Origin: Patescibacteria group bacterium
Lineage (GTDB): Bacteria; Patescibacteriota; Patescibacteriia; Patescibacteriales; UBA12465
Direction: 5' to 3'
Assembly: GCA_041651095.1 (NCBI GenBank)
Contig: JBAZJV010000003.1
Span: forward strand, 80,293 to 144,292
Length of the DNA: 64,000 nt
In this document: positions 1 to 64,000 of the stretch, in pieces
Position numbering within the stretch: the stretch's first letter is position 1
How the letters are laid out: the number at the start of each line of letters is the position of its first letter
Notes under the pieces: generated by a model
Database searches by the model: none
The model's input: the letters and a program-made list of their open reading frames with translations, nothing else
Told to the model about the DNA's origin: nothing
Position numbers and translations under genes: made by a program

Positions 1-105
1 GAAATCAACAAGCGATATAACATCAACCAAGATTTTATATTGCACTATATAGATTCAGTTTTCTTGAAGGATGTATCAATCGGGTCATTAGTGGAAGTGA
101 ATTAA
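1..105 (+). CDS. 3' end of an unidentified CDS entering from the left window edge
   Basis: Frame +1 is open from base 1 to TAA at 103-105 (...FLKDVSIGSLVEVN*). A hairpin with T-run follows. 34 aa is too short to assign a family. Confidence 0.3.
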   Translation, partial: EINKRYNINQDFILHYIDSVFLKDVSIGSLVEVN

Positions 106-118
106 GAAAAGTTTTAAG

Positions 119-152
119 CCGCCGCGTTCCATGAGACCGGCGGTTTTTATTT
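119..152. terminator. intrinsic terminator-like hairpin between the left-edge CDS and the uvrC stop
   Basis: CCGCCG (119-124) pairs with CGGCGG (138-143); T-run 144-148 on the + strand. Confidence 0.45.
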
Positions 153-1316
153 TAGTCCGGACGGCCTCTTGGCCCTTTTTCGCCCATAATTGGCGAAACG
201 GTGTGCTTCTTCCCTGACTTTAAGCAGCGTCGGCTTGATATTGGCGGCCAGGTCGCGCAGCGCTTTAGTGGTGGCGGCCGGAAAGACCAGCCGGTCGCCG
301 CCGAATTTGGAGATGCCCACCAGGGGGCGCTGAATATTATGATCGGCCAGGACGCGGGACAGGAAACTTATTTGTGGCGATCCGCCGTCAATCATAATCA
401 GGTCGGGCAAAGGCCATTCCGCATGCCGGAAGCGCCGGAGCAGGACTTCGGCTAAGGCGCGTTCATCGTCGCCGGCGGGCGCGTCCTTTATTTTGAATAA
501 GCGATATTCGGATCGGGCCGCTTCTCCGTTGGCGAAAACGACCATCGAGCCGTAGCTCTCCCGGCCGGCCAGATGCGAGATGTCGTAGCCCTCTATCCGA
601 TTGATTTTCCCTTCTTCGAGATCATCTTCGCGCGTCAGCAAGGAGACATCCTGGAGGTGTTTGAGCGCCTTTATCTTATCCGGATTTTCTTTTATTAATT
701 TCTTGATCAGGCGCTTTTTTTCGCCGCCCAGCAGCAAGCTGATATTATTGATATTGTTTTGATAATCTCTCGCCGAGATGGCATCGACACAGGCGCCCGG
801 GCAAAGGCCGATCTGATAGTCGAAACAGGCTTGGCCATTGTGCGGCCGGCAGGTGCCATAGGGGAAAACGCGTCGGATCAGCCGCAGCGCCGTATTGAGG
901 AGATAAAAAGATTGATATGGCCCGAAGACCTTGGCCCGGCTGGCGGGAAATTTTTTCAGGTCGTTGCCGCGGACGATCAGCGGTTTGGTGAATTCCTGTT
1001 TCGGAATGACGACATAGATAAATGAACGGTCATCGCGGTCTACTATATTATATTTTGGCCAATATTTCTTGATATTATATGCTTCCAGGATGATCGCTTC
1101 CAACAAGGTGTCCGTGGCTTCATATTTAATATCGCCGGCTTGAGCGACCATCTCGGCAATGCGCGGATTGATATTTTTCTGAAAGTATTGGCTTAGGCGA
1201 TTTTTTAGACTGGTCGCTCGGCCAACATACAATATCTGGCCATGCTTATCTAGCCAGAAATAAATACCCGGCTGCTTGGGAATGGTTTTTAGTTTATCTT
1301 TTAATTTTGAAGCCAT
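147..1316 (-). CDS. uvrC: excinuclease ABC subunit C, minimised form (389 aa)
   Basis: N-terminal GIY-YIG (GIYFWLD...ILYVGRATSLKNRLSQYF). Cys-rich segment (QIGLCPGAC). RNase H-like 3'-half motif RIEGYDISHLAGRESYGSMVVF...IMIDGG. Ends at ...EEAHRFANYGRKRAK, before where the (HhH)2 domain would start. Confidence 0.85.
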   Translation of the reverse strand: MASKLKDKLKTIPKQPGIYFWLDKHGQILYVGRATSLKNRLSQYFQKNINPRIAEMVAQAGDIKYEATDTLLEAIILEAYNIKKYWPKYNIVDRDDRSFIYVVIPKQEFTKPLIVRGNDLKKFPASRAKVFGPYQSFYLLNTALRLIRRVFPYGTCRPHNGQACFDYQIGLCPGACVDAISARDYQNNINNISLLLGGEKKRLIKKLIKENPDKIKALKHLQDVSLLTREDDLEEGKINRIEGYDISHLAGRESYGSMVVFANGEAARSEYRLFKIKDAPAGDDERALAEVLLRRFRHAEWPLPDLIMIDGGSPQISFLSRVLADHNIQRPLVGISKFGGDRLVFPAATTKALRDLAANIKPTLLKVREEAHRFANYGRKRAKRPSGLK

Positions 1317-1611
1317 AGAGATATTCAGTCGAGCTGATTCGTCCGGTTTTTATGCTGACGCCTTCTTTTTTCAGCAGCGCTATCTTTTTGGCGGCACCGC
1401 CGGCAAAGCCGCCGATCGTTCCGTCCGAGCGGATGACGCGGTGGCACGGCACCTGCGGCGCGTAAGGATTATTATGCAAGGCGTTGCCGACGGCGCGGGA
1501 CGCTCCCGGTTGGCCGAGAGCTTTGGCCAGGGCGAGATAAGTCGCCACCCGGCCGCGCGGTATGAGCGCGGTTAAACGATATACTCGTTTTTGAAAATTA
1601 GTTACTGTCAT
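1294..1611 (-). CDS. ogt: methylated-DNA--protein-cysteine methyltransferase (short, C-terminal-domain-only MGMT/Ogt)
   Basis: Active-site PCHRVI motif and helix-turn-helix region (YLALAKALGQPGASRAVGNAL). 23-nt overlap with the uvrC start. Confidence 0.8.
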   Translation of the reverse strand: MTVTNFQKRVYRLTALIPRGRVATYLALAKALGQPGASRAVGNALHNNPYAPQVPCHRVIRSDGTIGGFAGGAAKKIALLKKEGVSIKTGRISSTEYLYGFKIKR

Positions 1612-1650
1612 GATTTGGCTGTTAATATGAACATTCGGTTAGACCAACCC

Positions 1651-2544
1651 CTATCCGCTGGTAAAGCCGATAGTCAGGCTGCAGATAATGGTAATAGCGG
1701 CGCCGAGGTATTGCCAGCCGCGGATCTTTTCCTTATTGAATTTCAACCCTAAGAGCATGGCAATAACGATATAGCCTTCGGTTACCGCGGCCACAATGGC
1801 TAACTCTCCTTTTTCCGACATGGAAAAAGCAAAGAATAGCCAGGCTATGATATCGACGACGGCTGAAGCTAATATCCAGGGCCAATGCTGTCGGCTGTGT
1901 TTGATGACCGCGCCGAATTTACCCCGTAACAGGAAGTAGGTCAGGCAAACCAGTCCGCTCAAGCTCCAGGGAAACCAGATCGCCAGGAGCGGCGTAACCC
2001 TGACCGATCCCAGGGCGGTAAAAAAATTGGTCAGAGCCAGCAGGATGGCGGTCAGCGCGGCCAGCCAAGCGCCTCTTTCCAAGAAAATCTTATTTTTTTG
2101 CCAGAAGAACCAGAATTGATGCCAGCGCATCTTATTAAAATCCAGGGAAATCAGAATGACGCCGACGAATAAGCCGAAGATTAGCAGTAATTGATCAGGC
2201 GATAAGGTGTTTTGCAGGAACATGACGCCCAGGATGATGGTAATAGGCAGTTCGAAAAACAAGATGATTTCAACAACTGACAGCTTGCCGGTTTCTAGGG
2301 CTTTGAAATGGGCCATGGCGCCGGCGAAATCGATAACCCCTAAGATCAGCAGCAAACTGACACCGGGCCAATTCAGGACCCATAGATCTCGCCAAATAAG
2401 CGGCAATAAGCCGATAAAGCTGGCCAAATAAATCCACCATAAGGTTTCTAGCCAGCCAATCCGATGTATGACCTTCTGACTGAGGAAATCCCCCAGCCCC
2501 CAACCGACCATCGCCCCGAAGGCGAGCAAGATCGCTATGTTCAT
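1651..2544 (-). CDS. EamA/DMT-family membrane transporter
   Basis: About 10 hydrophobic helices with two EamA-like halves. No specific substrate can be inferred. Confidence 0.65.
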   Translation of the reverse strand: MNIAILLAFGAMVGWGLGDFLSQKVIHRIGWLETLWWIYLASFIGLLPLIWRDLWVLNWPGVSLLLILGVIDFAGAMAHFKALETGKLSVVEIILFFELPITIILGVMFLQNTLSPDQLLLIFGLFVGVILISLDFNKMRWHQFWFFWQKNKIFLERGAWLAALTAILLALTNFFTALGSVRVTPLLAIWFPWSLSGLVCLTYFLLRGKFGAVIKHSRQHWPWILASAVVDIIAWLFFAFSMSEKGELAIVAAVTEGYIVIAMLLGLKFNKEKIRGWQYLGAAITIICSLTIGFTSG

Positions 2545-2549
2545 AAGTT

Positions 2550-5057
2550 TTATTTCAAATAGGGCTTTAAATATTTACCGGTAAAACTGGCGGGTTCCCG
2601 GGCGACGTCTTCGGGGGCGCCGGCCGCCACCAAGCGGCCGCCCGCTTCCCCGCCGTCCGGGCCGAGATCGATCAGATAATCCATCGCCTTGAGCATATGC
2701 ATATTGTGCTCGATGACCAAAACGGAATTGCCTTTTTCTACCAGTCTATTAAGCACGCCGAGCAATAGGTCGATGTCGTAATAATGCAGGCCGGTGGTCG
2801 GTTCGTCCAGCAGATAGAGCGTCCGTTTGCCCAAGGTATGGGTAAGCTCCTTGGCGATCTTGATGCGCTGGGCTTCACCGCCGGAGAGGGTCGTAGCGCT
2901 CTGGCCGATCTTGAGATAGCCGAGGCCGACCGAAGCCAGGACTTTCAATTTGTCGGTTATCAGATAATTCCCTTCGAAATGTTCGATTGCTTCGTCAATG
3001 GTCAGATCCAGGATTTCCGCGATATTTTTCCCCTTGTATTTTACTTGCAGGGTTTCCCGGTTGAACCGTTTGCCGCGGCAGACTTCGCACTCGACCAGCA
3101 CCGGCGGCAGAAAATGCATCTCAATCAGATTGGCGCCGGCGCCCTCGCAGGCTTCGCAGCGGCCGCCGGCACGATTGAAGGAAAAGCGGCCGATATTATA
3201 GCCTCTTTCCCGCGATTCAGGCAGGGCGGCAAAAAAATCGCGGATCGGCGTGAAGATGCCGGTGTAAGTCGCCGGATTGGAACGCGGCGTCCGGCCGATA
3301 GGCGACTGATCGATTACGACGATTCGGTTGATATATTCCAAGCCCTTGACCTCCTTGACTTCTTCTAATTTGTTCTTGCCCGGGTGATTCTTCAGATAGC
3401 TCACATTCTTATAGATTACATCATAGAGCAACGACGATTTGCCGCTGCCGGAGACGCCGCTGATGCCGACCAGGCGGCCTAGGGGGATATCGATATTTAG
3501 GTTTTTCAAGTTATTGGCGTGCGCGCCGCGCAGCCGCAAGGTCCCGTGGTTCTGTTCCCGGCGTTTGCTCGGCAAGGCGATGTCCTTCAGGCCGCTGAGG
3601 TATTGCAGGGTCAGGGATTTTTTCATCAGCGCCTTGTTCTTCTTGTCGCTCAGCAGATCCTTGGTTTCACCGCTGGCCACCACTTCCCCGCCGTGCACGC
3701 CGGCCAGCGGCCCGAGGTCGACCAGATAATCGGAAGATAAGATGGTCCGTTCGTCATGCTCGACGATAATGACCGTATTATTCTTGTCCCGCAATTTCTG
3801 CAAGGTCTCGATCAGGCGTTCGGTGTCCCGCTCATGCAAACCGATGGTCGGTTCGTCGAGCACGTACAGCGTGCGTGACAGATGCGAGCCGATCTGCGAG
3901 GATAAGCGTATCCGTTGGGCTTCACCGCCGGAAAGAGTTTCCGCCTCCCGGTCCAGAGAGATATAATGCAGGCCGACTTTCAGCAGGAATTCCAGACGGC
4001 TGATCACCTGGACGACCACGTTTTCCGCGATCGCCAGCTGACGTTTGGTCATCTTTTCATAATAATGATTGAAGAAGTCCAGGGACCGGTTGATCGGCAA
4101 AGCGCTGACTTCGGCGATATTCTTATTGTTTATCCGCACGGCCAAGGCTTCCGGCCGCAAGCGCCGTCCCCGACAGACCGGGCATTTTTCGTCGGAAAAG
4201 AAATCAGTCCGTCCCAGGCCGGTGCATTCCGGACAGGCGCCATGCGGTGAATTGAAGGAAAACAGCCGCGGCTCCACTTCCGGGAATGAGAAATTATCAT
4301 TCGGGCAGGTCCAATTGGCCGAGAGCAGGAATTCCCGGTCCTGATATTTGGCGATGACTAATCCCTTGCTGTAGTCCAGGGAATTCTCAATCGCTTCGAA
4401 CAGCCGGGTCTGGTCGCTCAGCAGTATCTTATCGATGACGATATCGATATCATGCTTCTGTTTCGGAGCCAGCTTGACGGTTTCGCGCAACGAGTGGACC
4501 TTGCCGTCGATGCGCGATTCGCTGTAGCCGAGGCCTAGGTAATTATAGAGCAGTTGGTAATATTCGCCTTTGCGATCGCGGACGACCGGCGACAAAATCG
4601 TGACATATTCCTCTCCCTGTTCCTGGCCGCGATTGATGACGATATCAACCATCTCTTCCACGGTCAGCTTTTCGATCTTGGTGCCGCAGACCGGGCAATA
4701 GACCTCGCCGATCCGGGCGTAAAGGACGCGCAGATAATCATAGATTTCGGTCAAGGTGCCGACCGTGGAACGCGGATTATGCGACAGGGCTTTCTGGTCA
4801 ATAGAAATGGACGGCGCCAAACCGACGATTTCATCGACATCGGCCGGTTTCTTCTGACCCAGGAATTGGCGCATATAGGGCGAGAGCGACTCCACGTATT
4901 GCCGCTGCCCTTCGGCGAAGATCGTATCGAAAGCCAACGACGATTTGCCGCTGCCGGAGACGCCGGTGATGACCGTCAATTTATTATGCGGTATTTCCAG
5001 GTCGATATTCTTTAAGTTATGCATCCGCGCGCCGCGAATGATCAGTTTTTCAGACAT
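2550..5057 (-). CDS. uvrA: excinuclease ABC subunit A (835 aa, insertion domain absent)
   Basis: GVSGSGKSSLAFDTIFAEGQRQYVESLS; two ABC modules (LSGGEAQR x2, Walker A GVSGSGKSSL x2); zinc modules CPVCG and ACPECTGLG...CPVCRG. Confidence 0.95.
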   Translation of the reverse strand: MSEKLIIRGARMHNLKNIDLEIPHNKLTVITGVSGSGKSSLAFDTIFAEGQRQYVESLSPYMRQFLGQKKPADVDEIVGLAPSISIDQKALSHNPRSTVGTLTEIYDYLRVLYARIGEVYCPVCGTKIEKLTVEEMVDIVINRGQEQGEEYVTILSPVVRDRKGEYYQLLYNYLGLGYSESRIDGKVHSLRETVKLAPKQKHDIDIVIDKILLSDQTRLFEAIENSLDYSKGLVIAKYQDREFLLSANWTCPNDNFSFPEVEPRLFSFNSPHGACPECTGLGRTDFFSDEKCPVCRGRRLRPEALAVRINNKNIAEVSALPINRSLDFFNHYYEKMTKRQLAIAENVVVQVISRLEFLLKVGLHYISLDREAETLSGGEAQRIRLSSQIGSHLSRTLYVLDEPTIGLHERDTERLIETLQKLRDKNNTVIIVEHDERTILSSDYLVDLGPLAGVHGGEVVASGETKDLLSDKKNKALMKKSLTLQYLSGLKDIALPSKRREQNHGTLRLRGAHANNLKNLNIDIPLGRLVGISGVSGSGKSSLLYDVIYKNVSYLKNHPGKNKLEEVKEVKGLEYINRIVVIDQSPIGRTPRSNPATYTGIFTPIRDFFAALPESRERGYNIGRFSFNRAGGRCEACEGAGANLIEMHFLPPVLVECEVCRGKRFNRETLQVKYKGKNIAEILDLTIDEAIEHFEGNYLITDKLKVLASVGLGYLKIGQSATTLSGGEAQRIKIAKELTHTLGKRTLYLLDEPTTGLHYYDIDLLLGVLNRLVEKGNSVLVIEHNMHMLKAMDYLIDLGPDGGEAGGRLVAAGAPEDVAREPASFTGKYLKPYLK

Positions 5058-5060
5058 AAT

Positions 5061-5642
5061 TTAAGTGTTTAAAAAAGGATTGGGGTCTTCAAAAGTCACC
5101 CGGGCAATATGGTTATTGATATAATCTTCGCCTAAACCGTATTTGTTCTGATATAAGGTCGTGATGCCGCAGAATAAAGCTTGTTGATAATCGAAACCCA
5201 GTTTAAGGCTGACCTTTTTTACTGCCGCTTCTGAACTCCCTTCTATTTCCACATATGGCTCGAGGTAGGGCCATTCATCAATCGTGATTTCTACGCCGTC
5301 TAAGCGCCATAATTCCCGTCGACTTTCTTGATAGGCTTTTTTCTGGCCGCCAATCATCTCTAAAAAATTTACCGCTTCCGTAAAATTATCAACCTGCAAG
5401 CAAACTTCCGTCTGGTTCTCTATCTTGTCGCCATTGATTATCTTCAGGCTCATGGTGATTCTGTCCTGTTCATCACGCACCCTCAACCAGCCGCCGGGAA
5501 TTTCATGTCCGCTGGGTAAATTGAACACAACCCGTTTTTGCAAAAATTCCGGCTTGGCTAAGATTGCGCCAGCCTCTTTCAATCGGGCGCGCATTTCCGC
5601 CTTATCAATATTAGTGAAGGTCGCTTCGTATTCTATGGCCAT
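5061..5642 (-). CDS. CYTH-domain (triphosphate tunnel metalloenzyme / CyaB-like) protein
   Basis: N-terminal IEYEATF (ExExK-like, K replaced), WLRVRD...ITMSLKI, and C-terminal ITIDEWPYLEPYVEIEG resemble the CYTH beta-barrel motifs. Confidence 0.55.
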   Translation of the reverse strand: MAIEYEATFTNIDKAEMRARLKEAGAILAKPEFLQKRVVFNLPSGHEIPGGWLRVRDEQDRITMSLKIINGDKIENQTEVCLQVDNFTEAVNFLEMIGGQKKAYQESRRELWRLDGVEITIDEWPYLEPYVEIEGSSEAAVKKVSLKLGFDYQQALFCGITTLYQNKYGLGEDYINNHIARVTFEDPNPFLNT

Positions 5643-5652
5643 ATTTTTATCA

Positions 5653-7503
5653 TTAATGTTCTGATTCGTCTTTTTTCTCTATATCCAAAAATTCTTCGAT
5701 TTTCTTGGTAATATTGCGCGGCGTGATACCATGCTGCTTATTATACGCCAGCTGTTTTTTCCGTCGGCGCTCCGCCTCTTTGATGGCCCGGCGCATTGAC
5801 GCCGTCACCTTGTCGGCGTAGAGGATGATTTTTCCTTTGACATTGCGCGCCGCCCGGCCCATGGTCTGCATCAGCGAGGTATCGCTGCGCAAGAAGCCCT
5901 CGCGATCCGCGTCCAATATCGCCACCAGGGTCACTTCCGGCAGATCCAGGCCTTCCCGCAATAGGTTGACGCCGATAAGCACGTCGAATTTGCCGACCCG
6001 GAAATCTTTCAATATTTCCGTGCGTTCGAAAGTCTTGATATCCGAATGGAGATAATTAGCCCGGAAACCGCGGCCGTTTAGATAAGCATTCAGGTCTTCC
6101 GCCTGTTTTTTGGTCAAGGTATTAATGATCGCCCGCTCCCCCAGGCCGGCAATGCGTTTGATTTCCAGCATGACGTCGTTGATCTGGCTGTAATTTTTAA
6201 CCGGATCGAAAACCGGCCGGACCTCGATGAGCGGATCGACTAGGCCCGTCGGCCGAATCACCTGTTCGGCCACCTGTTCGGAATGTTCGGTCTCAAATTG
6301 CCCCGGCGTAGCGGTTGTAAATATCATCTGTCCGACACGCGCCTCGAATTCGCTGAATTTCAGAGGCCGGTTATCCAACGCGGACGGCAGCCGCCAGCCG
6401 TATTGGGACAGGATCTTCTTGCGCGCCTGATCGCCGTTATACATGCCTCTAATCTGCGGCACCGCGATATGCGATTCGTCGATAATAGTCAGGAAATCCG
6501 GCCGGCCGGCCTGCCAGGGGAAATAAGCCAAAAGCGAGTCCGGCGCTTCCCCGGCCAGCTTGCCGCTCAGATGGCGGGAATAATTCTCGATGCCATGGCA
6601 ATAGCCGAGCGTCCCAAGCATCTCCAGATCATAATTAGTCCGCCGTTCCAGCCGTTCCGCTTCCAGCAATAATCCCTCTTTTTTGAAATAAGCCAAGCGC
6701 TCTTTCAGCTCCGCCCGAATATTCTTAATGGCCGTTTCGATTTGCGGCTGAGTGGAGACGAAGTGTTTGGGCGGGAAAATGACTATTTCCTCCAAACTTT
6801 CCAGGATATTTTTCGTCGTATTATCGATAATGGAAATAGCGCCGACCTTCTGGCCGCTCAACTCCAGGCGATAGACCAGATTTTCCGATTTCGGCCGGAT
6901 TTCGAAAATATCACCTCTGACTCGGAATTCACCTCGATTGACTTCCCCGTTAACCCGGGTGAACTGGATCTTGATCAATTGCCTGATCAGATCCGCCCTA
7001 ACCAACGGCTTATCTTTTTCCAGCACCAAACGCGCTTCCAGATAAGTATTCGGTACGCCCAGATTGTAAATACAGGAAACGGAAGCCACGATAATGACGT
7101 CGCGGCGAGAAACCAGAGCGGCGGTCGCGCCGTGGCGCAGGCGGTCTATCTCCTCATTAACCATCGCTTCCTTGTCGATATAAGTATCGGTGATCGGCAG
7201 ATAAGCCTCGGGCTGATAGTAGTCGTAATATGAAACGAAATAATGGACGGCATTTTCCGGGAAAAAGTTCTTATACTCGCGATAAAGCTGGGCCGCCAAG
7301 GCCTTGTTCGGAGCGATGACCAGTACCGGCCGATCCAGGCCGGCAATGATGTTGGCGATCGTAAAAGTCTTGCCGGAGCCGGTAACGCCTAGGAGAGTCT
7401 GATAACGCAATCCGGCCGCCAGGCCCTGCTGCAGCTTCTCGATGGCGGCCGGTTGGTCGCCGGCTGGCTGGAAATCCGCTTTTAATTTGAATAAACCGGG
7501 CAT
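5653..7503 (-). CDS. uvrB: excinuclease ABC subunit B (616 aa, no C-terminal UVR domain)
   Basis: QPAGDQPAAI, GVTGSGKTF Walker A, DESH box, helicase motifs, ...NKQHGITPRNI, then stop about 20 aa later. Confidence 0.95.
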   Translation of the reverse strand: MPGLFKLKADFQPAGDQPAAIEKLQQGLAAGLRYQTLLGVTGSGKTFTIANIIAGLDRPVLVIAPNKALAAQLYREYKNFFPENAVHYFVSYYDYYQPEAYLPITDTYIDKEAMVNEEIDRLRHGATAALVSRRDVIIVASVSCIYNLGVPNTYLEARLVLEKDKPLVRADLIRQLIKIQFTRVNGEVNRGEFRVRGDIFEIRPKSENLVYRLELSGQKVGAISIIDNTTKNILESLEEIVIFPPKHFVSTQPQIETAIKNIRAELKERLAYFKKEGLLLEAERLERRTNYDLEMLGTLGYCHGIENYSRHLSGKLAGEAPDSLLAYFPWQAGRPDFLTIIDESHIAVPQIRGMYNGDQARKKILSQYGWRLPSALDNRPLKFSEFEARVGQMIFTTATPGQFETEHSEQVAEQVIRPTGLVDPLIEVRPVFDPVKNYSQINDVMLEIKRIAGLGERAIINTLTKKQAEDLNAYLNGRGFRANYLHSDIKTFERTEILKDFRVGKFDVLIGVNLLREGLDLPEVTLVAILDADREGFLRSDTSLMQTMGRAARNVKGKIILYADKVTASMRRAIKEAERRRKKQLAYNKQHGITPRNITKKIEEFLDIEKKDESEH

Positions 7504-7664
7504 AATTACTAAAAGATTAGGTCAATTCCATCTAAAAATGTGATAAAATACCTTCTTATACTATCATATCACGTAGTTATTAGGAAGATAAATATTTTAG
7601 CTAAAATAAAAGATTTATAGCTTAAATGTCAAGTCCCTGCTTCTCATCTCGGATGATTAGATAA

Positions 7665-7692
7665 CAAAAAACCCGGCTAATGCCGGGTTTTT
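7665..7692. terminator. intrinsic terminator after the surface-protein gene (bidirectional shape)
   Basis: ACCCGGC-TAAT-GCCGGGT stem-loop flanked by an A-run and a T-run. Confidence 0.7.
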
Positions 7693-7704
7693 CAACTTAG
7701 TTGC

Positions 7705-10203
7705 CTACCGACTGGCGCCGCTATAAGCGATAGCCCGGACAATATTCCAAGCCAAGGGGTTTATCGGGTCGTGACGATAAACCGCGCGGAAGGATTTGAT
7801 CGCCTGTTTTTCGCTATTGGTATTCCGGCTGGTCGGCCGCAGACCGTAAGCGATGATAGTGATGGCGTTAGCGTCATGCGCGTTCTGCATATTAGCCGCC
7901 CGATTATAGACTTTTAAGAATTCGGATTTAGCCTGGGTTTCCGCTTTGGCGCTGGTCTCGCCCGGCCAGCGGCCCAGGGCGATCTTAATGGCATCCGACC
8001 ATTCGGACGCGTTACTCGGCAATTTGGCAAAGGCTTGCCAATAAGAACTTAGGACACCCGCCCTTTCCCCGGCTCCTAGTTTCAGCGTGCCCGGCGTGCC
8101 GTAGGTGATAAAATAATTGAGGCCATTGACTTGCGCCGTAGTCATAGTCAGTCCCTTGATCAAAGGGGCGACATACTTGTTAAGATTGGCGTTTTCGGAA
8201 TTTTGATTGCGCGTCAAACCCAGACTGCTTAGTACGGCGGTAATATCCCCGCCACCCAAGTTTTGCGCTTCCCGGCTGATCTGCTGCAAAGTGCTGTCCG
8301 TCGTCCCTGAGCCGGAGCTGGTGTTGCTGCCGCTACTATTGTTGCTATTAGTGGTGCTCTGATTATTGACTGTAACCGCCAGCGAGGAACAATTATTGGT
8401 CGCGGCGCAGACGACGATCACCGTGGAACCGGCGTTCTTGCCGACCAAAATCAAACTGGCATTATTGATATTGGCTTGAGCGATAGTCGGGTTGGAATTG
8501 GAGGAAATAGAATAATTGCTGGTGGAGCCGCCGGAAATATTAACGACCCGGCTTTGCCCGACGCCGAGAGTGGGATTAGCCGGATCCAGAACCGGCGGCG
8601 TTGCGGTCGTATTGGTGCCGGCCACCGTGGCGTAAATGACGCCGCACTGTCCGCTGCTCTGGCAAACCGTGGCGTTAGCGCTGCCGGCGCTGAGCGCCGT
8701 CACCGTGACTTTATTGTTATTCAGGGCGAAGGAGGCGACATTCTGGTTATTGGTGCTGGAAATATAGTAACCGCCGGTACCAAAGAGACTGACATCGGTC
8801 GTGCCGCCGATATTCAGGGAGATATTGTTATTGCTGAAAGTCAGTTGGCTGTTGGTGCTGACGCCGTTAACCAGTACCGATAATTGGGTGCAAGCGCCGG
8901 CCGCCGAGCAGACGTTGACCGTGCCATTGCCGGCCCCGACGCCGGTGAGCGTCAGGATATTATTGTTCAGATTGGCCTGGAAGATATTGCTGCCGGTATT
9001 ATCGGCCAGACTATAAGGATAGGTGCCGCCGGAAACCGTGACGCTGACCGCCTGGCCGGCTTGGAGCCAAAGGTTATTTTGGCTGAGTGAAATCGGTCCG
9101 CTGGTCGCATAACTGACCGTCACCGTTACCGAACCGCAGTTGCCGTTAGAGGCACAAACCGTAACGACCGAAGAGCCGGTGCTGTTGCCGACCAGGCTCA
9201 GGCTGTTGCTGCCGCTGATGCTGGCCAGGACGACATTGGAACTGGAATTGGACGAAATGCTGTAATTGCTGCCGCCGGAAATCGGGATATTCAAAGACTG
9301 TCCGACAGTCAAGGACGGACTGGTCTGACTGAAGACCAAAGAGGAGGAAGTGACGCTGCCGGCCGAGGCGTTGATGATGCCGCAGGCGCTCATATTGGTC
9401 GTACAGACCGTAAGCGAAGTCCGGCCGCTGCTGTTATTCGCTTTAAGGGTAATAGTCGTATTATCCAGCGAAGCCGAGATGATACTGGGATTGGAATTAT
9501 TCAAAATCGTGTAATTCCCGGCCCCGCTCAGGATGGAAACGGTCGTGCTCTGTCCATAGGCGATAGTCAGGCTGGTCTGGCTGAAAGTGAGCGACTGCGC
9601 GCCGACGTTCTGGACGGTGACATAAGCGCTTGTACAATTAGAGGTCGTGCCTAAGGCGCAGACCGTCACTACGGTCTGGCCGTAGGTGTTAGCCGTCAAC
9701 GTTACCTGGTTATTACTGATACTGACATTAGCAATTTGCGGATTGGAGTTATTCAGCATGTAGAGCAGGTTGTTGCCGACGTTATTGACGTTTAAGGTAG
9801 TCGATTGTCCCTTGGTGATAACCAGGCCGGTTTGGTTGAAGCTAATAGCGCCCGTAGAGGTGTTCGAATTGTACGGCCAGGCGACGTAGGCGGAGGCAAC
9901 GCCGCCTACCGTTACGTGAATCGAACTTTCCGGCGCGATGCCGTAATTTGCGGTGCTTACCGTAATGCCCAGAGTCCCGCTGGTATTGGTCGTGCCCAGA
10001 AATTGTGAACGAGTGATGCCGTCGCTCTTCTGGTAATACATGATGACGCTCGCGCTGGCGTTGCCGGTTACGTCTATTTTTACGTCGTCGCCATCACCGC
10101 TAGTCAGCGACAAGGTCGGCGCGGCCGCTTGAGCGGCCAGCCCGAAAGATAAGGAAGCTGTCAGCGCCAGCAAGGCGATGCCAAGGAGGAAAAACTTTTT
10201 CAT
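7705..10203 (-). CDS. secreted cell-surface protein: signal peptide, six tandem Ig-like (Big_2-like) repeats, unknown C-terminal domain
   Basis: MKKFFLLGIALLALTASLSFGLAAQAAA signal peptide. Six ~82-aa repeats, an S/N/T-rich linker, and a 198-aa C-terminal domain with no recognisable family. Confidence 0.8.
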   Translation of the reverse strand: MKKFFLLGIALLALTASLSFGLAAQAAAPTLSLTSGDGDDVKIDVTGNASASVIMYYQKSDGITRSQFLGTTNTSGTLGITVSTANYGIAPESSIHVTVGGVASAYVAWPYNSNTSTGAISFNQTGLVITKGQSTTLNVNNVGNNLLYMLNNSNPQIANVSISNNQVTLTANTYGQTVVTVCALGTTSNCTSAYVTVQNVGAQSLTFSQTSLTIAYGQSTTVSILSGAGNYTILNNSNPSIISASLDNTTITLKANNSSGRTSLTVCTTNMSACGIINASAGSVTSSSLVFSQTSPSLTVGQSLNIPISGGSNYSISSNSSSNVVLASISGSNSLSLVGNSTGSSVVTVCASNGNCGSVTVTVSYATSGPISLSQNNLWLQAGQAVSVTVSGGTYPYSLADNTGSNIFQANLNNNILTLTGVGAGNGTVNVCSAAGACTQLSVLVNGVSTNSQLTFSNNNISLNIGGTTDVSLFGTGGYYISSTNNQNVASFALNNNKVTVTALSAGSANATVCQSSGQCGVIYATVAGTNTTATPPVLDPANPTLGVGQSRVVNISGGSTSNYSISSNSNPTIAQANINNASLILVGKNAGSTVIVVCAATNNCSSLAVTVNNQSTTNSNNSSGSNTSSGSGTTDSTLQQISREAQNLGGGDITAVLSSLGLTRNQNSENANLNKYVAPLIKGLTMTTAQVNGLNYFITYGTPGTLKLGAGERAGVLSSYWQAFAKLPSNASEWSDAIKIALGRWPGETSAKAETQAKSEFLKVYNRAANMQNAHDANAITIIAYGLRPTSRNTNSEKQAIKSFRAVYRHDPINPLAWNIVRAIAYSGASR
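8371..9849 (-). repeat. six tandem ~246-bp coding repeats (~82 aa each) inside the surface-protein gene
   Basis: Repeat pattern [SLTFSQTSL.I..GQS..V.I.G...Y.I..NSN..I....I.NN.ITL......G...VTVC....NC.....V.V]. Each unit carries a C-x(4-6)-C pair. Confidence 0.75.
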
Positions 10204-10259
10204 ATGGTTGAAATTATTTTAATTTTAGAGGAGGCTAAGACAAAAGATCAACTCTTTTC

Positions 10260-10268
10260 ATTATATCA
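10260..10268 (-). promoter_or_regulatory. extended -10 promoter element (TGATATAAT) upstream of the surface-protein gene
   Basis: The minus strand reads TGATATAAT about 55 nt upstream of the ATG at 10203. Confidence 0.4.
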
Positions 10269-10324
10269 GAAAAATTTAAAAAATTACACCGATTGGCATG
10301 ACCCTCAAAATCTATTATTTCAAA

Positions 10325-11578
10325 CTATTCACGGCTCAAAGCTTCTATCGGATCAAGCTGGGCGGCGCTCCTGGCCGGCAGAACGCCGAAAGCGATACCA
10401 ATGGCGGCGGAAACGCCGAAACCCAGGACGATAGCATACCAAGGTACGGTAAATGGCCAGGCCAGGCCGCTGACCTCGGCAATAATCGCCACTAGCCAGC
10501 CCAAGACGCTGCCCAATAAGATGCCGATAGCGCCGCCCAAAATAGTCACCAGGATGGATTCAATTAAAAATTCAGTTAAGATATCGCTATTTTTAGCCCC
10601 CAAGGCCTTTTTTAAACCGATTTCGGCGGTCCGTTCGGTCACGACCACGTACATGATGTTCATAATCCCGACCCCGCCGACGATTAGCGAAATAGCCGCT
10701 ATCGCGATGAGCAGGATCGTGATGCCGTTGAAGATGACATTGAAACTTTCCATGGCCTGGGCTTGCGTCATGACCATGAAATCGTCCTTGTCCGGGTCAG
10801 TGATGTTATGGTTGCGCCGCAGCAGGAGCTTGATATCTTCGGCGGTCGAATCCGCGATGTCCGGATTCTGAACCTGGATGATGCCGATCAATAGATAATC
10901 GATGCCCAATAATTTTTTCTGAGCGGTGACGAGCGGGACGTAGAGCATTTCGTCGCCGCTGCCACTTAACGCCCCCAGCGGATTATAGACGCCGATTACC
11001 TGGAAATTAAGGTCGCCGAGACGGATCAACTTCCCGATCGGGTCCTCGTTGCCGAACAGATCGTCCGCCAATTTGCTTTCCAGAATGACCACCTGGGCGG
11101 CACCGTTGTCTTCCTGGGCGCTCCAAAAACGGCCGGCTTTCAGAGTGCTCTTATCGATTTCGAAGCGCGCCGCCGAGGCGCCGTAAAATAAGACGCTTTT
11201 GCTGACATCGCGGTAGCTGGCCACTTTTTGGCCTACGACCATGCCGTAATCATTAACGACGTTGCCTAATTTCTTGATATCATCGAGATCGCGGTTCTTT
11301 AAAGTGGTAATCGCTACAGCCGAAGCGGCCCGGCTGGTATCGGCGCTGGTCACGCCGGCATTGCGGTTCTTCGTGGTCGGCGGCACCCGGGTTTCGACAA
11401 ATAAAGTATTGGCGCCGTAAGCCTGCAGCTGGTTGTCAATAAGACCGCGAAAACCGGCGCCGGCCGACAAGACCAGGATCACCGTCGCGATGCCGATCAT
11501 GATGCCTAAAGTCGTCAGTATGGTCCGGACCGGGTTGGCGGATAAGACCTTGATTGATTGTTGGAAAGCGCGATACAT
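10325..11578 (-). CDS. ABC transporter permease, MacB/FtsX family
   Basis: N-terminal TM helix, large extracytoplasmic domain, and a C-terminal FtsX-type 3-TM bundle (ERTAEIGLKKALGA). Confidence 0.85.
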   Translation of the reverse strand: MYRAFQQSIKVLSANPVRTILTTLGIMIGIATVILVLSAGAGFRGLIDNQLQAYGANTLFVETRVPPTTKNRNAGVTSADTSRAASAVAITTLKNRDLDDIKKLGNVVNDYGMVVGQKVASYRDVSKSVLFYGASAARFEIDKSTLKAGRFWSAQEDNGAAQVVILESKLADDLFGNEDPIGKLIRLGDLNFQVIGVYNPLGALSGSGDEMLYVPLVTAQKKLLGIDYLLIGIIQVQNPDIADSTAEDIKLLLRRNHNITDPDKDDFMVMTQAQAMESFNVIFNGITILLIAIAAISLIVGGVGIMNIMYVVVTERTAEIGLKKALGAKNSDILTEFLIESILVTILGGAIGILLGSVLGWLVAIIAEVSGLAWPFTVPWYAIVLGFGVSAAIGIAFGVLPARSAAQLDPIEALSRE

Positions 11579-11581
11579 AAT

Positions 11582-12850
11582 TTATTCGTAACGCAAAGCG
11601 TCTATCGGATCGAGTCGAGCGGCTTTAAAAGCGGGATAAAGACCAAAAATTATGCCGGTCAGCACGGAAACGCCGACGGCCAGGCAGATCGAGGAAAAAG
11701 AAATCACGAAAGCCCAATCATAACCTAAATATTGCATCAAGAGAGAGGTAAGATAAGCCGCGATAATCCCCAAAATGATGCCGGCGATGCCGCCCAGGCC
11801 GGTCAGGAGACCGGCTTCGATCAAAAATTGACGCCGGATCGTGCCGTTAGTCGCTCCGACCGCCTTGCGCAAGCCGATTTCCCTGGTTCGTTCGCCGACG
11901 GTGGCCAGCATGATATTCAGGATACCGATACCGCCGACAATCAGGGAAATCGCGGCCATCGCCGTTAAAAATAGCCGCAAGGCGTCGGTAATGGTCGAGA
12001 GCATGTCCACGGCTGTCGCCACGTTACGGATCGTATAGTCAACGTCGTCTTCAGTCTTGATACGGTGACGCTGGTCCAATACATTCTTAATATCGTTGAT
12101 AGTCAAATCGATATAGGCGTCGCCGGCTACCTTGATATTGATCGCTTGCAAATGACGGATGCCTAATAGTTGCTGTTGGCCGATGGTCAAAGGCAACAAG
12201 ATCTGATCATCTTGGTCTTGAAAGAAGGAGGTGCCGAGCGGGGCGGTGACGCCGATGACGCGCAAAGGTATGCCGCCCGCCTCCGTATTGGCAGCGTTTC
12301 TGACTTTAATGACCTGGCCGAGCGGATTGACACCGGTTCCGCCGAACAGCCCATCGGCGACAGTCGAGCCCAGGACCACGACGTTAGCGTTGCCCTGGTC
12401 TTGCTGGGCGTCAAAAAAATCGCCGGCTTGCATGGTCAGGCTGACCACTTGCGGATAATAAGAATCGGTGCCCACGAAATTCGTATCAATGGTCCGATTG
12501 CCCCAGGTCACCGTCGCCGTGCCGCGGACATTGGCATTGACTGCTTTCGCGTAAGGCAAAGAGCCGTCGCGCAGGGCGGCGGCATCGCCATTAGTGAGCG
12601 TGGTGATGACGATGCCGAACATTTGGGCGGGCGGGCCCTTTTCATTGCTCTTCCCTGGCTGGATGCTGAGCAAATCGGCACCCAGCTTGGTCACTTGGCC
12701 CAGGATTAGGCTCTGGGCGCCGGCGCCTAAGGCGATAATGACGATCACGCCGGCGACGCCGATGACGATGCCGAGGATAGTCAACAAAGAGCGGCCCTTC
12801 CGGGCGCGCAGGTTTTTGATGACTAATTTGATAGTGGAACTGAAATTCAC
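11582..12850 (-). CDS. ABC transporter permease, MacB/FtsX family (second paralog)
   Basis: Same architecture as its neighbour (ERTREIGLRKAVGA). 3-nt gap to the next gene. Confidence 0.85.
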   Translation of the reverse strand: MNFSSTIKLVIKNLRARKGRSLLTILGIVIGVAGVIVIIALGAGAQSLILGQVTKLGADLLSIQPGKSNEKGPPAQMFGIVITTLTNGDAAALRDGSLPYAKAVNANVRGTATVTWGNRTIDTNFVGTDSYYPQVVSLTMQAGDFFDAQQDQGNANVVVLGSTVADGLFGGTGVNPLGQVIKVRNAANTEAGGIPLRVIGVTAPLGTSFFQDQDDQILLPLTIGQQQLLGIRHLQAINIKVAGDAYIDLTINDIKNVLDQRHRIKTEDDVDYTIRNVATAVDMLSTITDALRLFLTAMAAISLIVGGIGILNIMLATVGERTREIGLRKAVGATNGTIRRQFLIEAGLLTGLGGIAGIILGIIAAYLTSLLMQYLGYDWAFVISFSSICLAVGVSVLTGIIFGLYPAFKAARLDPIDALRYE

Positions 12851-12873
12851 AAAGATTCTAGCGCTTAGTCGGG

Positions 12874-13590
12874 TTATTTAGTCAATTCCTTATCGGTTTG
12901 GGCGATCGTCCGGTGTTTGACCTTTTCATCTTCCACCAGGCGGCCATCCTTGATCCGGATGATCCGCTGGGCATGGTTGGCCGTATCGCTTTCGTGGGTG
13001 ACCAAAATAATGGTCCGCCCTTCTTCGTTCAGGCGCTGCAGGATATGCATGACCGTATTGCCGGATTTAGAGTCCAGGTTGCCGGTCGGCTCGTCGGCGA
13101 AGATGACGGCCGGATCGCAAACTAAGGCGCGGGCAATTGCGACGCGCTGCTTTTCGCCGCCGGAAATCTGGTTGGTATAATAAGAGAGCCGGTGCGATAA
13201 GCCGACGGCTGCCAGGGCTTGTTTAGCCAGTTGGTCGTGATTTTTCTTTTTGCTGTAAATCAGCGGCAATTTGACATTATCCAGGACCGTCGTGCGCGGC
13301 AGGAGGTTGAAAGACTGGAAGACGAAGCCGATCCGTTCATTCCGTAATTGAGCCAGATAGTCATCGTCGAAATCCTCGGTATCGCGGCCGTCGAACTTAT
13401 AACTGCCGTTCGTCGGCCGGTCCAGGAAGCTTAGGATATGCATGAGCGTTGATTTGCCGCTACCGGAGGGCCCCATGATGGCTACGAATTCGCCTTGTTT
13501 GATCTTAAAGCTAAGGTCGTGCAGCACCGGCGTCACTACCCCGTCGCTGCCGTAATTCTTGCTTAAGTTAATGACGTTGATCAGTTCCAT
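12874..13590 (-). CDS. ABC transporter ATP-binding protein (MacB/LolD-type)
   Basis: [10 protein letters not shown] Walker [16 protein letters not shown] signature, [11 protein letters not shown] Walker B. Confidence 0.9.
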
Positions 13591-13593
13591 AAC

Positions 13594-15351
13594 TTAAGGC
13601 TTGATATAGGTGACGATTTCCTGTCCCGCTTCCAAGCCGGCCGTTATTTCCGTCAGGCCGCCGTCAGCCGACAAACCAGTCTCGACCGGTATTGTCCGGT
13701 AGCTCTTGGTTTGCGGATTATCTATCACTTTGACCGAACTTTGGCCATCCTGATTGATAATAGCGCTACTAGGTATGGCTAAAGCTTGTTTTTTCTCGGC
13801 CACCAAGACAGTCAGATTAGCCGTCATGCCCGGCTTGATTTCCGGCACAGGCGGGAAATCAGCTTTGACTAAGTAATCAACGACTCCGGAAATGACGGTA
13901 GAGGCCGGATTAATAGTCAGGATGGTGCCCGGGAAATGCCGATCCGGGCCAAGCGCGTCAAAAGTATAATCCACGGTCTGGCCGGATTTCAGATCGGCGA
14001 TGTTAGCTTCACTGACATAAGCTTCGACGTGCAGAGCGTTGATATCCTGCAGGACCATCACTTCTTGCAGGGCGTTAGCCTGCTCGCCGACTTTCGTATC
14101 TACTTGGGTTATCGTCCCGTCGGCCGGCGCCTTGAGAATCGTATTGTCGAAGGCCGCTTGAGCCGCGTCTACTTGGCCCTGAGCGGAGAGGATTTGGGCT
14201 TTCGCGGCACTGATATCGGCCGGCTGAGCCTTGGCTTGCATCTGAGCCAGGTTAGCCTTCGACTGCAGCCAGGCGGCGTGGGCGCTGTTGATCTGGTTCT
14301 GGGCGGAAGTAACCTGTTGCTTGGCCGAAAGATTCGCGTTGGTCAAGGCATTCTGCGCGGCGGTAAGAGCATCGGTCAAGGCTTGCTGAGCGCTCCGGAT
14401 GCTGGAGAGGCCGGCATTTTCGTTGCTTTGATAAGTATTGACGGAGGTTTTATAAGCATCAATTTGCGCCTGGGTGATCTTAGCGCTGGGAATTGAATTC
14501 AACAGGGCCGAAAAGCAGTTATTCAAGGCGCTGACATTCTTGTTTAGGACGTTTATGGCGTCACTTACCGCCTGGTTGATATTCGCATCGCTCTTATAAG
14601 CTTGCGCCGCTGCCAGACTAGTGTTCGCCTTGGCTAAGAGAGGCAGAGCCTGATCGTAATCATTACGGAAACTGATCAGGCTGCCGGCATTGGAAACGCT
14701 GAAAGTGTCCTTCAGATTATTGTCGCTTAAGATCTGATTTTCTTTATCCAAAGCGGATTGGGCCGCGGCTAATTGGTTGGCGATGGTGACGACGATAGCC
14801 GACCGCTTGTTATCGGATTGGGTGGTCGGAGATTGCAAGTCGTTCAAGGTGGATTGTGCCTGGTCTATAGCCGCAGAGGTGGATTGTTGTACCGTGGCCA
14901 ATTGACTGACGGAATTGTCATAGGCTACCTGAGCGGCGTTAACCGCTTTTTCGGCTACCTGGATTTGCTCCGGCGTGCTACCGGCCAGGACTTTCTGGTA
15001 ATTCGCCTGAGCTTGAGCCAGGGCGCCTCGGGCGCTGACAAGAGTCGCTTGGGCATTAGCCTGGTTAAGAATAGCTAAAATATCTCCGGCTTTGACTTTA
15101 TCGCCCGATTTGACATTAACTTTTTTGACCACGCCATTGGTCTGGAAACTTAAATTAAGGTTCAAGGCGCTTACCACTTGCCCGGTCGTGAGCACGGTCT
15201 GTCGGATATCTTGTCGGCTGACCTGAGCGGTTTGGATATTGCCGGTCTTATTTTTCCCTTTGCTGACCAAATACCAACCGCCGGCGCCGATCAACAGGAT
15301 GATGATAATCCAAATGATCTTCTTTCTGGTAAAAAATCCGCGGATACTCAT
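13594..15351 (-). CDS. HlyD/MacA-type periplasmic adaptor (membrane fusion protein) with a very long coiled-coil insert (585 aa)
   Basis: N-terminal TM anchor, lipoyl-like VKKVNVKSGDKVKAGDILAILN, about 300 aa of Q/A/N-rich heptad-like sequence, then beta-barrel/MP domains. Confidence 0.8.
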   Translation of the reverse strand: MSIRGFFTRKKIIWIIIILLIGAGGWYLVSKGKNKTGNIQTAQVSRQDIRQTVLTTGQVVSALNLNLSFQTNGVVKKVNVKSGDKVKAGDILAILNQANAQATLVSARGALAQAQANYQKVLAGSTPEQIQVAEKAVNAAQVAYDNSVSQLATVQQSTSAAIDQAQSTLNDLQSPTTQSDNKRSAIVVTIANQLAAAQSALDKENQILSDNNLKDTFSVSNAGSLISFRNDYDQALPLLAKANTSLAAAQAYKSDANINQAVSDAINVLNKNVSALNNCFSALLNSIPSAKITQAQIDAYKTSVNTYQSNENAGLSSIRSAQQALTDALTAAQNALTNANLSAKQQVTSAQNQINSAHAAWLQSKANLAQMQAKAQPADISAAKAQILSAQGQVDAAQAAFDNTILKAPADGTITQVDTKVGEQANALQEVMVLQDINALHVEAYVSEANIADLKSGQTVDYTFDALGPDRHFPGTILTINPASTVISGVVDYLVKADFPPVPEIKPGMTANLTVLVAEKKQALAIPSSAIINQDGQSSVKVIDNPQTKSYRTIPVETGLSADGGLTEITAGLEAGQEIVTYIKP

Positions 15352-15417
15352 AAATGATGGGGTTAAGGCTTATTATTTAAATTAAAAAATCTCAATTTAT
15401 CTTGATCTGATTAATCA

Positions 15418-15446
15418 ATTATAGCAAAATCACGATTTTTAGGCAA
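15418..15446 (-). promoter_or_regulatory. sigma70-type promoter for the efflux operon
   Basis: The minus strand reads TTGCCT-N17-TATAAT (with TGC immediately 5' of the -10), about 65 nt upstream of the ATG at 15351. Confidence 0.5.
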
Positions 15447-15455
15447 AGGTTTAAC

Positions 15456-15484
15456 AATAAAAAAGCCGCTTGTTTTAGCGGCTT
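15456..15484 (-). terminator. intrinsic terminator after guaB
   Basis: AAGCCGC / GCGGCTT stem followed by TTTTTTATT on the minus strand. Confidence 0.65.
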
Positions 15485-15519
15485 GGTTTTTGTTAAAAAA
15501 ATGAAAAAAAATGAAAAAA

Positions 15520-17055
15520 TTAGAGTTTTTCGCCCCGGTAATGATAATTAGGGGCGTCCTGGATATTAGTTAAGCCATGGGGATGGGATTCGGTTAGCCC
15601 AGAGTTCGTTATTAGATGAAAGTTTGCTTTTCTGTGCAGACTGCTTAGGTTTTTTGCTCCAACATAACCCATGCCGGCCCTTAAGCCGCCGATCATCATA
15701 CTAAGAACGATTTCGACGTTACCCTTATAGTCGACCTCTGACTCAATTCCTTCTGGCACCAATTTATCAGTAGTGGTTATTCCGCCTTGTCCGTAACGTT
15801 CTCTGGAAGCCTGATTATCTATCATGGCGCCCAAAGAACCCATACCACGGTAGATTTTGACGGTTCGGCCGCCGCGCCTGATTATTTCGCCGGGAGTTTC
15901 GGTGGTTCCAGCTAAAACGCTGCCAAGCATGACGTTGTCTGCTCCGGCGGCAATCGCAATGGCAATATCGCCGGAAAATTCAATGCCGCCATCGGCACAA
16001 ATAGGAACTCCCGATCCCCTGACCGCCTTAGAACAGTTATATATCGCCGTAACTTGGGGACAGCCGATGCCGGCGATTATCCTGGTCGTACATATTGACC
16101 CAGGTCCTTGGCCGACCTTAATGCCATCGACCCCGGCTTTTACCAGACGTTTGGCAGAATCGGGTTCGGATATGTTTCCAGCTACGACATCGATATGCGG
16201 ATAGTATTTTTTACAGAATTTTATAGTTTCTATCACCTTCTTAGAGTCACCATGGGCGGTATCGATAACTACCACATTAACCTTTTCTTGGCTTAGCAAT
16301 TCCATCCGTTCTTCTAGATCAGGTCCAACGCCGATGGCTGCGCCGACTATCAGGCTGCCAGAGCTATCGACATTATATTTTTCGGAACTCTTTAGGACTA
16401 TTCTTGTGACATCAGCCCAGGTATAAATGCCTTTCAGACTGCCGTCACGGTTAAAGATTGGTAAAATTTTCTTCTTATTTTCCAACATTTGTTTATAGGC
16501 CTGCTGAATAGTGGTTCCGGATTTACCGAAAATTATTTCTTTGGACATAATTTCCGATATTTTTTTATCCGGATTTGGGCAGAAATCAAAATCGTTATGC
16601 GTAACTAAGCCGATGATTTTGCCGGAACCGTCTCTAACCAGAAAACTATAAAATTTATAACCCTTTTCTTTACCCATTTTGATCACACCGCCCACCGTAT
16701 CATCTGGTTTTATGCAAATAGGGTCGCTAATAAAAGCAGATAAATGGTGTTTGACTTTGCCAATCATGCTAGCCTGCATTTTAGGAGACAAGGCTTTATG
16801 GATGATCCCCGAGCCGCCAGTCTTAGCCATAGCGATCGCCATTTTGTATTCGGTTACCGTATCCATTGGCGAACTGATAATCGGTATTTTAAGCATTACA
16901 TTAGTAGAAAACTTGGAACTTGTAACCATCCTCTGGTCGCTCGGGATAATGTCGGAATATCCGGTTGCCATCCGAACATCCTTATAGCTTAGAGCTAGCC
17001 CCGATTTGTCGATTTTTCTAAAAAAAGCATCGATCTTGCTAATCTGCTTGTTCAT
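15520..17055 (-). CDS. guaB: IMP dehydrogenase (with CBS pair)
   Basis: SSPMDTVTE, CBS pair region, catalytic loop GQGPGSICTTR, GGIEFSGDIAIA, MGSLGAM. Preceded by a strong SD (GGAGGA, 7 nt before the ATG). Confidence 0.9.
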   Translation of the reverse strand: MNKQISKIDAFFRKIDKSGLALSYKDVRMATGYSDIIPSDQRMVTSSKFSTNVMLKIPIISSPMDTVTEYKMAIAMAKTGGSGIIHKALSPKMQASMIGKVKHHLSAFISDPICIKPDDTVGGVIKMGKEKGYKFYSFLVRDGSGKIIGLVTHNDFDFCPNPDKKISEIMSKEIIFGKSGTTIQQAYKQMLENKKKILPIFNRDGSLKGIYTWADVTRIVLKSSEKYNVDSSGSLIVGAAIGVGPDLEERMELLSQEKVNVVVIDTAHGDSKKVIETIKFCKKYYPHIDVVAGNISEPDSAKRLVKAGVDGIKVGQGPGSICTTRIIAGIGCPQVTAIYNCSKAVRGSGVPICADGGIEFSGDIAIAIAAGADNVMLGSVLAGTTETPGEIIRRGGRTVKIYRGMGSLGAMIDNQASRERYGQGGITTTDKLVPEGIESEVDYKGNVEIVLSMMIGGLRAGMGYVGAKNLSSLHRKANFHLITNSGLTESHPHGLTNIQDAPNYHYRGEKL

Positions 17056-17267
17056 CGTTGTATCCTCCTCGGATTTATGGTTTATTGATTTTATTTCCTA
17101 ATTGTTAAAAAACTATATAGCTTAGTATGATAATTAATTTTTTAAATTTTGTAAATAGTAGTGTCAACGGCCCAAAAAAATGTTCGGAGTCAAGTTATCA
17201 ACACCCCCGGCAATCAAACCAGGGTCGTTTTTCAGTCTATGTCATAAAAATAGCTAATCCTAGCGGC

Positions 17268-17296
17268 TTGCCCCTTTATACTGTATATGGTATAAT
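17268..17296 (+). promoter_or_regulatory. candidate nrdAB promoter
   Basis: TTGCCC (17268-73), N17, TATAAT (17291-96). Confidence 0.45.
17278..17293. promoter_or_regulatory. NrdR-box-like site 1 (weaker)
   Basis: ATACTGTATATGGTAT matches about 11/16 of the acaCwAtATaTwGtgt consensus as I recall it. Overlaps the -10 and spacer. Confidence 0.3.
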
Positions 17297-17310
17297 AAAT
17301 AGTACTTTAT

Positions 17311-17326
17311 ACACTATATATAGAAA
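17311..17326. promoter_or_regulatory. NrdR-box-like site 2
   Basis: ACACTATATATAGAAA matches 13/16 of the recalled NrdR-box consensus. Centre lies about 33 bp from site 1. Confidence 0.4.
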
Positions 17327-17364
17327 TTGAGGTTATACCCTATCTTCGGTTTCTAAACATCTCT

Positions 17365-19929
17365 ATGTCACTGACCATAGTTAAGATAGACGGCAAAAAA
17401 GAACCGTTCGACGCCGACAAGATCAATCAGGCCATTGCGGTCGCTTCGGCTGGATTGCCGGATCAAGAGGCTAAGATTACTCAAATCGCCACGGAAACCA
17501 GCCTAACCCTGTATGACGGCATCACGACCACGGAACTGGATAACGCGGTCATCAACGCCACGGTCCAGAATATCAAAGATGACCCGGATTTCGACATTAT
17601 TGCCGCTCGGTTGCTCTTAAAAATCATTTATAAGGAAGTTTTGGGCGATTTCCGGAATGACGACGACTTGCGGCAGAAGCATCGCGATGGTTTTGCCGCT
17701 TATGTGAAGCGCGGTCAGGACGAAAAGATCTTGTCTCCGGATTTACAGGTCTTTGATCTGGACCGCCTGGCCGATGCCCTGGATCTCCGCCGCGACTCTT
17801 TACTAACCTATACCGGCTTATCAACCATGCGCAGCCGCTATCTGATCAAGAACGCCGCTCAGAAGCTGCAGGAAACGCCGCAATATTTCTGGATGCGCAT
17901 CGCGATGGGTATGGCCAGCCGGGAAAAAGCAGCGACCGAAACCGCCATCCGTTTCTATAATAAGATGTCCAAGCTGGAATATGTAGCTGGCGGTTCCACC
18001 AATATCAATGCCGGCACGACTTCGCCGCGCCTGAGCAATTGTTTTTTGATGGACATGGAAGACAATATCGGCCATATCGGAAAAACCGTCGCCGACGTGA
18101 TGAAGCTGTCCAAAGCGACCGGCGGCATCGGCCTGGCTGTCACCAAGTTGCGCGCCAACGGTTCGCCGATTTCTACCAACAATACCTTTTCTTCCGGGCC
18201 GATCCCTTTTTTGCATATCATCGATTCCACCATCCGGGCGATCTCTCGCGCCGGCAAGAAGATGGGCGCGCTCTGTTTCTATATGGAAAATTGGCATATT
18301 GATTTTCAGGATTTTTTGGATTTGAAGCAGAATGCCGGCGATGATTACCGCCGGGCCCGAACCGCCAACATCGCGGCCTGGATTTCCGACGAATTCATGA
18401 AACGGGTCAAGAACAAGGACAGCTGGTATTTATTCGATCCCAATGACGTGCCGGACCTGGTTGATCTCTACGGCGAGGCTTTTTCCAAGCGTTACAATGA
18501 ATATGTGGCTATGGCGGAAGCCGGCCAGATGCGAATCTTTAAGAAAATCCCGGCGACCGAGCAGTTCAATAATATGATCGTTTCCCTGCAGGGCACTTCC
18601 CATCCCTGGCTGACCTGGAAAGACGCCGCCAACGTCCGGGCGCTTAACAATAACACCGGCACTATCCATAGTTCCAATCTCTGCACGGAAATCACCTTAC
18701 CGGCCGATAAGGACAACGTCGCGGTCTGCAATTTGATGTCGATAAATTTATCGCGCCATCTGACGCCGGAGAAAGAGGTAGACTGGGAACTGCTCAAAGA
18801 AAGCGTCCGGACCGGCGTCCGGCAACTGGATAACCTGGTCGATATCAATCAGCCGCCGATTCCGGAGGCCGGCAACTCGGACCATAATAACCGGGCGGTC
18901 GGCATGGGCGTTATGGGTCTGGCCGATATGTTTGAAAGGCTTAATATCGCTTATGACAGCCAGGCTGCTTACGACCTAAGCGACCAAATCATGGAGTTTA
19001 TCAGCTACCAGGCCATCGGCGCCAGCGCCGACCTGGCGGCGGAAAAAGGCAGCTATGCCAATTTCGCCGGTTCCGGCTGGTCCAAAGGACTGGTTCCTTA
19101 TGACACGTTGGCGATTTGGGAAAATGATCGCGGCGAGAAACTGACGGTGGACCGAACGGCCCGTTTAGATTGGGAATCGCTCCGCGCCAAGGTCAAGCGC
19201 GGCATGCGCAACGCTACCCTGCTGGCCATCGCTCCGACCGCGAATATCGGACTGATCGCCGGCACTTCGACCGGCATCGACCCGCGCTTTGCTCAGATTT
19301 TCAGCCGCAACACCCTATCCGGCAAATATCTGGAATTGAATTTCAATCTGGTTGAAAAATTAAAGAAACTGGGCATCTGGGAAAGCAAGCGCGAGGAAAT
19401 CCTGATCGCGCAAGGAGACCTGACCGATATCGACGGCATTCCGGAAGAAATCAAGAAGATATATAAGGATTCTTTCTCGGTCCAGCCGGCCGCTTTCGTG
19501 GAAGTAGCCGCGCGCGCCCAGAAATGGGTCGATCAGGCGATAAGCCGCAACATGTATCTGGCCACCCGCGATACGGAGGAAATCATGCAAATCTATCTGG
19601 GTGCCTGGGAAAAGGGCCTAAAAACTACGTATTATCTGCATATGAAACCGCGCCATACGGCCGAACAGAGCACCATTAAGGTTAATAAGTCAGTCAGCGT
19701 CGGTAAAAAAGGTTTCGGCGCCATCCTGGCTGATAAAGCCGCATCAGGGCTGGTCAATATTCCGGTGCCGGAGAAAGTGCCGGCCGCTCAACCGCTGAAC
19801 AAGGCGCCGGAAATAGCGGTCTCAACGGATATGGCGGCCGATCAATTACCTTTGAACCAGGAATTTAAAATCGGGCAGTCTTGCCCCGTGGATCCGCAGG
19901 AGCGGCTCTTATGCGACAGCTGCCAGTAA
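17365..19929 (+). CDS. nrdA: class I ribonucleoside-diphosphate reductase alpha subunit (one ATP-cone)
   Basis: ATP-cone (VKIDGKKEPFDADKI), active site SNLCTEI, radical-transfer pair TTYYLH, C-terminal redox pair CDSCQ. Confidence 0.92.
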   Translation: MSLTIVKIDGKKEPFDADKINQAIAVASAGLPDQEAKITQIATETSLTLYDGITTTELDNAVINATVQNIKDDPDFDIIAARLLLKIIYKEVLGDFRNDDDLRQKHRDGFAAYVKRGQDEKILSPDLQVFDLDRLADALDLRRDSLLTYTGLSTMRSRYLIKNAAQKLQETPQYFWMRIAMGMASREKAATETAIRFYNKMSKLEYVAGGSTNINAGTTSPRLSNCFLMDMEDNIGHIGKTVADVMKLSKATGGIGLAVTKLRANGSPISTNNTFSSGPIPFLHIIDSTIRAISRAGKKMGALCFYMENWHIDFQDFLDLKQNAGDDYRRARTANIAAWISDEFMKRVKNKDSWYLFDPNDVPDLVDLYGEAFSKRYNEYVAMAEAGQMRIFKKIPATEQFNNMIVSLQGTSHPWLTWKDAANVRALNNNTGTIHSSNLCTEITLPADKDNVAVCNLMSINLSRHLTPEKEVDWELLKESVRTGVRQLDNLVDINQPPIPEAGNSDHNNRAVGMGVMGLADMFERLNIAYDSQAAYDLSDQIMEFISYQAIGASADLAAEKGSYANFAGSGWSKGLVPYDTLAIWENDRGEKLTVDRTARLDWESLRAKVKRGMRNATLLAIAPTANIGLIAGTSTGIDPRFAQIFSRNTLSGKYLELNFNLVEKLKKLGIWESKREEILIAQGDLTDIDGIPEEIKKIYKDSFSVQPAAFVEVAARAQKWVDQAISRNMYLATRDTEEIMQIYLGAWEKGLKTTYYLHMKPRHTAEQSTIKVNKSVSVGKKGFGAILADKAASGLVNIPVPEKVPAAQPLNKAPEIAVSTDMAADQLPLNQEFKIGQSCPVDPQERLLCDSCQ

Positions 19930-19957
19930 AACCCTAAACATTAATGAATATAAACAT

Positions 19958-20956
19958 ATGATATTAGGCAAACCACTGAATGAAGACATGAATCTGCGCC
20001 CCATAAGATACCAATGGGCCTACGATTTATATAATCAGGCCGTCGCCAATACCTGGTTTCCACATGAGATAGCTTTAGGCGAAGATCTGGAAGACTGGAA
20101 AAAGATGACCGAAGACGAACGCCACGCCGTCAGCTTCCTGATGAGCTTTTTCAATCCCTCGGAGCTGATCGTCAACCGGACCCTGGCTTTAGGCGTCTAT
20201 CCTTATATCAAGGCGCCGGAAGCGCACCTTTATCTGGCTAAGCAGATGTGGGAAGAGGCCAATCACTGCGTTTCTTTCGAATATGTGCTTGAGACTTTTC
20301 CGGTCGACCGCAAGAAGATCTTCCAGCAGCATCTGGAAACCCCCTCCATCAAGGCTAAGGAAGACTTTATCACCAATTATCTGACGCGGATGACGGAAAA
20401 CAGCCTGGATGTCACGACCGAGGCCGGCAAAAAAGATTTCGTCCGCAATCTGGTCGCCTATAATATCGTCATGGAGGGCATCTGGTTCTATAGCGGCTTC
20501 ATGGTGGCGCTCAGCTTCCGGCAGCGGCGGCAATTGCGCAATTTTGGCTCGCTCATCGACTGGGTCCTGCGCGACGAAAGCCTGCACCTGAAATTCGGCA
20601 TCAATCTGATCCTGACTATCTTGGAAGAAAATCCGGAGATCGTCACGCCCGAATTCAGCGCGGAAATCCAGAAAATCATCATCGACGGGGTCAATTTGGA
20701 AAATGCCTATAATCAGGACATGTTCCCGCGCGGCATCCTGGGCTTGAACGCTAATTACGTCAATCAATACGTCCAGTATGTCGCCGACCGCCGCCTGGAA
20801 GAATTAGGCTTCGAGCCGCATTTCAAGGTAACTAATCCGGCCAAATGGATGGCGGCGGCGACGGACACCCTGGAACTGGTCAATTTCTTCGAAACCCAAA
20901 ATACCAACTACGAAGTTGACGGCCGCGCGCATAAGGAGTTAAATAAGAGTGAGTAG
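19958..20956 (+). CDS. nrdB: class I ribonucleotide reductase beta subunit, class Ic-like (Phe at the radical-Tyr position)
   Basis: Ferritin-like ligand set E69, E100-x2-H103, E173, E207-x2-H210. F107 occupies the H+4 position. C-terminal ...NTNYEVD tail. Confidence 0.88.
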   Translation: MILGKPLNEDMNLRPIRYQWAYDLYNQAVANTWFPHEIALGEDLEDWKKMTEDERHAVSFLMSFFNPSELIVNRTLALGVYPYIKAPEAHLYLAKQMWEEANHCVSFEYVLETFPVDRKKIFQQHLETPSIKAKEDFITNYLTRMTENSLDVTTEAGKKDFVRNLVAYNIVMEGIWFYSGFMVALSFRQRRQLRNFGSLIDWVLRDESLHLKFGINLILTILEENPEIVTPEFSAEIQKIIIDGVNLENAYNQDMFPRGILGLNANYVNQYVQYVADRRLEELGFEPHFKVTNPAKWMAAATDTLELVNFFETQNTNYEVDGRAHKELNKSE

Positions 20957-20975
20957 TGAAACTAATAAATAAATT

Positions 20976-21890
20976 ATGTACGACACTATCGTCATCGGCG
21001 GCGGCATGGCCGGCCTGGCCGCGGCTTTGTATGCCAAAAGGCGGGAAATGAAAACCTTGCTCTTGAGCCGGGATATCGGCGGGCAGATCGGTTTGGCCGG
21101 CGACATTGAGAATTATTTGGGCTTTGATCTGATTACCGGCCTGGAATTGAATGAGCGCCTGGAAAAACAAGCGAAATATACCGGTTATGACATAAATTTG
21201 GAAACAGTCACCAAGATCGCGCACGACGGCCAAAATTTCAGCGTGACTACGGATAAAGCCGGTTATGAATCCAAGACCGTCATCTTCGCGCTGGGCCTGG
21301 TTCCTCGCTATCTGGGCGTGCCGGGCGAAAAGGAATTCGCCGGCAAAGGGGTCTCTTACTGCGCCAACTGCGACGGCCAATTCTTCAAAGGACAGCGCCT
21401 GATCGTCGTCGGCGGCGGCAATTCGGCTCTGGATGCCGCCGAAGTCCTGTCCAAGATCGGCTCGGAAGTGCATCTGGTCCACCGGAGCGCTACCTTCAAA
21501 GCCTTTGAAAGCCTGGTCAGTGAGGTTAAGCAGCGATCGAACATCAAGATCCATCTGGATTCGGAGGTAATCAAGATAAACGGCGACACCAAGGTAAAAA
21601 GCGCCACTCTCCGGCATAATCCGGACGGGGCGACCGAAGAATTGCCGATAGACGGCATTTTCGTGGAAATCGGACACAAGGCGCAAAGCGATCTGGTCGC
21701 CGGCCTGGTCAAATTAGACGCGGCTAATCAGATAATCGTCAACGAGCATTGCGAAACCAGCCAGCCGGGCTTGTTCGCGGCTGGCGATATCACGCAGGTG
21801 GAGCATAAGCAGCTCACGGTCGCGGCTGGTCAAGGCACGATTGCCGCTTTAAACGCTTATAAATACGTCCGCCAATTAGCGGGCAAATAG
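20976..21890 (+). CDS. trxB: thioredoxin-disulfide reductase
   Basis: GGGMAGLAAALYA FAD motif, redox CANC in YCANCDG, second dinucleotide motif VVGGGNSA. Confidence 0.9.
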   Translation: MYDTIVIGGGMAGLAAALYAKRREMKTLLLSRDIGGQIGLAGDIENYLGFDLITGLELNERLEKQAKYTGYDINLETVTKIAHDGQNFSVTTDKAGYESKTVIFALGLVPRYLGVPGEKEFAGKGVSYCANCDGQFFKGQRLIVVGGGNSALDAAEVLSKIGSEVHLVHRSATFKAFESLVSEVKQRSNIKIHLDSEVIKINGDTKVKSATLRHNPDGATEELPIDGIFVEIGHKAQSDLVAGLVKLDAANQIIVNEHCETSQPGLFAAGDITQVEHKQLTVAAGQGTIAALNAYKYVRQLAGK

Positions 21891-22259
21891 TTAAGCTTTA
21901 GCTTTTTTAATCGCTTTTTGGATAGTGGAGAGACCGAGCATGGCGCATTTATAGCGTCGCTCGCTGATTGGAACGCCGAGGAGGCTCTGGATAGTCTTAA
22001 AATCCATAGCCAAGACGGCGTTTTTGGTTTTGCCGACCAATGCTTCGGTCAGAATAGATATGGCGGCTTGGGAAATAGCGCAGCCATGGCCCTGGAAACT
22101 CAAGGCTTTTATTTTTTGGCCGCTGAATTGCAAGGCCACCATCAAATCATCGCCGCAGCTGGCGTTGCTGCCCCGTTCGGTAGCATCGGCCGCCGGCAAC
22201 GGCTCTTTATGCCGCGGGTGCTTATAGTGATCCAGGATGTTTTGCGCGTAGATATCCAT
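21891..22259 (-). CDS. sufU: SUF-system Fe-S scaffold/sulfur acceptor SufU (NifU/IscU-like)
   Basis: NASCGDD, GHGCAIS, YKCAML conserved Cys motifs. Confidence 0.85.
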   Translation of the reverse strand: MDIYAQNILDHYKHPRHKEPLPAADATERGSNASCGDDLMVALQFSGQKIKALSFQGHGCAISQAAISILTEALVGKTKNAVLAMDFKTIQSLLGVPISERRYKCAMLGLSTIQKAIKKAKA

Positions 22260-22264
22260 AACGC

Positions 22265-23470
22265 TTATTTGAATGCCTGATGCAGCTCTTTTAGCTTTTT
22301 AATAAAATAATCGATTTCCGTCCGAGTATTATAGAAGCTGAGGCTGGCGCGCAGCGTAGCCGGGACGCCGTAATGGTCATGTATCGGCTGGGCGCAATGC
22401 CGGCCGGGACGCAGAATAATGCCTTCGCTGCCCAGGAGATCGGCCGCATCATGCGGATGGATTCCATCTATGACCATGGCAAAGACCGGCAATTTAGGCT
22501 TTGCCGTTCCCAAGATTCGGACGAACGGCAAAACTTTTATCCGGCGCAAAAAATAATTCGTCAATTCCCGTTCCGTTTTGATAATGGTGGGCCAGCCTAT
22601 TTTATTGACATAACGCACCGCTTCGCCCAGGCCGATGGCGGCGGCAATGTCCGGAGTACCAGCTTCAAATTTATAAGGCAATTCATTAGTAGTGAAATGG
22701 TCAATATAGACAGTATCGATCATATCGCCGCCGCCCATGAAAGGCGGCATCTTGGCCAGAATTTCCCGGCGGCCATAAAGTACGCCGCTGCCGGTCGGTC
22801 CCCAGAGCTTATGCCCGGAAAAGACCAAGAAGTCGCAATCCAGGCGGCGGACATCTATAGGTCGATGCGTAGCGCTCTGAGCGGCATCGACGAGCGTCAT
22901 AATGCCTTTAGATTTAGCTAGGCGGATGAGCTTTGACAAATCATAAAATATGCCCAAGACATTAGAAGCCTGGGTGATAGACAATAATTTTACCCGGGGA
23001 CGACGAAGCAACTCTTGAGCGGCAGCTAAATCCAGCGAGCCGTCGATCTTTACTGGTATGTAGGCTAATTTGAAACCGATCTTATCCTCTAATTGCAGCC
23101 AGGGGACCAGATTGGCGTGGTGTTCGGCTAGACTTAAGACGACCGTATCGCCTTTCTTTAGATTAGTCTCCCCCCAGGTCCGGGCGACTAAATTTACCCC
23201 CTCGGTCGCTCCTCTGGTAAAGATGATCTCTTCCCGGCGGGCGCCGATGAATCTGGCAACCGCTTCCCTGGCCGCTTCATAGCGACCGGTCGCTTCTTCC
23301 GCCAGCGGGTTGAAGCCGCGATGGACGTTGGTATTGTATTTTCTGTAAAAGTCGCTGACCGCCCGGATAACGCTCATCGGTTTCTGGGCGCTCGAGGCGT
23401 TATCAAAATAGACCAGCGGGCGGCCGGCGATTTTCTTTTTTAGTATTGGGAAATCACTGCGACGGATCAT
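22265..23470 (-). CDS. sufS: cysteine desulfurase SufS
   Basis: HHANLVPW, PLP lysine in SGHKLWGPTG, active-site RPGRHCAQP. Confidence 0.92.
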   Translation of the reverse strand: MIRRSDFPILKKKIAGRPLVYFDNASSAQKPMSVIRAVSDFYRKYNTNVHRGFNPLAEEATGRYEAAREAVARFIGARREEIIFTRGATEGVNLVARTWGETNLKKGDTVVLSLAEHHANLVPWLQLEDKIGFKLAYIPVKIDGSLDLAAAQELLRRPRVKLLSITQASNVLGIFYDLSKLIRLAKSKGIMTLVDAAQSATHRPIDVRRLDCDFLVFSGHKLWGPTGSGVLYGRREILAKMPPFMGGGDMIDTVYIDHFTTNELPYKFEAGTPDIAAAIGLGEAVRYVNKIGWPTIIKTERELTNYFLRRIKVLPFVRILGTAKPKLPVFAMVIDGIHPHDAADLLGSEGIILRPGRHCAQPIHDHYGVPATLRASLSFYNTRTEIDYFIKKLKELHQAFK

Positions 23471-23475
23471 AAAGT

Positions 23476-24231
23476 TTATTTTTTTGCAGCCGCCCGTTCT
23501 TCGACTAGCTGGCTGATGCGCTCTCTGGCTGAAACATCCTTAATCCCCGCGGTAAAGCGTTGGGCCAAAGAACTGATGACCAGCCGTCTAATTTGTTTCT
23601 CGGTCAGGCCGCGGCTTTGCAGATAGAATAAGTCATCCGGCGCTAACTGGAAAGTGCTGGCGCCATGTCTGGCCTTGACTTCGTTGGCGTCTATCTTCAG
23701 GCTGGGCAAAAGATTGCCCTTAGCCTCCCGGCTCAGCAGGTATAAACGCATGTCGATACGTGAATCTGTCAGCTGGGCCTCTGGTTTAATGACCAGTTCA
23801 GAATAATACTGAGGAGCGGCTTGGTTTTCCGCCAGGCCGGTAACCAGAAAATGACCGTTAGTGCCGCGATCGGAGAATATATAGTCATCCTGGACCCGCA
23901 GTTCCTGCCGGCCGGTTTGGTAGAACAGGACGTGATTATTAAAGACGGCCCGGGCGGCCATAATTTGCTTGATTTGAATATCCAAATTACCGGTCCCGAA
24001 ATAAGCCTGATAGGCGCTGACTTGAGCGTCTTCACCGATATTTATGATTCGGGATTGTCGGAAATCGCCGGCGGGATCGCAGATGCTCACATATTGGACG
24101 CGCGCCTTTTTGGCGATGTTTATTTCTATGGCCGGTGAAGCGGTTTCGCCGATATGATCGAATAAAAAAATTTCCGAACGGGCGGGTATATTGATGATCT
24201 GATCAGTGCTGTTGACGGTTATGATTTTCAT
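23476..24231 (-). CDS. sufD: SufD-like Fe-S assembly protein, short form (251 aa)
   Basis: C-terminal SufB/D motif ANEVKARHGASTFQLAPDDLFYLQSRGL. Position between sufB and sufS. Confidence 0.7.
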   Translation of the reverse strand: MKIITVNSTDQIINIPARSEIFLFDHIGETASPAIEINIAKKARVQYVSICDPAGDFRQSRIINIGEDAQVSAYQAYFGTGNLDIQIKQIMAARAVFNNHVLFYQTGRQELRVQDDYIFSDRGTNGHFLVTGLAENQAAPQYYSELVIKPEAQLTDSRIDMRLYLLSREAKGNLLPSLKIDANEVKARHGASTFQLAPDDLFYLQSRGLTEKQIRRLVISSLAQRFTAGIKDVSARERISQLVEERAAAKK

Positions 24232-24239
24232 AGGTTTAC

Positions 24240-25658
24240 TTAGCCGACGCTGCCTTCCATTTCCAATTCCACCATCCGATTCATTTCGACGGCATATTCC
24301 AAAGGCAATTCTTTGACGATCGGTTCGATGAAGCCGTTGACGATCATAGCCCCGGCCTGGGCTTCGCTCAAGCCGCGGCTGCGGAGGTAGAAAATATCTT
24401 CATCATTGAGCTTGCCGGCCGTCGCTTCATGGGCCAGGACGGCCGTGGCATTCTTGATTTTGATCATCGGGATAGTGTCGGAGGCGGAATGTTCGTCCAA
24501 AATCAGGGCGTCGCATTTGATGTTTGACGTCGCCCCTTCGGCTTTGGGACCGATATCGACCAGGCCGCGGTAAACGGCCCGGCCGCCTGATTTGCTGATG
24601 CTTTTCATGACGATATTGGAACTGGTCTGAGGTGCGACGTGGATGACTTTGGCGCCGGTATCCTGGATCTGGCCTTCGTTAGCGAACGCGACCCCCAGAT
24701 GATCGGCAGTGGCGCCTTCGCCCATCAGGACTGAGCAAGGATAAAGCATGGTCACGTTGCTGCCAAAGTTGCCGCCGACCCATTCCATATGGGCGCCGGC
24801 CTGGACCATGGCCCGCTTGGTATTGAGATTATAGGCGTCCTTGCTCCAGCTCTCCACGCTGCTGTAGCGGAACCGGGCGCCTTTAGCCACAAATATCTCC
24901 ACGCCGCCGGCATGCAGAGAATCGATGCCGTAACGCGGCGCGCTGCAGCCTTCGATATAATGAGCCTGGGCGTCTTCTTCAACGATGATGAGGGTATGCT
25001 CAAACTGCCCCATCCCTTTAGCGTTCATGCGGAAATACGCCTGGAGCGGCAACTCGATCTTGACGCCCTTGGGAATATACAGGAAGGTGCCGCCGCTCCA
25101 GACCGCGCCGTGCAGCGCGGCGAATTTATGGAGCGTCGGCGGAATGCACTGTTGCATGAAATATGGTTTGACCAAATCGCCGTGTTCGCGCACGGCGACG
25201 TCCATATCCTCGAAAATGACGCCTTGGCGCCGGAATTTCTCTTTCAGGCTATGATAAATGACGGTAGACTCATATTGCGCTCCGACCCCGGCTAAGACTT
25301 CCTGCTCAGCCTGCGGAATACCCAGGCGATCAAAAGTCTTCTTGATATCGGCCGGGACGTCATCCCAGGTCTGGCTCTGCTTATCGGTCGCTTTGGCATA
25401 ATAAGTTATCCGCTCCAAATCCAACTTGGTCAAATCCGGCCCCCAGGCCGGCAAAGACATTTGCTGGTAGATCTTCAGGGCGGCCAGCCGGCGTTCCAGC
25501 ATCCAGGCCGGTTCCTGTTTCTCGCGTGAAATCAGGCGGACCAGATCTTCATCAAGACCGACCCGGGTGCGCGACATATACGACGCTTCGTTATAAGCAT
25601 CCCACATCGAACTGTGGGCCGTAATTTTTTTCGATTTTTTCCCTTTTAGATTGCCCAT
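24240..25658 (-). CDS. sufB: Fe-S cluster assembly protein SufB
   Basis: Typical SufB sequence throughout (...AHEATAGKLNDEDIFYLRSRGL...). Confidence 0.92.
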   Translation of the reverse strand: MGNLKGKKSKKITAHSSMWDAYNEASYMSRTRVGLDEDLVRLISREKQEPAWMLERRLAALKIYQQMSLPAWGPDLTKLDLERITYYAKATDKQSQTWDDVPADIKKTFDRLGIPQAEQEVLAGVGAQYESTVIYHSLKEKFRRQGVIFEDMDVAVREHGDLVKPYFMQQCIPPTLHKFAALHGAVWSGGTFLYIPKGVKIELPLQAYFRMNAKGMGQFEHTLIIVEEDAQAHYIEGCSAPRYGIDSLHAGGVEIFVAKGARFRYSSVESWSKDAYNLNTKRAMVQAGAHMEWVGGNFGSNVTMLYPCSVLMGEGATADHLGVAFANEGQIQDTGAKVIHVAPQTSSNIVMKSISKSGGRAVYRGLVDIGPKAEGATSNIKCDALILDEHSASDTIPMIKIKNATAVLAHEATAGKLNDEDIFYLRSRGLSEAQAGAMIVNGFIEPIVKELPLEYAVEMNRMVELEMEGSVG

Positions 25659-25660
25659 AT

Positions 25661-26422
25661 TCAGCCGGCTGCCTGGCGGCGGATTAATTTTTCAAAGCCT
25701 TCTTTTTCCAGGCGCTGAGCCAAGCTGTGGCTGCCGGTTTTGACGATTCGGCCTTGCGACATGACTACGACCTTATCCGGCTGTATCTGCTCTAAGATCC
25801 TTAGGTAGTGAGTGACGATGAGGGCGCTGGTTTTGGTTTTCTTGAATCGTTTCATGGCCCGGCCGACTACTTTCAGGGCGTCGACATCCAGGCCGGAATC
25901 GATCTCGTCGAAGATGGCGAACGACGGCTTAAACAAAGCAAGCTGCAGCATTTCCGCTTTTTTCTTCTCGCCGCCGGAAAATCCCTTGTTCAAATACCGC
26001 CGGCTCCAGTCATCTTGTATTTTTAAGGCCGCCGCTTCCTGATCCAGCATTTTTTTAAAATCAAAGACTGTCGCCGCCGGGCTTTGGCGCGCCGCCTGGA
26101 TGGATTTGTAAGCATCGAACAGATAAGGGTAAAAATCAATACCTTCGATTTCCCGCGGTTGCTGGAAGGTCATGAATAAACCCAGGGCCGCCCGTTCCTC
26201 CGGCTTCTTGTCGGTGATTTCCTGGCCGCGAAAAAAAATCCGGCCCCCGGTGACTTGATAGGCGGGGTGCCCCATGAGGACGCTCGAGAGCGTGGACTTG
26301 CCGGAACCGTTCGGTCCCATGACCACGCAGACTTCCCCTTCTTTGATGGTCAGGTTGATCTCTTTCAAGATCGGCTGGTCTCCGATACTGACCTGCAAGT
26401 CTTTGATTTCCAAGACATTCAT
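25661..26422 (-). CDS. sufC: Fe-S cluster assembly ATPase SufC
   Basis: GPNGSGKSTL, FSGGEKKKAEMLQL, FAIFDEIDSGLD. Confidence 0.92.
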   Translation of the reverse strand: MNVLEIKDLQVSIGDQPILKEINLTIKEGEVCVVMGPNGSGKSTLSSVLMGHPAYQVTGGRIFFRGQEITDKKPEERAALGLFMTFQQPREIEGIDFYPYLFDAYKSIQAARQSPAATVFDFKKMLDQEAAALKIQDDWSRRYLNKGFSGGEKKKAEMLQLALFKPSFAIFDEIDSGLDVDALKVVGRAMKRFKKTKTSALIVTHYLRILEQIQPDKVVVMSQGRIVKTGSHSLAQRLEKEGFEKLIRRQAAG

Positions 26423-26429
26423 AAAATTA

Positions 26430-26819
26430 TTATCTATTTAATCTGATTAACGAAGCGAGGTTTTCTTCCGCCAGCTTCTGTTTGACCGTCGCGGCGATCA
26501 GGTTCCAGGCACCATGGTGATGACAAGAGAATTTCTGGCCATCGCCGCCCGCTTGGCCCAGACTGTTATCCAGAGCCTCGATAATCGACAATAAAGAAAT
26601 CTGATCAGCCGGCCGGGTCAACATATAGCCGCCGTGCGCGCCTTCTTTACTATTTAGCAGACCGGCTCGCCTTAACGATTTAGCTATTTGAATCAGATAA
26701 ATAGAAGAAATTTGTGATTTCTTGGCTAAATTAGACACGGAGACATATTCCCCCGGCTGCGCCGCCAACTCCGTCATGATCATCAGGCCGTATTCGATTT
26801 TAGCTTTCCCCTGAAACAT
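26430..26819 (-). CDS. Rrf2-family transcriptional regulator heading the suf operon
   Basis: Winged-HTH region SVSNLAKKSQISSIYLIQIAKSLRRAGLLNSKEGAHGGYML. Only one Cys (in the SCHHHG context). Confidence 0.8.
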   Translation of the reverse strand: MFQGKAKIEYGLMIMTELAAQPGEYVSVSNLAKKSQISSIYLIQIAKSLRRAGLLNSKEGAHGGYMLTRPADQISLLSIIEALDNSLGQAGGDGQKFSCHHHGAWNLIAATVKQKLAEENLASLIRLNR

Positions 26820-26864
26820 TAATTGATATTAACTATAAGTAAAACAATTATAGTTAAAGCCAAT

Positions 26865-26906
26865 AAAAAAGTCAATCCCGTTGCTGATTCAGGATCGACT
26901 TTTTTA
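26865..26906. terminator. intrinsic terminator after the YceI-like gene
   Basis: GTCAATCC / GGATCGAC stem (one mismatch) flanked by an A-run and a T-run. Confidence 0.55.
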
Positions 26907-26917
26907 TGGCTCAGGCC

Positions 26918-27625
26918 TTATTTAGCGGCGGCGGTCAGGTCAATTTCCAGCTTGACGACCTGATCTACGTTGGACAAGAAAGGAAAATCAGGAATCTTTA
27001 AGCCGAAGTCGCCGTAAGTCAGGTCAGTAGTCGCGCTGCCGACCAGGCTGCCGTCCTGACGCCAGGTGATGCCACCGACGAAAGTAACCGGTCTGGTGGT
27101 GCCGGAAATAGTCAGGTTGCCTTCTATCCGGACTGGGAAGCCCTGATCGGGCGTCAAGATTTCCGGCACACCGCTAACTTGGGTCGGCTGGAAGACGATA
27201 TATTTATTCTGGGGTTCGTTGGCTTTGAAAATCAGCTCGACGACGTTCTTATCGCGCGCGGCAATATCGGTCACGAAGCTGGCAGCATCCAGCTTGATTT
27301 CGCCGATTTTTATTGCCGCCGGGCGGTCGGTCTTGACGCCGATTTCGCCGGCCAGCTGCGAAGTGCTGCCGACCACTAAAGTCGGCGTGCCGCGCAGCAA
27401 CTCATTCATACTATACTGAGCCTTGGATTGTTCAGGAATAATGCTTAACACCTTCATGCCCGATTCGGCTGCCAGAGACGAAGGAGTGATAGCGGCCATC
27501 TCGTTGGCTGCCGGCATCGTCCCGTCAGCGCCGCTGACCGCGGCATTGTTCGTGGCCGCCTGGTGGCCGCAACCGGCCAAGAACACCAGACCGACGAATA
27601 ATATAGGAAAAAATATTTTTTTCAT
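26918..27625 (-). CDS. YceI-family lipoprotein
   Basis: Lipobox FLAGC after the signal peptide. YceI-like GNLTISGTTRPVTF and a C-terminal beta pattern. Confidence 0.65.
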   Translation of the reverse strand: MKKIFFPILFVGLVFLAGCGHQAATNNAAVSGADGTMPAANEMAAITPSSLAAESGMKVLSIIPEQSKAQYSMNELLRGTPTLVVGSTSQLAGEIGVKTDRPAAIKIGEIKLDAASFVTDIAARDKNVVELIFKANEPQNKYIVFQPTQVSGVPEILTPDQGFPVRIEGNLTISGTTRPVTFVGGITWRQDGSLVGSATTDLTYGDFGLKIPDFPFLSNVDQVVKLEIDLTAAAK

Positions 27626-27723
27626 ATAGTTTTATTAAGCTTAAAGCTTAAATAAGTTAATTAAGTAAATAACAATATAGCAAATAATACAGGCGGCCGC
27701 AAGCGGGCGGCGTACCGGCTTGA

Positions 27724-30396
27724 TTAACGATCTCTATGCCGGACGTAAAATTTCCTGATTTCTTCAATGATGACAATTGAAAAAGCGATGGGAACGATCA
27801 TCAGCCAATCCGAGAGACTGAGGGCGCTCGTCCGCAAGATCTGTTGCAGCCAAGGATGATAGACCGCCAAGAGCTGCAAGCCGATAACTACGGCCGTTGC
27901 CGCTACCAGGAACTTATTGGCGAAAGGATTCATTCGGAAAATAGATTGTTTTTCCGACCGGCAATTCCAGGCGTTGAACCATTGGAACACGGCCAAAAGA
28001 GTCAAGGAGAGGGTCCGAGCCCGATTAAGGTCGCCAGGGTAATTATGCTTGAACAGCCAGACAGTAGCAATGGCCATCGGCAGGGCCATTAGCAGCATCC
28101 GATGAGCCATGATTTTATCAATTAACGATCTTTGGGATTTGCCGAATTTGCCGTGCAAGAGGTCGGGATCCTTCGGCTCCATGCCGAGAGAAACATCCAG
28201 GAAACTGTCGGTCACGACATTAAGCCAAATAATCTGAGCCGCCGTGATAGGCAAGGGATAGCCGAGCAGCAAAGCGGCGCTTATAGCCATAACTTCCCCC
28301 AAATTGGTGGAAAAAAGATAAAGGATAACCTTCTTGATCGTCTGATAGATATTACGGCCTTCTTCGACCGCGGCGACAATACTGCCGAAATCATCATCCA
28401 TCAGGATGATATCAGCAGCTTCTTTGGCTACTTCAGTGCCAATACGACCCATAGCCACCCCCAAATCGGCAGCGACGAGCGACGGAGCATCATTTACTCC
28501 GTCGCCGGTCATCGCCACGATTTCGCCCCGCGCCCGGAAAGCTTTGATAATGATTAATTTATGATTCGGATTGACGCGGGCGAAGACGGAGGTGCGGCTC
28601 AATTTCTTTGATAACTCCTTTTCCGACAGGCGGTCGATATCTTCGCCGGTCAGGATATTGTCGCCGTCATGGTAAATGCCGGCCTCTTTTGCTATGGCCC
28701 GGGCAGTTACCCGGTGGTCGCCGGTAATCATAACCACTCGGATGCCGGCTTCCGCCGCCTTGACCATGGCGCTTTTTACTTCGCCGCGCAGCGCGTCCTG
28801 CATGGCATAAAACCCGAGAAAATCCAAAGCTCCGACCTTTTCCGGCGATAATCCTGTCGGCACCTCGGCTTGAACGGCAAAAGCGATTACCCGCAAGCCC
28901 GCTCGCGAGAAACGCAGGAAAATCTCTTCCAGTTCATGTCGTTCCGTATCGCCTAATGGGAAGCTTTGTCCGTCCCGCCGAACTCGCGTCGCCAGGCCCA
29001 AGATGACTTCCGGCGCACCGACTACGGCCATCACCCGTTCTTTTTCCTGTTGGTAAATGACGGCATGATATTTCAGGCGATAGTCAAAAGGCATTTCAGA
29101 TAAAATCGGATCGCTTTGTTCTAATTTATCCTTATGAAAACCTAGTTTTTTGGAAAAAACCAGGAGCGCCGCTTCGGTCGGGTCGCCGGCTACCCGCCAG
29201 AGCTGGTCGGCTTCGGAAAATACTACCCGGGCACTCGCGCAATAAGAAGCGATCCGGCCGGCCAGGAGCAGCTCGGGACGGCTGACCGGGTCTATCGACT
29301 GACCATTCAGGCTTATTTGTCCGCGCGGTTCATAGCCGATGCCGCTGACTTCATATAAATGCCCGTCGACAAAAACCTTTTTAACCACTAATTCATTTTT
29401 AGTTATCGTGCCGGTCTTGTCTACGGCAATCACCCTGGCCTGGCCTAAAGCATCGACCGCTTGCAATTTTTTGACTAAGGCCTGGCGCTTGCTCATCCGC
29501 CAGACGCCCGTCGCCAAGATAAGGGTGACGACTATCGGCAAGCCTTCCGGTACCATTGAAACCGCCAAGGAAACTACGGTCGCGAACATTTCAACGGCCG
29601 GTTTTCCGGTTGATATGCCCCAGACGGAAAGGATCGTACAGATCAGGCAGACGGCCATAACTATCCAGCGGGACAAATAAGCGATATTCGCCTGTAGCGG
29701 CGTATCCGTATCTATGGCCGCGATCTGCTTGGCGATCCGGCCGATAACCGTTTCCGAACCAGTAGCAACGACGACAGCCAAGCCGTGACCAGCGACCAGA
29801 TTGGTTCCCTTAAAGACCATATTCTTCTGGTCGGCCGGCGAATTAGCCCGATGCTTTAACACAAATTCATTTTTCGGAACCGGTAATGATTCGCCGGTCA
29901 TGGCGGCCTCATCAGCCTTCAGGCCGTTAGAAACCAAAACGCGCGCGTCAGCTGGTACCTTTTCTCCTTCCGAGAGGATAATAATATCACCAGGTACGAT
30001 TTCCGTGCTCAGCATGATTAATTCCCGGCCCTCGCGCCGGACCGTCGTTCGGGTTTCCACAAATTTCCGCAAGGCCTGCAAGGTATTCTGAGCCTTCCCT
30101 TCTTGGATGGTCCCCAATACGGCGTTGAATAATAAAATGGCGAGAATGATGTATCCATCAATATTCTCGCCTAAAATAAACAGAATAATGCCGGAAATCA
30201 ATAGGATGTAGATCAGCGGGCTCCGGAATTGGCGCAGGAAAATAATGGGCAGACTGTCTACTTTAGCTGCCGGCAGACGGTTTAGCCCGTGTTCCTGGCG
30301 GCGCTTATTCGCTTCAGCCGTACTTAAGCCTTGTTCGCTGGTGCGTAAATCCCGCAAAACGCTGTCAATTGATTGGTTAGCCCAAGATTTATCCAT
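27724..30396 (-). CDS. cation-translocating P-type ATPase (P2, Ca2+-type)
   Basis: TGES, PEGLP, DKTGTITKN, MITGDH, TGDGVNDAPSL. Confidence 0.9.
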   Translation of the reverse strand: MDKSWANQSIDSVLRDLRTSEQGLSTAEANKRRQEHGLNRLPAAKVDSLPIIFLRQFRSPLIYILLISGIILFILGENIDGYIILAILLFNAVLGTIQEGKAQNTLQALRKFVETRTTVRREGRELIMLSTEIVPGDIIILSEGEKVPADARVLVSNGLKADEAAMTGESLPVPKNEFVLKHRANSPADQKNMVFKGTNLVAGHGLAVVVATGSETVIGRIAKQIAAIDTDTPLQANIAYLSRWIVMAVCLICTILSVWGISTGKPAVEMFATVVSLAVSMVPEGLPIVVTLILATGVWRMSKRQALVKKLQAVDALGQARVIAVDKTGTITKNELVVKKVFVDGHLYEVSGIGYEPRGQISLNGQSIDPVSRPELLLAGRIASYCASARVVFSEADQLWRVAGDPTEAALLVFSKKLGFHKDKLEQSDPILSEMPFDYRLKYHAVIYQQEKERVMAVVGAPEVILGLATRVRRDGQSFPLGDTERHELEEIFLRFSRAGLRVIAFAVQAEVPTGLSPEKVGALDFLGFYAMQDALRGEVKSAMVKAAEAGIRVVMITGDHRVTARAIAKEAGIYHDGDNILTGEDIDRLSEKELSKKLSRTSVFARVNPNHKLIIIKAFRARGEIVAMTGDGVNDAPSLVAADLGVAMGRIGTEVAKEAADIILMDDDFGSIVAAVEEGRNIYQTIKKVILYLFSTNLGEVMAISAALLLGYPLPITAAQIIWLNVVTDSFLDVSLGMEPKDPDLLHGKFGKSQRSLIDKIMAHRMLLMALPMAIATVWLFKHNYPGDLNRARTLSLTLLAVFQWFNAWNCRSEKQSIFRMNPFANKFLVAATAVVIGLQLLAVYHPWLQQILRTSALSLSDWLMIVPIAFSIVIIEEIRKFYVRHRDR

Positions 30397-30400
30397 ATGT

Positions 30401-31357
30401 TTAGCCGCGACTGATTAAATAAGCGATATAAGAAACATAAGCCAGAACAAAAATTGCGCCCTGCCAACGGTCAATCATATGCCGACGGCCGATAAAGAGC
30501 GCCAGGAACAGGGCCATAGAAGCCGCGACGCCAACCAAAACGTCGACGTTAACCAGCGGATTGAAGGGCAGCGGCAGAATCAGGCTAGTCGCGCCAAGGA
30601 TCCAGAAGACATTAAAAATATTGGAACCGACGACGTTACCGATGGCGATATCGTTGTGGCCGTGATAGGTTGCCACTACCGAGGTAACAAGTTCCGGCAA
30701 AGAGGTGCCGACAGCCACAATGGTCAGACCGATAAGCGCTTCCGACATACCGGCCAGTTTGGCCAGGACGACCGCGCTATCTACCACCAATTTGCCGCCG
30801 CCGACCAAGGACAGCAGGCCGCCAATGGTCAAAGCTATGGAAACCAAAATCGAATATTCCCGGACTTTTTCTGATCCGGCGCCGGCCGCCTTGGCGATCC
30901 CGAAGGTATAGAAAATGAAGATAGCAAACATCGCGAGCAAGGCGAGGCCGTCCGTCCGCGTGATGGCATTAAAGGCCATGCCGTCAATCCAGCTATCGTT
31001 TCCCATGATAAATACCAGAATTATAGCCAATAAAGCGAAAGGGATTTCTTTATGAGCGGTGCCGGAGCTGACCTTCAAAGGCTTGACCAAAGCGGCGACG
31101 CCCAAAATCAATAAAATATTGGCGATATTGCTGCCAATAATATTGCCGATCGCGATATCGGCGCTACCGTGGTAGGCTGAATAAATATTAACGAATAATT
31201 CCGGCGCGGAAGTACCAAAGGCAACCACGGTCAAACCGATAACCAATGCTGATATGCCTAATTTCTTGGCCAGCGAGGCTGAACCGCGAACCAATATTTC
31301 CGCTCCGAAAATTAAGATCCCCAAACCGATCGCTAATAGCAAAATAGCGCTAGTCAT
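30401..31357 (-). CDS. Ca2+/Na+ (CaCA/YrbG-type) antiporter
   Basis: Two alpha-repeats, GNIIGSNIANILLILG and GNVVGSNIFNVFWILG. Confidence 0.85.
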   Translation of the reverse strand: MTSAILLLAIGLGILIFGAEILVRGSASLAKKLGISALVIGLTVVAFGTSAPELFVNIYSAYHGSADIAIGNIIGSNIANILLILGVAALVKPLKVSSGTAHKEIPFALLAIILVFIMGNDSWIDGMAFNAITRTDGLALLAMFAIFIFYTFGIAKAAGAGSEKVREYSILVSIALTIGGLLSLVGGGKLVVDSAVVLAKLAGMSEALIGLTIVAVGTSLPELVTSVVATYHGHNDIAIGNVVGSNIFNVFWILGATSLILPLPFNPLVNVDVLVGVAASMALFLALFIGRRHMIDRWQGAIFVLAYVSYIAYLISRG

Positions 31358-31361
31358 AGGA

Positions 31362-32735
31362 TTATTTTTGTTTATTTAATAGCCAAGTCAAGATCGGCGG
31401 CGTTAACAAGGTACTGAGAATGACCATGATGACGATGACCGAGAACATGCTCTCGCTGATCACGCCCAAGGATTTGCCGATCATGGCGAAAATCAAGCCG
31501 ACTTCACCCCGCGGAATCATACCGATGCCGACAATCCACTTATTAACTTTGCCGGCGGCTACGCCAGCTAATATTTTACCGACAAAAGCCGCCACGGTAA
31601 GCCCTAAGGCGATGATGAGTATGGGCAGATTAGCCAACAAATCCAAGCGGACATCGAAACCGGTCATCACGAAGAAGATTGGCACCAAAAAATAGCCGAG
31701 CGGTTCGATCAGCTCTTCAATATGTTTTTCCGCATGTTTTTCCGTCGCGGCCTGGATTTTTTCTTTGGTTCCCGCAGTCTCTGTTTCCGCCAGTTGTTTT
31801 AATTCGCTGATCAAGCCATGATCTTTAAAATAACGGAAATGAGTTGCGTCTAAGACCAGTCCGGCGGCAAAAGCTCCGACAATCGGAGCCAGGCCGATTT
31901 TTTCGGCAAAAAAAGCAAGAATCAGACCGATGGACAAAGCTAAGGTGAACTTCATGCCCGCGCCAGTATGGATCTTTGAAAACAGCCAGCCTAAACGCGG
32001 AGCGGCCAAGCTACCGACAATGATGGCGGCGGCCAAAAAAATGAAAGCTTTGGCCGTAATCAATAATATACTTATCAAGCTAACCGATCCCGCGGTGACA
32101 ACCGCGCTGACTACCGCCAGAATTATCAAACCAAGGACATCATCGATTACGGCTGCGCCTAAAACAATCTGCGCTTCATTAGTCTGTAATTTGCCCAAAT
32201 CTTTAAAAACCCTGGCTGTAATTCCGACTGAGGTGGCGGTCAGAGCTGCGCCCAGGAATAGATAGGCATTAAACGGTTGGTTGGGCATCAGCCAAGGGCC
32301 GATCCAAAACGCGCCGATGACAAAAGGCAGCACCACGCCGATACAGGCGACAAAAAAAGCGCGCAGGCCTACCTTCTTCATGCTGGCGATGTTAGATTCC
32401 AAACCGATTTGGAACAATAAAATGACAACGCCTAATTCCGCCAAAAACTTAATCAATTCGTTGCCCCGCAAAGGCTCCAGCCAGTCGATGCCTAATAAAT
32501 ACAAATTACCCAGCAATACGCCGATCAATATTTCACCCAGAACCGCCGGTTGGCCGAACCGCTCTAATAAAGAGGCGGCTTTAGCGGCCAAGAGAATGAC
32601 TGCAATCCAAAATAGAACAGTTCCGAAGCTCAGAATGTGCGAGCCTTCAGCGGATCCGAGGTTTGAGGCGTAAGCCATTACCGGCAAAAGAATGCCTCCC
32701 AAAATAAGATACGGCTTGATTTTTTTCCACAACAT
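31362..32735 (-). CDS. monovalent cation:proton antiporter (CPA2 family)
   Basis: 12-13 TM Na+/H+-exchanger-like profile (GEILIGVLLG..., IPRGEVGLIFA). Confidence 0.75.
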   Translation of the reverse strand: MLWKKIKPYLILGGILLPVMAYASNLGSAEGSHILSFGTVLFWIAVILLAAKAASLLERFGQPAVLGEILIGVLLGNLYLLGIDWLEPLRGNELIKFLAELGVVILLFQIGLESNIASMKKVGLRAFFVACIGVVLPFVIGAFWIGPWLMPNQPFNAYLFLGAALTATSVGITARVFKDLGKLQTNEAQIVLGAAVIDDVLGLIILAVVSAVVTAGSVSLISILLITAKAFIFLAAAIIVGSLAAPRLGWLFSKIHTGAGMKFTLALSIGLILAFFAEKIGLAPIVGAFAAGLVLDATHFRYFKDHGLISELKQLAETETAGTKEKIQAATEKHAEKHIEELIEPLGYFLVPIFFVMTGFDVRLDLLANLPILIIALGLTVAAFVGKILAGVAAGKVNKWIVGIGMIPRGEVGLIFAMIGKSLGVISESMFSVIVIMVILSTLLTPPILTWLLNKQK

Positions 32736-32763
32736 AATAATTTTTAATTTTTATTATGACTAT

Positions 32764-32792
32764 ATTATAGCGAATAATCACGGAAATTCCAA
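32764..32792 (-). promoter_or_regulatory. sigma70-type promoter for the cation-transporter operon
   Basis: The minus strand reads TTGGAA-N17-TATAAT, about 30 nt upstream of the ATG at 32735. Confidence 0.45.
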
Positions 32793-32826
32793 AAATCCGA
32801 CACGGCCGCCCTATCCGGCTTTTGTC

Positions 32827-33387
32827 TCAGTGCCCTCTTGGGCTGATGGGGCGGAGACGCCCCAGGGCGAAATAGGCTACAATACCGGCCGCAATCATGA
32901 CATTCAATGACTTATTGATGCCATACATCGGTATTTCTACCACCGCGTCCGAAGCCTTTTGCGCGATTTTGCTCAAGCCGTAGGTTTCGTTGCCGAAAAC
33001 GAAAGCCAGCGGCAAATCATAATTGAAACGACGATAGTCGATTGAGGCGCGACACTGCTCCACGGCCACGACCCGCAAGCCGGGCAGCTGACGCAAATCA
33101 GCGATGGCGGCGAGTGCCGTTTCCTTATATTCCCAGGGCAGGAACTTGTCCGTCCCGACCGCCGCCTTCCGGATCTTGCTGTTCGGCGGCGTGGCCGTCG
33201 CGCCGCAGAGATAGATCTTCTTGGCGCCGATAGCGTCAGCCAGCCGAAAAAAGCCGCCGATATTATAAGTATCCAATACGTCTTCCAAGACCAGATAAAT
33301 ATCCGAACGTTTGATCTGGCGGCTGAGCCGTTCGGCCGCCTCCGGATCAATAGTCCGTAATTTTTTGGAATTTAAACGCCTGGTCAT
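32827..33387 (-). CDS. TrmH/SpoU-family RNA 2'-O-methyltransferase
   Basis: YLVLEDVLDTYNIGGFFRLADAIGA and the C-terminal knot motif IPMYGINKSLNV. Confidence 0.8.
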   Translation of the reverse strand: MTRRLNSKKLRTIDPEAAERLSRQIKRSDIYLVLEDVLDTYNIGGFFRLADAIGAKKIYLCGATATPPNSKIRKAAVGTDKFLPWEYKETALAAIADLRQLPGLRVVAVEQCRASIDYRRFNYDLPLAFVFGNETYGLSKIAQKASDAVVEIPMYGINKSLNVMIAAGIVAYFALGRLRPISPRGH

Positions 33388-33393
33388 CGTTTT

Positions 33394-34218
33394 TTATAAT
33401 TTAGGCCCGCCAGCCGGCCGGCTCTTGATGGTATAAGTCAAAAGAAAGATCGCCAACATAATAATGACAATCATGCCGCCGGCCGACAAATCGAAATAGA
33501 AAGCCGAAACGATGCCGGTAACGACGGAAAACAAGGAAAACAGTTCGGCATAAAGTATGGTCGCGCCGAAGCTTTGTCTCAGCTGCAGAGCGGCGACGAC
33601 CGGTATCACGATCATGGCCGCAATCAGCAATACGCCGATAATCGGGATGGACAAGGCGATAGTAACGGCGGCCAAGATGATCAGGATCAGATTGATACGC
33701 TTGGTCGGCAGGCCGCTAACCTGGGCGGACTCCTCGTCAAAAGTGATATAGACTAATTCCTTATATAAAAAGCCGAGAACCGCGACGACGATGACCGCTA
33801 GAATTGACATCAGGGCGACATCGGCCGCGGTAACGGTCACGATGCTGCCGAAAAGATAATTCAGCAAATTGGTGTTGAACCCGCGCCCCACGCTTAAGAT
33901 TATGACGGCGAGCGCCAGGCTGCCGGACAAGAACAGGGCGAGAGCCGATTCGCCGTAAATCCGCCGTGAAGTCCTTAGCTTCTCAATTCCCAGCGAGGCC
34001 AAGACAGCGGCGGCCAAGGCGCCCAGTAATGGATTGACGCCTAAAAGCAGCCCGCCGGCGATACCCAGCAAGGAAACGTGTGATAAAGTATCGGCGATCA
34101 AAGAATAACGGCGTAAAACCAAAAAGGCGCCGATTAGCGGCGCGATCGCCCCGATGATCAGCCCGGCGGCCAGACCCCGCACCATGAAGCCATATTGGAA
34201 GATATCGAGGATGGACAT
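33394..34218 (-). CDS. znuB: metal (Zn/Mn) ABC transporter permease (ABC-3)
   Basis: ABC-3 family TM profile. Lies in the operon with the ATPase, SBP and Zur. Confidence 0.8.
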   Translation of the reverse strand: MSILDIFQYGFMVRGLAAGLIIGAIAPLIGAFLVLRRYSLIADTLSHVSLLGIAGGLLLGVNPLLGALAAAVLASLGIEKLRTSRRIYGESALALFLSGSLALAVIILSVGRGFNTNLLNYLFGSIVTVTAADVALMSILAVIVVAVLGFLYKELVYITFDEESAQVSGLPTKRINLILIILAAVTIALSIPIIGVLLIAAMIVIPVVAALQLRQSFGATILYAELFSLFSVVTGIVSAFYFDLSAGGMIVIIMLAIFLLTYTIKSRPAGGPKL

Positions 34219-34219
34219 A

Positions 34220-34990
34220 TTAATGATGATGATAATGGGAAAGGAATCTCAAATTCTGACCCAGGATGTCGCCGGATTCGCTTTCCTTGATGAATTCGGC
34301 CGGCGAAGCATGGCAAACCAGGGTCTGGTTTAAACAGGCGATATGCATGGCCTCGGCCAGGATCCGCTCGATGTCGTGCGAAACCAAAATCAAAGTCAGG
34401 CCTTCCTGCCGGTTCAGTTCCCGCAATAAAGCATAAATTTCCTCCTGGCTGGCCTGATCGATGCCGGTTACCGGTTCATCCAAAAAAAGCAGGCGCGGCT
34501 CGCCGGCTAGGGCCCGGGCGAGAAATACGCGCTGCTGCTGGCCGCCCGACAAATCGCCGATCAGGCGGTCCTTAAACGACCATAGCCCGACCCGCTCCAA
34601 GGCTAAGCGTGCCTGCTTCTTATCTTCCAGAGAATATGGACGGCCCAGACCGCGCTGCGCCGCGCGCCCCATTAAGACGACTTCTTCCACCTTGATCGGA
34701 AAATTAACATCGAAACCGGTGGCTTTCTGGGGCACATAGCTGATTTTTGACCAATCCTTACATTTTGATAATTCCCGGCCGAAAAACCGAATTTCCCCGC
34801 TATCCGGTACCAATAAACCGAGAATCAGCTTTAATAAAGTGGTCTTGCCCGCGCCGTTAGGTCCGACCAAGCCTAAATAATCCCCCTGATGAATATTCAA
34901 AGAAACATCCCGCAAGACCTGATTATGACCATAGGAAAAAGAGACATTCTTTATTTCAATGATGTTTTGGCTATGGTTGACTATTGGCAT
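34220..34990 (-). CDS. znuC: metal ABC transporter ATP-binding protein
   Basis: GPNGAGKTTL, LSGGQQQRVFLARAL, LLFLDEP; His-rich C-terminus SHYHHH. Confidence 0.85.
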   Translation of the reverse strand: MPIVNHSQNIIEIKNVSFSYGHNQVLRDVSLNIHQGDYLGLVGPNGAGKTTLLKLILGLLVPDSGEIRFFGRELSKCKDWSKISYVPQKATGFDVNFPIKVEEVVLMGRAAQRGLGRPYSLEDKKQARLALERVGLWSFKDRLIGDLSGGQQQRVFLARALAGEPRLLFLDEPVTGIDQASQEEIYALLRELNRQEGLTLILVSHDIERILAEAMHIACLNQTLVCHASPAEFIKESESGDILGQNLRFLSHYHHH

Positions 34991-35904
34991 TGCAAAGCGA
35001 TTCTTAAATTATCCAAATTATCTTGCATGACCGTGAAATAATCCCGGCCGCGCGCGATATCGGCGTCGACCAATCCCTCCAAGGGATCAAGGACCAGGGT
35101 TGCGGCGCCCGCTTCCTGAGCGATCATGGCTGACAGCGCCGGGCTCGCCAGGCGCTCAAAAAAAATATGCTTGATCTGCTTGTCCTTAATGGAATTGACG
35201 AGTTCCGCCAGCTGGGCGGGCGACGGTTCGACGTCAGGAGATAAGCCAGTTATCGCCAGCGGCTGCAGATTATAAGCTTGGGCCAGATAATGGAAGGCGG
35301 CATGCGAGGTAACGATATTACTCAGCCGGCAATGGGCTAGACCTTGCCGGTATCGGACGTCAAGGTCGGCTAACCTGGTCTTTAATGCCGCGGCCCGCTT
35401 TTCATAGTAGTCCTGATTGGCCTTATCGGCCCTAATGAAGCCGTCTCTGATATTATCCACCATTTTGACGGCTAAAACCGGGCTTAGCCAGACATGCGGG
35501 TCAGCCCTTTCTTGCCCCTCTTCCCCGATTTGCCAATCAGCCAGTCCGGCGCTGGCGACTACCATGCTCTGCCGCGAGTCGAGATTTGCCGCCAGATTAT
35601 CGCCCCAGCTTTCTAAGCCGGCGCCGTTTAGCACTACCAGGTCGCTATTTTCTATTCTGATCAAATCCTGGGCCGTGGGTTCATAATCGTGCGCCTCAAC
35701 GCCTGCCGGAGTGATGTTTTTGACTTGCGCCCGGTCGCCTCCGATTTCCCGGGAAAAAAAATAAACCGGATAGACGCTGGCTGTTACTGTTAAACGGCCA
35801 TGGGAATCGCCGGCCGGCCGCTTATCCGGCCGCTGCATGAGCCAGTAAACGGCGATGATTAGAAACAGGGTCGCCATCGCCCCTAGCCATATTCTTTTAC
35901 TCAT
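34981..35904 (-). CDS. znuA: metal ABC transporter substrate-binding protein (ZnuA/TroA cluster 9)
   Basis: N-terminal anchor, HDYEPT and DPHVWLSP metal-ligand motifs. Confidence 0.8.
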   Translation of the reverse strand: MSKRIWLGAMATLFLIIAVYWLMQRPDKRPAGDSHGRLTVTASVYPVYFFSREIGGDRAQVKNITPAGVEAHDYEPTAQDLIRIENSDLVVLNGAGLESWGDNLAANLDSRQSMVVASAGLADWQIGEEGQERADPHVWLSPVLAVKMVDNIRDGFIRADKANQDYYEKRAAALKTRLADLDVRYRQGLAHCRLSNIVTSHAAFHYLAQAYNLQPLAITGLSPDVEPSPAQLAELVNSIKDKQIKHIFFERLASPALSAMIAQEAGAATLVLDPLEGLVDADIARGRDYFTVMQDNLDNLRIALQCQ

Positions 35905-35908
35905 ATAT

Positions 35909-36283
35909 TTAACGGCATTTAGGGCACAGCCCGGTCAAAGTCAATTGGTGGCTGACCTGGCTGAAATGTGGAAAGCGACCCAGATCGTGGGTGCATTCGA
36001 CTTTTTCCAAATAGCCGCAGTTCCGGCAAATGATGTGGTGATGGGCCGGAGCGGCCAGACAATAGTGTTTTTCCTGACCGATTACTTCCACGTTCACCAA
36101 GTCCAGCTCCTCCAGGAGATGCAAGGCACGATAGACGGACGCCCGATTAACGCCTTTGATTTGCTGGTACAGGGCTTGGGCGGAAAACGGCTGTTTGGCC
36201 GCTATTAATTTCTGCCAGACGGCCCATCGCGGTCCGGTCAATTTATGGCCGGCCCGGGCCAGCCGCTCTTTAAGTTTCTCCAT
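35909..36283 (-). CDS. zur: Fur-family regulator, probable Zur
   Basis: Winged helix (SVYRALHLLEELDLV), HHHIIC, CRNCG...CPKC structural Zn site. Heads the znu operon. Confidence 0.75.
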   Translation of the reverse strand: MEKLKERLARAGHKLTGPRWAVWQKLIAAKQPFSAQALYQQIKGVNRASVYRALHLLEELDLVNVEVIGQEKHYCLAAPAHHHIICRNCGYLEKVECTHDLGRFPHFSQVSHQLTLTGLCPKCR

Positions 36284-36292
36284 ATGGATGGC

Positions 36293-36321
36293 AGTCTAGC
36301 ATAATTGCGAACCATTCGCAA
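36293..36321 (-). promoter_or_regulatory. candidate zur-znu promoter
   Basis: The minus strand reads TTGCGA-N17-TAGACT. The -10 ends about 9 nt before the ATG. Confidence 0.4.
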
Positions 36322-36322
36322 T
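36304..36322. promoter_or_regulatory. perfect 8-3-8 palindrome, candidate Zur operator
   Basis: ATTGCGAA-cca-TTCGCAAT. Overlaps the proposed -35 and spacer, 21-39 bp upstream of the zur ATG. Confidence 0.55.
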
Positions 36323-36352
36323 AGTCGGCAATCACCATCCGGACTAGCCGGG

Positions 36353-36386
36353 TTTTAAAAGCCGGTTCGGAGGGTGAACCGGCCTT
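36353..36386 (-). terminator. intrinsic terminator after the zinc-ribbon gene
   Basis: GCCGGTTC / GAACCGGC stem followed by TTTT on the minus strand. Confidence 0.55.
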
Positions 36387-36419
36387 AAGCGAGCTGATGA
36401 TATTAACCCAGGATTACTT

Positions 36420-36725
36420 TTATAACTTTCCCATCGCCGCCTGGAATTCTTCGTCGGTAGCCAGGTCGCCGTTCAATGATTCGCAGGCATGGGCTTGCCA
36501 GTATGGCAAACGGCTCATGTTTTTCCTGGTCACCCTTTCCGCCAGAGCGCGATCCGCGGCCAAACTATTCATAAAAAATTCCACTCCGCCGGCAAAAATT
36601 TCTTCCCCTGATTTAAGGCGGCCGGCGGCGTCGGTGCAATAAGCGCAAAATTCGGAATTTTCATCTCCTAAGGCAAAATCTTCTCGTTTTTCCAGCGGCA
36701 TGCCGCAAGTAGCGCAATGTTTCAT
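36420..36725 (-). CDS. putative zinc-ribbon domain protein
   Basis: N-terminal CATCG...CAYC four-Cys ribbon followed by a helical domain. Confidence 0.55.
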   Translation of the reverse strand: MKHCATCGMPLEKREDFALGDENSEFCAYCTDAAGRLKSGEEIFAGGVEFFMNSLAADRALAERVTRKNMSRLPYWQAHACESLNGDLATDEEFQAAMGKL

Positions 36726-36749
36726 ACTTTTATTAATTTAATTAGCTAA

Positions 36750-37313
36750 TTATTTCATCGTCAATAATTTCATAAGAATAGCGTGCCTGACCCTGATTTC
36801 TTTTTTGGCGAACGGAAAAAATATCTTTTTGTTATAATCTCGATCCAATTTTTCCAAAGCCCAAGCTTTGAACTTGGCCAGGCTGTCCCAGCCGGTAACG
36901 GCGATTTGCAAATAAAAATCATTCACGTAGTGGGTCATGGCGTCGGCGGTCGCTAAAATCTTCCCTTCCAATGTTCGGGGCATCAAGCGGTCGCAACTGT
37001 GAGACAGGATAATATCCTGCACTTTCTTGATCTTATCGGGCGGGTAGCCGTATTCTTTCATTATTTTTTTCGCCTCGCTCGCTCCTATTTTTTGATGATC
37101 GCCCTTTATTCCTCTGACCCTTTGGATATCATGCAACCAAACGCCCAATAAGACCAGTTCCCGATCAGCTTTAGGTAGTCTGCTCAGCAGGAAATTGGCG
37201 TATTTTTCCACCGCCAAGAGATGGCGGTCATAAAACCAGGGGTTGATACGGCCCAGATTATAACATTCGTTTTTAACCTTGTTCTTGATTTGCTTGATGG
37301 TTTTAAGAGTCAT
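36750..37313 (-). CDS. HD-domain phosphohydrolase
   Basis: LGVWLHDIQR (the H...HD...D pattern). Confidence 0.65.
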   Translation of the reverse strand: MTLKTIKQIKNKVKNECYNLGRINPWFYDRHLLAVEKYANFLLSRLPKADRELVLLGVWLHDIQRVRGIKGDHQKIGASEAKKIMKEYGYPPDKIKKVQDIILSHSCDRLMPRTLEGKILATADAMTHYVNDFYLQIAVTGWDSLAKFKAWALEKLDRDYNKKIFFPFAKKEIRVRHAILMKLLTMK

Positions 37314-38088
37314 AGATTTTTGCTTGAGGATTTATGATCTGCAATAATTTCCGGTGCAGCGGCTTATTGGCCGCCAGCATCTCCCGATCCTTTAAAGACC
37401 AGGTCTTACCTTGGAAATTAGTAACTTTGCAGCCCGCTTCGGAAAGAATCAATGAGGGAGCGGCATAATCCCATAGTCCCCCGCCACGAGAGACTCGCCA
37501 GTCTCTCCGGCCATCGGCCTGATACATGGCGCTGACACCGGCCGACCCCAAAGCGCTTATCCAAAATTTTTCTCTTTTCGCGTGTTTTAATAATTGATAC
37601 AAATTTGCCACGTTTTTCTGAGTCAGATTGGAGCCGACTATCCCCCAACTGTTTTCCCAGATTTTTTGTCGCGAGCAGGCAATTTTTTTGCCGTTCAAGA
37701 AAGCCCCTTGGCCTTTCTTGGCAAAAAACAACTCATCGGTGCAAGGATTATATATCGCGGCCAGTTCCATCTTCTCCCGGCAGGCTAAGCCGACCATTAC
37801 CGCGAACAGCGGCGTTCTATGCAGGAAATTGCGAGTGCCGTCCAGCGGATCTATGATCCAGCAATATTCCGCACCAACCTGATACAAGCCCGTTTCTTCG
37901 GATATTATCGCGTGAGACGGGTATTTCCGTTTAATCGCTTTTATAATAATATTATTGGCCGCTAAATCCGCCTCAGTAACGATATCAGCCGCGTCTTTTT
38001 TTGTATACTTAAGCCCGACTTTTCCGAATTTCTTCAGAACGGCGGCTCCCGCCGCCCGGGTTATCTGTTTAATAAACCTCTCTGTCAT
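37303..38088 (-). CDS. inositol monophosphatase/SuhB/CysQ-family phosphatase
   Basis: ISEETG, WIIDPLDGTRNF, GSAGVS...WDYAA. I prefer the start at MTERF (38088), because the 13 upstream ORF codons lie in an intergenic repeat. Confidence 0.8.
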   Translation of the reverse strand: MTERFIKQITRAAGAAVLKKFGKVGLKYTKKDAADIVTEADLAANNIIIKAIKRKYPSHAIISEETGLYQVGAEYCWIIDPLDGTRNFLHRTPLFAVMVGLACREKMELAAIYNPCTDELFFAKKGQGAFLNGKKIACSRQKIWENSWGIVGSNLTQKNVANLYQLLKHAKREKFWISALGSAGVSAMYQADGRRDWRVSRGGGLWDYAAPSLILSEAGCKVTNFQGKTWSLKDREMLAANKPLHRKLLQIINPQAKIYDS

Positions 38089-38096
38089 ATATGAAT

Positions 38097-38140
38097 AAAA
38101 TACCACGAAAATCCGGGCACTGTCCATTAACCCGCGACCG
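38097..38140 (-). repeat. weak copy of the island repeat (TTAATGGACAG module plus hairpin)
   Basis: The minus strand reads GCGGGTTAATGGACAGTGCCCGGATTTTCGTGGTATTTT and shares G(A/G)GTTAATGGACAG with the copy at 39671-39716. Confidence 0.35.
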
Positions 38141-38190
38141 CGAAGGCGCGCCAGCGGCGCCTGCTTTAAGCATATTTTTATTTTTATTAA

Positions 38191-38529
38191 TTAACACGCT
38201 TGCTCAAATTTAACGATTTTCTTGATAACCGCCCCTTGAAACAATCTGAAGGCCGGGCGCTTCTCTTTTTCATAAATCATCGGGACGCCCAAGAGCCGCC
38301 CGCATTTCCGGCAAACCAACGGCGGCAACGATTTAAAAGATTTGCCGGCCAAATCGCTGTAATCTTTTGATTTATATATCCTGTCCAGATACATTCTTTT
38401 CAATATTCCGGGACCGTCCTTTTGATAAAATCCCACAATCTGGCCGCAACCTTCGCAGCTGATTTCCAATAACCGCGAATATCCGCCCCGGTTTTTCTTG
38501 TATTTATCATTTTTCAATTTATTTTTCAT
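38191..38529 (-). CDS. hypothetical protein with two CxxC pairs (zinc ribbon-like)
   Basis: CEGCG...CRKCG; basic N-terminus; no recognisable family. Confidence 0.5.
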   Translation of the reverse strand: MKNKLKNDKYKKNRGGYSRLLEISCEGCGQIVGFYQKDGPGILKRMYLDRIYKSKDYSDLAGKSFKSLPPLVCRKCGRLLGVPMIYEKEKRPAFRLFQGAVIKKIVKFEQAC

Positions 38530-38574
38530 AATCTAATAGTAGCATATCGCTTAGAAGCTTTAAACCCGCCGCTA

Positions 38575-38638
38575 AAAATAGCCCGGAAATAGGGCTATTT
38601 AAACAGCGCAAAGCTTGGAATACAATTGGAACGAACGG
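38575..38638 (-). repeat. island repeat copy (decayed tRNA-Gln T-loop/acceptor-like motif plus hairpin) after the HNH gene
   Basis: The minus strand reads CCGTTCGTTCCAATTGTATTCCAAGCTTTG...AAATAGCCCTATTTCCGGGCTATTTTT. Confidence 0.45.
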
Positions 38639-38676
38639 TTTATTATATCAAATCGACCGAAGCCACCCCCTTGACT

Positions 38677-39087
38677 TTAGAAGATAATTTTATGCTTTTT
38701 AAAAGAGTTGCACCTTTTACATGCTATTCTTAGATTTGAAATATCGTTAGAGCCGAAACTTTGGCTAGCAACTTTTTTCCCAAATTCAGGCTTTAATTTT
38801 CTTAAAAGCTTATTAAGTTTATTAGTTGAAAGCGGTATAAAATGATCAACGTCAAATTTCTTTATTTCGCCGCAATCTGGACATAAATTTAATTGGCATT
38901 TTTCCCCATGTTTTGAAATTAATTCTTTATAAATTTTATTCCTGATTAAATTAAATTCTTTTCTTTTGGTCTGCGGATTTCTAAAATCAAACATTCTTGA
39001 AAATTTTTTTTCAAATAAAATCTTATCGCCGTTCGCTAATTTTTTGAGAAAATAATTGTAATCCGTTTTATATCGGAAATTGTCCAT
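38677..39087 (-). CDS. HNH endonuclease
   Basis: CPDCG...DVDHFIPLS...N...CKRCNSFKKHK (HNH with a Zn-binding Cys pair). Confidence 0.7.
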   Translation of the reverse strand: MDNFRYKTDYNYFLKKLANGDKILFEKKFSRMFDFRNPQTKRKEFNLIRNKIYKELISKHGEKCQLNLCPDCGEIKKFDVDHFIPLSTNKLNKLLRKLKPEFGKKVASQSFGSNDISNLRIACKRCNSFKKHKIIF

Positions 39088-39150
39088 GACACTAATATTT
39101 TATAACTTTACCAAAAAAGATGACAACCAATAGCCAGAATTATACGAGTT

Positions 39151-39179
39151 TATCGGAGTCCGAGACATAGTTGGAACTG
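39151..39179 (-). repeat. island repeat copy after the NUDIX gene at 39199-39645
   Basis: The minus strand reads CAGTTCCAACTATGTCTCGGACTCCGATA (20/26 identical to the copy at 43434-43461). Confidence 0.45.
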
Positions 39180-39198
39180 TTATAAACATAGCGAACCG

Positions 39199-39645
39199 CT
39201 AATCATTCCAACCAAGTTCACTAAAAAATATATTATCATTAATTTTATTCAAGGCCTGTTTTACTTCAGGAGCAATATTATCAGGGAGAGCATCTAATTT
39301 AAACCATTTCAATTCACTGCATTTATCAGGCTCCATATTTGTGATTTCCCCGGTCCACTTCTTTACTTTTAAGTAAACATCGAAATATTCACGGTCTGGT
39401 CTAAATCTGTGAAGCACATGAACCACCTCTGAATCCTTAGGGGAAATTACTATATTTGCTTCTTCCAATGCTTCCCTTGATATGCATTGTCCAGCCGTTT
39501 CACCGCCATCAAAATGTCCTGATACTAAGCTATAGTTCCCATCCTGATATCCAGTATTATAACGTTTTGAAAGTAAAACTTTATCGTCTTCCATTAAAAC
39601 TAAATAAGCAGCTGCGTAGGGCCTGAATCTGTCTTCTTTAGACAT
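39199..39645 (-). CDS. NUDIX hydrolase
   Basis: Nudix box GHFDGGETAGQCISREALEEANI. Confidence 0.8.
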   Translation of the reverse strand: MSKEDRFRPYAAAYLVLMEDDKVLLSKRYNTGYQDGNYSLVSGHFDGGETAGQCISREALEEANIVISPKDSEVVHVLHRFRPDREYFDVYLKVKKWTGEITNMEPDKCSELKWFKLDALPDNIAPEVKQALNKINDNIFFSELGWND

Positions 39646-39670
39646 ATTATTAATAATTATTTATATAACA

Positions 39671-39716
39671 AAAATACCACGACAAGTGGTATTCTGTCCA
39701 TTAACTCGGGATTTGT
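39671..39716 (-). repeat. island repeat copy (acceptor-like CCCGAG + TTAATGGACAGAATACCAC hairpin) after the nitroreductase gene
   Basis: The minus strand reads AAATCCCGAGTTAATGGACAGAATACCACTTGTCGTGGTATTTTT. The hairpin plus T-run also serves as a terminator. Confidence 0.5.
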
Positions 39717-39724
39717 TAAAAAAT

Positions 39725-40249
39725 TTAAATAATAATTTCCTCCAATTTCTTCCTTTCTCTCGGTCTTGATTCGCCACCCGGAAAACCAAAAGGGATCATA
39801 ATTAATGGCCGCAAATTATTATGTAGCGCCAGGGCTTTTTTAACTTCATCCTCATTAAAAGATCCGATCCAAACCGAAGCCAATCCCTTGGAAGCTATGA
39901 CAAGCTGCAAATAAGCCGCCAATATAGTTGCATCTTGAAGTGCATAAAGAAGTTTCCCTCTCTCTTTAAATACTGTTTCCGATTCCGCCGGGTCGGCGCA
40001 AATAACAAAAATTACCGGCGCGCTCATGATTGATTCTTGTTTGGTAAAATTTCTAGTAAAAGTCGCTTCTTTCAGCAACTCTCTTTTATCTTTAGTCCTG
40101 ACAATTTTAACCTTATAGGCTTGAAGATTGCCGGCCGAAGGAGCCAGTTGAGCCAAACTTAAAATCTCCCGCACTATTTCTTCAGAAATTTCAGTTGGCT
40201 GGAACTTTCTGATTGATTTTCTGCTTTCTAAAACATTATTGAAGTCCAT
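39725..40249 (-). CDS. nitroreductase-family protein
   Basis: RKSIRKF, PSAGNLQ, and a C-terminal FGFP pattern. Confidence 0.8.
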   Translation of the reverse strand: MDFNNVLESRKSIRKFQPTEISEEIVREILSLAQLAPSAGNLQAYKVKIVRTKDKRELLKEATFTRNFTKQESIMSAPVIFVICADPAESETVFKERGKLLYALQDATILAAYLQLVIASKGLASVWIGSFNEDEVKKALALHNNLRPLIMIPFGFPGGESRPRERKKLEEIII

Positions 40250-40269
40250 AAAGTGAAACCTTTTACTAT

Positions 40270-40662
40270 CTAAAAACCAAAATGCTTAAGAGTCGGCTTG
40301 ATATTAGGAGCTATAGCTTCTTTATCTAGATCATTTATATCTATCCAGCGCCATTCTCTAATGTCTTCCCCTGGTGTTATTTCGCCGATTCTTCTGGCTA
40401 AAAAATGAACCAATACGACGCTGACTTTCATCCCATCTTTTTCTTTTTCAGTATAAAATAAATATGGCTCATTATCCGTTATTTCTACATCTAACCCCAT
40501 TTCTTCCTTGACTTCCCTTTTGGCTGTTTCTTTTAAATCAATATCGCTTTCCTCAATCCGACCGCCACAGAACTTCCAAAAATTGTCTTTCCCATCTTTG
40601 TTTAATAAAACTTTATTATTTTCCACTATAACCGGCCCCGAAGCAATTATTATTTTAAGCAT
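40270..40662 (-). CDS. NUDIX hydrolase
   Basis: Nudix box GGRIEESDIDLKETAKREVKEEMGL. Confidence 0.8.
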   Translation of the reverse strand: MLKIIIASGPVIVENNKVLLNKDGKDNFWKFCGGRIEESDIDLKETAKREVKEEMGLDVEITDNEPYLFYTEKEKDGMKVSVVLVHFLARRIGEITPGEDIREWRWIDINDLDKEAIAPNIKPTLKHFGF

Positions 40663-40773
40663 AATATTGATCTATTTTAATATTAACACCGTCCATTCCA
40701 AACTTCAATATAAAAAGACCCGAGCCGGATATACCCGGATCAGGTCTTTCTTTGAATCTAAATTCGGATCAGA

Positions 40774-41250
40774 CTATTTGACTGGCACGCATAAGTCAGT
40801 CAGGAATACGCCGCCATCCTTTTTCGGGTCATTGCGGTAAATTTCCAAACAAGGCTTATTATCCGGTTCATAACCGCTTTGCGGCAGCCATTCCCGATAC
40901 AATTCATCCCAGGCCTGTTCAAAACCGGCCGTGTCTTTGACTTTTACCCTGGCGACAGCATACTTGCCGGCCGGCAGGGTTTCCAGGTTCAAACCACTGC
41001 CCGAAATCTCGGTCCCAGCCGGCACGCTCAGGCAGATATCAACGCGGAGTTTGTCCTCGTCAGTAATCTTCGGGTCATCATAATAAGCGCTGAGAAACAT
41101 GGCCTCGGGCGTCAATAAGCCTCTTGGCCCGGCCCAGCCGCATAAGCGTCCGAAAGCTTGGTCGAAAAGAGCGCTGTTATTCTTAAAATTACCGATATGA
41201 CGGACATAGGCCACTGTCAAGGCGGGCATTTCTTGGATCTTAACTTCCAT
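40774..41250 (-). CDS. GyrI-like small-molecule-binding domain protein
   Basis: MPALTVAYVRHIGNF...E.cLSVP..., a typical GyrI-like/AraC effector-binding fold pattern. Confidence 0.7.
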   Translation of the reverse strand: MEVKIQEMPALTVAYVRHIGNFKNNSALFDQAFGRLCGWAGPRGLLTPEAMFLSAYYDDPKITDEDKLRVDICLSVPAGTEISGSGLNLETLPAGKYAVARVKVKDTAGFEQAWDELYREWLPQSGYEPDNKPCLEIYRNDPKKDGGVFLTDLCVPVK

Positions 41251-41430
41251 ATTGCTTGGCTTAAAATTATTAATAATGATTCGACCTTTATTTTTATTTA
41301 TTAAATACTATTTTCGGTTTTGTTTCGGTTATGATATTAATATAACAAACTTTTAAAAATATGGCTAGCTCCGGCGTCTCGGCCATTTATGAACACATCA
41401 CTGACCTAAGGGAAATAACATCCTGGCAAC

Positions 41431-41491
41431 AAAAATACTGGCATAATGCCAGTATTTTTATTTAGCTCGAGGTTTGGGATATAATCGAAAC
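41431..41491 (-). repeat. best-preserved island repeat: copy of the tRNA-Gln 3' end plus its terminator hairpin
   Basis: The minus strand reads GTTTCGATTATATCCCAAACCTCGAGCTAAATAAAAATACTGGCATTATGCCAGTATTTTT. Compare the tRNA-Gln flank GGTTCGAATCCCTGTCCCCGAGCTAAATAAAAAATACTGCTATATAGCAGTATTTTTT. Confidence 0.7.
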
Positions 41492-41508
41492 TTTTATAAT
41501 TCCTTGTA

Positions 41509-41904
41509 CTAGGCTGATTGTTTTTTATATTGGGACAGACCAAGGATATTGCCCTCGGAATCCTTAAACCAGGCCAAGAAACCCATGGCGCCATTTTCTC
41601 CCAGAGGGGTTTTCCCTCTCACAATCGCTCCTCCCTGAGCGACAATTTTTTCAAGCGTGGCGTCGATATCCTCCACGTCAACGTAGAACATCGGATAAGG
41701 CATCTGCGGATCGCGTTTGCTGGATCCGCCATTTATAAATCCCGGCGCGGTTGGCTGCATCTTTTCGTCAACCGGACCGGTTTGCCAACTAGTATAACCA
41801 AATTTTTCCCATTCAAACGGTTGCCAGCCAAAAACATTTTGATAAAAAGATTTGGCCCTGTCTTTATTATCCCACGGAAACTCAAAATGTGTAACTTTAT
41901 TCAT
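41509..41904 (-). CDS. VOC-family (glyoxalase/bleomycin-resistance fold) protein
   Basis: VTHFEFPWDNKDRAKSFYQNVFGW... and the C-terminal WFKDSEGNILGL. Confidence 0.75.
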   Translation of the reverse strand: MNKVTHFEFPWDNKDRAKSFYQNVFGWQPFEWEKFGYTSWQTGPVDEKMQPTAPGFINGGSSKRDPQMPYPMFYVDVEDIDATLEKIVAQGGAIVRGKTPLGENGAMGFLAWFKDSEGNILGLSQYKKQSA

Positions 41905-41971
41905 AAATTTAAATTTATGTTTTAAATATGTGACCAGAATAGCACAAGAAGTAATATTTTGTAAACCTAGA

Positions 41972-41996
41972 TCGCCTGGAGGGAATATTTTCGGAC
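41972..41996 (-). repeat. degenerate island repeat copy after the ArsM-like gene
   Basis: The minus strand reads GTCCGAAAATATTCCCTCCAGGCGAT (GGGA-TAT..TCG.AC core on the + strand). Confidence 0.35.
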
Positions 41997-42027
41997 TTTT
42001 TATGAAAGCCTCTTAATAAATTAGCGT

Positions 42028-42759
42028 CTATTTTGTCAATTCAACCATTATACTTTCTAAGGGCATGCCACCATATTGCTGCTTGCTAATATCGGGGTTC
42101 TCATAAAGAATCCTGACTTGGAAACCGGCATTCTTGATTTTATTTAAATATTCATCTCTTAACAGAGCGCCGGCGACGCAACCGGAAATCAACTCATCAT
42201 TGTTTCTCTGCTCTGCTGAGAGTTTTCCCAACAAGACGATATCTGAAAGATAGATTTTGCCACCCACTTTTAACACTCTATATGCTTCGCTGAATGTCTT
42301 AGCTTTATCTGGGGTGAGATTAACCACACAGTTTGTGATTATCATATCTACCGAACTATCTGGCAAAGGAATATTTTCTATTTCTCCCAATAAAAACTCA
42401 ACATTTTGGACACCTTGTTTCTTAGCGTTTTCTTTAGCTTTTTCGACCATTTCTTCCGTCATATCGACACCGATTACCTTTCCTGTGTCGCCCACTCTTT
42501 TCGCCGCTAAAATGGCATCTATACCGGCACCGGAGCCTAGATCAAGAACAATATCACCTGCTTTTATTTTGCTAAAAGCCAAAGGATTGCCACACCCTAG
42601 GCCCATATTCGCTGCGCCAACGGTTTTTAAATCTTCAGCTGTATAACCTATGCTTTTTGATATACTATTTGCGCTATTACAACCACAGCCACACCCCGAA
42701 TTGCTCGCCGCTATTTTTCCATAAGCATTTTTAACTATCTTTTTAATATCCTTTTCCAT
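42028..42759 (-). CDS. arsM: arsenite methyltransferase-like SAM-dependent methyltransferase
   Basis: N-terminal GCGCGC cysteine cluster, SAM motif VLDLGSGAGID, and downstream ISGCVAGA, as in the ArsM/UbiE-type enzymes I recall. Confidence 0.7.
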   Translation of the reverse strand: MEKDIKKIVKNAYGKIAASNSGCGCGCNSANSISKSIGYTAEDLKTVGAANMGLGCGNPLAFSKIKAGDIVLDLGSGAGIDAILAAKRVGDTGKVIGVDMTEEMVEKAKENAKKQGVQNVEFLLGEIENIPLPDSSVDMIITNCVVNLTPDKAKTFSEAYRVLKVGGKIYLSDIVLLGKLSAEQRNNDELISGCVAGALLRDEYLNKIKNAGFQVRILYENPDISKQQYGGMPLESIMVELTK

Positions 42760-42815
42760 ATAATCTTAAGAATTTAATTAATAACAGATTAAATTTAATT
42801 ATTCCCTTTTATTAA

Positions 42816-42854
42816 TGGTATTTTGTCCATTAGCTCGATGTTTAGGATATCATC
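42816..42854 (-). repeat. island repeat copy after the toxin gene
   Basis: The minus strand reads GATGATATCCTAAACATCGAGCTAATGGACAAAATACCA (22/26 identical to the copy at 41464-41491). Confidence 0.55.
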
Positions 42855-42865
42855 AAAACGGTTAC

Positions 42866-43111
42866 TTAGTAACTATTGTAGGTTTTATCAGATCTTCTCT
42901 CAATAGTTAAAATGAAATATCGGCCAGCGCCTTGTTTTTTAAAAATTATTCTCAATTTCCCTTTTCTGATACGAAAAATGTCATCGCAATTTTTCAACTT
43001 TTTCAAATCAAATCCCAACAAAGAACCACTTTTTATTTTTAGTAAGACGCTCTTAATCATTCCCCTTTCCTGCGGTGATAAACTTTGCAATGCTTTAGCG
43101 ATCTTGTCCAT
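42866..43111 (-). CDS. type II toxin, RelE/ParE-like
   Basis: 81 aa with KKLKNCDDIFRIRKGKLRIIFKK...ILTIERRSDKTY, the pattern typical of RelE/ParE toxins. 4 nt downstream of the antitoxin gene. Confidence 0.6.
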   Translation of the reverse strand: MDKIAKALQSLSPQERGMIKSVLLKIKSGSLLGFDLKKLKNCDDIFRIRKGKLRIIFKKQGAGRYFILTIERRSDKTYNSY

Positions 43112-43115
43112 AAGA

Positions 43116-43331
43116 TTACAAGACGGCTAAAAGTTCATCGATATTAACACCACCTTTTTTGATTTTAGCAAAATTGATAACTTCCTCCCATCTATCATCT
43201 TCATTTATCGGAGTCAATTTAAAAAGAGGTTTGCTTTGTTTTAAAACGATGAAAGATTTGCCGGCTTTTACTTCAGTGGCATATTTATCCATATTAAGCC
43301 GCAAATCTTTTAACGCTATTAGATTTTCCAT
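43116..43331 (-). CDS. type II antitoxin, Phd/YefM-like
   Basis: 71 aa; N-terminal LKDLRLNMDKYATEVKAGKSFIVLKQSKPLFKLTP resembles the Phd/YefM fold. Confidence 0.6.
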   Translation of the reverse strand: MENLIALKDLRLNMDKYATEVKAGKSFIVLKQSKPLFKLTPINEDDRWEEVINFAKIKKGGVNIDELLAVL

Positions 43332-43363
43332 ATATTTTGAATTAAATAAATAAGGTTAACTAT

Positions 43364-43392
43364 AGTTTAACAAAAGATTACCCTTGTGTCAA
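43364..43392 (-). promoter_or_regulatory. near-consensus promoter for the TA pair
   Basis: The minus strand reads TTGACA-N17-TAAACT, about 30 nt upstream of the antitoxin ATG. Confidence 0.55.
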
Positions 43393-43398
43393 GAAAAT

Positions 43399-43461
43399 AA
43401 AAATAGGCTTTTAAAACCTATTTTCGCGCTTTACTCGGAGTTTGGGATATACTTGGAACAA
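43399..43461 (-). repeat. island repeat copy (T-loop/acceptor-like motif plus hairpin) after ORF 43522-43785
   Basis: The minus strand reads TTGTTCCAAGTATATCCCAAACTCCGAGTAAAGCGCGAAAATAGGTTTTAAAAGCCTATTTT. Confidence 0.6.
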
Positions 43462-43521
43462 TTTTACACAAAAATAAAAGAGGCGCATACTAAGCAACCT
43501 CTTTTGATAAAATCAAACATT

Positions 43522-43785
43522 TTACAGATCCTTCTCATGGGCAATTCTTCGCCTGTTTACTAAATCTGCTGAGTATTTTCTGAACTTTTTTTCATCCATG
43601 CCAATAATAGCTTGACTGTCCATATCAAGCGAACCGTGGAATTCATCCTTCCTTATCCAGAGGCGATACCATTGGAGTTTAATGCCCCGATGCCAGACAG
43701 ATCTTATAGTTTTTTCTATTCTTAATTTAGTCTCGGATGAAAAATTAAGGCAGAAAAAATATAATTTAATAAATAGCTTATTCAT
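43522..43785 (-). CDS. hypothetical small basic protein (87 aa)
   Basis: Strong SD (AAGGAG, 5 nt before the ATG). W/R/K-rich with no recognisable family. Followed by hairpin 43477-43506. Confidence 0.45.
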   Translation of the reverse strand: MNKLFIKLYFFCLNFSSETKLRIEKTIRSVWHRGIKLQWYRLWIRKDEFHGSLDMDSQAIIGMDEKKFRKYSADLVNRRRIAHEKDL

Positions 43786-43938
43786 TATTACTCCTTTTGT
43801 AAAAAAATATTTTTGAAATATTTATTTAAAAGAACCGTGGTTCCGACAACATATACTTAATATACTTAGGATACTATAAATTCCTTAAAAATACAATTTA
43901 CAATACTCAAACACTTATCGGCTCATTTTTCTTCAATG

Positions 43939-44094
43939 CTCGGGGACAGGGATTTCCGCCTCAGGCGCTCACCAGTTCGCGCCTTCGTTGTCGCGGGTTG
44001 CGTTAAGCATCCCCCGGATGCTTAACGATCGCTCACTGCGTCGTCGGCCTGCTGGCCGCCGACTAGTTCGCTGCAACCCTGTTCGAATCCCCAA
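43939..44094 (-). other. 156-nt GC-rich multi-hairpin element with tRNA-Gln-like termini (candidate ncRNA or folded recombination site)
   Basis: The ends pair as UUGGGGA...UCCCCGA, like the tRNA-Gln acceptor. The 3'-terminal 17 nt are identical to the tRNA-Gln 3' end. Internal hairpins: 44001-44027 (12 bp), 44040-44063 (10 bp, one mismatch), 43964-43983 (5 bp). The strand is assigned only by analogy to the tRNA. Confidence 0.35.
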
Positions 44095-44110
44095 CTCACA
44101 AGATGAAATA

Positions 44111-44140
44111 AAAAATACTGCTATATAGCAGTATTTTTTA
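44111..44140. terminator. bidirectional intrinsic terminator between tRNA-Gln and the structured element
   Basis: AATACTGCTA-TA-TAGCAGTATT perfect stem flanked by an A-run and a T-run. Confidence 0.7.
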
Positions 44141-44145
44141 TTTAG

Positions 44146-44216
44146 CTCGGGGACAGGGATTCGAACCCCGATAAACAGGACCAGAACCTGTTGTCCTACC
44201 GTTAGACGATCCCCGA
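44146..44216 (-). tRNA. tRNA-Gln (anticodon CUG)
   Basis: Hand-folded cloverleaf: acceptor UCGGGGA/UCCCCGA (U1-A72); D arm GUCU-AACGGUA-GGAC; anticodon arm ACAGG-UUCUGGU-CCUGU; T arm CGGGG-UUCGAAU-CCCUG; discriminator G. CCA is not encoded. Confidence 0.9.
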
Positions 44217-44273
44217 AATCTCTGGCGTAATCACTTTAATATTTTTTAATATTTTTTTCAAGACCAGGCGAAC

Positions 44274-45758
44274 CTAATCCCTTCTTGGCCTCATCAGCGG
44301 GAAAATTTGGCACTCTCGCGCGGTCTTATCCATCAAGAAACTGAACAGCCGTTCGCTGAAGCCAAAGCCGCAGGTTGGCGGCATGCCGTGTTCCAGAGCT
44401 TCTACGAAATCGCGATCGTGCGGCTGAGCCTCTTCGTCGCCGGCCTCTTTCAGGCGCTGCTGCTCCTGGAAACGCTCTTCCTGATCCACGGGGTTATTCA
44501 ATTCACTGTACCCATTGCCATTTTCCGAACCGGCCAAGATGACCTGAAAGCGCTGGGCCAAATCCGGATTCTGCTCATCCCGCTTGGCTAAAGGCGAAAT
44601 AGTAATCGGCGTGCCGACCAGGAAGCCTGGACCGGCGATCTGCTTGCGGCAATACTTCCAAAGATTATCCATCGCCCGAGTAATATTGAAGCCTTTTTGG
44701 TCGTAATCAATTTTCAACTCCTTGAGCTTTTTGACCATCTCGGCTTCACTGGCCGTCAAGACATCCAAGCCGGTCAGCTTTTTTACCGTTTCCCGATAAT
44801 CATACTTTTCCCATTTCTGGCCGAGGTCGATATCAAAACCTTTGATCTTGAATTTCAAGGTGCCGAAAGTTTCCTGAGCGATATGTTTATACATTTCTTC
44901 CACCAGTGCCATACCCATTTCATAGTCGGCATAACCCCAATAAAATTCCATCTGGGTGTAGTCCTGCAGGTGCTCGGCGTCCATGCCCTCATTCCTAAAC
45001 TGGCGGCCGATCTCGAAAGTCTTGTCCAAGCCGGCGACCATCAGTTTCTTCTGCCACAGCTCGCCCATGGAAATGCGCAAGAAAACTTCGATATCCAAAG
45101 CGTTGTGATGAGTCTTGAACGGCTTGGCGTCGGCGCCGCCGGCCATGGTTTCCAGTACCGGCGTTTCTACTTCGATGAAGCCGCGCTGCAACAGGAAATC
45201 GCGCGTCGCCTGCCAGAACTTGGCCCGTTTCATCACCATTTCCTTGGTCTCCGCATTCAAGAGAATATCCAGATAACGTTTCCGGAACAGTTCGTCTTCA
45301 TCTTTCAGGCCGTACCAGGCGTCGGGAATCGGCCGGATCGCCTTGGATAGTAATTTCCACTCTTTGACCATCACGCTCTTTTCGCCTTTATGGGTCAGGA
45401 AGCAAACGCCCTTGGCTTGAAGAAAATCGGCCGTATCGATAAATTTTAGGAAATCCTTGTAGGCGTCTCCTCCCAGATCTTTTTTGGAAAAAGCCAGCTG
45501 GATGCGGCCCGAGGCGTCCTCCAGATCGGCGAAGGCCAGATTGCCGTGTTCCCGCTTGGAGCGCAGTCGGCCGGCCAAAACGACCGTTTCCTGCCGTTCA
45601 ACTAAACGGTCAAAATCTTTCAAAACAACGCTTACCGATCGGTCGCGTTCGGTCTTGGCCGGATACGGATTGACGCCAGCCTTAAACAAAGCCGTCAGCT
45701 TGTTCAGGCGGTCCTGCCGTTCGCTGGCCGAGGATTTTTCCAGATTAGTCTCGGACAT
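44274..45758 (-). CDS. lysS: lysine--tRNA ligase (class II)
   Basis: OB anticodon-binding N-domain. Class II motifs FRNEG, ...ELNNP..Q..RF, GFGFSERL. Confidence 0.93.
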   Translation of the reverse strand: MSETNLEKSSASERQDRLNKLTALFKAGVNPYPAKTERDRSVSVVLKDFDRLVERQETVVLAGRLRSKREHGNLAFADLEDASGRIQLAFSKKDLGGDAYKDFLKFIDTADFLQAKGVCFLTHKGEKSVMVKEWKLLSKAIRPIPDAWYGLKDEDELFRKRYLDILLNAETKEMVMKRAKFWQATRDFLLQRGFIEVETPVLETMAGGADAKPFKTHHNALDIEVFLRISMGELWQKKLMVAGLDKTFEIGRQFRNEGMDAEHLQDYTQMEFYWGYADYEMGMALVEEMYKHIAQETFGTLKFKIKGFDIDLGQKWEKYDYRETVKKLTGLDVLTASEAEMVKKLKELKIDYDQKGFNITRAMDNLWKYCRKQIAGPGFLVGTPITISPLAKRDEQNPDLAQRFQVILAGSENGNGYSELNNPVDQEERFQEQQRLKEAGDEEAQPHDRDFVEALEHGMPPTCGFGFSERLFSFLMDKTARECQIFPLMRPRRD

Positions 45759-45768
45759 ATGTTTGCTG

Positions 45769-46227
45769 TTATTCTATCTTGATGATCTTATATTTGACAG
45801 GACCCCTCGGCGTCTCCACCTCCACCTGGTCGCCTTTATGCTTTTCCAGGAAAGCGACGCCGAGTGGCGATTCATTGGAAATCTTGCCATCCGCCGGATC
45901 AGCCTCATTGAAACTGACTATAGTGTATTGGTGTTCGCCGGTAGCCGATTTAACGGTCACCCGCGAACCCATGGTCACCTTATCATTAGAATGGCTGGCT
46001 TCGACCACGGTCACGTTCTTCAGGGTATTGGTCAATTCTAAAATACGCCCCTCGTTTAAGGCCTGGGCGTCTTTGGCTTCGCTATATTCGGCGTTCTCGC
46101 TTAGATCGCCTAATTCTTTAGCGCGCTCTATGCGGTCGGCGATTTCCCGCCGCCGGGTGGTCATCAGTAAATTTAATTCATCTTTCAGTTTATCATACCC
46201 CTCTTGGGAAATGATCTGCTCATTCAT
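45769..46227 (-). CDS. greA: transcription elongation factor GreA
   Basis: Coiled-coil region with DLSENAEYSEAKD and a C-terminal FKBP-like domain. Confidence 0.9.
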   Translation of the reverse strand: MNEQIISQEGYDKLKDELNLLMTTRRREIADRIERAKELGDLSENAEYSEAKDAQALNEGRILELTNTLKNVTVVEASHSNDKVTMGSRVTVKSATGEHQYTIVSFNEADPADGKISNESPLGVAFLEKHKGDQVEVETPRGPVKYKIIKIE

Positions 46228-46255
46228 ATTTTTCTAGACTAAGAATAATGTAGGT

Positions 46256-47812
46256 TTAATATACTCTATTTGACCAGATTAGACAAGAGCTTAGCAGGAT
46301 GAAACCGATACCCAAGGGATGATTGAGATAGGGGGTGAAAACATGGGTAAGCGCCAGAAAAAACAGACCGGCGGCCAGAGCCGGATAAAGCGCGGTCTCT
46401 TCCGGCTGTCGCAGCGCCGCTAAGACCAATCGGCCCAATAGCCAAAGATAGGCCAGCAAGCCGAGCAGACCTAATTTCAGCCAGAGGTCCAGGTAGCCCC
46501 ATTCGAAGGCATAAGTCGTATATTCGCCGCTCGGATTCTTCTCTAAGAGGCGCGGATCGCGAGAAAGGTAAGTGACGGTGGCGCCATAACCCTGCCCCAG
46601 GAAAGGCTCGCGATTTATTTCTTGCCACAACACGGGTAACAGCGACCAGCGGGAAGCCACGGCCGCTTCCCCGCTGCCGGCGCTCACCCGAGCCAGAAAA
46701 TTGCTGCTAAAATCCGAAGACGGCCGTTGGATATAGGGGAAAGCGACTACGAGATAGATCAGGGCGAAGCTAAGCGCGGCAGACACGACCAGCCAGATGG
46801 CGGCCGAGAGCATCTTGCCAAATGATTGCCGTCGCCAGAGCGCCAACAAACTAAGCGAAACCGCCGCGACTAAAGCCACCCAGAAACTCCGGGAAAAACT
46901 GATCAGAATAGCGGACAGGAAGCAGGCTGATAATAACCAGGCCGATAAGTTGCGCTGCCGATAAAAATCCCGGAATCTGAGCTTGAGGTTCTGCTGCCAA
47001 AAGACGGCCAGGAAAGCAATGGCGGAATAAATCTGTCCCTGGATGAAAACCCGCGGCCAGCCGGTCTTGGTCGGCGTCATTTCGCCGGACAAGGTGCGGC
47101 GGAGCCAGGAATAGATTTCCGGCGACCAAGCTGAATTATGAGTAAAGACGAAGAGCAATAATAAAGTCTTGGCGCTCAGCCAAATCGCGGCCGCCAAAAA
47201 CAGGCTCTGCAGGCGGCTGATTTTAGCTGGCGCCCCGTCGCCATAAACAACCACGAGCGGCCACAGGAAAAAGAAATAGAGCCAAGCGTTGAAATCGGCA
47301 AAGATCGCGACCGGGCTATGGCCGCGCCACCAGCCGTTCAGCAGACCGAACAGAACGAATATCAGGAGGAGGCTAAAATATTTCCGACCGGAGAAATTTG
47401 ACCAAGCGAGCCAATAGGGCGACCGCTTCCCGGTTTTGATCAATTGGCCCGCCAGTCGGACCAGAAAAACCGCCATAACCGCGGCCCAGAGCAAAATCCG
47501 AACCGGCAGCTGAAAACCGCAGATTTCAAGATAGAACAAGTGCCCCATCGAGCCGATGAATAATTCGCCCAGCACCAGGACTACGCCGTATTCCAAGGCA
47601 TAGATCGTCAAGAATACCGCGGCGACCGCCAAAACCGCGGCTAGAACCTGGTTCAGCGCCGGAACCATAAAACCGGTGAAGGATAAGGCTTCAACCAGGG
47701 CGAAGATTGCCAAGGCGGCATAAATCTGGAGCTTATTTAATTTGATCATAATTATCTCCAATGCTAACCCGGTCTCCGACCTGAAAACCGTGTTGTTCGG
47801 CGTAACCGGCAT
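46256..47812 (-). CDS. O-antigen ligase/Wzy_C-like polytopic membrane protein
   Basis: More than 10 TM helices and a large loop with an RS.W-type motif (SFSRSFWVALV). The true start may be MIKLNK at 47749. Confidence 0.65.
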   Translation of the reverse strand: MPVTPNNTVFRSETGLALEIIMIKLNKLQIYAALAIFALVEALSFTGFMVPALNQVLAAVLAVAAVFLTIYALEYGVVLVLGELFIGSMGHLFYLEICGFQLPVRILLWAAVMAVFLVRLAGQLIKTGKRSPYWLAWSNFSGRKYFSLLLIFVLFGLLNGWWRGHSPVAIFADFNAWLYFFFLWPLVVVYGDGAPAKISRLQSLFLAAAIWLSAKTLLLLFVFTHNSAWSPEIYSWLRRTLSGEMTPTKTGWPRVFIQGQIYSAIAFLAVFWQQNLKLRFRDFYRQRNLSAWLLSACFLSAILISFSRSFWVALVAAVSLSLLALWRRQSFGKMLSAAIWLVVSAALSFALIYLVVAFPYIQRPSSDFSSNFLARVSAGSGEAAVASRWSLLPVLWQEINREPFLGQGYGATVTYLSRDPRLLEKNPSGEYTTYAFEWGYLDLWLKLGLLGLLAYLWLLGRLVLAALRQPEETALYPALAAGLFFLALTHVFTPYLNHPLGIGFILLSSCLIWSNRVY

Positions 47813-48224
47813 TTAGTTCCAAAACTTGGTCGGCCGGACCGGCGCTGGTATAAAGCCGCCTGGGCCGGTCTCCTTCCGGCGGCAGATTAGCGGCAATCTT
47901 GCTGATCCGGCCCTGATTGATAAAAACAATATCCAGGGGAAAAGACATTTGCCGCATGACAAAAACTCGCTCGGCGGAATCGGCGAAAACGAAAAGCAGG
48001 CCGCTATCCGCCGCCAGGCTGCTCCGGCCGCTGAGCCCGTGATAAAGTTCCGCCGGCGAAGCAGCGATCTCAACCTCTATTCTCTGCCCATTTATAAGCA
48101 CCGCGGCGCGCGGCAAGGCGGGCTTTTCCCAGGTGAGCGCCAACAGGGCTAAAACAACTCCCGCCAGGACCAAGGCCGGAATCAAAACGATGAATCGGAA
48201 ACTGGATTTTTTAACTGAGCCCAT
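47733..48224 (-). CDS. DUF192-family protein (membrane-anchored)
   Basis: GLSGR..L....G.LFVF......FVMRQMSFPLDIVFI, the pattern typical of DUF192. Confidence 0.65.
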   Translation of the reverse strand: MGSVKKSSFRFIVLIPALVLAGVVLALLALTWEKPALPRAAVLINGQRIEVEIAASPAELYHGLSGRSSLAADSGLLFVFADSAERVFVMRQMSFPLDIVFINQGRISKIAANLPPEGDRPRRLYTSAGPADQVLELNAGYAEQHGFQVGDRVSIGDNYDQIK

Positions 48225-48912
48225 GTTTTTTCTTGATTATCTTGACCGCGGCGTTATATTTCTTTACCGCCGGCAAGAAAGGCAATAATTTATAGGCGAA
48301 GGCGGGCAGCCAGGAGCTGTAAACACCGCCCGGCGCGACAGTAAATAAGACCTGGCCGGCCCAATAACCGACTTTGCCTTGCGCCAGCATGGTCAGCCAC
48401 AGGTCCCAGTCTTGCAGTTTCTTGATTTCCGGATCCCAACCGGCGGGCGGAAAATCCGCACGGCGGATCAAGGCCATCGTATGGATGTAGGGCATCTTCT
48501 TCAGTTTTTCCGGATCAAAGTCGCCAACCTTGAATAGTTTGCGCCCCCAATAAAAAGAGGGGTAGATATAACTCGCTTGCGGATTCTGGCCCAATAAGCC
48601 GGCCATGACCGCCAAGGCTTCCGGCTTGAGCACGGCGTCGGCGTCACAGAAAAACAGGTATTCGCCGCGAGCCTGCGCGTAGCCGCGGTTACGCGCCGCC
48701 GGCGCTCCCTGCTGTTCCTGGTTGATGAACAAATAATGATGGCTGGTCGATAATTTCTGGTAATAGGCCGCAAAGGCTTTTTCCACGTCGTCCGTGGACC
48801 CGTCATTGACGATGATTAATTCGTAATCCGCATAAGTCTGGGCCTCGATGCTGGCTAAGGTCTTGAGCAGCTTATCGGCCTGGTTATAAACTGGAATGAT
48901 GATAGAAATCAT
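48211..48912 (-). CDS. glycosyltransferase family 2
   Basis: ISIIIPVYNQ...IIVNDGSTD...FCDADA (DxD). Confidence 0.85.
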   Translation of the reverse strand: MISIIIPVYNQADKLLKTLASIEAQTYADYELIIVNDGSTDDVEKAFAAYYQKLSTSHHYLFINQEQQGAPAARNRGYAQARGEYLFFCDADAVLKPEALAVMAGLLGQNPQASYIYPSFYWGRKLFKVGDFDPEKLKKMPYIHTMALIRRADFPPAGWDPEIKKLQDWDLWLTMLAQGKVGYWAGQVLFTVAPGGVYSSWLPAFAYKLLPFLPAVKKYNAAVKIIKKKHGLS

Positions 48913-48921
48913 AAATTGAAC

Positions 48922-50007
48922 TTAAGTGCTAATGATTTTAAACAGCTTGGCCGCCTGGTTTTCCCAATTGAAATCCTGAATAGCGCGCCGGCGTCCTTGT
49001 TCGCCCAATCTTTCCCGCCATTCCGGATTGCCGGCCAATTGCTCGATGGCGGAGCGGATCTGGGCGTTATCTTCGGGATCGACCAGGAGGCCGGTATAAG
49101 AATCAACGACCGCGTCAGCGACGCCGCCGGCGCGGCCGGCAATGACCGGTTTCCCGCTCAGATTCGCTTCCAGATAGACGATGCCGAAGCCTTCAAAATC
49201 GCCGGCGATTTCCCGGGCCGGCATGATGAAAATATCGCAGAGCTTGAGCCAGTCCCATTTTTCTTTTTCCGTCAGGGCGCCGAGAAAAATTACTCGGTTG
49301 GCCAAATGGTGCGGCACCAGGCGCTGCAGGTATTCTTTTTGCGGACCGCTGCCGCCGATAAAATAAACCAGATTGTCGATCAAGGGGGGCGGAATCTGCG
49401 TCAGGGTCTTGATTACCTGGTCCACGCCTTTCCGGAGCACTAGCCGGCCGAGGCTGAATAGCACGGTCTTGCCGGCCAACTGGTAGGTGTTCTGCAGTTC
49501 CAGCAGATCGGCCGGATTAGCCAGGGGGGCGCCAGCCGGTACGCCTGGGTTGACTACCGCCGTCTTGCCTGCCAGAGCCGGATAGAATTCCGCGGCTTTC
49601 TGCGCCACGTAAGAGTTGGCGCAAATCACTTTATCCGCCCGGCCCAGGATCCGGCCGGCCAGCCATCTTTTCCAGGCCGACCGGCGAGCCAGGCTGAGAT
49701 CCAATCCATGCAAGAAAATCCCATATTTAAAAGACTGGAACCAGGACAAGAGCCAGGCCGCGGTGCCTAAGGGCAGAATCTGCCCGACAAGCACGTAATC
49801 TATCTGGCTCTTGATGATTTTCCGCCTCAATTGTCCGATGGCCGGCTGCCAGGTAAAAAAGCCGCGGCCGCTCATCAGGGCGCCGCTATTATTATCCAAG
49901 ATTGCCAATTGCTCGCCTAAGGGCCAATAATTAGCCAGGTGGCCGTAATAGTTGGCAATGCCGCCTTTAAAGGGCGGAAATTCTAATGTGAAAAGCAGGG
50001 TTTTCAT
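48922..50007 (-). CDS. glycosyltransferase family 4 (GT-B, GT1-like)
   Basis: C-terminal E(x7)E region FEGFGIVYLEANLSGKPVIA. Confidence 0.85.
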   Translation of the reverse strand: MKTLLFTLEFPPFKGGIANYYGHLANYWPLGEQLAILDNNSGALMSGRGFFTWQPAIGQLRRKIIKSQIDYVLVGQILPLGTAAWLLSWFQSFKYGIFLHGLDLSLARRSAWKRWLAGRILGRADKVICANSYVAQKAAEFYPALAGKTAVVNPGVPAGAPLANPADLLELQNTYQLAGKTVLFSLGRLVLRKGVDQVIKTLTQIPPPLIDNLVYFIGGSGPQKEYLQRLVPHHLANRVIFLGALTEKEKWDWLKLCDIFIMPAREIAGDFEGFGIVYLEANLSGKPVIAGRAGGVADAVVDSYTGLLVDPEDNAQIRSAIEQLAGNPEWRERLGEQGRRRAIQDFNWENQAAKLFKIIST

Positions 50008-51461
50008 ATTTCATCAAGCGCCTTTTCCGCCCGCCTGAACGAATGATAAATACTGATGACGTCTTCCCGGCGGAAGCCGCCCAGCCAGAACAAGAAAAGA
50101 AAGTACAGCAATCCGCCCAGGCCGGTCAACAGGAAGATATTCAGATAAGCCTTGCCGCTAAAAATTATTATACCCATAATCAGCGAGGATAAGAAGACCC
50201 GACCGAACATCAGGAGATTCTGCTTGGCCCGGTAAACGATGATCCGCCTGACCGCCGATAAACCGAGGACAAACATCAGCCCGCTGGTGATAAGAACGGT
50301 TACGCTGGCGCCGACTGCCTGCCAGCGCGGGATAAGCAGCAAGTTCAGTATGACGCTAAGCGTCGCTACGATCGCGATATTGCGGGTATTCTTACGCTGG
50401 GCGTCGCAGGCGTTCAAGAGCGAGCCGATCGGAAAATTAACGAAGACGAACAACAGGGCGATGATGGAAATGCGCAGCGGCCAGATCGCACCGAGATAGC
50501 CGCTCTTGAACAAGAGAACGATCTTATCGGACAAGACAATCGCGCCGACGATGATCGGCAGCGAAATGATAATCAGATAATTCAAGGCCCGTTCGAAAGA
50601 AACAGCCAGTTGTTCGCGATTGCTGTGCCAATAAGCGCTCATCGCCGGATACAGCGAGGCCGTAAAAGCCATGGGCAGGAATTGCAGGGCGAAGATTATC
50701 TTAAAAGCGATCTGATAAAGGCCGACCTGGGCATCGCCGGCCAGAACCGACAAGAGCACTGAATCCAGATAAGTATAAAGGTTCTGGCAAATGGCATAAG
50801 CACCGAAAGGCCAGCTGATCATTAAGATCTCCTTTAAAAAAGATTTTTCCCAGAGCGCGCGGATCTTTATTTTCAACCGGTATCTGACGATGCTCCCGGA
50901 GAAAAGGAAATTATAAACGCTGGCTAAGGCTAAAGCGCTCATCGCCAGAAGCAGGCTGCCGTGCAGCAATAAAGCGCCGTAACCGAACAAGAGGACGATC
51001 AGCTGATAAATCACCGAGGAAATGCTTTCGTATTTCAGAGTATGGAAACCGCGGGCGACCGCGAAAAAAGTGCTGGTAAAGGAGTCTAAAACCATGGAAA
51101 CGGCCGAAACATAAACCAAGGAGCGGGTGAGCGAATCATAGCCCAGAGTATTTATTAGGATGAGGACGACTGCCAGGGCCAGCGCGGCCAGCGGAATCTT
51201 CAGGGCTAGGACGCTGCCCAGCCAGCGCGGGGCGGCCGATTGGTCCTTGGCTACTTCCCTGGTCAGCACGTTGGTCAGGCCGATATCGATGAAGATGGCG
51301 AACATGGAAGTGAAAGAAATGGCCAGATAGTACTTGCCCAGATTGGCCGGCCCGACATAGCGCGCGAGCAAGGTAAAATAGGTGAAAGAAATCACCTTCT
51401 GCATGATCAGGGCTAAGGTCAGATAGGAGGTATTCCTGGCGATATTGCCTATTTTATTCAT
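50004..51461 (-). CDS. oligosaccharide flippase (MOP/Wzx-type polysaccharide biosynthesis protein)
   Basis: About 14 TM helices with the N-terminal motif NTSYLTLALIMQKVISFTYFTLLARYVGPANLG. Confidence 0.8.
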   Translation of the reverse strand: MNKIGNIARNTSYLTLALIMQKVISFTYFTLLARYVGPANLGKYYLAISFTSMFAIFIDIGLTNVLTREVAKDQSAAPRWLGSVLALKIPLAALALAVVLILINTLGYDSLTRSLVYVSAVSMVLDSFTSTFFAVARGFHTLKYESISSVIYQLIVLLFGYGALLLHGSLLLAMSALALASVYNFLFSGSIVRYRLKIKIRALWEKSFLKEILMISWPFGAYAICQNLYTYLDSVLLSVLAGDAQVGLYQIAFKIIFALQFLPMAFTASLYPAMSAYWHSNREQLAVSFERALNYLIIISLPIIVGAIVLSDKIVLLFKSGYLGAIWPLRISIIALLFVFVNFPIGSLLNACDAQRKNTRNIAIVATLSVILNLLLIPRWQAVGASVTVLITSGLMFVLGLSAVRRIIVYRAKQNLLMFGRVFLSSLIMGIIIFSGKAYLNIFLLTGLGGLLYFLFLFWLGGFRREDVISIYHSFRRAEKALDEI

Positions 51462-51473
51462 AGCACCGGGCTC

Positions 51474-51502
51474 TTGATTAAATTTAAAACTTATGATAAT
51501 AT
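51474..51502 (+). promoter_or_regulatory. candidate rpmE promoter
   Basis: TTGATT-N17-TAATAT, about 85 nt upstream of the ATG. Confidence 0.35.
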
Positions 51503-51526
51503 CATATTACCATACCATATTATCAT
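51493..51526. promoter_or_regulatory. 10-bp perfect inverted repeat overlapping the candidate rpmE -10
   Basis: ATGATAATAT (51493-51502), 14-nt spacer, ATATTATCAT (51517-51526). Confidence 0.3.
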
Positions 51527-51587
51527 AAAATTATTATAAATAATAATCTAAATTTTATTTATAAGGGATAAAATTTTTTTTATAAGT

Positions 51588-51923
51588 ATGAAAACCGAGA
51601 CCCACCCTAAATATTACTCCAATTGCAAGGTAACCTGCGTCTGCGGGAACACTTTTTTAACCGGCTCCACCGAACCGGAACTTAAGGTTGAATTGTGCTC
51701 GGCCTGCCACCCCTTCTATACCGGCAAGCAGAAACTGGTCGACACGGCCCGCCGCGTTGAGAAATTTACCGCTAAGGTTAGCGCAAAAGAAAAGGTAGCT
51801 GGCGTCAAGAAGGGCAAAAAGGTGAAACGTGCCGCTCGAGCCGCTGTAAGAGCCAAAAAAGAAGTAGTCGTAAAGACCAAGGATTTGAAAAAAATCGCTC
51901 AGGTGAAATTGAATAAAAAATAG
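51588..51923 (+). CDS. rpmE: 50S ribosomal protein L31 (Zn-ribbon type) with a long Lys-rich C-terminal extension
   Basis: HPKYY...CVCGN...[13 protein letters not shown] core, then about 45 aa of K/A/V-rich tail. Confidence 0.85.
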
Positions 51924-51931
51924 CAATTGAC

Positions 51932-52004
51932 AAAGCAATCGGTTTTAGTTATTTTAACGCGCTTATGCTAGAATAACTAAAGAAAGACCGATTGCTTTTT
52001 GTTT
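51932..52004 (+). terminator. long bipartite hairpin plus T-run between rpmE and prfA
   Basis: AAGCAATCGGT + TTTAGTTATT pair with AATAACTAAA + (GAAAG bulge) + ACCGATTGCTT, followed by TTTTGTTT. Confidence 0.55.
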
Positions 52005-52040
52005 AGGGAATTTCCTGCCCCTACCTTATTTATAAGCTAT

Positions 52041-53105
52041 ATGTATCAAGAAATAAAAGACCGCTTCGCCGCTTTGGAAAACCGCCTTATGGATCCCAAG
52101 CTGGCCGGCGACCAGAAAGAATTAATCAAAATATCCCAGGAACACGCCGGTCTGAGAAAGACCATGGCTTTGATTTTAGAATTGGAAAAAATCGCCGAGC
52201 ATATCCGGCAGAACCAGGAAATCGTCGCCAGTGAAAAAGGCGAACTCCGAGAACTGGCCGAAGCGGAACTAACCGGACTATTGGCACAGGAAGAGAAATT
52301 AAAAGAAGCGCTGGAAGAAGAAATCCACCCGGCCAGCCCGAATGACAAAAAGAATGCCATCTTGGAAATCCGGGCCGGCACCGGCGGCGATGAAGCCGCG
52401 CTCTTTGCCGGCGACCTGTTCCGCATGTATTCCCGCTTCTGCGAACGCCGCGGCTGGAAGCTGGCGCTCATCGATTCCAACGTCATCGGTATCGGCGGCT
52501 ACAAGGAGATCATCTTTGAAGTGAAAGGCGAGGGCGCTTACGGCCTGCTGAAATTTGAAGCCGGTACGCATCGCGTCCAGCGAGTGCCGGAAACCGAGAA
52601 ACAAGGCCGGGTCCACACTTCCACGGCCACCGTGGTTGTCCTGCCGGAAGCGGAAGAAATCGATATCGAAATCAAGCCGAACGATGTCCGCATAGATACT
52701 TTCTGCTCCAGCGGACCGGGCGGCCAGAGCGTCAATACGACCTACTCGGCCGTGCGCCTGGTCCATGTCCCGACCGGCATCATGGTCAGCTCGCAAACCG
52801 AGCGCTCCCAGCATCAGAATAAGGAACGGGCTTTCCAGGTCCTGCGTTCCCGCTTATTAGCCCGGCAGGAAGAAGAACGGCGCCTGGCCAGCTCTAATGC
52901 CCACCAGACCCAGGTCGGCGCCGGCGACCGGGCCGACAAAGTCCGCACCTATAATTTCCCCCAGGACCGGGTCACCGATCACCGCATCAATACTTCCTGG
53001 CATAGCATCCTGCGTCTTATGGACGGCGAAATCGACGAGATTATCGGCGCTTTGAAGAAAGCGGCGAAAGAGGCGGAAGGGGTGGATAATCAAACAAGAA
53101 AATAA
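52041..53105 (+). CDS. prfA: peptide chain release factor 1
   Basis: GGQ loop SGPGGQSVNTT and the codon-recognition region RVQRVPETEKQGRVHTS. I use the start at MYQEIKDRF (52041), because the longer ORF start lies inside the upstream hairpin. Confidence 0.92.
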   Translation: MYQEIKDRFAALENRLMDPKLAGDQKELIKISQEHAGLRKTMALILELEKIAEHIRQNQEIVASEKGELRELAEAELTGLLAQEEKLKEALEEEIHPASPNDKKNAILEIRAGTGGDEAALFAGDLFRMYSRFCERRGWKLALIDSNVIGIGGYKEIIFEVKGEGAYGLLKFEAGTHRVQRVPETEKQGRVHTSTATVVVLPEAEEIDIEIKPNDVRIDTFCSSGPGGQSVNTTYSAVRLVHVPTGIMVSSQTERSQHQNKERAFQVLRSRLLARQEEERRLASSNAHQTQVGAGDRADKVRTYNFPQDRVTDHRINTSWHSILRLMDGEIDEIIGALKKAAKEAEGVDNQTRK

Positions 53106-53132
53106 AAAAGCCGCATTTATTTTTAGCGGCTT
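53101..53132 (-). terminator. hairpin terminator shared by prfA and the convergent small membrane-protein gene
   Basis: AAGCCGC / GCGGCTT stem; T-run on the minus strand. Confidence 0.5.
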
Positions 53133-53155
53133 CTAGAATCTCTCCTCTATCACCT

Positions 53156-53443
53156 TCATAGGGCAGCAAGTAATAATGATACCACTAGGAAGGAACAAAC
53201 GAGAACCAGTCGTTTGCCATTTTTCAATACATAATCTTTAATGATTAGGATTGAGATAGCTGTTGCGACTCCTATGAATGGCAGTACTGCTATTGCCGTA
53301 CTGTCGCTTAACCAACTAAATTGGCTTATCAGCTGGTATCTTACGCCCAACAAATATAGGCAGATAACAGTCCATAGAGCCGTAAAGAACAAATAGCATA
53401 CCCGGAAAATGACTTGAGGAATCGTGTTCATTTGTTTCTCCAT
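53156..53443 (-). CDS. small hypothetical membrane protein (3 TM, 95 aa)
   Basis: Hydrophobic profile only; low-GC gene. Confidence 0.45.
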   Translation of the reverse strand: MEKQMNTIPQVIFRVCYLFFTALWTVICLYLLGVRYQLISQFSWLSDSTAIAVLPFIGVATAISILIIKDYVLKNGKRLVLVCSFLVVSLLLAAL

Positions 53444-53488
53444 TTGTTGTTATTTCAATTGTTTTAATATTAACATATTAATTAATAA

Positions 53489-54388
53489 ATGTCAATATTA
53501 GATAATAAAAAATTCAATATTAACTTAATTTTTAAAGAATCTTCCCTGCCTAGATTAGAAACGGAAATCCTGGTCTCTTTTTTAACCAAGAAAAGCCGCG
53601 AGCACCTGCTAACGCATCCTAATCTAAAAATCAGCGGCGCCATATTTAATAAATATAAGAAATTAGAACTTAAACGTCGGCAGAACTGGCCCATAGCCTA
53701 TCTGGTCGGCCATAAGGAATTTTATAGCCTTGATTTAAAGGTCAGCCCGGCCGTACTGACGCCGCGGCCGGAAACGGAATTGATCGTAGATGAGGTTATT
53801 AGCTTGATGCGATCCGAGAGATCAGCCGGAGGGCCATTGATCATTGATGTCGGGACAGGTTCCGGCGCGATCATTATTGCAATCGCCGCGGAATTAAAGA
53901 GGCTCTTCCCCGCTCGATTCAAAAAAACTAGTTTTGCCGCGATTGATATATCTGCCGCGGCTTTGCGCCTCGCCAGGCAGAACGCCAAAAAACATCAGCT
54001 GACTCGAAAAATTAAATTTTACCGTGGCAACCTGTTGACCCCCTTGCTTCCGGACATAAAAAAAATACCAAATCGTCAATTAGTCATCACGGCTAATCTT
54101 CCCTATTTGACGCCGGCGCAAATTCGGACATCGCCGTCAATTAGGCGGGAGCCTAAATTAGCGCTTAATGGCGGCAAAGACGGATTAAAATATTACCGCG
54201 AATTATTTAGGCAACTGGCAAAACTAACCGGGCTTCATGACGGCTGGCGCTTATTCTGCGAAATAGACCCATCGCAAGCCAACCCGATTAACAATCTGGC
54301 CAAGCATTATTTCCCTGCTGCCAAATCAGCGATCAAACGCGACCTGGCAGGGCGAAACAGGCTGCTGGTTAGCCGATCAGGGAAATAA
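53489..54388 (+). CDS. prmC: release-factor glutamine N5-methyltransferase PrmC/HemK
   Basis: VLTPRPETE, SAM motif IIDVGTGSGAI, and catalytic tetrapeptide present as NLPY. Confidence 0.85.
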   Translation: MSILDNKKFNINLIFKESSLPRLETEILVSFLTKKSREHLLTHPNLKISGAIFNKYKKLELKRRQNWPIAYLVGHKEFYSLDLKVSPAVLTPRPETELIVDEVISLMRSERSAGGPLIIDVGTGSGAIIIAIAAELKRLFPARFKKTSFAAIDISAAALRLARQNAKKHQLTRKIKFYRGNLLTPLLPDIKKIPNRQLVITANLPYLTPAQIRTSPSIRREPKLALNGGKDGLKYYRELFRQLAKLTGLHDGWRLFCEIDPSQANPINNLAKHYFPAAKSAIKRDLAGRNRLLVSRSGK

Positions 54389-54413
54389 AAAAGATCCTTT
54401 ATGCAAGGATCTT
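54385..54413 (-). terminator. intrinsic terminator after the lipoprotein gene (also closes prmC)
   Basis: AAGATCCTT-TATGC-AAGGATCTT stem; TTTTTTATTT on the minus strand. Confidence 0.6.
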
Positions 54414-54435
54414 CTCCGAGGGATTGCTGAAAAAT

Positions 54436-54810
54436 TTATAGCGGCTGGAATGTCCATTTTGCCGCCGCGGCAAATTTTTGCAAATCAGATCGACCAAGGG
54501 GCAACTTATAAGAAGTTTTGGTTAGGTCATGATATTTGATGACCATGTCCGGACCGTAAGCCGAACCTCCTATGCCCACCTTGCCCTGCGACCGCATATA
54601 TACCACATCTACGGTGTCAGAAACGGCAACTCCGTCCAGGGTGGCGGTGACGATTGCTCGTTTACAGTTAACACTTTGATCCGGCGCGAAGACACTTATG
54701 AACCCCATTTCTTCTATCCCGGCATATTCAGCCTGCATGTTTACTAGTGAACCTGAGCAGGCGGATAAAAATAATACAGAAATTGTAGCTAATAACATGA
54801 TTTTTTTCAT
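54436..54810 (-). CDS. hypothetical lipoprotein
   Basis: Signal peptide with lipobox FLSAC. No family recognised. Confidence 0.5.
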   Translation of the reverse strand: MKKIMLLATISVLFLSACSGSLVNMQAEYAGIEEMGFISVFAPDQSVNCKRAIVTATLDGVAVSDTVDVVYMRSQGKVGIGGSAYGPDMVIKYHDLTKTSYKLPLGRSDLQKFAAAAKWTFQPL

Positions 54811-55005
54811 GGCACGACCTTTATTTTATGAATGATGGGTTTTTAAACGAACGAATAGTTGATTTATCATACTACAATATAACACAAAATCTGTCAATAC
54901 AAAACCAGCCTAAGCTGGTTAGTTGTTCCGGATCATGGATTTGCACCACGATGCACGGCTCCAAAGGCCGCTGTCTTGCTAGCTTAAACGAATCCGGAAT
55001 ATACC

Positions 55006-55031
55006 AAAAGTCAGCCGAGCGGCTGACTTTT
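55006..55031. terminator. intrinsic terminator after rplY
   Basis: AAAAGTCAGCCG-AG-CGGCTGACTTTT perfect stem. Confidence 0.7.
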
Positions 55032-55044
55032 GTTAAACTGACAA

Positions 55045-55689
55045 TTATTGCTTCTTTTCCGGTTCTTTCTTCTCTCCTTCGGCCGGTGCCGCTTCTCCAG
55101 TCGCCGCCGTTTCCGCGGCCGCTCCTTCAGCCACTGGTTCCGGTTCGGCTTCTACCTTCGGCTCCTTGACCGCCGCGACGACGTCATTGGTGTGGCGCAG
55201 CAAGGTCAATCCGGCCGGCAATTTCAGATCGTTGATATGGATAGCATCCTCGAAAGTATTAAGCACGGAAATATCGACGTCGATGTGATCGACCAGGTCG
55301 CTCGGCAAACATTCCACTTCAATAGCATCGATATCCTTGATCAGGGCGCCGCCCAATTCGCGCACGGCCTTAGCCTCGCCGATGAAATGCAGCGGGATTT
55401 CGGTCTTGATCTTTTCTTTCATGTTGACCTGATAAAAATCCACGTGGGTATAATAATTCTTCAGGACATTGCGCTGGACTTCCTTGACCAGGACTTTGAC
55501 CGTATCCTCTCCGACCGAGAGATCGATCAAGTTTGATTCGCCGGCCTCGCCGAAGGCCTTATCGAAATCGACCCGTTTGAGCTGCAGGTTCTTGTTATCT
55601 ATCCCTTTGCCGTATAATACGCCAGGCAGAGAGTCCGGACCCAATTTCTCCTGGCTCTTCCGGAGCTGGGCGCTGAGTTTGATCGTCAT
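55045..55689 (-). CDS. rplY: 50S ribosomal protein L25/Ctc with an acidic A/E/P-rich tail
   Basis: N-terminal LPGVLYGKG, two-domain Ctc architecture, C-terminal EAEPEPVAEGAAAE... tail. Confidence 0.85.
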   Translation of the reverse strand: MTIKLSAQLRKSQEKLGPDSLPGVLYGKGIDNKNLQLKRVDFDKAFGEAGESNLIDLSVGEDTVKVLVKEVQRNVLKNYYTHVDFYQVNMKEKIKTEIPLHFIGEAKAVRELGGALIKDIDAIEVECLPSDLVDHIDVDISVLNTFEDAIHINDLKLPAGLTLLRHTNDVVAAVKEPKVEAEPEPVAEGAAAETAATGEAAPAEGEKKEPEKKQ

Positions 55690-55693
55690 AAAC

Positions 55694-56800
55694 TTAATAA
55701 CTAATTTTTGACTTAATAATGATATTTTCCATGATGCCCACCAGGATCAGTAGTGAAACCAGCGAGCTGCCTCCGTAACTGACGAAAGGCAGGGGCAGGC
55801 CGACGACCGGCATGATCCCCAAGTTCATACCAATATTAATAAACATTTGGATAAAAATCAAGCCTTCGGCTCCCAGCAGGAAATAGATGCCGAAATCGTT
55901 ATTGATTTTGCGTAAAACCGCACCGCAACGGAAAAAAAAGATCAGATAGAAAGCCAGAATCAAGCCGACGCCCAGCAAGCCCAATTCTTCGGCGATGACC
56001 GCGAAAATGAAGTCGGTTTGCGCCTCGGGCAGGAATTTGAGCTGCGACTGCGAACCGAAACCGACGCCTTTGCCGGTCAGGCCGCCGGAACCGACGGCGA
56101 TTATTGCCTGGGAAATGTTGTAGCCGGACTCCAAGGAATTGGCGCCCGGATTAAAGAAATTTAAAACTCTTTCTTTCTGATAGTCCTTAAACAGGAAGAA
56201 CCAGGAAACGGCCAGGACTAAAACCGCCGCCAGGCCGACGATCAGATAGTACCGCTTGGAAAAACCGGCGGCCAAAATCATGACCAGCCAGATCGCGCCT
56301 AAAATAAGCGCCGAGCCGAAATCCGGCTGCATAATCACCAAAAAGATCAAGAAGCCCGCGCCGAGCGCCGAATTCAAGAAATGACGGGCCGTCTTGACCT
56401 TGGTCGCCAGATTGGAAAAATATTTAGCCAAAAACAAGATCAGGGTAATTTTGACGAATTCCACCGGCTGCAAGCCTAAGCCGAAAAAAGAAAACCAGCC
56501 CTTGGTGCCGCGGATGGTCTGGCCGACGAATAAAACGGCCAAGAGCACGACTCCGGCCAAAATATAAAAATGGCGGCTCAAGCTCCGCAAGAAGCGGTAA
56601 TCGATGAAAGCGAAGATGAACAGCAGGATAAAACCGATGCCGGCAAACAGCAATTGCTTTCGAAAATTAAGCAGATTGCCGCTGCCCTGGCCCAAGGCCA
56701 CGCTGTATATTTCCACCAGGCCGAAAGTGACCAGAAGCAGGACGGAAGCGAAAACGATCCAGTCGAAATTTTTCAGATAAAGCTTAAAGCGGCTGAACAT
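55694..56800 (-). CDS. FtsW/RodA/SpoVE-family peptidoglycan polymerase
   Basis: SEDS motifs QPDFGSA, DFIFAVIAEELG, PLPFVSYGGSS. Confidence 0.9.
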   Translation of the reverse strand: MFSRFKLYLKNFDWIVFASVLLLVTFGLVEIYSVALGQGSGNLLNFRKQLLFAGIGFILLFIFAFIDYRFLRSLSRHFYILAGVVLLAVLFVGQTIRGTKGWFSFFGLGLQPVEFVKITLILFLAKYFSNLATKVKTARHFLNSALGAGFLIFLVIMQPDFGSALILGAIWLVMILAAGFSKRYYLIVGLAAVLVLAVSWFFLFKDYQKERVLNFFNPGANSLESGYNISQAIIAVGSGGLTGKGVGFGSQSQLKFLPEAQTDFIFAVIAEELGLLGVGLILAFYLIFFFRCGAVLRKINNDFGIYFLLGAEGLIFIQMFINIGMNLGIMPVVGLPLPFVSYGGSSLVSLLILVGIMENIIIKSKISY

Positions 56801-56803
56801 AAG

Positions 56804-57703
56804 CTAATTAGTCGCTCCTCCCTGATATTTCCAATAGACCTGATTATCCATAATATTAAGATCCGGCACGATTTCCGTCATATTCACGCCCGCCAAGTCG
56901 CCGGCCCAGCTCATTCTGACCTCGCGCCGGGCGCCAGCCGAAAAATTTTCCAAAACATAACGGTTGACGCCGACCAATTCCGAACCGCTAAAGAGCAGGA
57001 TGTTCAAAGGCACCTCGTAATAGCTATAAGCCGTCTGATTCTGGATGGCAAAAGACAAATGGTTCAGGCTGATCTTATCGGACAGCTGATTCTTAGTGCC
57101 GGCGGAAAAAGCTGTTTCGCCGATCGAGAAATTGAGACGTTCGGTAAAAAACGCGTTCCAATCCGGAATCTGGTGCGCGTTGATGCGCTGCCAAAAAATA
57201 TCGCTGACGCTGAAGTTGGCTCCGTTCTGGCTGCTTATTGCCGATTGGCCCAGGGCCAGGATATATTTTTCCGCCGCCGGCAGGATGAACTCCTGGCCGC
57301 AGGCCAGGTCATTCCCCGCGGCCGTGAAACAATATTTGAAAGTAGCCATGAACTTGTCGTTAGGATTGGCGATCTTGACTGCCAGATCAGCCTTATCACC
57401 GTTAACGAATACCTGGAGCGGCGCGATCCGCAGATCGTCCGTCAGCTGGCGGGGAGAAGTCGGCACGGCAGCAGAGATTTGGGCATTGGGGTCGTCAGAC
57501 ATGAAATAAATGAACAGATTATAGGATGAGAGGACGAAAAAGAAAACGCAGAGCAGAATAAGCAGCACCGTAAAAATCTTCAAAAATTTTTGGCGGTTTT
57601 CCGACAACCAGAGACCGAAATTCATTTCTCGCAGGCTCACGCCGCTAAGATCTTCGTAGTTTTTCAGATCGATGTCCTTATTGAGATTTTCCCCTTTTGA
57701 CAT
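56804..57703 (-). CDS. hypothetical membrane-anchored protein (one TM, extracytoplasmic beta-rich domain)
   Basis: One TM helix (FLKIFTVLLILLCVFFFVL). 3-nt gap to the SEDS gene downstream. No family recognised. Confidence 0.5.
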   Translation of the reverse strand: MSKGENLNKDIDLKNYEDLSGVSLREMNFGLWLSENRQKFLKIFTVLLILLCVFFFVLSSYNLFIYFMSDDPNAQISAAVPTSPRQLTDDLRIAPLQVFVNGDKADLAVKIANPNDKFMATFKYCFTAAGNDLACGQEFILPAAEKYILALGQSAISSQNGANFSVSDIFWQRINAHQIPDWNAFFTERLNFSIGETAFSAGTKNQLSDKISLNHLSFAIQNQTAYSYYEVPLNILLFSGSELVGVNRYVLENFSAGARREVRMSWAGDLAGVNMTEIVPDLNIMDNQVYWKYQGGATN

Positions 57704-57766
57704 ATTTATGATATAATATTGCTGACTTCATGATACCATATTCTTACAAATTTATAAATAATTACT

Positions 57767-58717
57767 ATGCTGGAAATTGAATATCCGCTCAGCGTTCCGC
57801 GACGCGCTAAAGACGAATACCGGCGGAATTATCGCGCCTTGACCAAGGGTCGGGGCCGCCTCCTCTTAATCGCCGGCGACCAGAAGGTGGAGCACCTTAA
57901 TGACGATTTTTTCGGGTCGGGCATCGCGCCGGAAGATAATGATCCGGAACATCTGTTTAAAATCGCTGCGGCTTCCCAGGGCGGCGTCCTGGCCGTTCAT
58001 TTAGGCCTGCTCTCCCGTTATGGCGGGCGCTACCGCCAGCTCCCTTATATCGTCAAGATTAACGGCAAGACCAATCTCGGACCGAATGAAGAGAAAAATT
58101 CCAGCCGTCCTTGGTGGACAGTCGCCGATATTGTCAGATTCAAGCGCGACAGCGGTTTACAGATAGTCGGCATCGGCTATACCTTATATCTGGGCGGACG
58201 TTATGAGGCGGAAATGCTCGCCGCGGCCGCGGCAGCCGTATATCAGGCGCATCAGGCCGGCTTGACCGCGATCATCTGGGTTTATCCGCGCGGCAAAAAC
58301 ATTCAAGAAGAGGACGTCCATACGATCGCCGGCGCGGCTGGCGTCGTAGCGGCCTTGGATGCGGATTTCGTCAAACTGAAGTATCCATATAAGCTCAAGG
58401 ATCAAGCTCTGGCGGCCAGGAAGTTCCAGGAAGCCACAACGGCGGCCGGCCGGACCAAAGTAATCTGCGTCGGCGGCTCGAAACGCCCGGTCAAAGATTT
58501 ATTATCGTCTTTAGAGGCTCAGATCAAGATTGCCGGGACGCAGGGCTTGGCCATGGGGCGGAACCTGCACCAACGGCCGCTCGCCGAAGCGACGCGCTTG
58601 AGCGCGGCTCTAGGAGCGATCATCTTCCACAATAAGAACGCTAAGGAAGCGGCGGCGATTTATGCGGCCAAACCGAAACCGTCGGCCAAGAATAGCCGTT
58701 TCCTGGGAATATTCTAA
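57767..58717 (+). CDS. class I aldolase, DhnA/FbaB-type (fructose-bisphosphate aldolase family)
   Basis: TIM-barrel pattern with the Schiff-base-type DFVKLKYP and GGSK...GLAMGRN. The precise substrate is not inferable. Confidence 0.6.
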   Translation: MLEIEYPLSVPRRAKDEYRRNYRALTKGRGRLLLIAGDQKVEHLNDDFFGSGIAPEDNDPEHLFKIAAASQGGVLAVHLGLLSRYGGRYRQLPYIVKINGKTNLGPNEEKNSSRPWWTVADIVRFKRDSGLQIVGIGYTLYLGGRYEAEMLAAAAAAVYQAHQAGLTAIIWVYPRGKNIQEEDVHTIAGAAGVVAALDADFVKLKYPYKLKDQALAARKFQEATTAAGRTKVICVGGSKRPVKDLLSSLEAQIKIAGTQGLAMGRNLHQRPLAEATRLSAALGAIIFHNKNAKEAAAIYAAKPKPSAKNSRFLGIF

Positions 58718-58744
58718 TCAGCTAATATTGTTTATCTCCGTACC

Positions 58745-58775
58745 AAAAAACGCTAATTAATAAATTAGCGTTTTT
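58745..58775. terminator. bidirectional terminator between convergent genes
   Basis: CGCTAATT-AATA-AATTAGCG stem flanked by an A-run and a T-run. Confidence 0.7.
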
Positions 58776-58800
58776 AAATTTACTCGCTTAACTTGAAAAA

Positions 58801-60279
58801 TCAATCTTTTTTGATCACAATCTTAATCCGATCGACCAAGCTGGGCGCTTTCTTGATGAAAGCCGGCGAGAAAGACAGGGAGAAATCCTTGACTTCCGGC
58901 TGAGCCTTCAAATAAGTGGCGATCTGATCGGCGCTCAGGTTGACCAGTTGCTGCGGATTGATCACTTGCGCATCACGTTTCAGGACCATAATGCCGCTAA
59001 AAGAAGCCTTGACCGTAGCCGTCCTGGTAGGCGCATCGTAATTCTCCAGGCTGTAAACGATATTTTCCGGCTTGAATTCGGTCAATTCCTTGTCGTCCGG
59101 AATAATCAGGTTCAGCTTGGCTGCCGCCAGCTTGGCCGCTTGCTCCTTGGGAAAATATATGGCGATTATTTTTCCGCTCGCCTGAGCCGTGAACTGATCC
59201 TGTTGGCTGCCCTTTTTCGCGCTGAAGCTGATGGCAGGCGAATCGCCGCCGGCATACAGCCAATTGCTGTCCGCCGGCGAACCGGCACTGGCTTGCTCCT
59301 TGGCGGTCCTTAATAGGGCATCGGTGATATCAGTTGTCGCCCATTCCAAATCGCTGACGTTCACGTATTTTTTAACCTTCTGGCTATAAGCAAATTTAGC
59401 GTCGCTTTTGGCGTAGATCTTGTCCTGCAGGCCGACCCAGAGGCCGGGGATGGTAAAAGTGGTCGGATCAAGAGCCAGAACGGCGCTGGGCTTGTCGGCG
59501 TATATGCCGACCGCCACTTCCCCGCCGGCCGGGACATTGACCGCCTCCTTTATTCGGAACAGTTTATTATCCGGGCTAAGCAGGCGCGTAGTGGCCACTA
59601 ATGGTTGATTCTTATTATAATTATTGATGATCCTGACCTGGCCGGAGATTTCTTCGCCTAGATAGGTTTCGCCGGTCGCCGGATAAGTGCGCTGCACGCT
59701 GGCGCTGACTTCCTTGATGGAACCGCTTACGGCCTCGCGTGGATCGTTCTCGCCGACCGTAGCGGCCGTCGTGCTCGCCGTGTTAGCGGCGGCATCCGCA
59801 ACTTTCAATAACAGGCTGTCATTGATGTTTTCGCCCTTCAGGCTAATAGTGACGGTCAGCTGGGAAAAGGAAAAATAGGCGACGACCGCGGCTAAGGCCA
59901 GCACCAGGATGACGAATTTGATGACCAGGCGACGGTATAATCCGACACTGCGTCCCTTCTTGGCCGTTTTCGCTTCTTTAGCCGGGCCGCCGGCCCGGTG
60001 ATCATGACCCTTCATTTCCGAAGCCAGACCGGAAAAGAATTCTTTCTGGCGATCCAGATTCTCTAATTCCGCTTCGCTGACCGGAGTTTCTTCAATCCGG
60101 TCGCGATCGGCGATCCCGGACATGGTCGGATCAAAGGAAAGTCCTTCTGCCGGCTCGTCCTCAATGACATCAACCAGAATGGATTTGGTTTTCCGTTTAG
60201 GCCGGATAGTCCGCAGCGCCGGTTTCTTGGTCTTCGGTTTTGGAGCTCCGGCCGGCGCGGCCGCTTTGGTTCTAGGCAT
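58801..60279 (-). CDS. hypothetical membrane-anchored protein with a K/P-rich N-terminus and a large extracytoplasmic domain
   Basis: MPRTKAAAPAGAPKPKTKKP..., one TM helix (FVILVLALAAVVAYF). No family recognised. I prefer the start at 60279. Confidence 0.5.
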   Translation of the reverse strand: MPRTKAAAPAGAPKPKTKKPALRTIRPKRKTKSILVDVIEDEPAEGLSFDPTMSGIADRDRIEETPVSEAELENLDRQKEFFSGLASEMKGHDHRAGGPAKEAKTAKKGRSVGLYRRLVIKFVILVLALAAVVAYFSFSQLTVTISLKGENINDSLLLKVADAAANTASTTAATVGENDPREAVSGSIKEVSASVQRTYPATGETYLGEEISGQVRIINNYNKNQPLVATTRLLSPDNKLFRIKEAVNVPAGGEVAVGIYADKPSAVLALDPTTFTIPGLWVGLQDKIYAKSDAKFAYSQKVKKYVNVSDLEWATTDITDALLRTAKEQASAGSPADSNWLYAGGDSPAISFSAKKGSQQDQFTAQASGKIIAIYFPKEQAAKLAAAKLNLIIPDDKELTEFKPENIVYSLENYDAPTRTATVKASFSGIMVLKRDAQVINPQQLVNLSADQIATYLKAQPEVKDFSLSFSPAFIKKAPSLVDRIKIVIKKD

Positions 60280-60358
60280 AATAAATAAAAAAGTGAAGCA
60301 AATTACCAACTAGCTCCATTATAACAGAATTTAAAAAGGCCGACAATTTTTTCGGCAT

Positions 60359-63300
60359 TCAGGCGGCAATTTTTATGTCCGAAGAAAATTTATCCCGGAT
60401 CTGCCGCTGCAAAGCATCGCCGTTGTCCACCCGGAAAGCCGTTTTGATGACGCGCGCTTGTCCGGCTTCGTTAAAGCGGAAATAAACTTCATCTTGGCCC
60501 GGATGCGCGGCGAAAATCCGGAGCAATTCCGTCTGTATGGCAGCGGTCGGTTCGGCCAGGAAAGTCAGGCGTAAAGGATTGATCGATTGACGGACGGCGC
60601 TGACGGGCGGCGTGGCGGCGGCCGATTGCGGCGTTACCGGCTTAAGCGACGCCGGAACAGATTTATGGCCGTTACCATGACCGTTATGATAACCATTGCC
60701 GTTATGATAACCGTTATTATTGCGGAAGCCGTTCTTAGGCGGCCCGCTTTCTAAAATTAATTTCTTGAAGGCGTCAATGGAGCGCTGCGGTTCCGCCTGA
60801 TCCAGGGCGCTGGCCCGATTGACCAGCACCTTGATTTCTAAATCTTTTTCCGACACCTTGCCGTCGATAATCACGGATTGCCCGACGCGCCATAAGGCGG
60901 CGGTCTCTTTGAGCAGGCGCGGGAAAACCAATAATTCGACCGTGGTCGTCGCATCTTCTATTTTCACGAACAACATTGATTCGCCGCTCCGGGTAATTAT
61001 TTTCTTGATCACGGAAACTACGCCGGCCGCGATGACGCGATCATCACCCTTATGCTGCGGCAATTCGGCCAGCGGCACGGCATAATTCGCCAGATAGGGC
61101 CGGAAAACGTTCTGCGGATGCTCGCTGACATAAAGGCCGAGCAACTCTTTTTCCCAATTCAGCTTGTCGCTTTGTTCGGCCGGCGCCGCGGGCGAGAGCT
61201 GGGGGCGGCCGATGCCGGCCGTCGGCAGGTCGGCAAAGAGGCTGCTTTGCTTGCTATCTTTATTCTTGGCAATCTCCTTATTGAGGCTGAGCAGCCGTTC
61301 CAGGTTGGCCAAGAGCTGGCCGCGCTCGCCGAAACTGTCCAGGGCGCCGCTCCTGATCAGGCTTTCCATGGATTTCTTGTTCAGGTCCTTATCCGTTATC
61401 CGTTCCAAAAGATCAAAGATGTCCTGGTACGGGCCATGCTCTTTGCGTTCGCGGATTATTTCCTCCACGATATGCTCGCCGACGTTCTTGATCGCCTTAA
61501 GCCCGAAGCGGATGGTTTCCGACTTGGCCGCGGCGGCGACAGACTGGTTGGTCTTGGTGCCGGCCGTGACGACGGTAAAGGTCCCGAACGATTCATTGAC
61601 ATCCGGCGCCATTATTTTCAACCCCATATTGCGGCATTCCTCGATTTCGATGGCCACCCGATCCGTGTCTCCCTGGTCCGAAGTCAATAAGGCCGCCATG
61701 AATTCCGCCGGCCAGTGCGCTTTCAAATAAGCGGTCTGATAGCCGATCATGGCATAGCAGGCGGCATGGCTGCGATTGAAACCGTAGCCGGCAAAAGGCT
61801 CGATGAAAGAAAAAACCTTCTCGCCGAGCTCCTTATAGACGCCGTTCTTGACGCAACCTTCAATGAATTTCTCTTTCTGCTCCGCCAAGAGCGAGGCAAT
61901 TTTCTTGCCCACGGCCTTGCGCAAGACGTCAGCCTGCCCCATGGTAAATCCCGCCAAATCGCGGGCGATTTGCATAACCTGTTCCTGATAAATGGCGACA
62001 CCGTAGGTCTTTTCCAGGATTGGCGCCAGTTTCGGATGCAAGTAAGCGACTTTCTTCTTCTGGTGTTTGCCGGCGATATAGTCCGGAATCCATTCCATCG
62101 GCCCCGGCCGATATAAGGCGACCATGGCGATGATGTCTTCAAAAACCGTCGGCTTCAGCTCGCGCAAGTAGCGTTTCATGCCCGAAGATTCAAACTGGAA
62201 GACGCCGGTAGTTTCGCCCTCCTGGAATAATTTATAAGTCGCCGCGTCATCTAAAGGAATCTGCTCAATATCCAACTCCAAACCGCGGGTATTCTTGATA
62301 ATTTTCAAAGCCGATTCAATGATCGTCAGGTTCTTCAAGCCCAAAAAATCCATTTTCAAGAGGCCCAAGTCCTCGATCGGATGCAGCGAATACTGCGAGA
62401 TAACGCTGCGGTCGGCAGAAGAGGCGTATTGGATGGGGACATATTCGGTGAGCGGATCCTTGGTGATCAGGACGCCGCAGGCATGGGTGGAAGCGTGGCG
62501 AGCCACGCCTTCCAGGCGTTTGGCGTAATCCAGGATGCGCTTAGCCGGCGCTTCCTTCTGGTACATTTCCCGGAGTTCCGGCACGGTCTTCAGGGCTTCT
62601 TCCAGCTTCATGAACATCGGGATGCTCTTGGAAATCTTATCGCAGTAGTCATACGGCTCGTCCAGGACCCGGCCGACGTCGCGCACGGCCGCCCGGGCGG
62701 CCATGGTCCCGAAAGTGATGATCTGGGCGACGTGGTCGGAACCGTATTTTTTTTCCACGTACTGCAAGACCTCGCCGCGGCGGACGTCGGCAAAATCCAT
62801 ATCGATATCCGGCATGGAAATACGATCCGGGTTCAGGAAGCGCTCAAAAACCAGGTCGTATTTAAGGGGGTCAAGGTTGGTGATGCCGGTCAGATAGCAG
62901 ACCAAGGAACCGGCGGCCGAACCGCGGCCCGGACCGACCACGATCTTATTATCCTTGGCCCAATTAATGAAATCAGCGACGATTAAGAAATAAGACGGCC
63001 AACCCATCTTGGCGATAACCGATAATTCATAATCCAATCGTTCATTGATCGTTTTAAGTTCGTCTGGTCCGGCGCCGGGGAAACGCTTGCCGATTCCCTG
63101 CTCGCACCACTCCCGCAGATAGGAATTGCCGTCATAGCCTTGCGGCACTTCGAAATGCGGCAGCTGGATATTGCCGAGGTCGATTTCCACGTCGCACATC
63201 TCGGCGATCTTCAAGGTATTAGCTACGGCTTCCGGCGTTTCCCGGAAAGCGGCGGCCATTTCGGCGTTGGAACGCATGGAATAATCGCCGTAACCGAGCA

Positions 63301-64000
63301 TTTTCATCCGGTCGGTGTCGGTAATTTTCTTTTTATTCTGCAGGCATAACAGGATGTCCTGGGCTTCGGCGTCTTCTTTCTTGAAATAATGGATATCATT
63401 GGTCGCGACCAGCGGGATATGCAGCTCCCGGGAGAACTTGATCAATTGCTGGTTGACCTTAGCTTGGCCGTCCAGTTCAGGGTGATCCTGGATTTCCAAA
63501 TAGTAATTACCCGGACCGAAAAGTTCGTTATATTCTAAAATCCGCTTTTTCGCCTCGGCCAGCTTATCGGCCACGATCAAACGAGCGATTTCGCCGGCTA
63601 GACAGGCCGAAGTGGCAATCAGGCCGTCGTGATGCTTTTGTAAAATTTCCCAGTCAATGCGCGGCTTATAATAAAAGCCCTCAATGTGGGCGACAGATAC
63701 CAATTTAATGAGATTCTGGTAGCCGGTATTGTTTTTAGCCAATAGGAGCAGATGATATCCCCGGTCTTCGCGGGTATTTTTGTCAAGACGGGAATTGGGC
63801 GCCAGGTAGGTTTCCACACCCAAAATCGGCTTAATGCCGGCTTTCTTGGCTTTCTGATAGAATTCGATGATGCCGTACATGGTGCCGTGATCAGTGAGAG
63901 CCACGGCTGGCGAACCCTGTTCTTTGGCATAATTAACCATTTCGTCCAGCTTAGTCAGGCCGTCGAGCAAAGAATAGTGGCTATGGTTATGGAGATGGAC
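60359..64000 (-). CDS. dnaE: DNA polymerase III alpha subunit (5' end beyond the window)
   Basis: PHP domain (window-edge codons read VHLHNHSHYSLLDG), polymerase core, OB fold, C-terminal domain. The reading frame continues past 64000. Confidence 0.93.
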   Translation of the reverse strand, partial: VHLHNHSHYSLLDGLTKLDEMVNYAKEQGSPAVALTDHGTMYGIIEFYQKAKKAGIKPILGVETYLAPNSRLDKNTREDRGYHLLLLAKNNTGYQNLIKLVSVAHIEGFYYKPRIDWEILQKHHDGLIATSACLAGEIARLIVADKLAEAKKRILEYNELFGPGNYYLEIQDHPELDGQAKVNQQLIKFSRELHIPLVATNDIHYFKKEDAEAQDILLCLQNKKKITDTDRMKMLGYGDYSMRSNAEMAAAFRETPEAVANTLKIAEMCDVEIDLGNIQLPHFEVPQGYDGNSYLREWCEQGIGKRFPGAGPDELKTINERLDYELSVIAKMGWPSYFLIVADFINWAKDNKIVVGPGRGSAAGSLVCYLTGITNLDPLKYDLVFERFLNPDRISMPDIDMDFADVRRGEVLQYVEKKYGSDHVAQIITFGTMAARAAVRDVGRVLDEPYDYCDKISKSIPMFMKLEEALKTVPELREMYQKEAPAKRILDYAKRLEGVARHASTHACGVLITKDPLTEYVPIQYASSADRSVISQYSLHPIEDLGLLKMDFLGLKNLTIIESALKIIKNTRGLELDIEQIPLDDAATYKLFQEGETTGVFQFESSGMKRYLRELKPTVFEDIIAMVALYRPGPMEWIPDYIAGKHQKKKVAYLHPKLAPILEKTYGVAIYQEQVMQIARDLAGFTMGQADVLRKAVGKKIASLLAEQKEKFIEGCVKNGVYKELGEKVFSFIEPFAGYGFNRSHAACYAMIGYQTAYLKAHWPAEFMAALLTSDQGDTDRVAIEIEECRNMGLKIMAPDVNESFGTFTVVTAGTKTNQSVAAAAKSETIRFGLKAIKNVGEHIVEEIIRERKEHGPYQDIFDLLERITDKDLNKKSMESLIRSGALDSFGERGQLLANLERLLSLNKEIAKNKDSKQSSLFADLPTAGIGRPQLSPAAPAEQSDKLNWEKELLGLYVSEHPQNVFRPYLANYAVPLAELPQHKGDDRVIAAGVVSVIKKIITRSGESMLFVKIEDATTTVELLVFPRLLKETAALWRVGQSVIIDGKVSEKDLEIKVLVNRASALDQAEPQRSIDAFKKLILESGPPKNGFRNNNGYHNGNGYHNGHGNGHKSVPASLKPVTPQSAAATPPVSAVRQSINPLRLTFLAEPTAAIQTELLRIFAAHPGQDEVYFRFNEAGQARVIKTAFRVDNGDALQRQIRDKFSSDIKIAA

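Follow-up and report, generated by a model that had tools for sequence, protein, structure and literature searches.

In canonical UvrA, the insertion domain (ID) is located between both CxxC halves of zinc module 2. UvrB domain 4 and the UvrC UVR motif form a coiled-coil contact thought to recruit UvrC. The class II proteins UvrA2, DrrC, and Ecm16 are not known to act in excision repair. An E. coli UvrA Δ290-400 variant incises a 50-bp substrate like the wild type and plasmid DNA more slowly. It discriminates less well between damaged and undamaged DNA, and its transcription-coupled repair is less affected (Manelyte et al. 2010, PMC3025350). The same paper notes no apparent in vitro defect for B. 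stearothermophilus UvrA from which the ID was removed (Pakotiprapha et al. 2008, cited in PMC3025350). Two structural papers from 2025 disagree on how UvrA recognizes damage. According to a cryo-EM study, the IDs are essential for DNA coordination, melting, and base flipping, clamping the DNA and accepting the flipped base (PMC11985968). The other paper proposes ID-independent recognition, with an ATP-driven wedge in the ATP-binding-I domain as the key element, and explicitly calls for tests of the role of the ID (PMC12796330).

Here we analyze a UvrA that naturally lacks the ID, encoded in a 64,000-nucleotide stretch of Patescibacteria DNA (the window). We found no published description of such a protein in the literature on UvrA in Patescibacteria or the candidate phyla radiation, on a "class III UvrA", or on natural ID absence.

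Results

A UvrA without the insertion domain

The uvrA ORF at 2550..5057 encodes a class I-type UvrA of 835 aa without the ID. Like all uvrA and operon features described below, it lies on the minus strand. Zinc module 2 and the deletion junction are at 4158..4238. Translation of these positions gives ACPECTGLGRTDFFSDEKCPVCRGRRL, UvrA residues 274-300, in which a nine-residue linker (RTDFFSDEK) separates GLG from the second CxxC (ACPECTGLG-RTDFFSDEK-CPVCRGRRL). The cysteines of zinc module 2 are C275/C278 and C292/C295. The original prediction had described the same nine-residue join at aa 274-300, and the translation confirms it. It had placed the site at 4158-4235; the start stands, while the end moves to 4238, a trivial offset from leaving out the codon of A274.

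To locate the missing residues we aligned the protein with known UvrAs. In a phmmer search against the PDB, the match was in two parts, query residues 4-283 with positions 25 to ~303 of the C. thermocellum UvrA chain and residues 285-834 with positions 421-960. Global alignment with E. coli K-12 UvrA (940 aa) gave 53% identity and a single large gap. The gap sits between F287 and S288 of the window UvrA and corresponds to E. coli residues 290-401 (112 aa). Nearly the whole difference in length, 835 versus 940 aa, is due to that one gap. A Pfam scan returned no match to PF17755 (UvrA_DNA-bind) in the window UvrA; an ID-containing control (L059) was matched with E=5e-38. Judged from the sequence, the ~112 missing residues are the ID, also called the DNA-binding domain (PF17755). 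The prediction of a UvrA without the ID between the halves of zinc module 2 is thereby upheld, together with its explanation of the short protein (835 against ~940 aa). Both the PDB and the E. coli alignment place the gap exactly at the ID, not in another region.

Domains and residues retained by the window UvrA

The UvrB-binding domain, which is inserted through zinc module 1, is kept. PF17760 (UvrA_inter, E=4e-22) covers residues 132-240 (4338..4664), and PDB chain 4dfc_B, an entry named UvrABC system protein A, aligns over the same residues (E=5e-15). This agrees with the earlier assignment of the UvrB-binding region to aa ~120-250. R218 and E224 align to E. coli R216 and E222 and are invariant in 98 relatives, the set used for conservation, which share 55-91% identity with the window UvrA.

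The first half of zinc module 1 (C121-x-x-C124, 4686..4697) has an invariant C121 and a C124 conserved in at least 90% of the 98 relatives. Its second half (4296..4307) is not a CxxC but C251-x-x-D254 (WTCPNDNF). This motif is invariant in the 98 sequences, and CxxD was present in all homologs where the pattern could be located (336/336). All four Cys of zinc module 2 are invariant across the 98 relatives, as are the four (C634, C637, C657, C660) of zinc module 3 and its hairpin (3078..3158). All three zinc modules are predicted to be present; in zinc module 1 the fourth ligand would be an Asp.

Y61, Q64, and F65 (4863..4877) are the wedge residues, with a role set out in PMC12796330. They are invariant in the 98 ID-less relatives and correspond to Y62, Q65, and F66 of C. 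thermocellum UvrA. The numbering is offset by 1 because the Walker A lysine is K38 here and K39 there. Two ABC ATPase modules are encoded, with Walker A lysines (K38, K540) invariant in the 98 relatives and LSGGEAQR signatures at aa 375-382 and 724-731. The signature-II DNA-binding arginines R606, R616, R618, and R624 align to E. coli R712, R722, R724, and R730, with R606 invariant in the 98 relatives. The protein scores 1193 bits against NCBIfam NF001503 (cut-off 1147) and 1132.6 against TIGR00630 (cut-off 729.8), in each case over two stretches split at the ID positions. An AlphaFold2 (AF2) model has a mean pLDDT of 85.7, with values of 85-92 across residues 271-300. In a Foldseek search the predicted fold was closest to the class I UvrA structures 3uwx_A and 2r6f_A (query-normalised TM-score 0.80-0.81).

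The ID-less form is shared by a large clade

We surveyed related loci and homologs for the spacing between the starts of the two zinc module 2 motifs. We read 57 related loci, all from independent assemblies. At 55 of them the spacing is 16-17 residues; the remaining two (L048, L050) are fragmentary and the site is unreadable. At loci L059-L079 the spacing is 128-133 residues. In 335 of 346 stand-alone homologs the motif starts are 16-18 residues apart; eight have 27 or 32, three have no match to the second motif, and a spacing as long as the ID does not occur. PF17755 was absent from all 360 homologs among the matches listed. Source names of the ID-less homologs include Falkowbacteria, Parcubacteria, Wolfebacteria, and Paceibacterota. 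A closed Falkowbacteria chromosome with the same gene (L013) is 977,025 bp long. The UvrAs of Peregrinibacteria and Gracilibacteria keep the ID. All the ID-less proteins are annotated as plain "excinuclease ABC subunit UvrA", which makes the finding relevant to annotation.

In a neighbor-joining (NJ) tree the ID-less proteins form one clade, recovered in 200/200 bootstraps, that is sister to the sampled canonical UvrAs and not nested inside them. That the ID was lost, and not primarily absent, rests on parsimony, because the domain is found in UvrAs of class I, of class II, and of the fused type alike. The original prediction had proposed following the deletion among related lineages, and it proves to be clade-wide. 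By these comparisons the ID-less UvrA is not peculiar to the window genome but is the fixed form across a very large clade of Patescibacteria.

The uvrA neighborhood and its reduced partners

The gene is part of a tight same-strand cluster, uvrB-CYTH-uvrA-EamA-ogt-uvrC. The uvrB, uvrA, uvrC neighborhood is conserved at the ID-less loci, and uvrA lies between uvrB and uvrC at nearly all related loci. The uvrB gene (5653..7503) codes for a 616-aa protein that stops short of domain 4, the C-terminal UVR domain that binds UvrC. Its last Pfam match is PF12344 at aa 561-602 and PF02151 is absent; it aligns to positions 5-603 of a 661-residue PDB UvrB chain and to positions 2-601 of 653 in the NCBIfam profile. 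Relatives are about 611 aa long. The 389-aa UvrC (147..1316) retains its GIY-YIG domain and Cys-rich region as well as the active RNase H-like endonuclease. No UVR motif, no (HhH)2, and no inactive RNase H domain (PF22920) is present. This UvrC scores 295.9 against TIGR00194 (cut-off 285.45), and relatives are 384-445 aa. The reduction of UvrB and UvrC in the same operon had been missed in the original prediction.

Between uvrB and uvrA lies a CYTH-domain gene (5061..5642, PF01928), which 13 of the ID-less loci also carry in this position. A minimal O6-alkylguanine-DNA alkyltransferase gene (ogt, 1294..1611), coding for 105 aa with a PCHRV motif, overlaps the start of uvrC and scores 96.4 against TIGR00589 (cut-off 46.4). 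At locus L001 an ogt homolog is located between EamA and uvrC. Among the L001 ORFs downstream of uvrC with a Pfam match (PEP-utilizers, SIMPL), none is a stand-alone HhH/UVR gene.

A GC-rich hairpin directly follows the uvrC stop codon; the terminator scan did not list it. Promoter and terminator scans of the window gave counts not above those of shuffled sequence. One promoter-like site (10/12) upstream of uvrB is only suggestive. Elsewhere in the window, a 1203-aa ORF at 60359..63970 had been suspected to be Mfd but is DnaE.

Discussion

The retained domains, conserved residues, and gene neighborhood make it probable that this protein is a working UvrA in nucleotide excision repair (NER) in a bacterium of the Parcubacteria/Falkowbacteria type. 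In an ancestor of the clade the ID was probably cut out cleanly and in frame at the hinge of zinc module 2, and purifying selection would then have fixed the ID-less form. We considered whether the ~340 nt of the ID might instead be lost in this assembly only, through an assembly or sequencing artefact or in a decaying pseudogene. The window does derive from a metagenome-assembled genome, and nothing else speaks for this reading. The UvrA ORF is intact with the junction in frame, the short spacing recurs in 55 independent assemblies and 335/346 homologs, and relatives with 55-91% identity to the window UvrA show no change in the catalytic and zinc residues. The shared spacing and residue invariance refute the artefact reading, to which we give practically no chance, and with it the sequencing deletion that had been a concern from the outset. 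Another reading is that the protein is a specialized non-NER paralog, comparable to class II UvrA2, DrrC, and Ecm16, with a canonical UvrA elsewhere in the genome. It is common for UvrA paralogs to have an altered domain set, and ID-less modules are found in fused UvrAs of other phyla. However, the UvrB-binding domain missing in class II is kept here, uvrA lies between uvrB and uvrC at nearly all related loci, and the curated UvrA equivalog thresholds are passed. A weaker argument is that no assembly among the best 79 loci has both an ID-less and an ID-containing locus. A paralog outside excision repair is accordingly very unlikely.

It is also conceivable that the job of the ID is done in trans or bypassed, with UvrA recruited mainly by some other factor, for example Mfd at stalled RNA polymerase, photolyase, or the CYTH or Ogt protein of the operon. 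Repair would then be chiefly targeted, not global. The bias of the E. coli Δ290-400 variant to transcription-coupled repair (PMC3025350) is in favor of this, and so is the presence of the CYTH gene and the mini-ogt inside the operon. UV survival of an E. coli strain with UvrA lacking the ID reportedly depends on photolyase, in work attributed to Wagner and colleagues in 2011, which also counts for it. Against this, neither mfd nor a photolyase gene was seen among the ORFs scanned in the 64-kb window, the CYTH gene is in just 13 of the ID-less loci, and CYTH is not known to bind DNA. Such help in trans seems improbable, though less so than a non-NER paralog, and it is compatible with ancestral loss of the ID in a working UvrA, not exclusive of it.

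If the protein is an NER UvrA that has lost its ID, the UvrA dimer would still bind DNA along signature domain II. To probe how stable the duplex is, it would use ATP to bend the DNA and insert the wedge, and it would hand the DNA to UvrB via the UvrB-binding domain. All these steps would proceed without the ID clamp, which in canonical UvrA holds straight DNA. By analogy with E. coli Δ290-400, the expected cost would be poorer rejection of undamaged DNA with normal lesion incision. We suggest that such a cost could be affordable in a genome of ~1 Mb, a link to small genome size that we infer. The ID would then be one of several modules shed in a broader streamlining, along with domain 4 of UvrB and, from UvrC, UVR, the inactive RNase H domain, and (HhH)2.

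A tentative extension, for which we put the chances at slightly short of even, is that Parcubacteria-type Patescibacteria run a naturally minimized UvrABC excinuclease, composed of UvrA without the ID, UvrB without domain 4, and UvrC without UVR, the inactive RNase H domain, and (HhH)2. Several of these missing modules count as functional in textbooks. Activity of such an excinuclease would mean that the ATP-driven wedge by itself can suffice for damage recognition and that the hand-off from UvrB to UvrC must use a different interface. The ID-less UvrA also bears on the dispute between the two 2025 structural papers (PMC11985968, PMC12796330). Given an essential role of the ID (PMC11985968), an ID-less UvrA might be seriously impaired unless something compensates. 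A whole bacterial radiation in which the ID is gone but wedge, ATPase sites, and UvrB-binding domain are all still there is a natural test case. It offers an evolved, presumably functional protein without the ID for direct biochemical comparison. The ID-less UvrA with trimmed UvrB and UvrC is a candidate minimal UvrABC system, which would help separate essential from accessory parts of excision repair and provide a smaller structural target.

Comparison with known UvrA types

Tandem-fused UvrAs of Fibrobacterales, Planctomycetota, and Chitinispirillaceae likewise include modules in which the UvrB-binding domain is present and the ID absent. Such modules were revealed by a representative search whose best 150 matches were mostly double-length fused UvrAs because the scores of two modules add up; the outer limits of the ID-less clade lie beyond the scope of that search. 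The fused examples are ~1,600-1,830 aa long with one ID-less module, or two in the case of P0150. Their ID-less modules have 8-38 residues from CxxC to CxxC and align end to end with the window UvrA at 40-47% identity. In the NJ tree the fused modules do not group with the clade of stand-alone ID-less proteins and therefore appear to be independent losses. The ~1,809-position model NF001885/PRK00635 may be the model for the tandem-fused kind. The window UvrA scores 622 bits against NF001885 (cut-off 3054) and, as a single 835-aa module, is not of this type.

Class II UvrAs (D. radiodurans UvrA2, DrrC, Ecm16) resemble the window UvrA in being UvrA-family ABC ATPases with one accessory domain removed, and both are ~810-840 aa long. 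The domain removed is the opposite one, as class II UvrAs are missing the UvrB-binding domain and keep the ID. Since the UvrB-binding domain is retained, the window UvrA does not have the class II architecture, as had been predicted. Class II structures are less similar to it (query-normalised TM-score 0.66-0.72) than the class I structures, its best structural matches (0.78-0.81).

The class I UvrAs of E. coli, G. stearothermophilus, T. maritima, M. tuberculosis, and C. thermocellum (TIGR00630/NF001503) also share with it the uvrB/uvrC neighborhood. It differs from them in being without the entire ~112-aa ID (PF17755) and in the Asp predicted as fourth ligand of zinc module 1 instead of Cys/His. 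The natural gap (E. coli 290-401) has about the same boundaries as the engineered E. coli UvrA Δ290-400. The laboratory mutants, however, are single-step deletions in canonical systems, whereas the natural form is evolved, fixed in a clade under selection, and accompanied by UvrB and UvrC partners that are reduced too.

Absence of the insertion domain from the window UvrA

The window uvrA (2550..5057, minus strand) encodes a protein of 835 aa. Its zinc module 2 (aa 274-300; 4158-4238, minus strand; ACPECTGLGRTDFFSDEKCPVCRGRRL) spans the deletion junction, and a linker of 9 residues separates the Cys pairs C275/C278 and C292/C295. Translation and Cys positions thus bear out the original prediction that 9 residues join the two motifs. 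The site had been placed correctly but ended at 4235, which omits the A274 codon; the full end is 4238.

A phmmer comparison with all PDB chains matched the protein to UvrA (E = 1e-289) in two collinear stretches, aligning window residues 4-283 with 25-~303 of the C. thermocellum UvrA chain and 285-834 with 421-960. Global alignment with E. coli K-12 UvrA (53% identity) left a single large gap, E. coli 290-401, between window F287 and S288. The UvrA DNA-binding domain PF17755, the insertion domain (ID), was not found in the window UvrA by a Pfam scan that detected it in a canonical control, the related locus L059, at E = 5e-38. As predicted, the lost region is the ID: the ~112 absent residues correspond to that domain alone. 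The UvrB-interaction domain (PF17760) is present at aa 132-240, so the claims that the UvrB-binding region is kept and that the architecture is not class II also hold.

Aligning 98 ID-less UvrAs that share 55-91% identity with the window protein showed no variation at the Walker A lysines (K38, K540), at any of the eight Cys in zinc modules 2 and 3, or at C121, C251 and D254 in zinc module 1. Also invariant are R218 and E224, which align with the E. coli UvrB-interaction surface R216/E222 (PMC3025350), and R606. Together with R616, R618 and R624, R606 aligns with the E. coli DNA-binding residues R712, R722, R724 and R730 (PMC3025350). Y61, Q64 and F65 are invariant as well; they are equivalent to C. 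thermocellum UvrA Y62, Q65 and F66, the wedge proposed to probe damage in an ATP-driven manner (PMC12796330). The second half of zinc module 1 (aa 251-254; 4296..4307, minus strand) reads C-x-x-D (WTCPNDNF), whereas other UvrAs have C-x-x-C or C-x-x-H; CxxD was found in 336 of 336 homologs where the pattern could be located. Some other Patescibacteria, namely Peribacteria, have no Cys at this position.

The AlphaFold2 model (mean pLDDT 85.7, pTM 0.74) has a pLDDT of 85-92 over residues 271-300, so the shortened zinc module 2 is confidently predicted. Consistent with the original prediction, Foldseek ranked class I UvrA structures (3uwx_A and 2r6f_A, query-normalised TM-score 0.80-0.81) ahead of class II UvrA2 and Ecm16 (0.66-0.72). 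Antisense to uvrA, the plus strand has open frames of 111-194 aa (2784..3368, 3915..4250 and 4554..5015); with their repetitive Arg/Ala/Gly-rich translations, they look like by-products of coding-strand composition and not genes.

Distribution of ID-less UvrA

The best 120 database homologs (76-100% identity, 821-864 aa) all lack PF17755, and the named sources among them are mostly Patescibacteria or Falkowbacteria. A genome scan with one genome per species gave the best 79 loci, L001-L079. The motif starts are 16-17 residues apart in 55 of L001-L057 (57-88% identity); L048 and L050 are fragmentary and unreadable at the site. The spacing is 128-133 in L059-L079 (52-56% identity), which come from Peregrinibacteria, Gracilibacteria, Peribacteria, some Saccharibacteria-labelled MAGs, Ruminococcus and Desulfuromusa. 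Two more homolog searches, which started from the most divergent ID-less proteins, listed matches that were all PF17755-negative, under the names Paceibacterota, Minisyncoccia, Tagabacteria, Harrisonbacteria, Wolfebacteria, Azambacteria, Parcubacteria and Pacebacteria. Among 346 stand-alone homologs the spacing is 16-18 in 335 and 27 or 32 in eight, the second motif was unmatched in three, and none has an ID-length spacing. The short spacing is therefore clade-wide among related lineages, and its recurrence in the 55 loci and 335 homologs rules out an assembly or sequencing artefact or a one-off. The natural absence of the ID from the window UvrA is real, and the interpretation first placed on it is supported. 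Such sequences have been public for years, annotated as plain UvrA.

In a neighbor-joining tree of UvrA modules, all 200 of 200 bootstrap replicates recovered the stand-alone ID-less proteins as a single clade, and 193 of 200 did so for the sampled stand-alone UvrAs that contain the ID. The simplest reading is one ancestral loss of the ID, fixed in a very large clade. By parsimony this is loss, not primary absence, as the ID is found in class I, class II and fused UvrAs alike.

Many of the loci (L001, L004, L007, L009, L010 and others) are titled 'uncultured Gammaproteobacteria bacterium' and one 'uncultured archaeon'. They carry a Patescibacteria-type uvrA at 74-88% identity, most within the same uvr cluster, and these taxonomic labels look unreliable.

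The uvr operon with trimmed UvrB and UvrC

On the minus strand the gene order is uvrB (5653..7503, 616 aa), a CYTH gene (5061..5642, 193 aa), uvrA, an EamA transporter gene (1651..2544), ogt (1294..1611, 105 aa) and uvrC (147..1316, 389 aa). Intergenic gaps are 3-39 nt, and ogt and uvrC overlap by 23 nt. The CYTH gene, 10 nt from uvrB and 3 nt from uvrA, weakly matches the class IV adenylate cyclase CyaB, under the cut-off, and is kept between uvrB and uvrA in 13 related loci; we know of no link to repair. The ogt gene encodes only the C-terminal part of O6-alkylguanine-DNA alkyltransferase, its DNA-binding/active-site domain (PCHRV motif; TIGR00589 at 96 bits), with a homolog at the same place in L001. 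An 832-aa ORF adjoining uvrB (7705..10203, minus strand) matches only the pilus-formation N-terminal region PF13629, and a 502-aa ORF adjoining dnaE (58801..60309, minus strand) has zero Pfam matches.

UvrB ends directly after PF12344 and aligns to positions 5-603 of a 661-residue PDB UvrB, so the UvrC-binding UVR domain at the C-terminus (domain 4) is absent. UvrC, narrowly above the TIGR00194 cut-off (295.9 vs 285.45), still has its GIY-YIG domain, a Cys-rich region (CX7CX7CX3C) and the active RNase H-like endonuclease. When aligned with full-length Patescibacteria UvrCs in which every part is present, it proved to be missing the UVR motif, the inactive RNase H domain (PF22920), the linker and (HhH)2. 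A GC-rich hairpin lies directly 3' of the uvrC stop, and in L001 a scan of ORFs downstream of uvrC gave no match to an HhH or UVR family. The same cluster recurs in ID-less loci, with UvrB mostly of 610-631 aa and UvrC of 384-445 aa. Of the ID-containing Patescibacteria loci, five have uvrC adjacent, and in all five UvrC is full-length (621-683 aa). Loss of the ID thus accompanies loss of the UVR contact between UvrB and UvrC on both sides. Within the limited literature covered, we found no paper describing reduced uvr genes in Patescibacteria.

Proposed damage recognition without the ID

The natural gap matches the deletion engineered in E. coli UvrA delta290-400. On a 50-bp substrate with a lesion, the mutant protein incises as wild type does; it incises plasmid DNA more slowly and discriminates damaged from undamaged DNA less well, with transcription-coupled repair less impaired than global repair (PMC3025350). 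B. stearothermophilus UvrA without the ID has no apparent in vitro defect (PMC3025350). In C. thermocellum UvrA the IDs clamp straight DNA only and are mobile in the ATP-bound, bent state (PMC12796330). Given this behavior and mobility, we expect the window UvrA to work as a sensor but to reject undamaged DNA less well. The dimer probably binds DNA along signature domain II and the Zn3 hairpin, probes the stability of the duplex through ATP-driven bending and insertion of the wedge, and loads UvrB through the retained UvrB-binding domain without an ID clamp. The main argument against this comes from a cryo-EM study in which the IDs are central to clamping and melting the DNA and to flipping bases (PMC11985968). 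We suggest that weaker rejection may be tolerable in genomes of ~1 Mb; a closed Falkowbacteria chromosome with this gene has 977,025 bp. A natural, clade-wide delta-ID UvrA inside a minimised UvrABC system bears directly on the current dispute over whether the ID or the wedge recognizes damage.

Comparison with known UvrA types

Above both NCBIfam UvrA equivalog thresholds, the window UvrA is by curated thresholds a class I UvrA and is predicted to work like one, yet it lacks the ID, one of the architectural features that define that class. Class II UvrA has the opposite architecture, keeping the ID and having no UvrB-binding domain. Our limited literature coverage turned up no paper on a natural ID-less stand-alone UvrA. 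Tandem-fused double UvrAs of about 1,600-1,830 aa (locus L058, 2563..7992, plus strand; proteins P0122, P0136, P0139, P0150 and P0157), from Fibrobacterales, Planctomycetota and Chitinispirillaceae, combine one canonical module with one that, like the window UvrA, has the UvrB-binding domain without the ID; in P0150 both modules are ID-less. This architecture is therefore not unique to the Patescibacteria clade. In these ID-less modules 8-38 residues separate one CxxC from the other; PF17760 is retained, and over their full length they align with the window UvrA at 40-47% identity. They fall outside the stand-alone ID-less clade in the neighbor-joining tree, which suggests repeated loss of the ID within the UvrA family.

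Follow-up and report, generated by a model that had tools for sequence, protein, structure and literature searches.

A tyrosine-less ribonucleotide reductase beta subunit of class Ic type encoded beside nrdA in a Patescibacteria genome

Where does a class I ribonucleotide reductase (RNR) keep its oxidising equivalent when its beta subunit carries phenylalanine in place of the radical tyrosine? The question is raised by a gene pair of a Patescibacteria group bacterium (assembly GCA_041651095.1, contig JBAZJV010000003.1), located within the 64,000-nucleotide stretch of DNA that was analysed here as a whole and is referred to below as the window. The nrdB gene occupies positions 19958–20956 of the + strand, starts with ATG and encodes a protein of 332 residues that was identified by HMMER, family models and Foldseek as the Tyr-less, class Ic-type beta subunit of a class I RNR. 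Its only Pfam domain is Ribonuc_red_sm, and it clears the cut-offs of two NCBIfam models for RNR beta, scoring 372 bits with NF007186 (cut-off 237) and 316 bits with NF005550 (cut-off 309). An identical protein sequence is already public, as an exact protein look-up found it on a 1.8-kb Logan contig from SRR8542065.

The residues of the metal site were located by alignment with the R2 protein of Chlamydia trachomatis (Ct; PDB 1SYY). The first ligand, which is Asp in classes Ia and Ib, is Glu69 (codon GAG, 20162–20164, + strand), the equivalent of Ct E89. The segment EEANH (20252–20266, +) contains the second-sphere residue E99 and the ligands E100 and H103, corresponding to Ct E119, E120 and H123, in the pattern given in PMC6370689 Table 4. 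Glu173 (20474–20476, +) aligns with the ligand Ct E193, and the segment DESLH (20573–20587, +) provides the second-sphere residue D206 and the ligands E207 and H210, which correspond to Ct D226, E227 and H230. The radical-tyrosine position, that of E. coli Y122 and Ct F127, is occupied by Phe107, whose TTC codon was read directly at 20276–20278 (+). Two further residues have counterparts outside the metal site: Trp33 (20054–20056, +) aligns with the electron-relay tryptophan Ct W51, and Tyr318 (20909–20911, +), in the C-terminal tail, aligns with Ct Y338 and E. coli Y356, which serve inter-subunit radical transfer. Residue contexts extracted by script were FNPSELIVN for E69, WEEANHC for E100 and H103, HCVSFEYVL for F107, VMEGIWF for E173 and RDESLHL for E207 and H210. 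After Y318 the tail has a conserved motif, YEV(D/N)xRA (NYEV(D/N)xRA with the preceding Asn).

In the HMMER alignment, NrdB residues 12–319 pair with 1SYY residues 30–339, and the single gap, of two residues, lies before query position 50, so that every ligand of NrdB is offset from its Ct counterpart by +20. The ligands and F107 thus fall on Ct E89, E120, H123, F127, E193, E227 and H230, with Y318 on Y338 and W33 on W51. A preliminary description of this DNA had read from the letters the ligands E69, E100/H103, E173 and E207/H210, Glu in place of Asp at ligand 1, a Phe at the radical position encoded by TTC at 20276–20278, and the ligand spacings 31/3/70/34/3, given as those of Ct E89/E120/H123/E193/E227/H230. 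Script and alignment bore out all of these readings, and the comparison with C. trachomatis R2 that it had proposed as a check placed no Tyr at the radical site and no Asp at ligand 1. The alignment carries its own internal control: 1SYY and 2ANI, the latter being the deposited F127Y mutant of Ct R2, differ in the alignment shown solely at the F107 column, where one has Phe and the other Tyr. Sequence alignment and structure prediction together establish a complete carboxylate/histidine dimetal site, formed by E69, E100, H103, E173, E207 and H210, with a redox-inert Phe107 where the stable tyrosyl radical of classes Ia and Ib resides.

The nearest solved relatives of NrdB are characterised class Ic proteins. 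When NrdB was compared with all PDB chains by phmmer, the best matches were the C. trachomatis R2 entries 1SYY, 4D8F and 2ANI (E 1.2e-81 to 3.3e-81), followed by 6Y2N (E 1e-70). The latter entry is the R2 of Saccharopolyspora erythraea (Se), an R2c from the Hogbom group (PMC7467353). Outside Ct and Se the best beta subunit was that of C. botulinum (6ZJK, E 1.6e-36), and E. coli class Ia followed at E about 1e-18. An AlphaFold2 model of NrdB, computed from a 40-sequence alignment, has a mean pLDDT of 89.2, and its sole disordered part is the C-terminal tail (residues 305–332, pLDDT < 50). In a Foldseek comparison of this model with the PDB, ranks 1–13 were all Ct NrdB chains (TM 0.84–0.87, rmsd 1.3–2.0 Å), among them the Mn/Fe-loaded 4M1I and 4D8F, and rank 14 was 6Y2N (TM 0.84); class Ia proteins trailed these in the list at E about 1e-14. 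On either measure, sequence or fold, the closest solved relatives are Ct and Se R2c, in line with the class Ic signatures reported in the preliminary description.

NrdB and Ct R2c (1SYY, 4D8F, 4M1I) share the ligands and their spacing, the radical-site Phe, the second-sphere Glu and Asp, counterparts of W51 and Y338, and a C-terminal tail of short length, at a TM-score of 0.86. The Se R2 (6Y2N) likewise shares the Glu/Phe signature, the ligands and the fold. By pairwise BLAST, NrdB is 43% identical to Ct R2c and 37% to Se R2, and these modest identities to the characterised class Ic proteins count against a Ct-like Mn/Fe reading. So does a second difference: the position of Ct Y222, five residues ahead of Ct E227 in the HMMER alignment, is Trp202 in NrdB and is invariantly Trp in its clade. 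We take Ct Y222 to be part of the activation-specific electron relay of C. trachomatis R2c. The partner subunits differ as well, in that the NrdA encoded here has one ATP-cone, whereas the Chlamydia-type alpha model NF009029 comprises 1046 positions; it aligned with this NrdA only from model position 237 onward and scored 720 bits against a cut-off of 1350.

A sequence rule for calling class Ic is in routine use (PMC6370689). For NrdBzc, the sequence-defined class Ic subgroup of the RNRdb group NrdABz, it specifies the ligand series E-E-H-E-E-H, Glu before ligand 2 and Asp before ligand 5, with the Tyr site taken by Phe, Leu or Val (PMC6370689 Table 4). NrdB fits every element of this rule with its six ligands, E99 and D206, both invariant among close homologues, and Phe107, and the nearest solved relative of its partner is the NrdAz of P. 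aeruginosa. By signature, as set out in this published rule, NrdB belongs to the class Ic type and is a candidate member of NrdBzc.

The preliminary description had held that the two substitutions, Glu for Asp and Phe for Tyr, define class Ic. The statement needs a qualification, since class Id also has Glu at ligand 1 (PMC6754362; PMC6370689 Table 4); Phe, and not Glu, is the residue that discriminates class Ic from class Id. Class Id (NrdBi) keeps the Tyr and has Cys or Ser at the second-sphere position before ligand 2 (PMC6370689), and its oxidant is metal-centred, Mn2(IV,III) without a tyrosyl radical (PMC6754362). Compared with the class Id beta subunits of F. johnsoniae, L. blandensis and F. 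ignava, which keep Tyr and use Mn2, NrdB has only the Glu in common. Its Phe107 and its second-sphere Glu99 contradict a class Id assignment, and its similarity to class Id structures (6CWP and others) is weak (phmmer E about 5e-12 to 1e-12). Classes Ia and Ib were rejected because Glu and Phe replace Asp and Tyr and because the corresponding models score far below their cut-offs (NF006576, 85 versus 346 bits; TIGR04171, 102 versus 355 bits). Class Ie (NrdFe), in which three carboxylate ligands are lost (Q/V, S/P and K), was rejected since NrdB retains all its carboxylates.

The gene directly upstream encodes the partner subunit. The nrdA gene (17365–19929, +) specifies a class I RNR alpha subunit of 854 residues with one N-terminal ATP-cone, the all-alpha domain and the barrel (Pfam ATP-cone, Ribonuc_red_lgN and Ribonuc_red_lgC) and scores 1262 bits with NCBIfam NF005101 (cut-off 988). 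Among solved structures it comes closest to that of P. aeruginosa NrdA (5IM3, NrdAz-type; E 1.5e-194). The catalytic residues C226, N438/C440/E442 and C455, the tyrosine pair Y756/Y757 and the C-terminal C850-x-x-C853 are all present. By sequence and fold, the radical-transfer path from the beta subunit (W33, Y318) to a catalytically complete alpha subunit (Y756/Y757, C440) is intact. Between the end of nrdA at 19929 and the start of nrdB at 19958 lie 28 nt, and 82 of 83 related loci have nrdB as the next gene after nrdA, which agrees with the normal nrdA–nrdB pair described earlier.

Downstream, a gene for a thioredoxin-reductase-like flavoprotein (trxB; 20976–21890, +; 304 residues, CANC redox motif) begins 19 nt past the nrdB stop, at the distance first reported. 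It matches Pfam Pyr_redox_2, and TIGR01292 gives its product 322.7 bits, just short of the cut-off of 343.45. Across the 83 related loci trxB follows nrdB in just one, that of the nearest Falkowbacteria relative (L005), which rules out trxB as a conserved operon member; its adjacency here is incidental and adds little support. A role of the trxB product in supplying reducing equivalents via thioredoxin is plausible, the linkage itself not being conserved. A regex motif search of six-frame ORFs found no thioredoxin, NrdH/glutaredoxin or NrdR within the window. Upstream of nrdA, at a distance of about 40–90 nt, lie two NrdR-box-like palindromes (17278–17326, +), ATACTGTATATGGTAT at 17278–17293 and ACACTATATATAGAAA at 17311–17326. 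The chance expectation for one 3-mismatch match to the NrdR box is 0.28 for the whole window. A comparable pair precedes nrdA in Falkowbacteria CP065010, and with up to 4 mismatches allowed, only 8 of 69 related loci had a pair upstream of nrdA, another 5 having a single box. The palindromes in the window are candidate operator sites only.

Relatives of NrdB are numerous and are concentrated in the CPR radiation. The 120 best database matches are 76–93% identical to it, and the named sources among them are MAGs of the Patescibacteria group, Falkowbacteria and Pacebacteria. Among species-representative genomes, at least 592 stretches code for an NrdB relative; the best 80 come nearly all from CPR lineages (Falkowbacteria, Nomurabacteria, Staskawiczbacteria, Paceibacteria, Taylorbacteria, Zambryskibacteria and Jacksonbacteria), and the closest of those listed is Ca. 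Falkowbacteria CG1_02_37_21 (92%). The nrdA–nrdB pair is also found on the complete Falkowbacteria chromosomes CP065010.1 and OZ173682.1. A signature of twelve residues, W33-E69-E99-E100-H103-F107-E173-W202-D206-E207-H210-Y318, recurs without change in 83 of 83 loci, and each of these positions is invariant across 121 aligned sequences (NrdB and its 120 close homologues); nearly all of these loci and homologues carry the label Patescibacteria. Such invariance, with the E-value of 1.2e-81 to Ct R2c, speaks against a chance resemblance. The relatives mark the window as DNA of a Falkowbacteria-like CPR bacterium, and this NrdB is the standard version in the CPR radiation. Members of this abundant family bear only the generic annotation RNR beta, and no account of a class Ic RNR in CPR/Patescibacteria was found in the literature searched.

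To place NrdB among other beta subunits, 75 full-length sequences of non-intein size (290–460 residues) were taken from a HMMER search of 1.84 billion representatives. The states of ligand 1 and the Tyr site were tallied over 78 aligned rows, consisting of these 75 together with the query, Ct 1SYY and 6Y2N, the added three all being Glu/Phe. Asp/Tyr was the state of 39 rows and Glu/Phe that of 19 (17 for the 75 representatives); Glu/Tyr occurred in 7, Glu with Val, Leu or Ile in 6, and degenerate or other sites in 6. By pairwise BLAST, Ct R2c is 58% identical to P0139, which has Asp/Tyr and comes from a gammaproteobacterial MAG, and 50% identical to another Asp/Tyr protein, P0161. The Se R2 itself is 87% identical to a Bradyrhizobium-type NrdB (P0135) and 66% to the Asp/Tyr protein P0139.

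Trees were built by a distance method only, neighbour-joining with Kimura-corrected distances and 100 bootstraps; this replaced an earlier neighbour-joining tree, made from uncorrected BLOSUM distances with degenerate sequences included, which was noisy. The query formed a clade with P0121 and P0122 in 100 of 100 replicates, and P0150 joined this Tyr-free clade in 91. A clade of nine representatives, all Glu/Phe, was recovered in about 63 of 100. The smallest clade uniting Ct and Se included Tyr-bearing (Asp/Tyr) sequences in 93 of 100 replicates, and the smallest clade uniting the query with Ct R2c was Tyr-free in only 23 of 100, the deep topology being weak. In these trees Ct tends to group with Se R2c and Asp/Tyr proteins rather than with the clade of NrdB. 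This picture agrees with published work in which class Ic-like beta subunits lie scattered over that region of the class I tree which holds NrdAz and NrdAq (Burnim et al., 2022). From these comparisons, NrdB appears not to be closely sister to the enzymes for which Mn/Fe chemistry was established.

The low frequency of a Tyr-free clade joining the query to Ct R2c (23 of 100), together with the 58% identity of Ct to the Asp/Tyr protein P0139, suggests that the Tyr-less state may have had a separate origin in NrdB, in which case the identity of the cofactor does not transfer automatically from Ct. A stronger form of this idea, which we consider unlikely, is that the Patescibacteria-wide Glu/Phe clade (the query, P0121 and P0122; at least 83 loci) represents an independent Tyr-less lineage outside the Chlamydia/actinobacterial R2c, with a cofactor that may differ in metal or in activation (a Trp202 relay, H2O2).

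Our preferred reading, to which we give a probability of roughly three in four, is that nrdB encodes the beta subunit that initiates the radical in a functional class I RNR, with its oxidant on the metal cluster, most probably as Mn(IV)/Fe(III). Use of Mn and Fe is proposed by homology with Ct and Se R2c, at 43% identity to Ct, the metals themselves not being readable from sequence. In class Ic, Mn(II)/Fe(II) reacts with O2 or with two H2O2 to give Mn(IV)/Fe(IV) and then the active Mn(IV)/Fe(III) (PMC8463856). For NrdB, the cluster would be assembled from Mn(II)/Fe(II) with O2 or with H2O2, and the Mn(IV)/Fe(IV) intermediate would be reduced, probably via W33 and W202, the latter in place of Ct Y222. 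The metal cluster would then store the oxidising equivalent, most probably in the Mn(IV)/Fe(III) state, site 1, next to Phe107, being the one occupied by Mn. Each turnover would reduce Mn(IV) reversibly while the hole moves via W33 and then Y318 of the flexible C-terminal tail to NrdA Y756/Y757 and C440, leading to reduction of the NDP. The C-terminal CxxC of NrdA would be re-reduced by the thioredoxin system, to which the product of the adjacent trxB may contribute.

A Glu-first site can also carry Mn2(IV,III), as in class Id (PMC6754362), an observation that counts against a Ct-like Mn/Fe reading. The main alternative is accordingly a Tyr-less beta subunit whose oxidant is a homodinuclear cluster, either high-valent Fe2 or the Mn2(IV,III) known from class Id. 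Besides the Glu at ligand 1 that NrdB has in common with the Mn2-dependent class Id, this alternative gains from the separation of the query clade from the Ct/Se clade and from the known mis-metallation of the R2c scaffold (PMC8463856). We regard it as unlikely, because ligand 2 is preceded by the Glu typical of NrdBzc, where class Id has Cys or Ser; because class Id retains the Tyr; and because the class Id structures (6CWP and others) match NrdB at E about 5e-12, compared with 1e-81 for Ct R2c.

Much less probable still is a class Ia-like mechanism in which some other tyrosine holds a stable radical beside a diiron site. The candidate would be Y109, two residues past F107, and it is invariant among close NrdB homologues; the same residue, as Ct Y129, is nevertheless also present in the Ct and Se R2c proteins, which have no Tyr radical, and ligand 1 of NrdB is Glu rather than Asp. 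The last alternative, that NrdB is no RNR subunit but a ligand-binding oxidase of R2lox type or an R2 paralogue without catalytic function, is effectively refuted: R2lox is likewise a Mn/Fe protein without a radical Tyr and its models match NrdB weakly, but these NCBIfam models score only 32–84 bits against cut-offs of 194–346 (NF006200, 84.2 versus 194; NF006198, 57.8 versus 274; the remainder lower) with coverage only to about residue 240, no R2lox structure is among the top 50 Foldseek matches of the NrdB model, and none of the six ligands is lost. An R2lox would be encoded by a stand-alone gene with no RNR alpha partner and would have no R1-binding tail at its C-terminus; NrdB has a conserved C-terminal tail that includes Y318, and the position of nrdB after nrdA in 82 of 83 loci argues solidly against an orphan R2lox. 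The earlier view that NrdB is no orphan R2lox is upheld by these results, and the clustering with R2lox or class Ia that had been named as grounds against the class Ic assignment was not seen, the family models lying far below their cut-offs and the top 14 fold matches all being Ct or Se R2c.

The reading of NrdB as a Tyr-less class Ic-type subunit does not reveal a new mechanism, and earlier work had shown that class Ic-like beta subunits are widespread among the clades NrdAz and NrdAq (Burnim et al., 2022). What it allows is that hundreds of Patescibacteria genes with the generic name RNR subunit beta can be labelled as Tyr-less and of class Ic type. To our knowledge, no member of the Patescibacteria Glu/Phe NrdB clade has been characterised. 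At 43% identity to Ct, it offers a third, distant lineage in which the generality of the Mn(IV)/Fe(III) solution may be tested. The class Ic label also predicts that DNA-precursor synthesis in these ultra-small bacteria of minimal metabolism would need Mn and Fe together with O2 or H2O2, a hint that organisms with this NrdB may depend on O2 or peroxide for making dNTPs. The CPR radiation is usually described as fermentative and anaerobic. If the clade were indeed an independent lineage, an O2- or peroxide-activated RNR would be the standard source of dNTPs in this radiation.

The ATP-cone of NrdA, encoded by the class I ribonucleotide reductase alpha-subunit gene nrdA, carries the sequence VKIDG at residues 6-10 (17380-17394). 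Most NrdA relatives have the canonical KRDG at this site, and a motif of the T/K-K-R-D-G type was found in approximately 40 of 69 related nrdA-nrdB loci. The conserved ATP-cone arginine is replaced by isoleucine in this protein and in a few of its relatives, and because of this substitution dATP may control overall activity differently or no longer control it. Two palindromes resembling NrdR boxes are located upstream of nrdA at 17278-17293 and 17311-17326, with a spacing of 31-33 bp that varies with the register chosen. A similar pair lies upstream of nrdA in Falkowbacteria CP065010 (locus L002, ~3141-3188). Such pairs were present in only 8 of the 69 loci when up to four mismatches were allowed. 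A motif regular expression applied to six-frame ORFs detected no nrdR-like ORF in the window.

The thioredoxin reductase (TrxR)-like protein encoded downstream of nrdB (20976-21890) scored 322.7 against TIGR01292, slightly under the cut-off of 343.45. Its redox motif is CANC, where CATC is the commoner form, and HRSATFK occupies the site of HRRxxxR, the NADPH-binding motif of E. coli TrxR. The latter replacement raises the possibility that the protein may have a different cofactor preference. Convergent with this gene on the minus strand is a putative suf-like Fe-S assembly cluster (21891-26422), in which SufU/IscU-like (21891-22259), SufS-like cysteine desulfurase (22265-23470), SufD-like, SufB-like, and SufC-like genes were named by eye.

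Further along the window, GC content falls to 0.35-0.41 between 38100 and 44220, compared with ~0.52 elsewhere, and this stretch ends at a tRNA-Gln(CTG) gene (44145-44216). It is probably an island acquired horizontally at the tRNA gene. Its minus-strand ORFs, putatively assigned by eye, include HNH, two NUDIX, nitroreductase, GyrI-like, and VOC/glyoxalase proteins, an ArsM-like SAM methyltransferase, and one small toxin-like protein.

Among NrdB relatives, the nrdB match in one CPR locus (L027, 4001-5472) extends across 1472 nt while covering 327 query residues. The HMMER search also returned representatives of ~610-760 aa, and many of those of ~650 aa align to the query NrdB as two stretches. 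Together, the spread-out match and the two-part alignments suggest that nrdB contains inteins or other insertions in some lineages. Six distant NrdB-like representatives (P0167, P0181, P0206, P0227, P0230, and P0251) have degenerate metal ligands; examples at the ligand and tyrosine columns are S/G/H/I/E/V/Q, S/L/H/F/E/A/H, and S/E/R/F/K/N/H. These proteins may represent R2 variants that bind no metal or lack catalytic activity.

Follow-up and report, generated by a model that had tools for sequence, protein, structure and literature searches.

A tRNA-Gln-anchored array of small cassettes in a Patescibacteria genome and its probable link to large serine recombinases

What has assembled the accessory genes that lie next to the tRNA-Gln gene of this Patescibacteria genome? 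In the 64-kb stretch analysed here (the window), tRNA-Gln(CTG) occupies positions 44145/6-44216 of the minus strand (ARAGORN; Rfam, 57.4 bits), and an island of accessory genes, all on one strand, extends from 38.1 to 44.1 kb. The GC content per kb from 38 to 44 kb was 0.384, 0.358, 0.392, 0.419, 0.366 and 0.335, against mostly 0.47-0.57 in the flanking bins, so that the low GC noted in the initial annotation is borne out (0.34-0.42 versus about 0.52 around the island). The gene content it had listed was in large part upheld by Pfam, which supports an HNH gene, two NUDIX genes, a nitroreductase, a GyrI-like/Cass2 gene, a glyoxalase/VOC gene and a SAM methyltransferase, and gives a weak match for Phd; the ORF called RelE and the 87-aa ORF had no Pfam match, and the Zn-ribbon ORF had matches below threshold only. 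The initial annotation further proposed that nearly every unit ends in a decayed duplicate of the tRNA 3' end left by a tyrosine recombinase.

The repeat found in the island spacers has the consensus ACCGTTCCAACTATATCCCAAACTCCGAG/C, where the slash marks the junction between adjacent units; it forms a conserved 29-nt site (..GTTCCAA-CTATA-TCCCAAACTCCGAG) at the 3' end of the cassettes. A weight matrix derived from 45 sites of other genomes, the window being left out, was used to scan both strands of the whole window. It gave five matches of 15.7 to 41.4 bits (43462-43433, 41494-41465, 38635-38606, 39180-39151 and 42862-42833), all on the minus strand, co-oriented with tRNA-Gln and located in island spacers shortly past a stop codon. 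The next best score was 2.0 bits, and 0.025 matches of at least 14 bits are expected in shuffled windows. The repeat search also retrieved the families reported initially: 39716-39671 is a truncated site (AAATCCCGAG/TTAATGGACAG), 41996-41971 belongs to a divergent site class also present in locus L103, and 41431-41480 does resemble the tRNA flank at 44111-44160 (74% across 50 nt). One more copy of the right arm had been overlooked, at 38130-38095. About 50 copies of the repeat occur in 1.36 Mb of related Patescibacteria loci, all co-oriented, 3-60 nt past ORF stops, and downstream of tRNA-Gln wherever the tRNA is within reach; near metagenomic copies, five tRNAs out of five were tRNA-Gln. No copy was found in the remaining 58 kb of the window, in 70-odd lysS loci without a tRNA-Gln array or in the viral contigs searched. 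The repeat family is therefore real and tied to tRNA-Gln.

It is not a product of decay. A 5-nt insertion and CCCAAAC are derived features common to the copies, and because these are conserved across genomes whose LysS proteins are only 65-80% identical, the repeat is a maintained site type; the same features contradict the view of the copies as ageing duplicates of the local tRNA 3' end. That end itself, the last ~22 nt of tRNA-Gln (GGTTCGAATCCCTGTCCCCGAG, 44167-44146, minus strand), acts as an attB-like, or bacterial-type, left arm, with the GAG/C junction between 44146 and 44145. The junction is followed by a class ii right arm, CTAAATAAAAAATACTGC-TATA-GCAGTATTTTTT (44107..44145, minus strand), an extended, A/T-flanked and terminator-like hairpin found ahead of every copy of the GC-rich element described below (nine copies compared). 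The CTAAAT and hairpin, initially taken for a duplicated tRNA flank, are, by the junction table, the variable left end, or right arm, of the next unit.

Between the tRNA and the array lies a structured GC-rich element of ~150 nt (43939..44090, minus strand; fold z = -3.6), which starts with GGATTCGAAC and ends with GGCGGAAATCCCTGTCCCCGAG. It matched no Rfam family and is new. A covariance model, R1, recovered 10 copies in 8 loci, in which 85.9% of cells are paired and 24 pairs have changes on both sides, versus about 38% and 3-8, respectively, in slid controls. At its 3' end, the final 17 nt plus the C that follows (43954-43938), overlooked initially, reproduce the tRNA 3' end exactly and have attB-type spacing. 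This copy varies in step with the host tRNA, with G in the window and A elsewhere; no other unit has such an ending. From this C on, a stretch of 14 nt (CATTGAAGAAAAAT, 43925..43938, minus strand) exactly matches, in antisense, the final element-encoded codons of a large serine recombinase (LSR) gene whose end abuts the tRNA-Gln junction in L085, L008 and L104. The GC-rich element is probably a non-coding cassette, the first after the tRNA, with a bacterial-type copy of the tRNA end as its own site; it would re-create the target arm at a distance from the tRNA, and an LSR element that once used this arm would have left the 14-nt scar behind.

The remainder of the island can be divided into eight units, all on the minus strand, each of which seems to consist of a variable A/T-rich left end with a hairpin (terminator-like, partly promoter-like in appearance), one to three genes and the conserved 29-nt 3' site. 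Cassette 1 (43433..43937) comprises the 87-aa ORF (43522-43785) and a canonical site, ATTGTTCCAAGTATATCCCAAACTCCGAG/T (43462-43433; 41.4 bits; nhmmer E = 3.7e-8). Cassette 2 (42833..43432) carries a Phd-like antitoxin (43116-43331), its 81-aa partner (42866-43111), the site ACCGTTTTGATGATATCCTAAACATCGAG/C (42862-42833; 15.7 bits) and its own promoter-like TTGACA-17-TAAACT. In L003 a copy of this toxin-antitoxin cassette is 81% identical in DNA (Phd 92%), versus about 70% for the lysS region, and homology stops 3 nt beyond the junction in both genomes. Together with the low GC, this excess of identity argues for a horizontal origin of the island content; on the opposing side, the same module sits between core genes, without sites, in other Patescibacteria. 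Cassette 3 (41971..42832) has a class i right arm (CTAATGGACAAAATACCA), the SAM methyltransferase (42028-42759, Pfam) and the divergent site GTCCGAAAATATTCCCTCCAGGCGAT/C (41996-41971), whose spacing, GTCCGAA-5 nt-TCCC, is by inspection of the attP type, and whose class stands ahead of GC-rich elements in L103.

Cassette 4 (41465..41970) consists of the VOC/glyoxalase gene (41509-41904, Pfam) and the site AAAGTTTCGATTATATCCCAAACCTCGAG/C (41494-41465; 30.7 bits; nhmmer E = 1.9e-6). Cassette 5 (39705..41464) has a class ii right arm, CTAAATAAAAATACTGGC..GCCAGTATTTTT (41464-41431), three genes supported by Pfam (GyrI-like/Cass2, 40774-41250; NUDIX, 40270-40662; nitroreductase, 39725-40249) and the truncated site AAATCCCGAG/T (39714-39705); a NUDIX gene 74% identical to its own lies immediately past the GC-rich element of L003. 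Cassette 6 (39151..39704) begins with a class i right arm, TTAATGGACAGAATACCAC..GTGGTATTTTT (39704-39671), followed by a NUDIX gene (39199-39645, Pfam) and the site ACAGTTCCAACTATGTCTCGGACTCCGAT/A (39180-39151; 21.6 bits), and has a 62% identical homologue in L010. Cassette 7 (38606..39150) pairs an HNH endonuclease-like gene (38677-39087, Pfam HNH) with the site TTCGTTCCAATTGTATTCCAAGCTTTGCG/C (38635-38606; 22.7 bits). Cassette 8 (38095..38605), at the distal edge of the array, has a class iii right arm (CTGTTTAAATAGCCCTATTTCCGGGCTATTTTT) and the Zn-ribbon ORF (38191-38529), and recurs in L087 and L095 at 72-76% DNA identity with the same site and class iii arm ahead. At the last junction, ..GTCGCGGG/TTAATGGACAG..GTGGTATTTT (38131/38130; direct repeat D3), the left arm is past recognition.

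Neither circular cassettes nor strain-level presence/absence could be seen, and the one further assembly of the locus is 100% identical; this speaks against a mobile array. Among related genomes gene content differs and the breakpoints fall exactly at the repeats, as the initial annotation had anticipated. Synteny is kept upstream of lysS and lost exactly past tRNA-Gln, where several contigs stop, and cassettes common to different genomes break exactly at GAG/C. Homology ended within 8 nt of a junction in 26 of 149 instances versus 2.4 expected. Flanks are interchangeable: one right flank follows GAG/ behind the tRNA (L099), a repeat (L083) or the GC-rich element (L103), and one cassette occurs in L001, L088 and L083 with a different left arm ahead of it each time, its start lying right after GAG/ and its end at GAG/. 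Between tRNA end and repeat, 13 of 17 nt agree, with an exact core of 5-6 nt; the position of the crossover is resolved to CCGAGC, no finer, and strand exchange would take place at or within the common CCGAG/C.

Inspection by eye revealed no integrase in the window, as initially stated; the enzyme is rather suggested by the relatives. At tRNA-Gln, L085 encodes an LSR of 508 aa (Pfam domains Resolvase, Recombinase and Zn_ribbon_recom), whose gene is convergent with tRNA-Gln and overlaps the tRNA 3' end by 49 nt. Homologues of 87-94% identity are equally placed in L008 and L104/L105, as is a 27%-identical LSR in L006. The L085 element has a repeat-type site at its far end, and a four-site array is present in the same locus; the LSR elements carry cargo beside their repeat-type end. 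In two Ser-specific relatives (L110 and L107) the terminal sequence is CCGTTCCAACTACGTCCCACCCTCTCCGCA, which mimics the tRNA-Ser of each. LSR gene ends have left scars at junctions, of 14 nt in the window and of 19 codons in L083; one L083 junction places the scar behind a phage-type arm, which counts against the LSR reading. The distance from the GTTC(C/G)AA motif to the junction is 14 nt in 8/8 tRNA-Gln genes and 19 nt in 44/44 repeats, and this spacing matches the 5-bp shift of the zinc-ribbon-domain motif between attB and attP of LSRs (PMC3783163).

We therefore think it reasonably likely that the island is a tRNA-Gln-anchored mobile cassette array, built by site-specific recombination and driven by Patescibacteria LSRs. 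The enzyme would belong to a family whose genes lie, together with one for a rolling-circle Rep protein, on 7-9 kb elements that insert at the 3' ends of tRNAs. In this scheme the tRNA end would serve as a bacterial-type half-site (GTTCGAA 14 nt from the junction) and the repeat as a phage-type half-site mimicking the tRNA (GTTCCAA at 19 nt), and cassettes that bear the repeat without a recombinase would be moved in trans, like integron cassettes or ccr-less SCC elements. That an LSR moves the small cassettes, and which pairs of sites recombine, we infer from sequence comparison. Several points weigh against it: apart from L085, L008, L104 and L006, no recombinase was found in the array flanks, and the right arms are very diverse, with no inverted symmetry to the left arm on inspection of the junction table, which is unusual for LSR sites. 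Moreover, canonical LSRs recombine attP with attB only, so that cassette arrays would need repeated use of hybrid sites.

The same difficulties lend some weight to a less probable reading, in which the array is equally site-specific and another recombinase encoded elsewhere (a tyrosine recombinase or integrase, Xer, or some other enzyme) moves the cassettes, the LSR elements merely exploiting the tRNA-Gln target and the sites. Most arrays have no linked recombinase, the non-symmetric right arms suit one-arm recognition better than classical LSR sites do, and tRNA 3' ends are classic targets of tyrosine integrases (bioRxiv 10.1101/2020.12.28.424599). However, about 1.5 Mb of related loci showed no tyrosine recombinase, whereas in at least four loci LSR genes lie exactly at the junction; LSR elements of both Gln and Ser specificity have the repeat as their distal end; an offset of exactly 5 bp is a hallmark of LSRs; and long exact tRNA duplications are missing, save at the 3' end of the single tRNA-proximal GC-rich unit. 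For these reasons a large serine recombinase, not the tyrosine recombinase first proposed, is implicated. Less probable still, the units would not be independently mobile and would represent remnants of successive integrations of whole LSR elements or other islands, their backbones deleted and later reshuffled by homologous recombination between sites and terminators. LSR scars at junctions and cargo adjoining the repeat-type end would fit, and the 29-nt sites might act as short homology, but cassettes have an exact junction at either boundary in several contexts, the stretch shared by tRNA end and repeat is too short for RecA-type exchange of flanks, and serial accretion of whole elements is equally unexplained, since one canonical LSR integration leaves no attB. 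Finally, a generic terminator or RNA-processing sequence (REP-like, or a tRNA-like 3' processing signal) or mere chance, with no role in recombination, would account for a G-poor, unstructured repeat RNA always just 3' of genes and beside hairpins with T-runs, but this very improbable reading is largely refuted by the absence of the repeat from the rest of the window and from the lysS loci without such an array, its strict tie to tRNA-Gln, the coincident homology breakpoints and the shuffles.

The array is a cassette platform comparable to SCC and integrons, and is probably LSR-driven. As in SCC/SCCmec, moved by the Ccr LSRs (which share Pfam domains with the present ones), an LSR targets the 3' end of a single conserved gene, inserting elements there and leaving the gene intact, tandem elements are set apart by the repeated integration-site sequence as in composite islands, and recombinase-less units, presumably moved in trans, lie in the same arrays as do pseudo-SCC elements. 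Here, however, the target is a tRNA gene instead of rlmH, the units are mostly single genes of 0.4-1.8 kb instead of 10-60 kb, the repeated site is a 29-nt tRNA mimic with phage-arm geometry, and the hosts are Patescibacteria, in which most arrays lack the recombinase. The integron-like layout seen initially holds good: as in integrons and CALINs, co-oriented one- or two-gene cassettes have a recombination site at each 3' end, the array has a fixed primary site at one of its ends, the cargo includes toxin-antitoxin, Cass2/GyrI-like, VOC, Nudix and methyltransferase genes, and cassettes are common to several genomes and reordered. Unlike integrons, there is no IntI tyrosine recombinase, the sites have neither R''/R' cores nor imperfect palindromes and are conserved in sequence, not in structure, a tRNA 3' end serves as primary site, and many cassettes seem to carry their own promoter and terminator.

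Tycheposons of Prochlorococcus form islands beside a tRNA that grow by successive integrations, older units being pushed outward with tRNA-like repeats between them (bioRxiv 10.1101/2020.12.28.424599). The present array resembles these, and CIME-ICE accretion, in its tRNA-adjacent position and its tRNA-like repeats; theirs, by contrast, involve tyrosine recombinases, true partial tRNA duplicates and multi-kb units normally with their own integrase, whereas here a distinct conserved mimic with a 5-bp offset is found and a serine recombinase is implicated. With the large serine integrases of phages and ICEs (A118/LI, Bxb1, phiC31), the LSRs described here share the Resolvase, Recombinase and Zn ribbon domain set, the 5-bp displacement of the distal half-site motif between attB-type and attP-type arms, and exact junctions without long duplications. 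They differ from these in that the 3' end of the recombinase gene enters the target tRNA, that the right arms are neither conserved nor symmetric, and that hybrid-type junctions, which canonical unidirectional integrases disallow, appear to be reused.

The region next to the tRNA-Gln(CTG) gene (44146-44216, minus strand) differs from its surroundings in base composition, as the initial annotation had claimed: GC content is 33.5-41.9% across 38.1-44.1 kb versus about 47-57% on both sides. It contains 11 short ORFs, all on the minus strand, of the accessory character ascribed to them, though Pfam found nothing for the 87-aa ORF and the 81-aa partner and only sub-threshold matches for the Zn-ribbon ORF: an 87-aa ORF, a Phd-like antitoxin with an 81-aa partner, a SAM methyltransferase, a VOC/glyoxalase protein, a GyrI-like/Cass2 protein, a NUDIX protein, a nitroreductase and a second NUDIX protein, a small HNH protein and a Zn-ribbon ORF. 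Core genes flank this island, namely lysS, greA and glycosyltransferases on the tRNA side and an inositol-monophosphatase-like gene, an HD-domain gene, zur and znuABC on the far side. The LysS protein is 80% identical to its best genome match, which places the host among Falkowbacteria-like Patescibacteria; exact look-ups of LysS and Phd gave no match. The sole other record of the locus, ENA contig k141_1313983 (233,933 bp), is 100% identical to the window, and no strain-level presence/absence variant was found. A further GC dip (0.43-0.45) is seen at 15001-18000, around an IMP dehydrogenase gene and the start of a ribonucleotide reductase gene; it coincides with a change of coding strand and a turn of the cumulative GC skew.

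The repeat copies first noticed in the island spacers were recovered as direct-repeat families. An nhmmer profile was iterated over the window together with 78 GTDB lysS loci and 23 stretches of metagenome chosen by the pattern GTTCCAANNATATCCCAAACNNNGAG, 1.36 Mb in all; it converged on ACCGTTCCAACTATATCCCAAACTCCGAG followed, past the GAG/C junction, by C, with about 50 members. A weight matrix made from 45 members, all from outside the window, was scanned on both strands of the 64 kb: it gave five matches (15.7-41.4 bits, the sixth-best score being 2.0 bits), all on the minus strand, in island spacers and directly after stop codons. Shuffled windows gave 0.025 matches of at least 14 bits, so that the family is well above chance. 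Degenerate junctions were also found, with a truncated left arm (the sequence before the junction) between 39705 and 39704, with a divergent class of site, also present in the related locus L103, between 41971 and 41970, and with the right arm (the start of the next unit) alone between 38131 and 38130. Dispersal of the REP or terminator type would have placed copies behind many unrelated genes; no site was found in the window outside the island, and none in the lysS loci devoid of an array. In three related loci (L001, L003 and L076) the sites are only downstream of tRNA-Gln and in its orientation, and the five tRNAs near enough to be captured in the metagenome stretches are all tRNA-Gln genes (four CTG, one TTG) of the sites' own strand. 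The sites lie 3-60 nt past a co-oriented ORF and mark off mostly one-gene units (e.g. in L083, L084, L085 and L097). A second 'tRNA-Gln(TTG)' of the window (54925-54998, minus strand) has a low Rfam score (42.9 bits) and an atypical T arm (GGTGCAAATCCATGA), and neither site nor array follows it; locus L100 has a normal tRNA-Gln(TTG) with a site about 1 kb downstream.

Synteny with relatives covers five genes upstream of lysS but is absent downstream of tRNA-Gln, where several of their contigs stop. On the conserved side, a Pyr_excise (T4 endonuclease V-like) gene between lysS and tRNA-Gln makes a small presence/absence difference, being found in some relatives (L001:11469-11903, L104:2058-2504) and absent from the window. 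Locus L003, whose LysS is only 77% identical to that of the window, carries the window's NUDIX gene (74% identity) and Phd/partner pair (92% and 80%) directly behind its tRNA-Gln but in another order; DNA identity is 81% for the toxin-antitoxin unit versus about 70% for the lysS region, and the homology of the unit stops 3 nt beyond the GAG in both. Loci L001 and L088 share, at about 90% identity, a cassette whose 77-aa ORF lies on the opposite strand; L083 shares it too, as far as its contig extends. Homology begins exactly after GAG behind three different left arms and, in L001 and L088, ends at the next GAG, with unrelated sequence beyond. Among array-to-array alignments, 26 of 149 ends were at most 8 nt from a junction, versus 2.4 with randomised junctions (maximum 11 in 2000 trials), the right ends clustering at 0 to +5. 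Gene content at this locus thus differs between relatives with breakpoints at the repeats, as the initial annotation had led one to expect.

When all junctions were sorted by the sequence that follows, the same right flanks appeared behind three kinds of left arm, i.e. a true tRNA end, the repeat, or the end of a GC-rich element. The flank CAAATAGACAAAATAGCAC.. is seen in L099 (behind the tRNA end), L083 (behind the repeat) and L103 (behind the end of the GC-rich element); CAAAACAC.AAA.CAGG.. in L082 (repeat) and L076 (GC-rich element); and CCAACA..ATTTTG.TGTTTAAGACCGACA in L076 (repeat) and L102 (GC-rich element). Since no more than 13 of 17 positions, with an exact CCGAG(C), are common to tRNA end and repeat, this argues for site-specific exchange at or within the core and not for homologous recombination. 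The proposal that units end in decayed tRNA copies had to be given up: most sites are 13/17 mimics with a 5-nt insertion, and an exact copy is found only at the GC-rich element. We consider it very probable that the island is a site-specific cassette array at tRNA-Gln. Other Patescibacteria have the toxin-antitoxin module between core genes without sites, and in L124/L125 it has a decayed one, so the cargo is not confined to arrays; in L114-L122 (e.g. L118:3350-3960) the Phd/81-aa module, with a conserved promoter-operator TTGAC..AAGGTTATCTTTTGTTAAACT, is inserted site-less between leuS and rsmA or purF and DUF4153, which suggests additional routes of spread. The contigs of L002, L005, L013, L104, L110 and L111, like many from MAGs, stop a few hundred bases or less from the target tRNA or the LSR gene; short-read assembly is probably interrupted by population-level variability at these loci, and arrays are therefore probably under-represented in MAGs.

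No integrase was seen by eye among the proteins of the window, in line with the first reading, and Pfam revealed no recombinase among the large ORFs of most array flanks (products: Fic, alcohol dehydrogenase, trypsin-like proteases, FMN reductase, metallophosphatase). In L085, a 508-aa large serine recombinase (LSR) with Resolvase, Recombinase and Zn_ribbon_recom domains adjoins tRNA-Gln convergently and overlaps its last 49 nt. The genes that follow include a rolling-circle Rep (REP_ORF2-G2P); the element ends about 7.4 kb away in a repeat-type site, CTGTTCTAATTGTATCCCACCCTCCGAG up to the junction, and four more site-bearing cassettes follow, so that LSR element and array are found in one locus. 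L008 and L104/L105 have LSRs 87-94% identical to it in this position, with lysS-greA again adjacent, and a 27%-identical one is placed likewise at the tRNA-Gln of L006. In all these loci the LSR gene abuts the tRNA-Gln junction; the window has none there and carries a 14-nt scar, CATTGAAGAAAAAT (43938-43925), which is the antisense of the LSR ..DFSSM codons and lies exactly at a junction. Nineteen codons of an L006-type LSR remain at the L083 junction, and at some junctions a recombinase scar stands behind a left arm of the phage type. L008 was also considered as an 'empty site' and rejected, its flank being the end of the LSR gene.

LSR relatives with 68% identity likewise overlap the 3' end of tRNA-Ser(GCT); two such elements, in L110 and L107, end distally in AACCGTTCCAACTACGTCCCACCCTCTCCGCA and AACCGTTCCCAGTGCGTCCCACCCTCTCCGCA, mimics of the tRNA-Ser end ..GGTTCGAATCCCCGCCTCTCCGCA. 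As the distal ends of the LSR elements are of the repeat type, the repeat is taken to be the arm that the element contributes (attP-type), and the tRNA end that of the host (attB-type). The GTTC(C/G)AA T-loop motif ends 14 nt from the junction in 8/8 tRNA-Gln genes and 19 nt in 44/44 repeats, with nothing between, and the tRNA-Ser elements show the same design. This geometry fits the half-sites of serine integrases, in which 5 bp less separate the zinc-ribbon-domain motif from the crossover in attB than is the case in attP (Rutherford et al., PMC3783163). The elements of L085 (5057-7302), L107 (6871-9057), L110 (1949-4610) and L111 (2948-5153) have a common backbone, a conserved protein of about 310-325 aa (no Pfam match) and then a rolling-circle Rep (REP_ORF2-G2P / RepSA), and by these genes look like small integrative plasmids or ssDNA-phage-like elements of Patescibacteria. 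Free circular forms were sought in L110 and L111 (about 6.9 kb) and rejected, there being no terminal overlap; these contigs are integrated copies cut at the tRNA. A viral origin found no support, as a search of IMG/VR gave none of the backbone elements and no site, GC-rich element or LSR relative. In L106, an LSR 87% identical to the tRNA-Gln-specific one stands at the 3' end of a tRNA-His (..ATCCGACCCCGGGAG before and CATTGAAGAAAAATCGC after the junction), so that another tRNA, similar at its 3' end, may also be a target of this type of enzyme. That tRNA (L106:1590-1915, minus strand, GTG anticodon, no ARAGORN call) apparently has an insertion of about 250 nt in its anticodon loop, possibly a group I-like intron.

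The GC-rich element of the window (43939-44090, 63% GC) lies between the tRNA hairpin and the first cassette, begins with GGATTCGAAC and ends with GGCGGAAATCCCTGTCCCCGAG; its last 17 nt, including the following C, are an exact copy of the tRNA 3' end with attB-type spacing. It follows the tRNA in L001, L003 and L076 and repeat-type sites in L098, L101, L102 and L103 (twice), every copy being preceded by a CTAATAAAAA.. hairpin arm, and its terminal tRNA copy varies with the host tRNA (G in the window, A elsewhere). Rfam gave no match at gathering score or at E <= 1-5, bar terminator-driven noise. A covariance model covers ten copies in two subfamilies: 85.9% of cells pair versus about 38% with slid partners, and both sides change in 24 pairs versus 3-8 in slid controls, counts which lean towards structure because the alignment was fitted to the model; G.U (17) and A.C (14) counts are equal, so neither strand is favoured. 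Judged from these copies, the element is a new, covariation-supported candidate for a structured RNA or DNA. Its 5' GGAUUCGAAC..AGCGAG resembles tmRNA 5' ends; a tmRNA or tRNA-like gene was discarded, as ARAGORN and Rfam found none and the putative acceptor pairing is unconserved among copies, and hammerhead or group II motifs went no further than short resemblances. The window's recombinase scar follows the end of this element and not the tRNA, which indicates that it served as a second target arm. It would thus be a non-coding cassette by which a capture arm is re-created and the tRNA insulated. Another GC-rich structured stretch, unrelated to this one (L076:4340-4506), follows a repeat-type site and a CTAATAAAAAAA hairpin and ends at a junction in TAATCCCTATCCCCGAG; non-coding cassettes with an exact tRNA-Gln 3' copy at their end may form more than one family. 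Stretches in L081 (157-227) and L091 (near 2975) look like short versions.

The right arms, by inspection, are diverse, in several unrelated classes, and a search for left/right arm symmetry found none. The commonest one, (C/T)AAAT(A/G)GACAAAATA plus a hairpin plus TTTTTGTTATATA, reads TTGACA-N17-TATTTT (window 39704-39671, 38130-38095 and 42833-42816; L083:279-320; L099:7955-7995). Many arms of class i, one of the right-arm classes, have TTGACA-N17-TATTTT around the hairpin and could double as promoters; the commonest arm may both terminate the cassette before it and act as promoter of the following one. A promoter/terminator scan of the island gave an enrichment too weak to be informative.

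We lean towards the LSR family as the engine of the array. Canonical LSRs recombine attP with attB only, excision requires a directionality factor, and attL or attR is not reused. The present family may tell its partners apart by the left half-site alone, in which case insertion would be freely reversible, or it may be promiscuous in its choice of sites, by analogy with the Ccr recombinases, which are promiscuous. The small cassettes may also be moved by another enzyme. A wider reading, which we put forward tentatively, is that Patescibacteria possess a serine-recombinase counterpart of the integron: capture would take place at one fixed point, the tRNA 3' end; single-gene cassettes that bring a promoter and bear a phage-type half-site mimicking the tRNA would be exchanged reversibly, since only the left half-site would distinguish partners; and the conserved structured element of about 150 nt would serve as a second, portable site of capture or as an insulator. 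In Patescibacteria, whose genomes are tiny and for which genetics in culture is lacking, a dedicated hot spot for capturing and swapping single accessory genes would explain how they gain detoxification, toxin-antitoxin and nucleotide-sanitising functions, and also the assembly breaks at tRNA-Gln. It would, if true, be a second evolutionary route to an integron-like platform, on a serine instead of a tyrosine recombinase. The matched attB-type and attP-type arms for Gln and Ser form a natural att-site series that would show how LSRs read the T-loop/acceptor strand of a tRNA and would be useful for integrase engineering.

We found nothing relevant in the literature on integron-like, tRNA-anchored systems in Patescibacteria, and the comparison was made with better known systems. 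Tyrosine integrases, to which the serial accretion was first ascribed, leave exact partial tRNA copies; here such a copy is present only at the GC-rich element and no tyrosine recombinase was found, the likeness to tycheposon-like islands being serial accretion at a tRNA. Canonical LSR sites consist of two related half-sites inverted around a central dinucleotide: the 5-bp attB/attP motif offset is found here, whereas inverted related half-sites are not, the right arms showing no mirroring of the left arm on inspection. With integrons and CALINs the array shares co-oriented short cassettes, each with a 3' site, common to several genomes in differing order, so that the integron-like layout claimed at the outset stands in this part. 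Membership fails for want of both IntI and attC: no IntI-type tyrosine recombinase was seen among the window proteins (by eye) or the larger ORFs of array flanks (Pfam), although a CALIN does not require an IntI gene beside it; and attC sites are imperfect palindromes of 57-141 bp with R'' (RYYYAAC) and R' (GTTRRRY), conserved in structure rather than sequence, whereas the present sites are, by inspection, 29-nt, non-palindromic and sequence-conserved, with the sole hairpins past the junction, within the next unit. SCC-type composite islands share serial insertion at the 3' end of one conserved gene, site copies between units and the inclusion of recombinase-less units, a resemblance of mechanism only, with neither Ccr homology nor a staphylococcal host implied. 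By analogy, then, the layout can be called integron/CALIN-like, and still more like that of the SCC composite islands.
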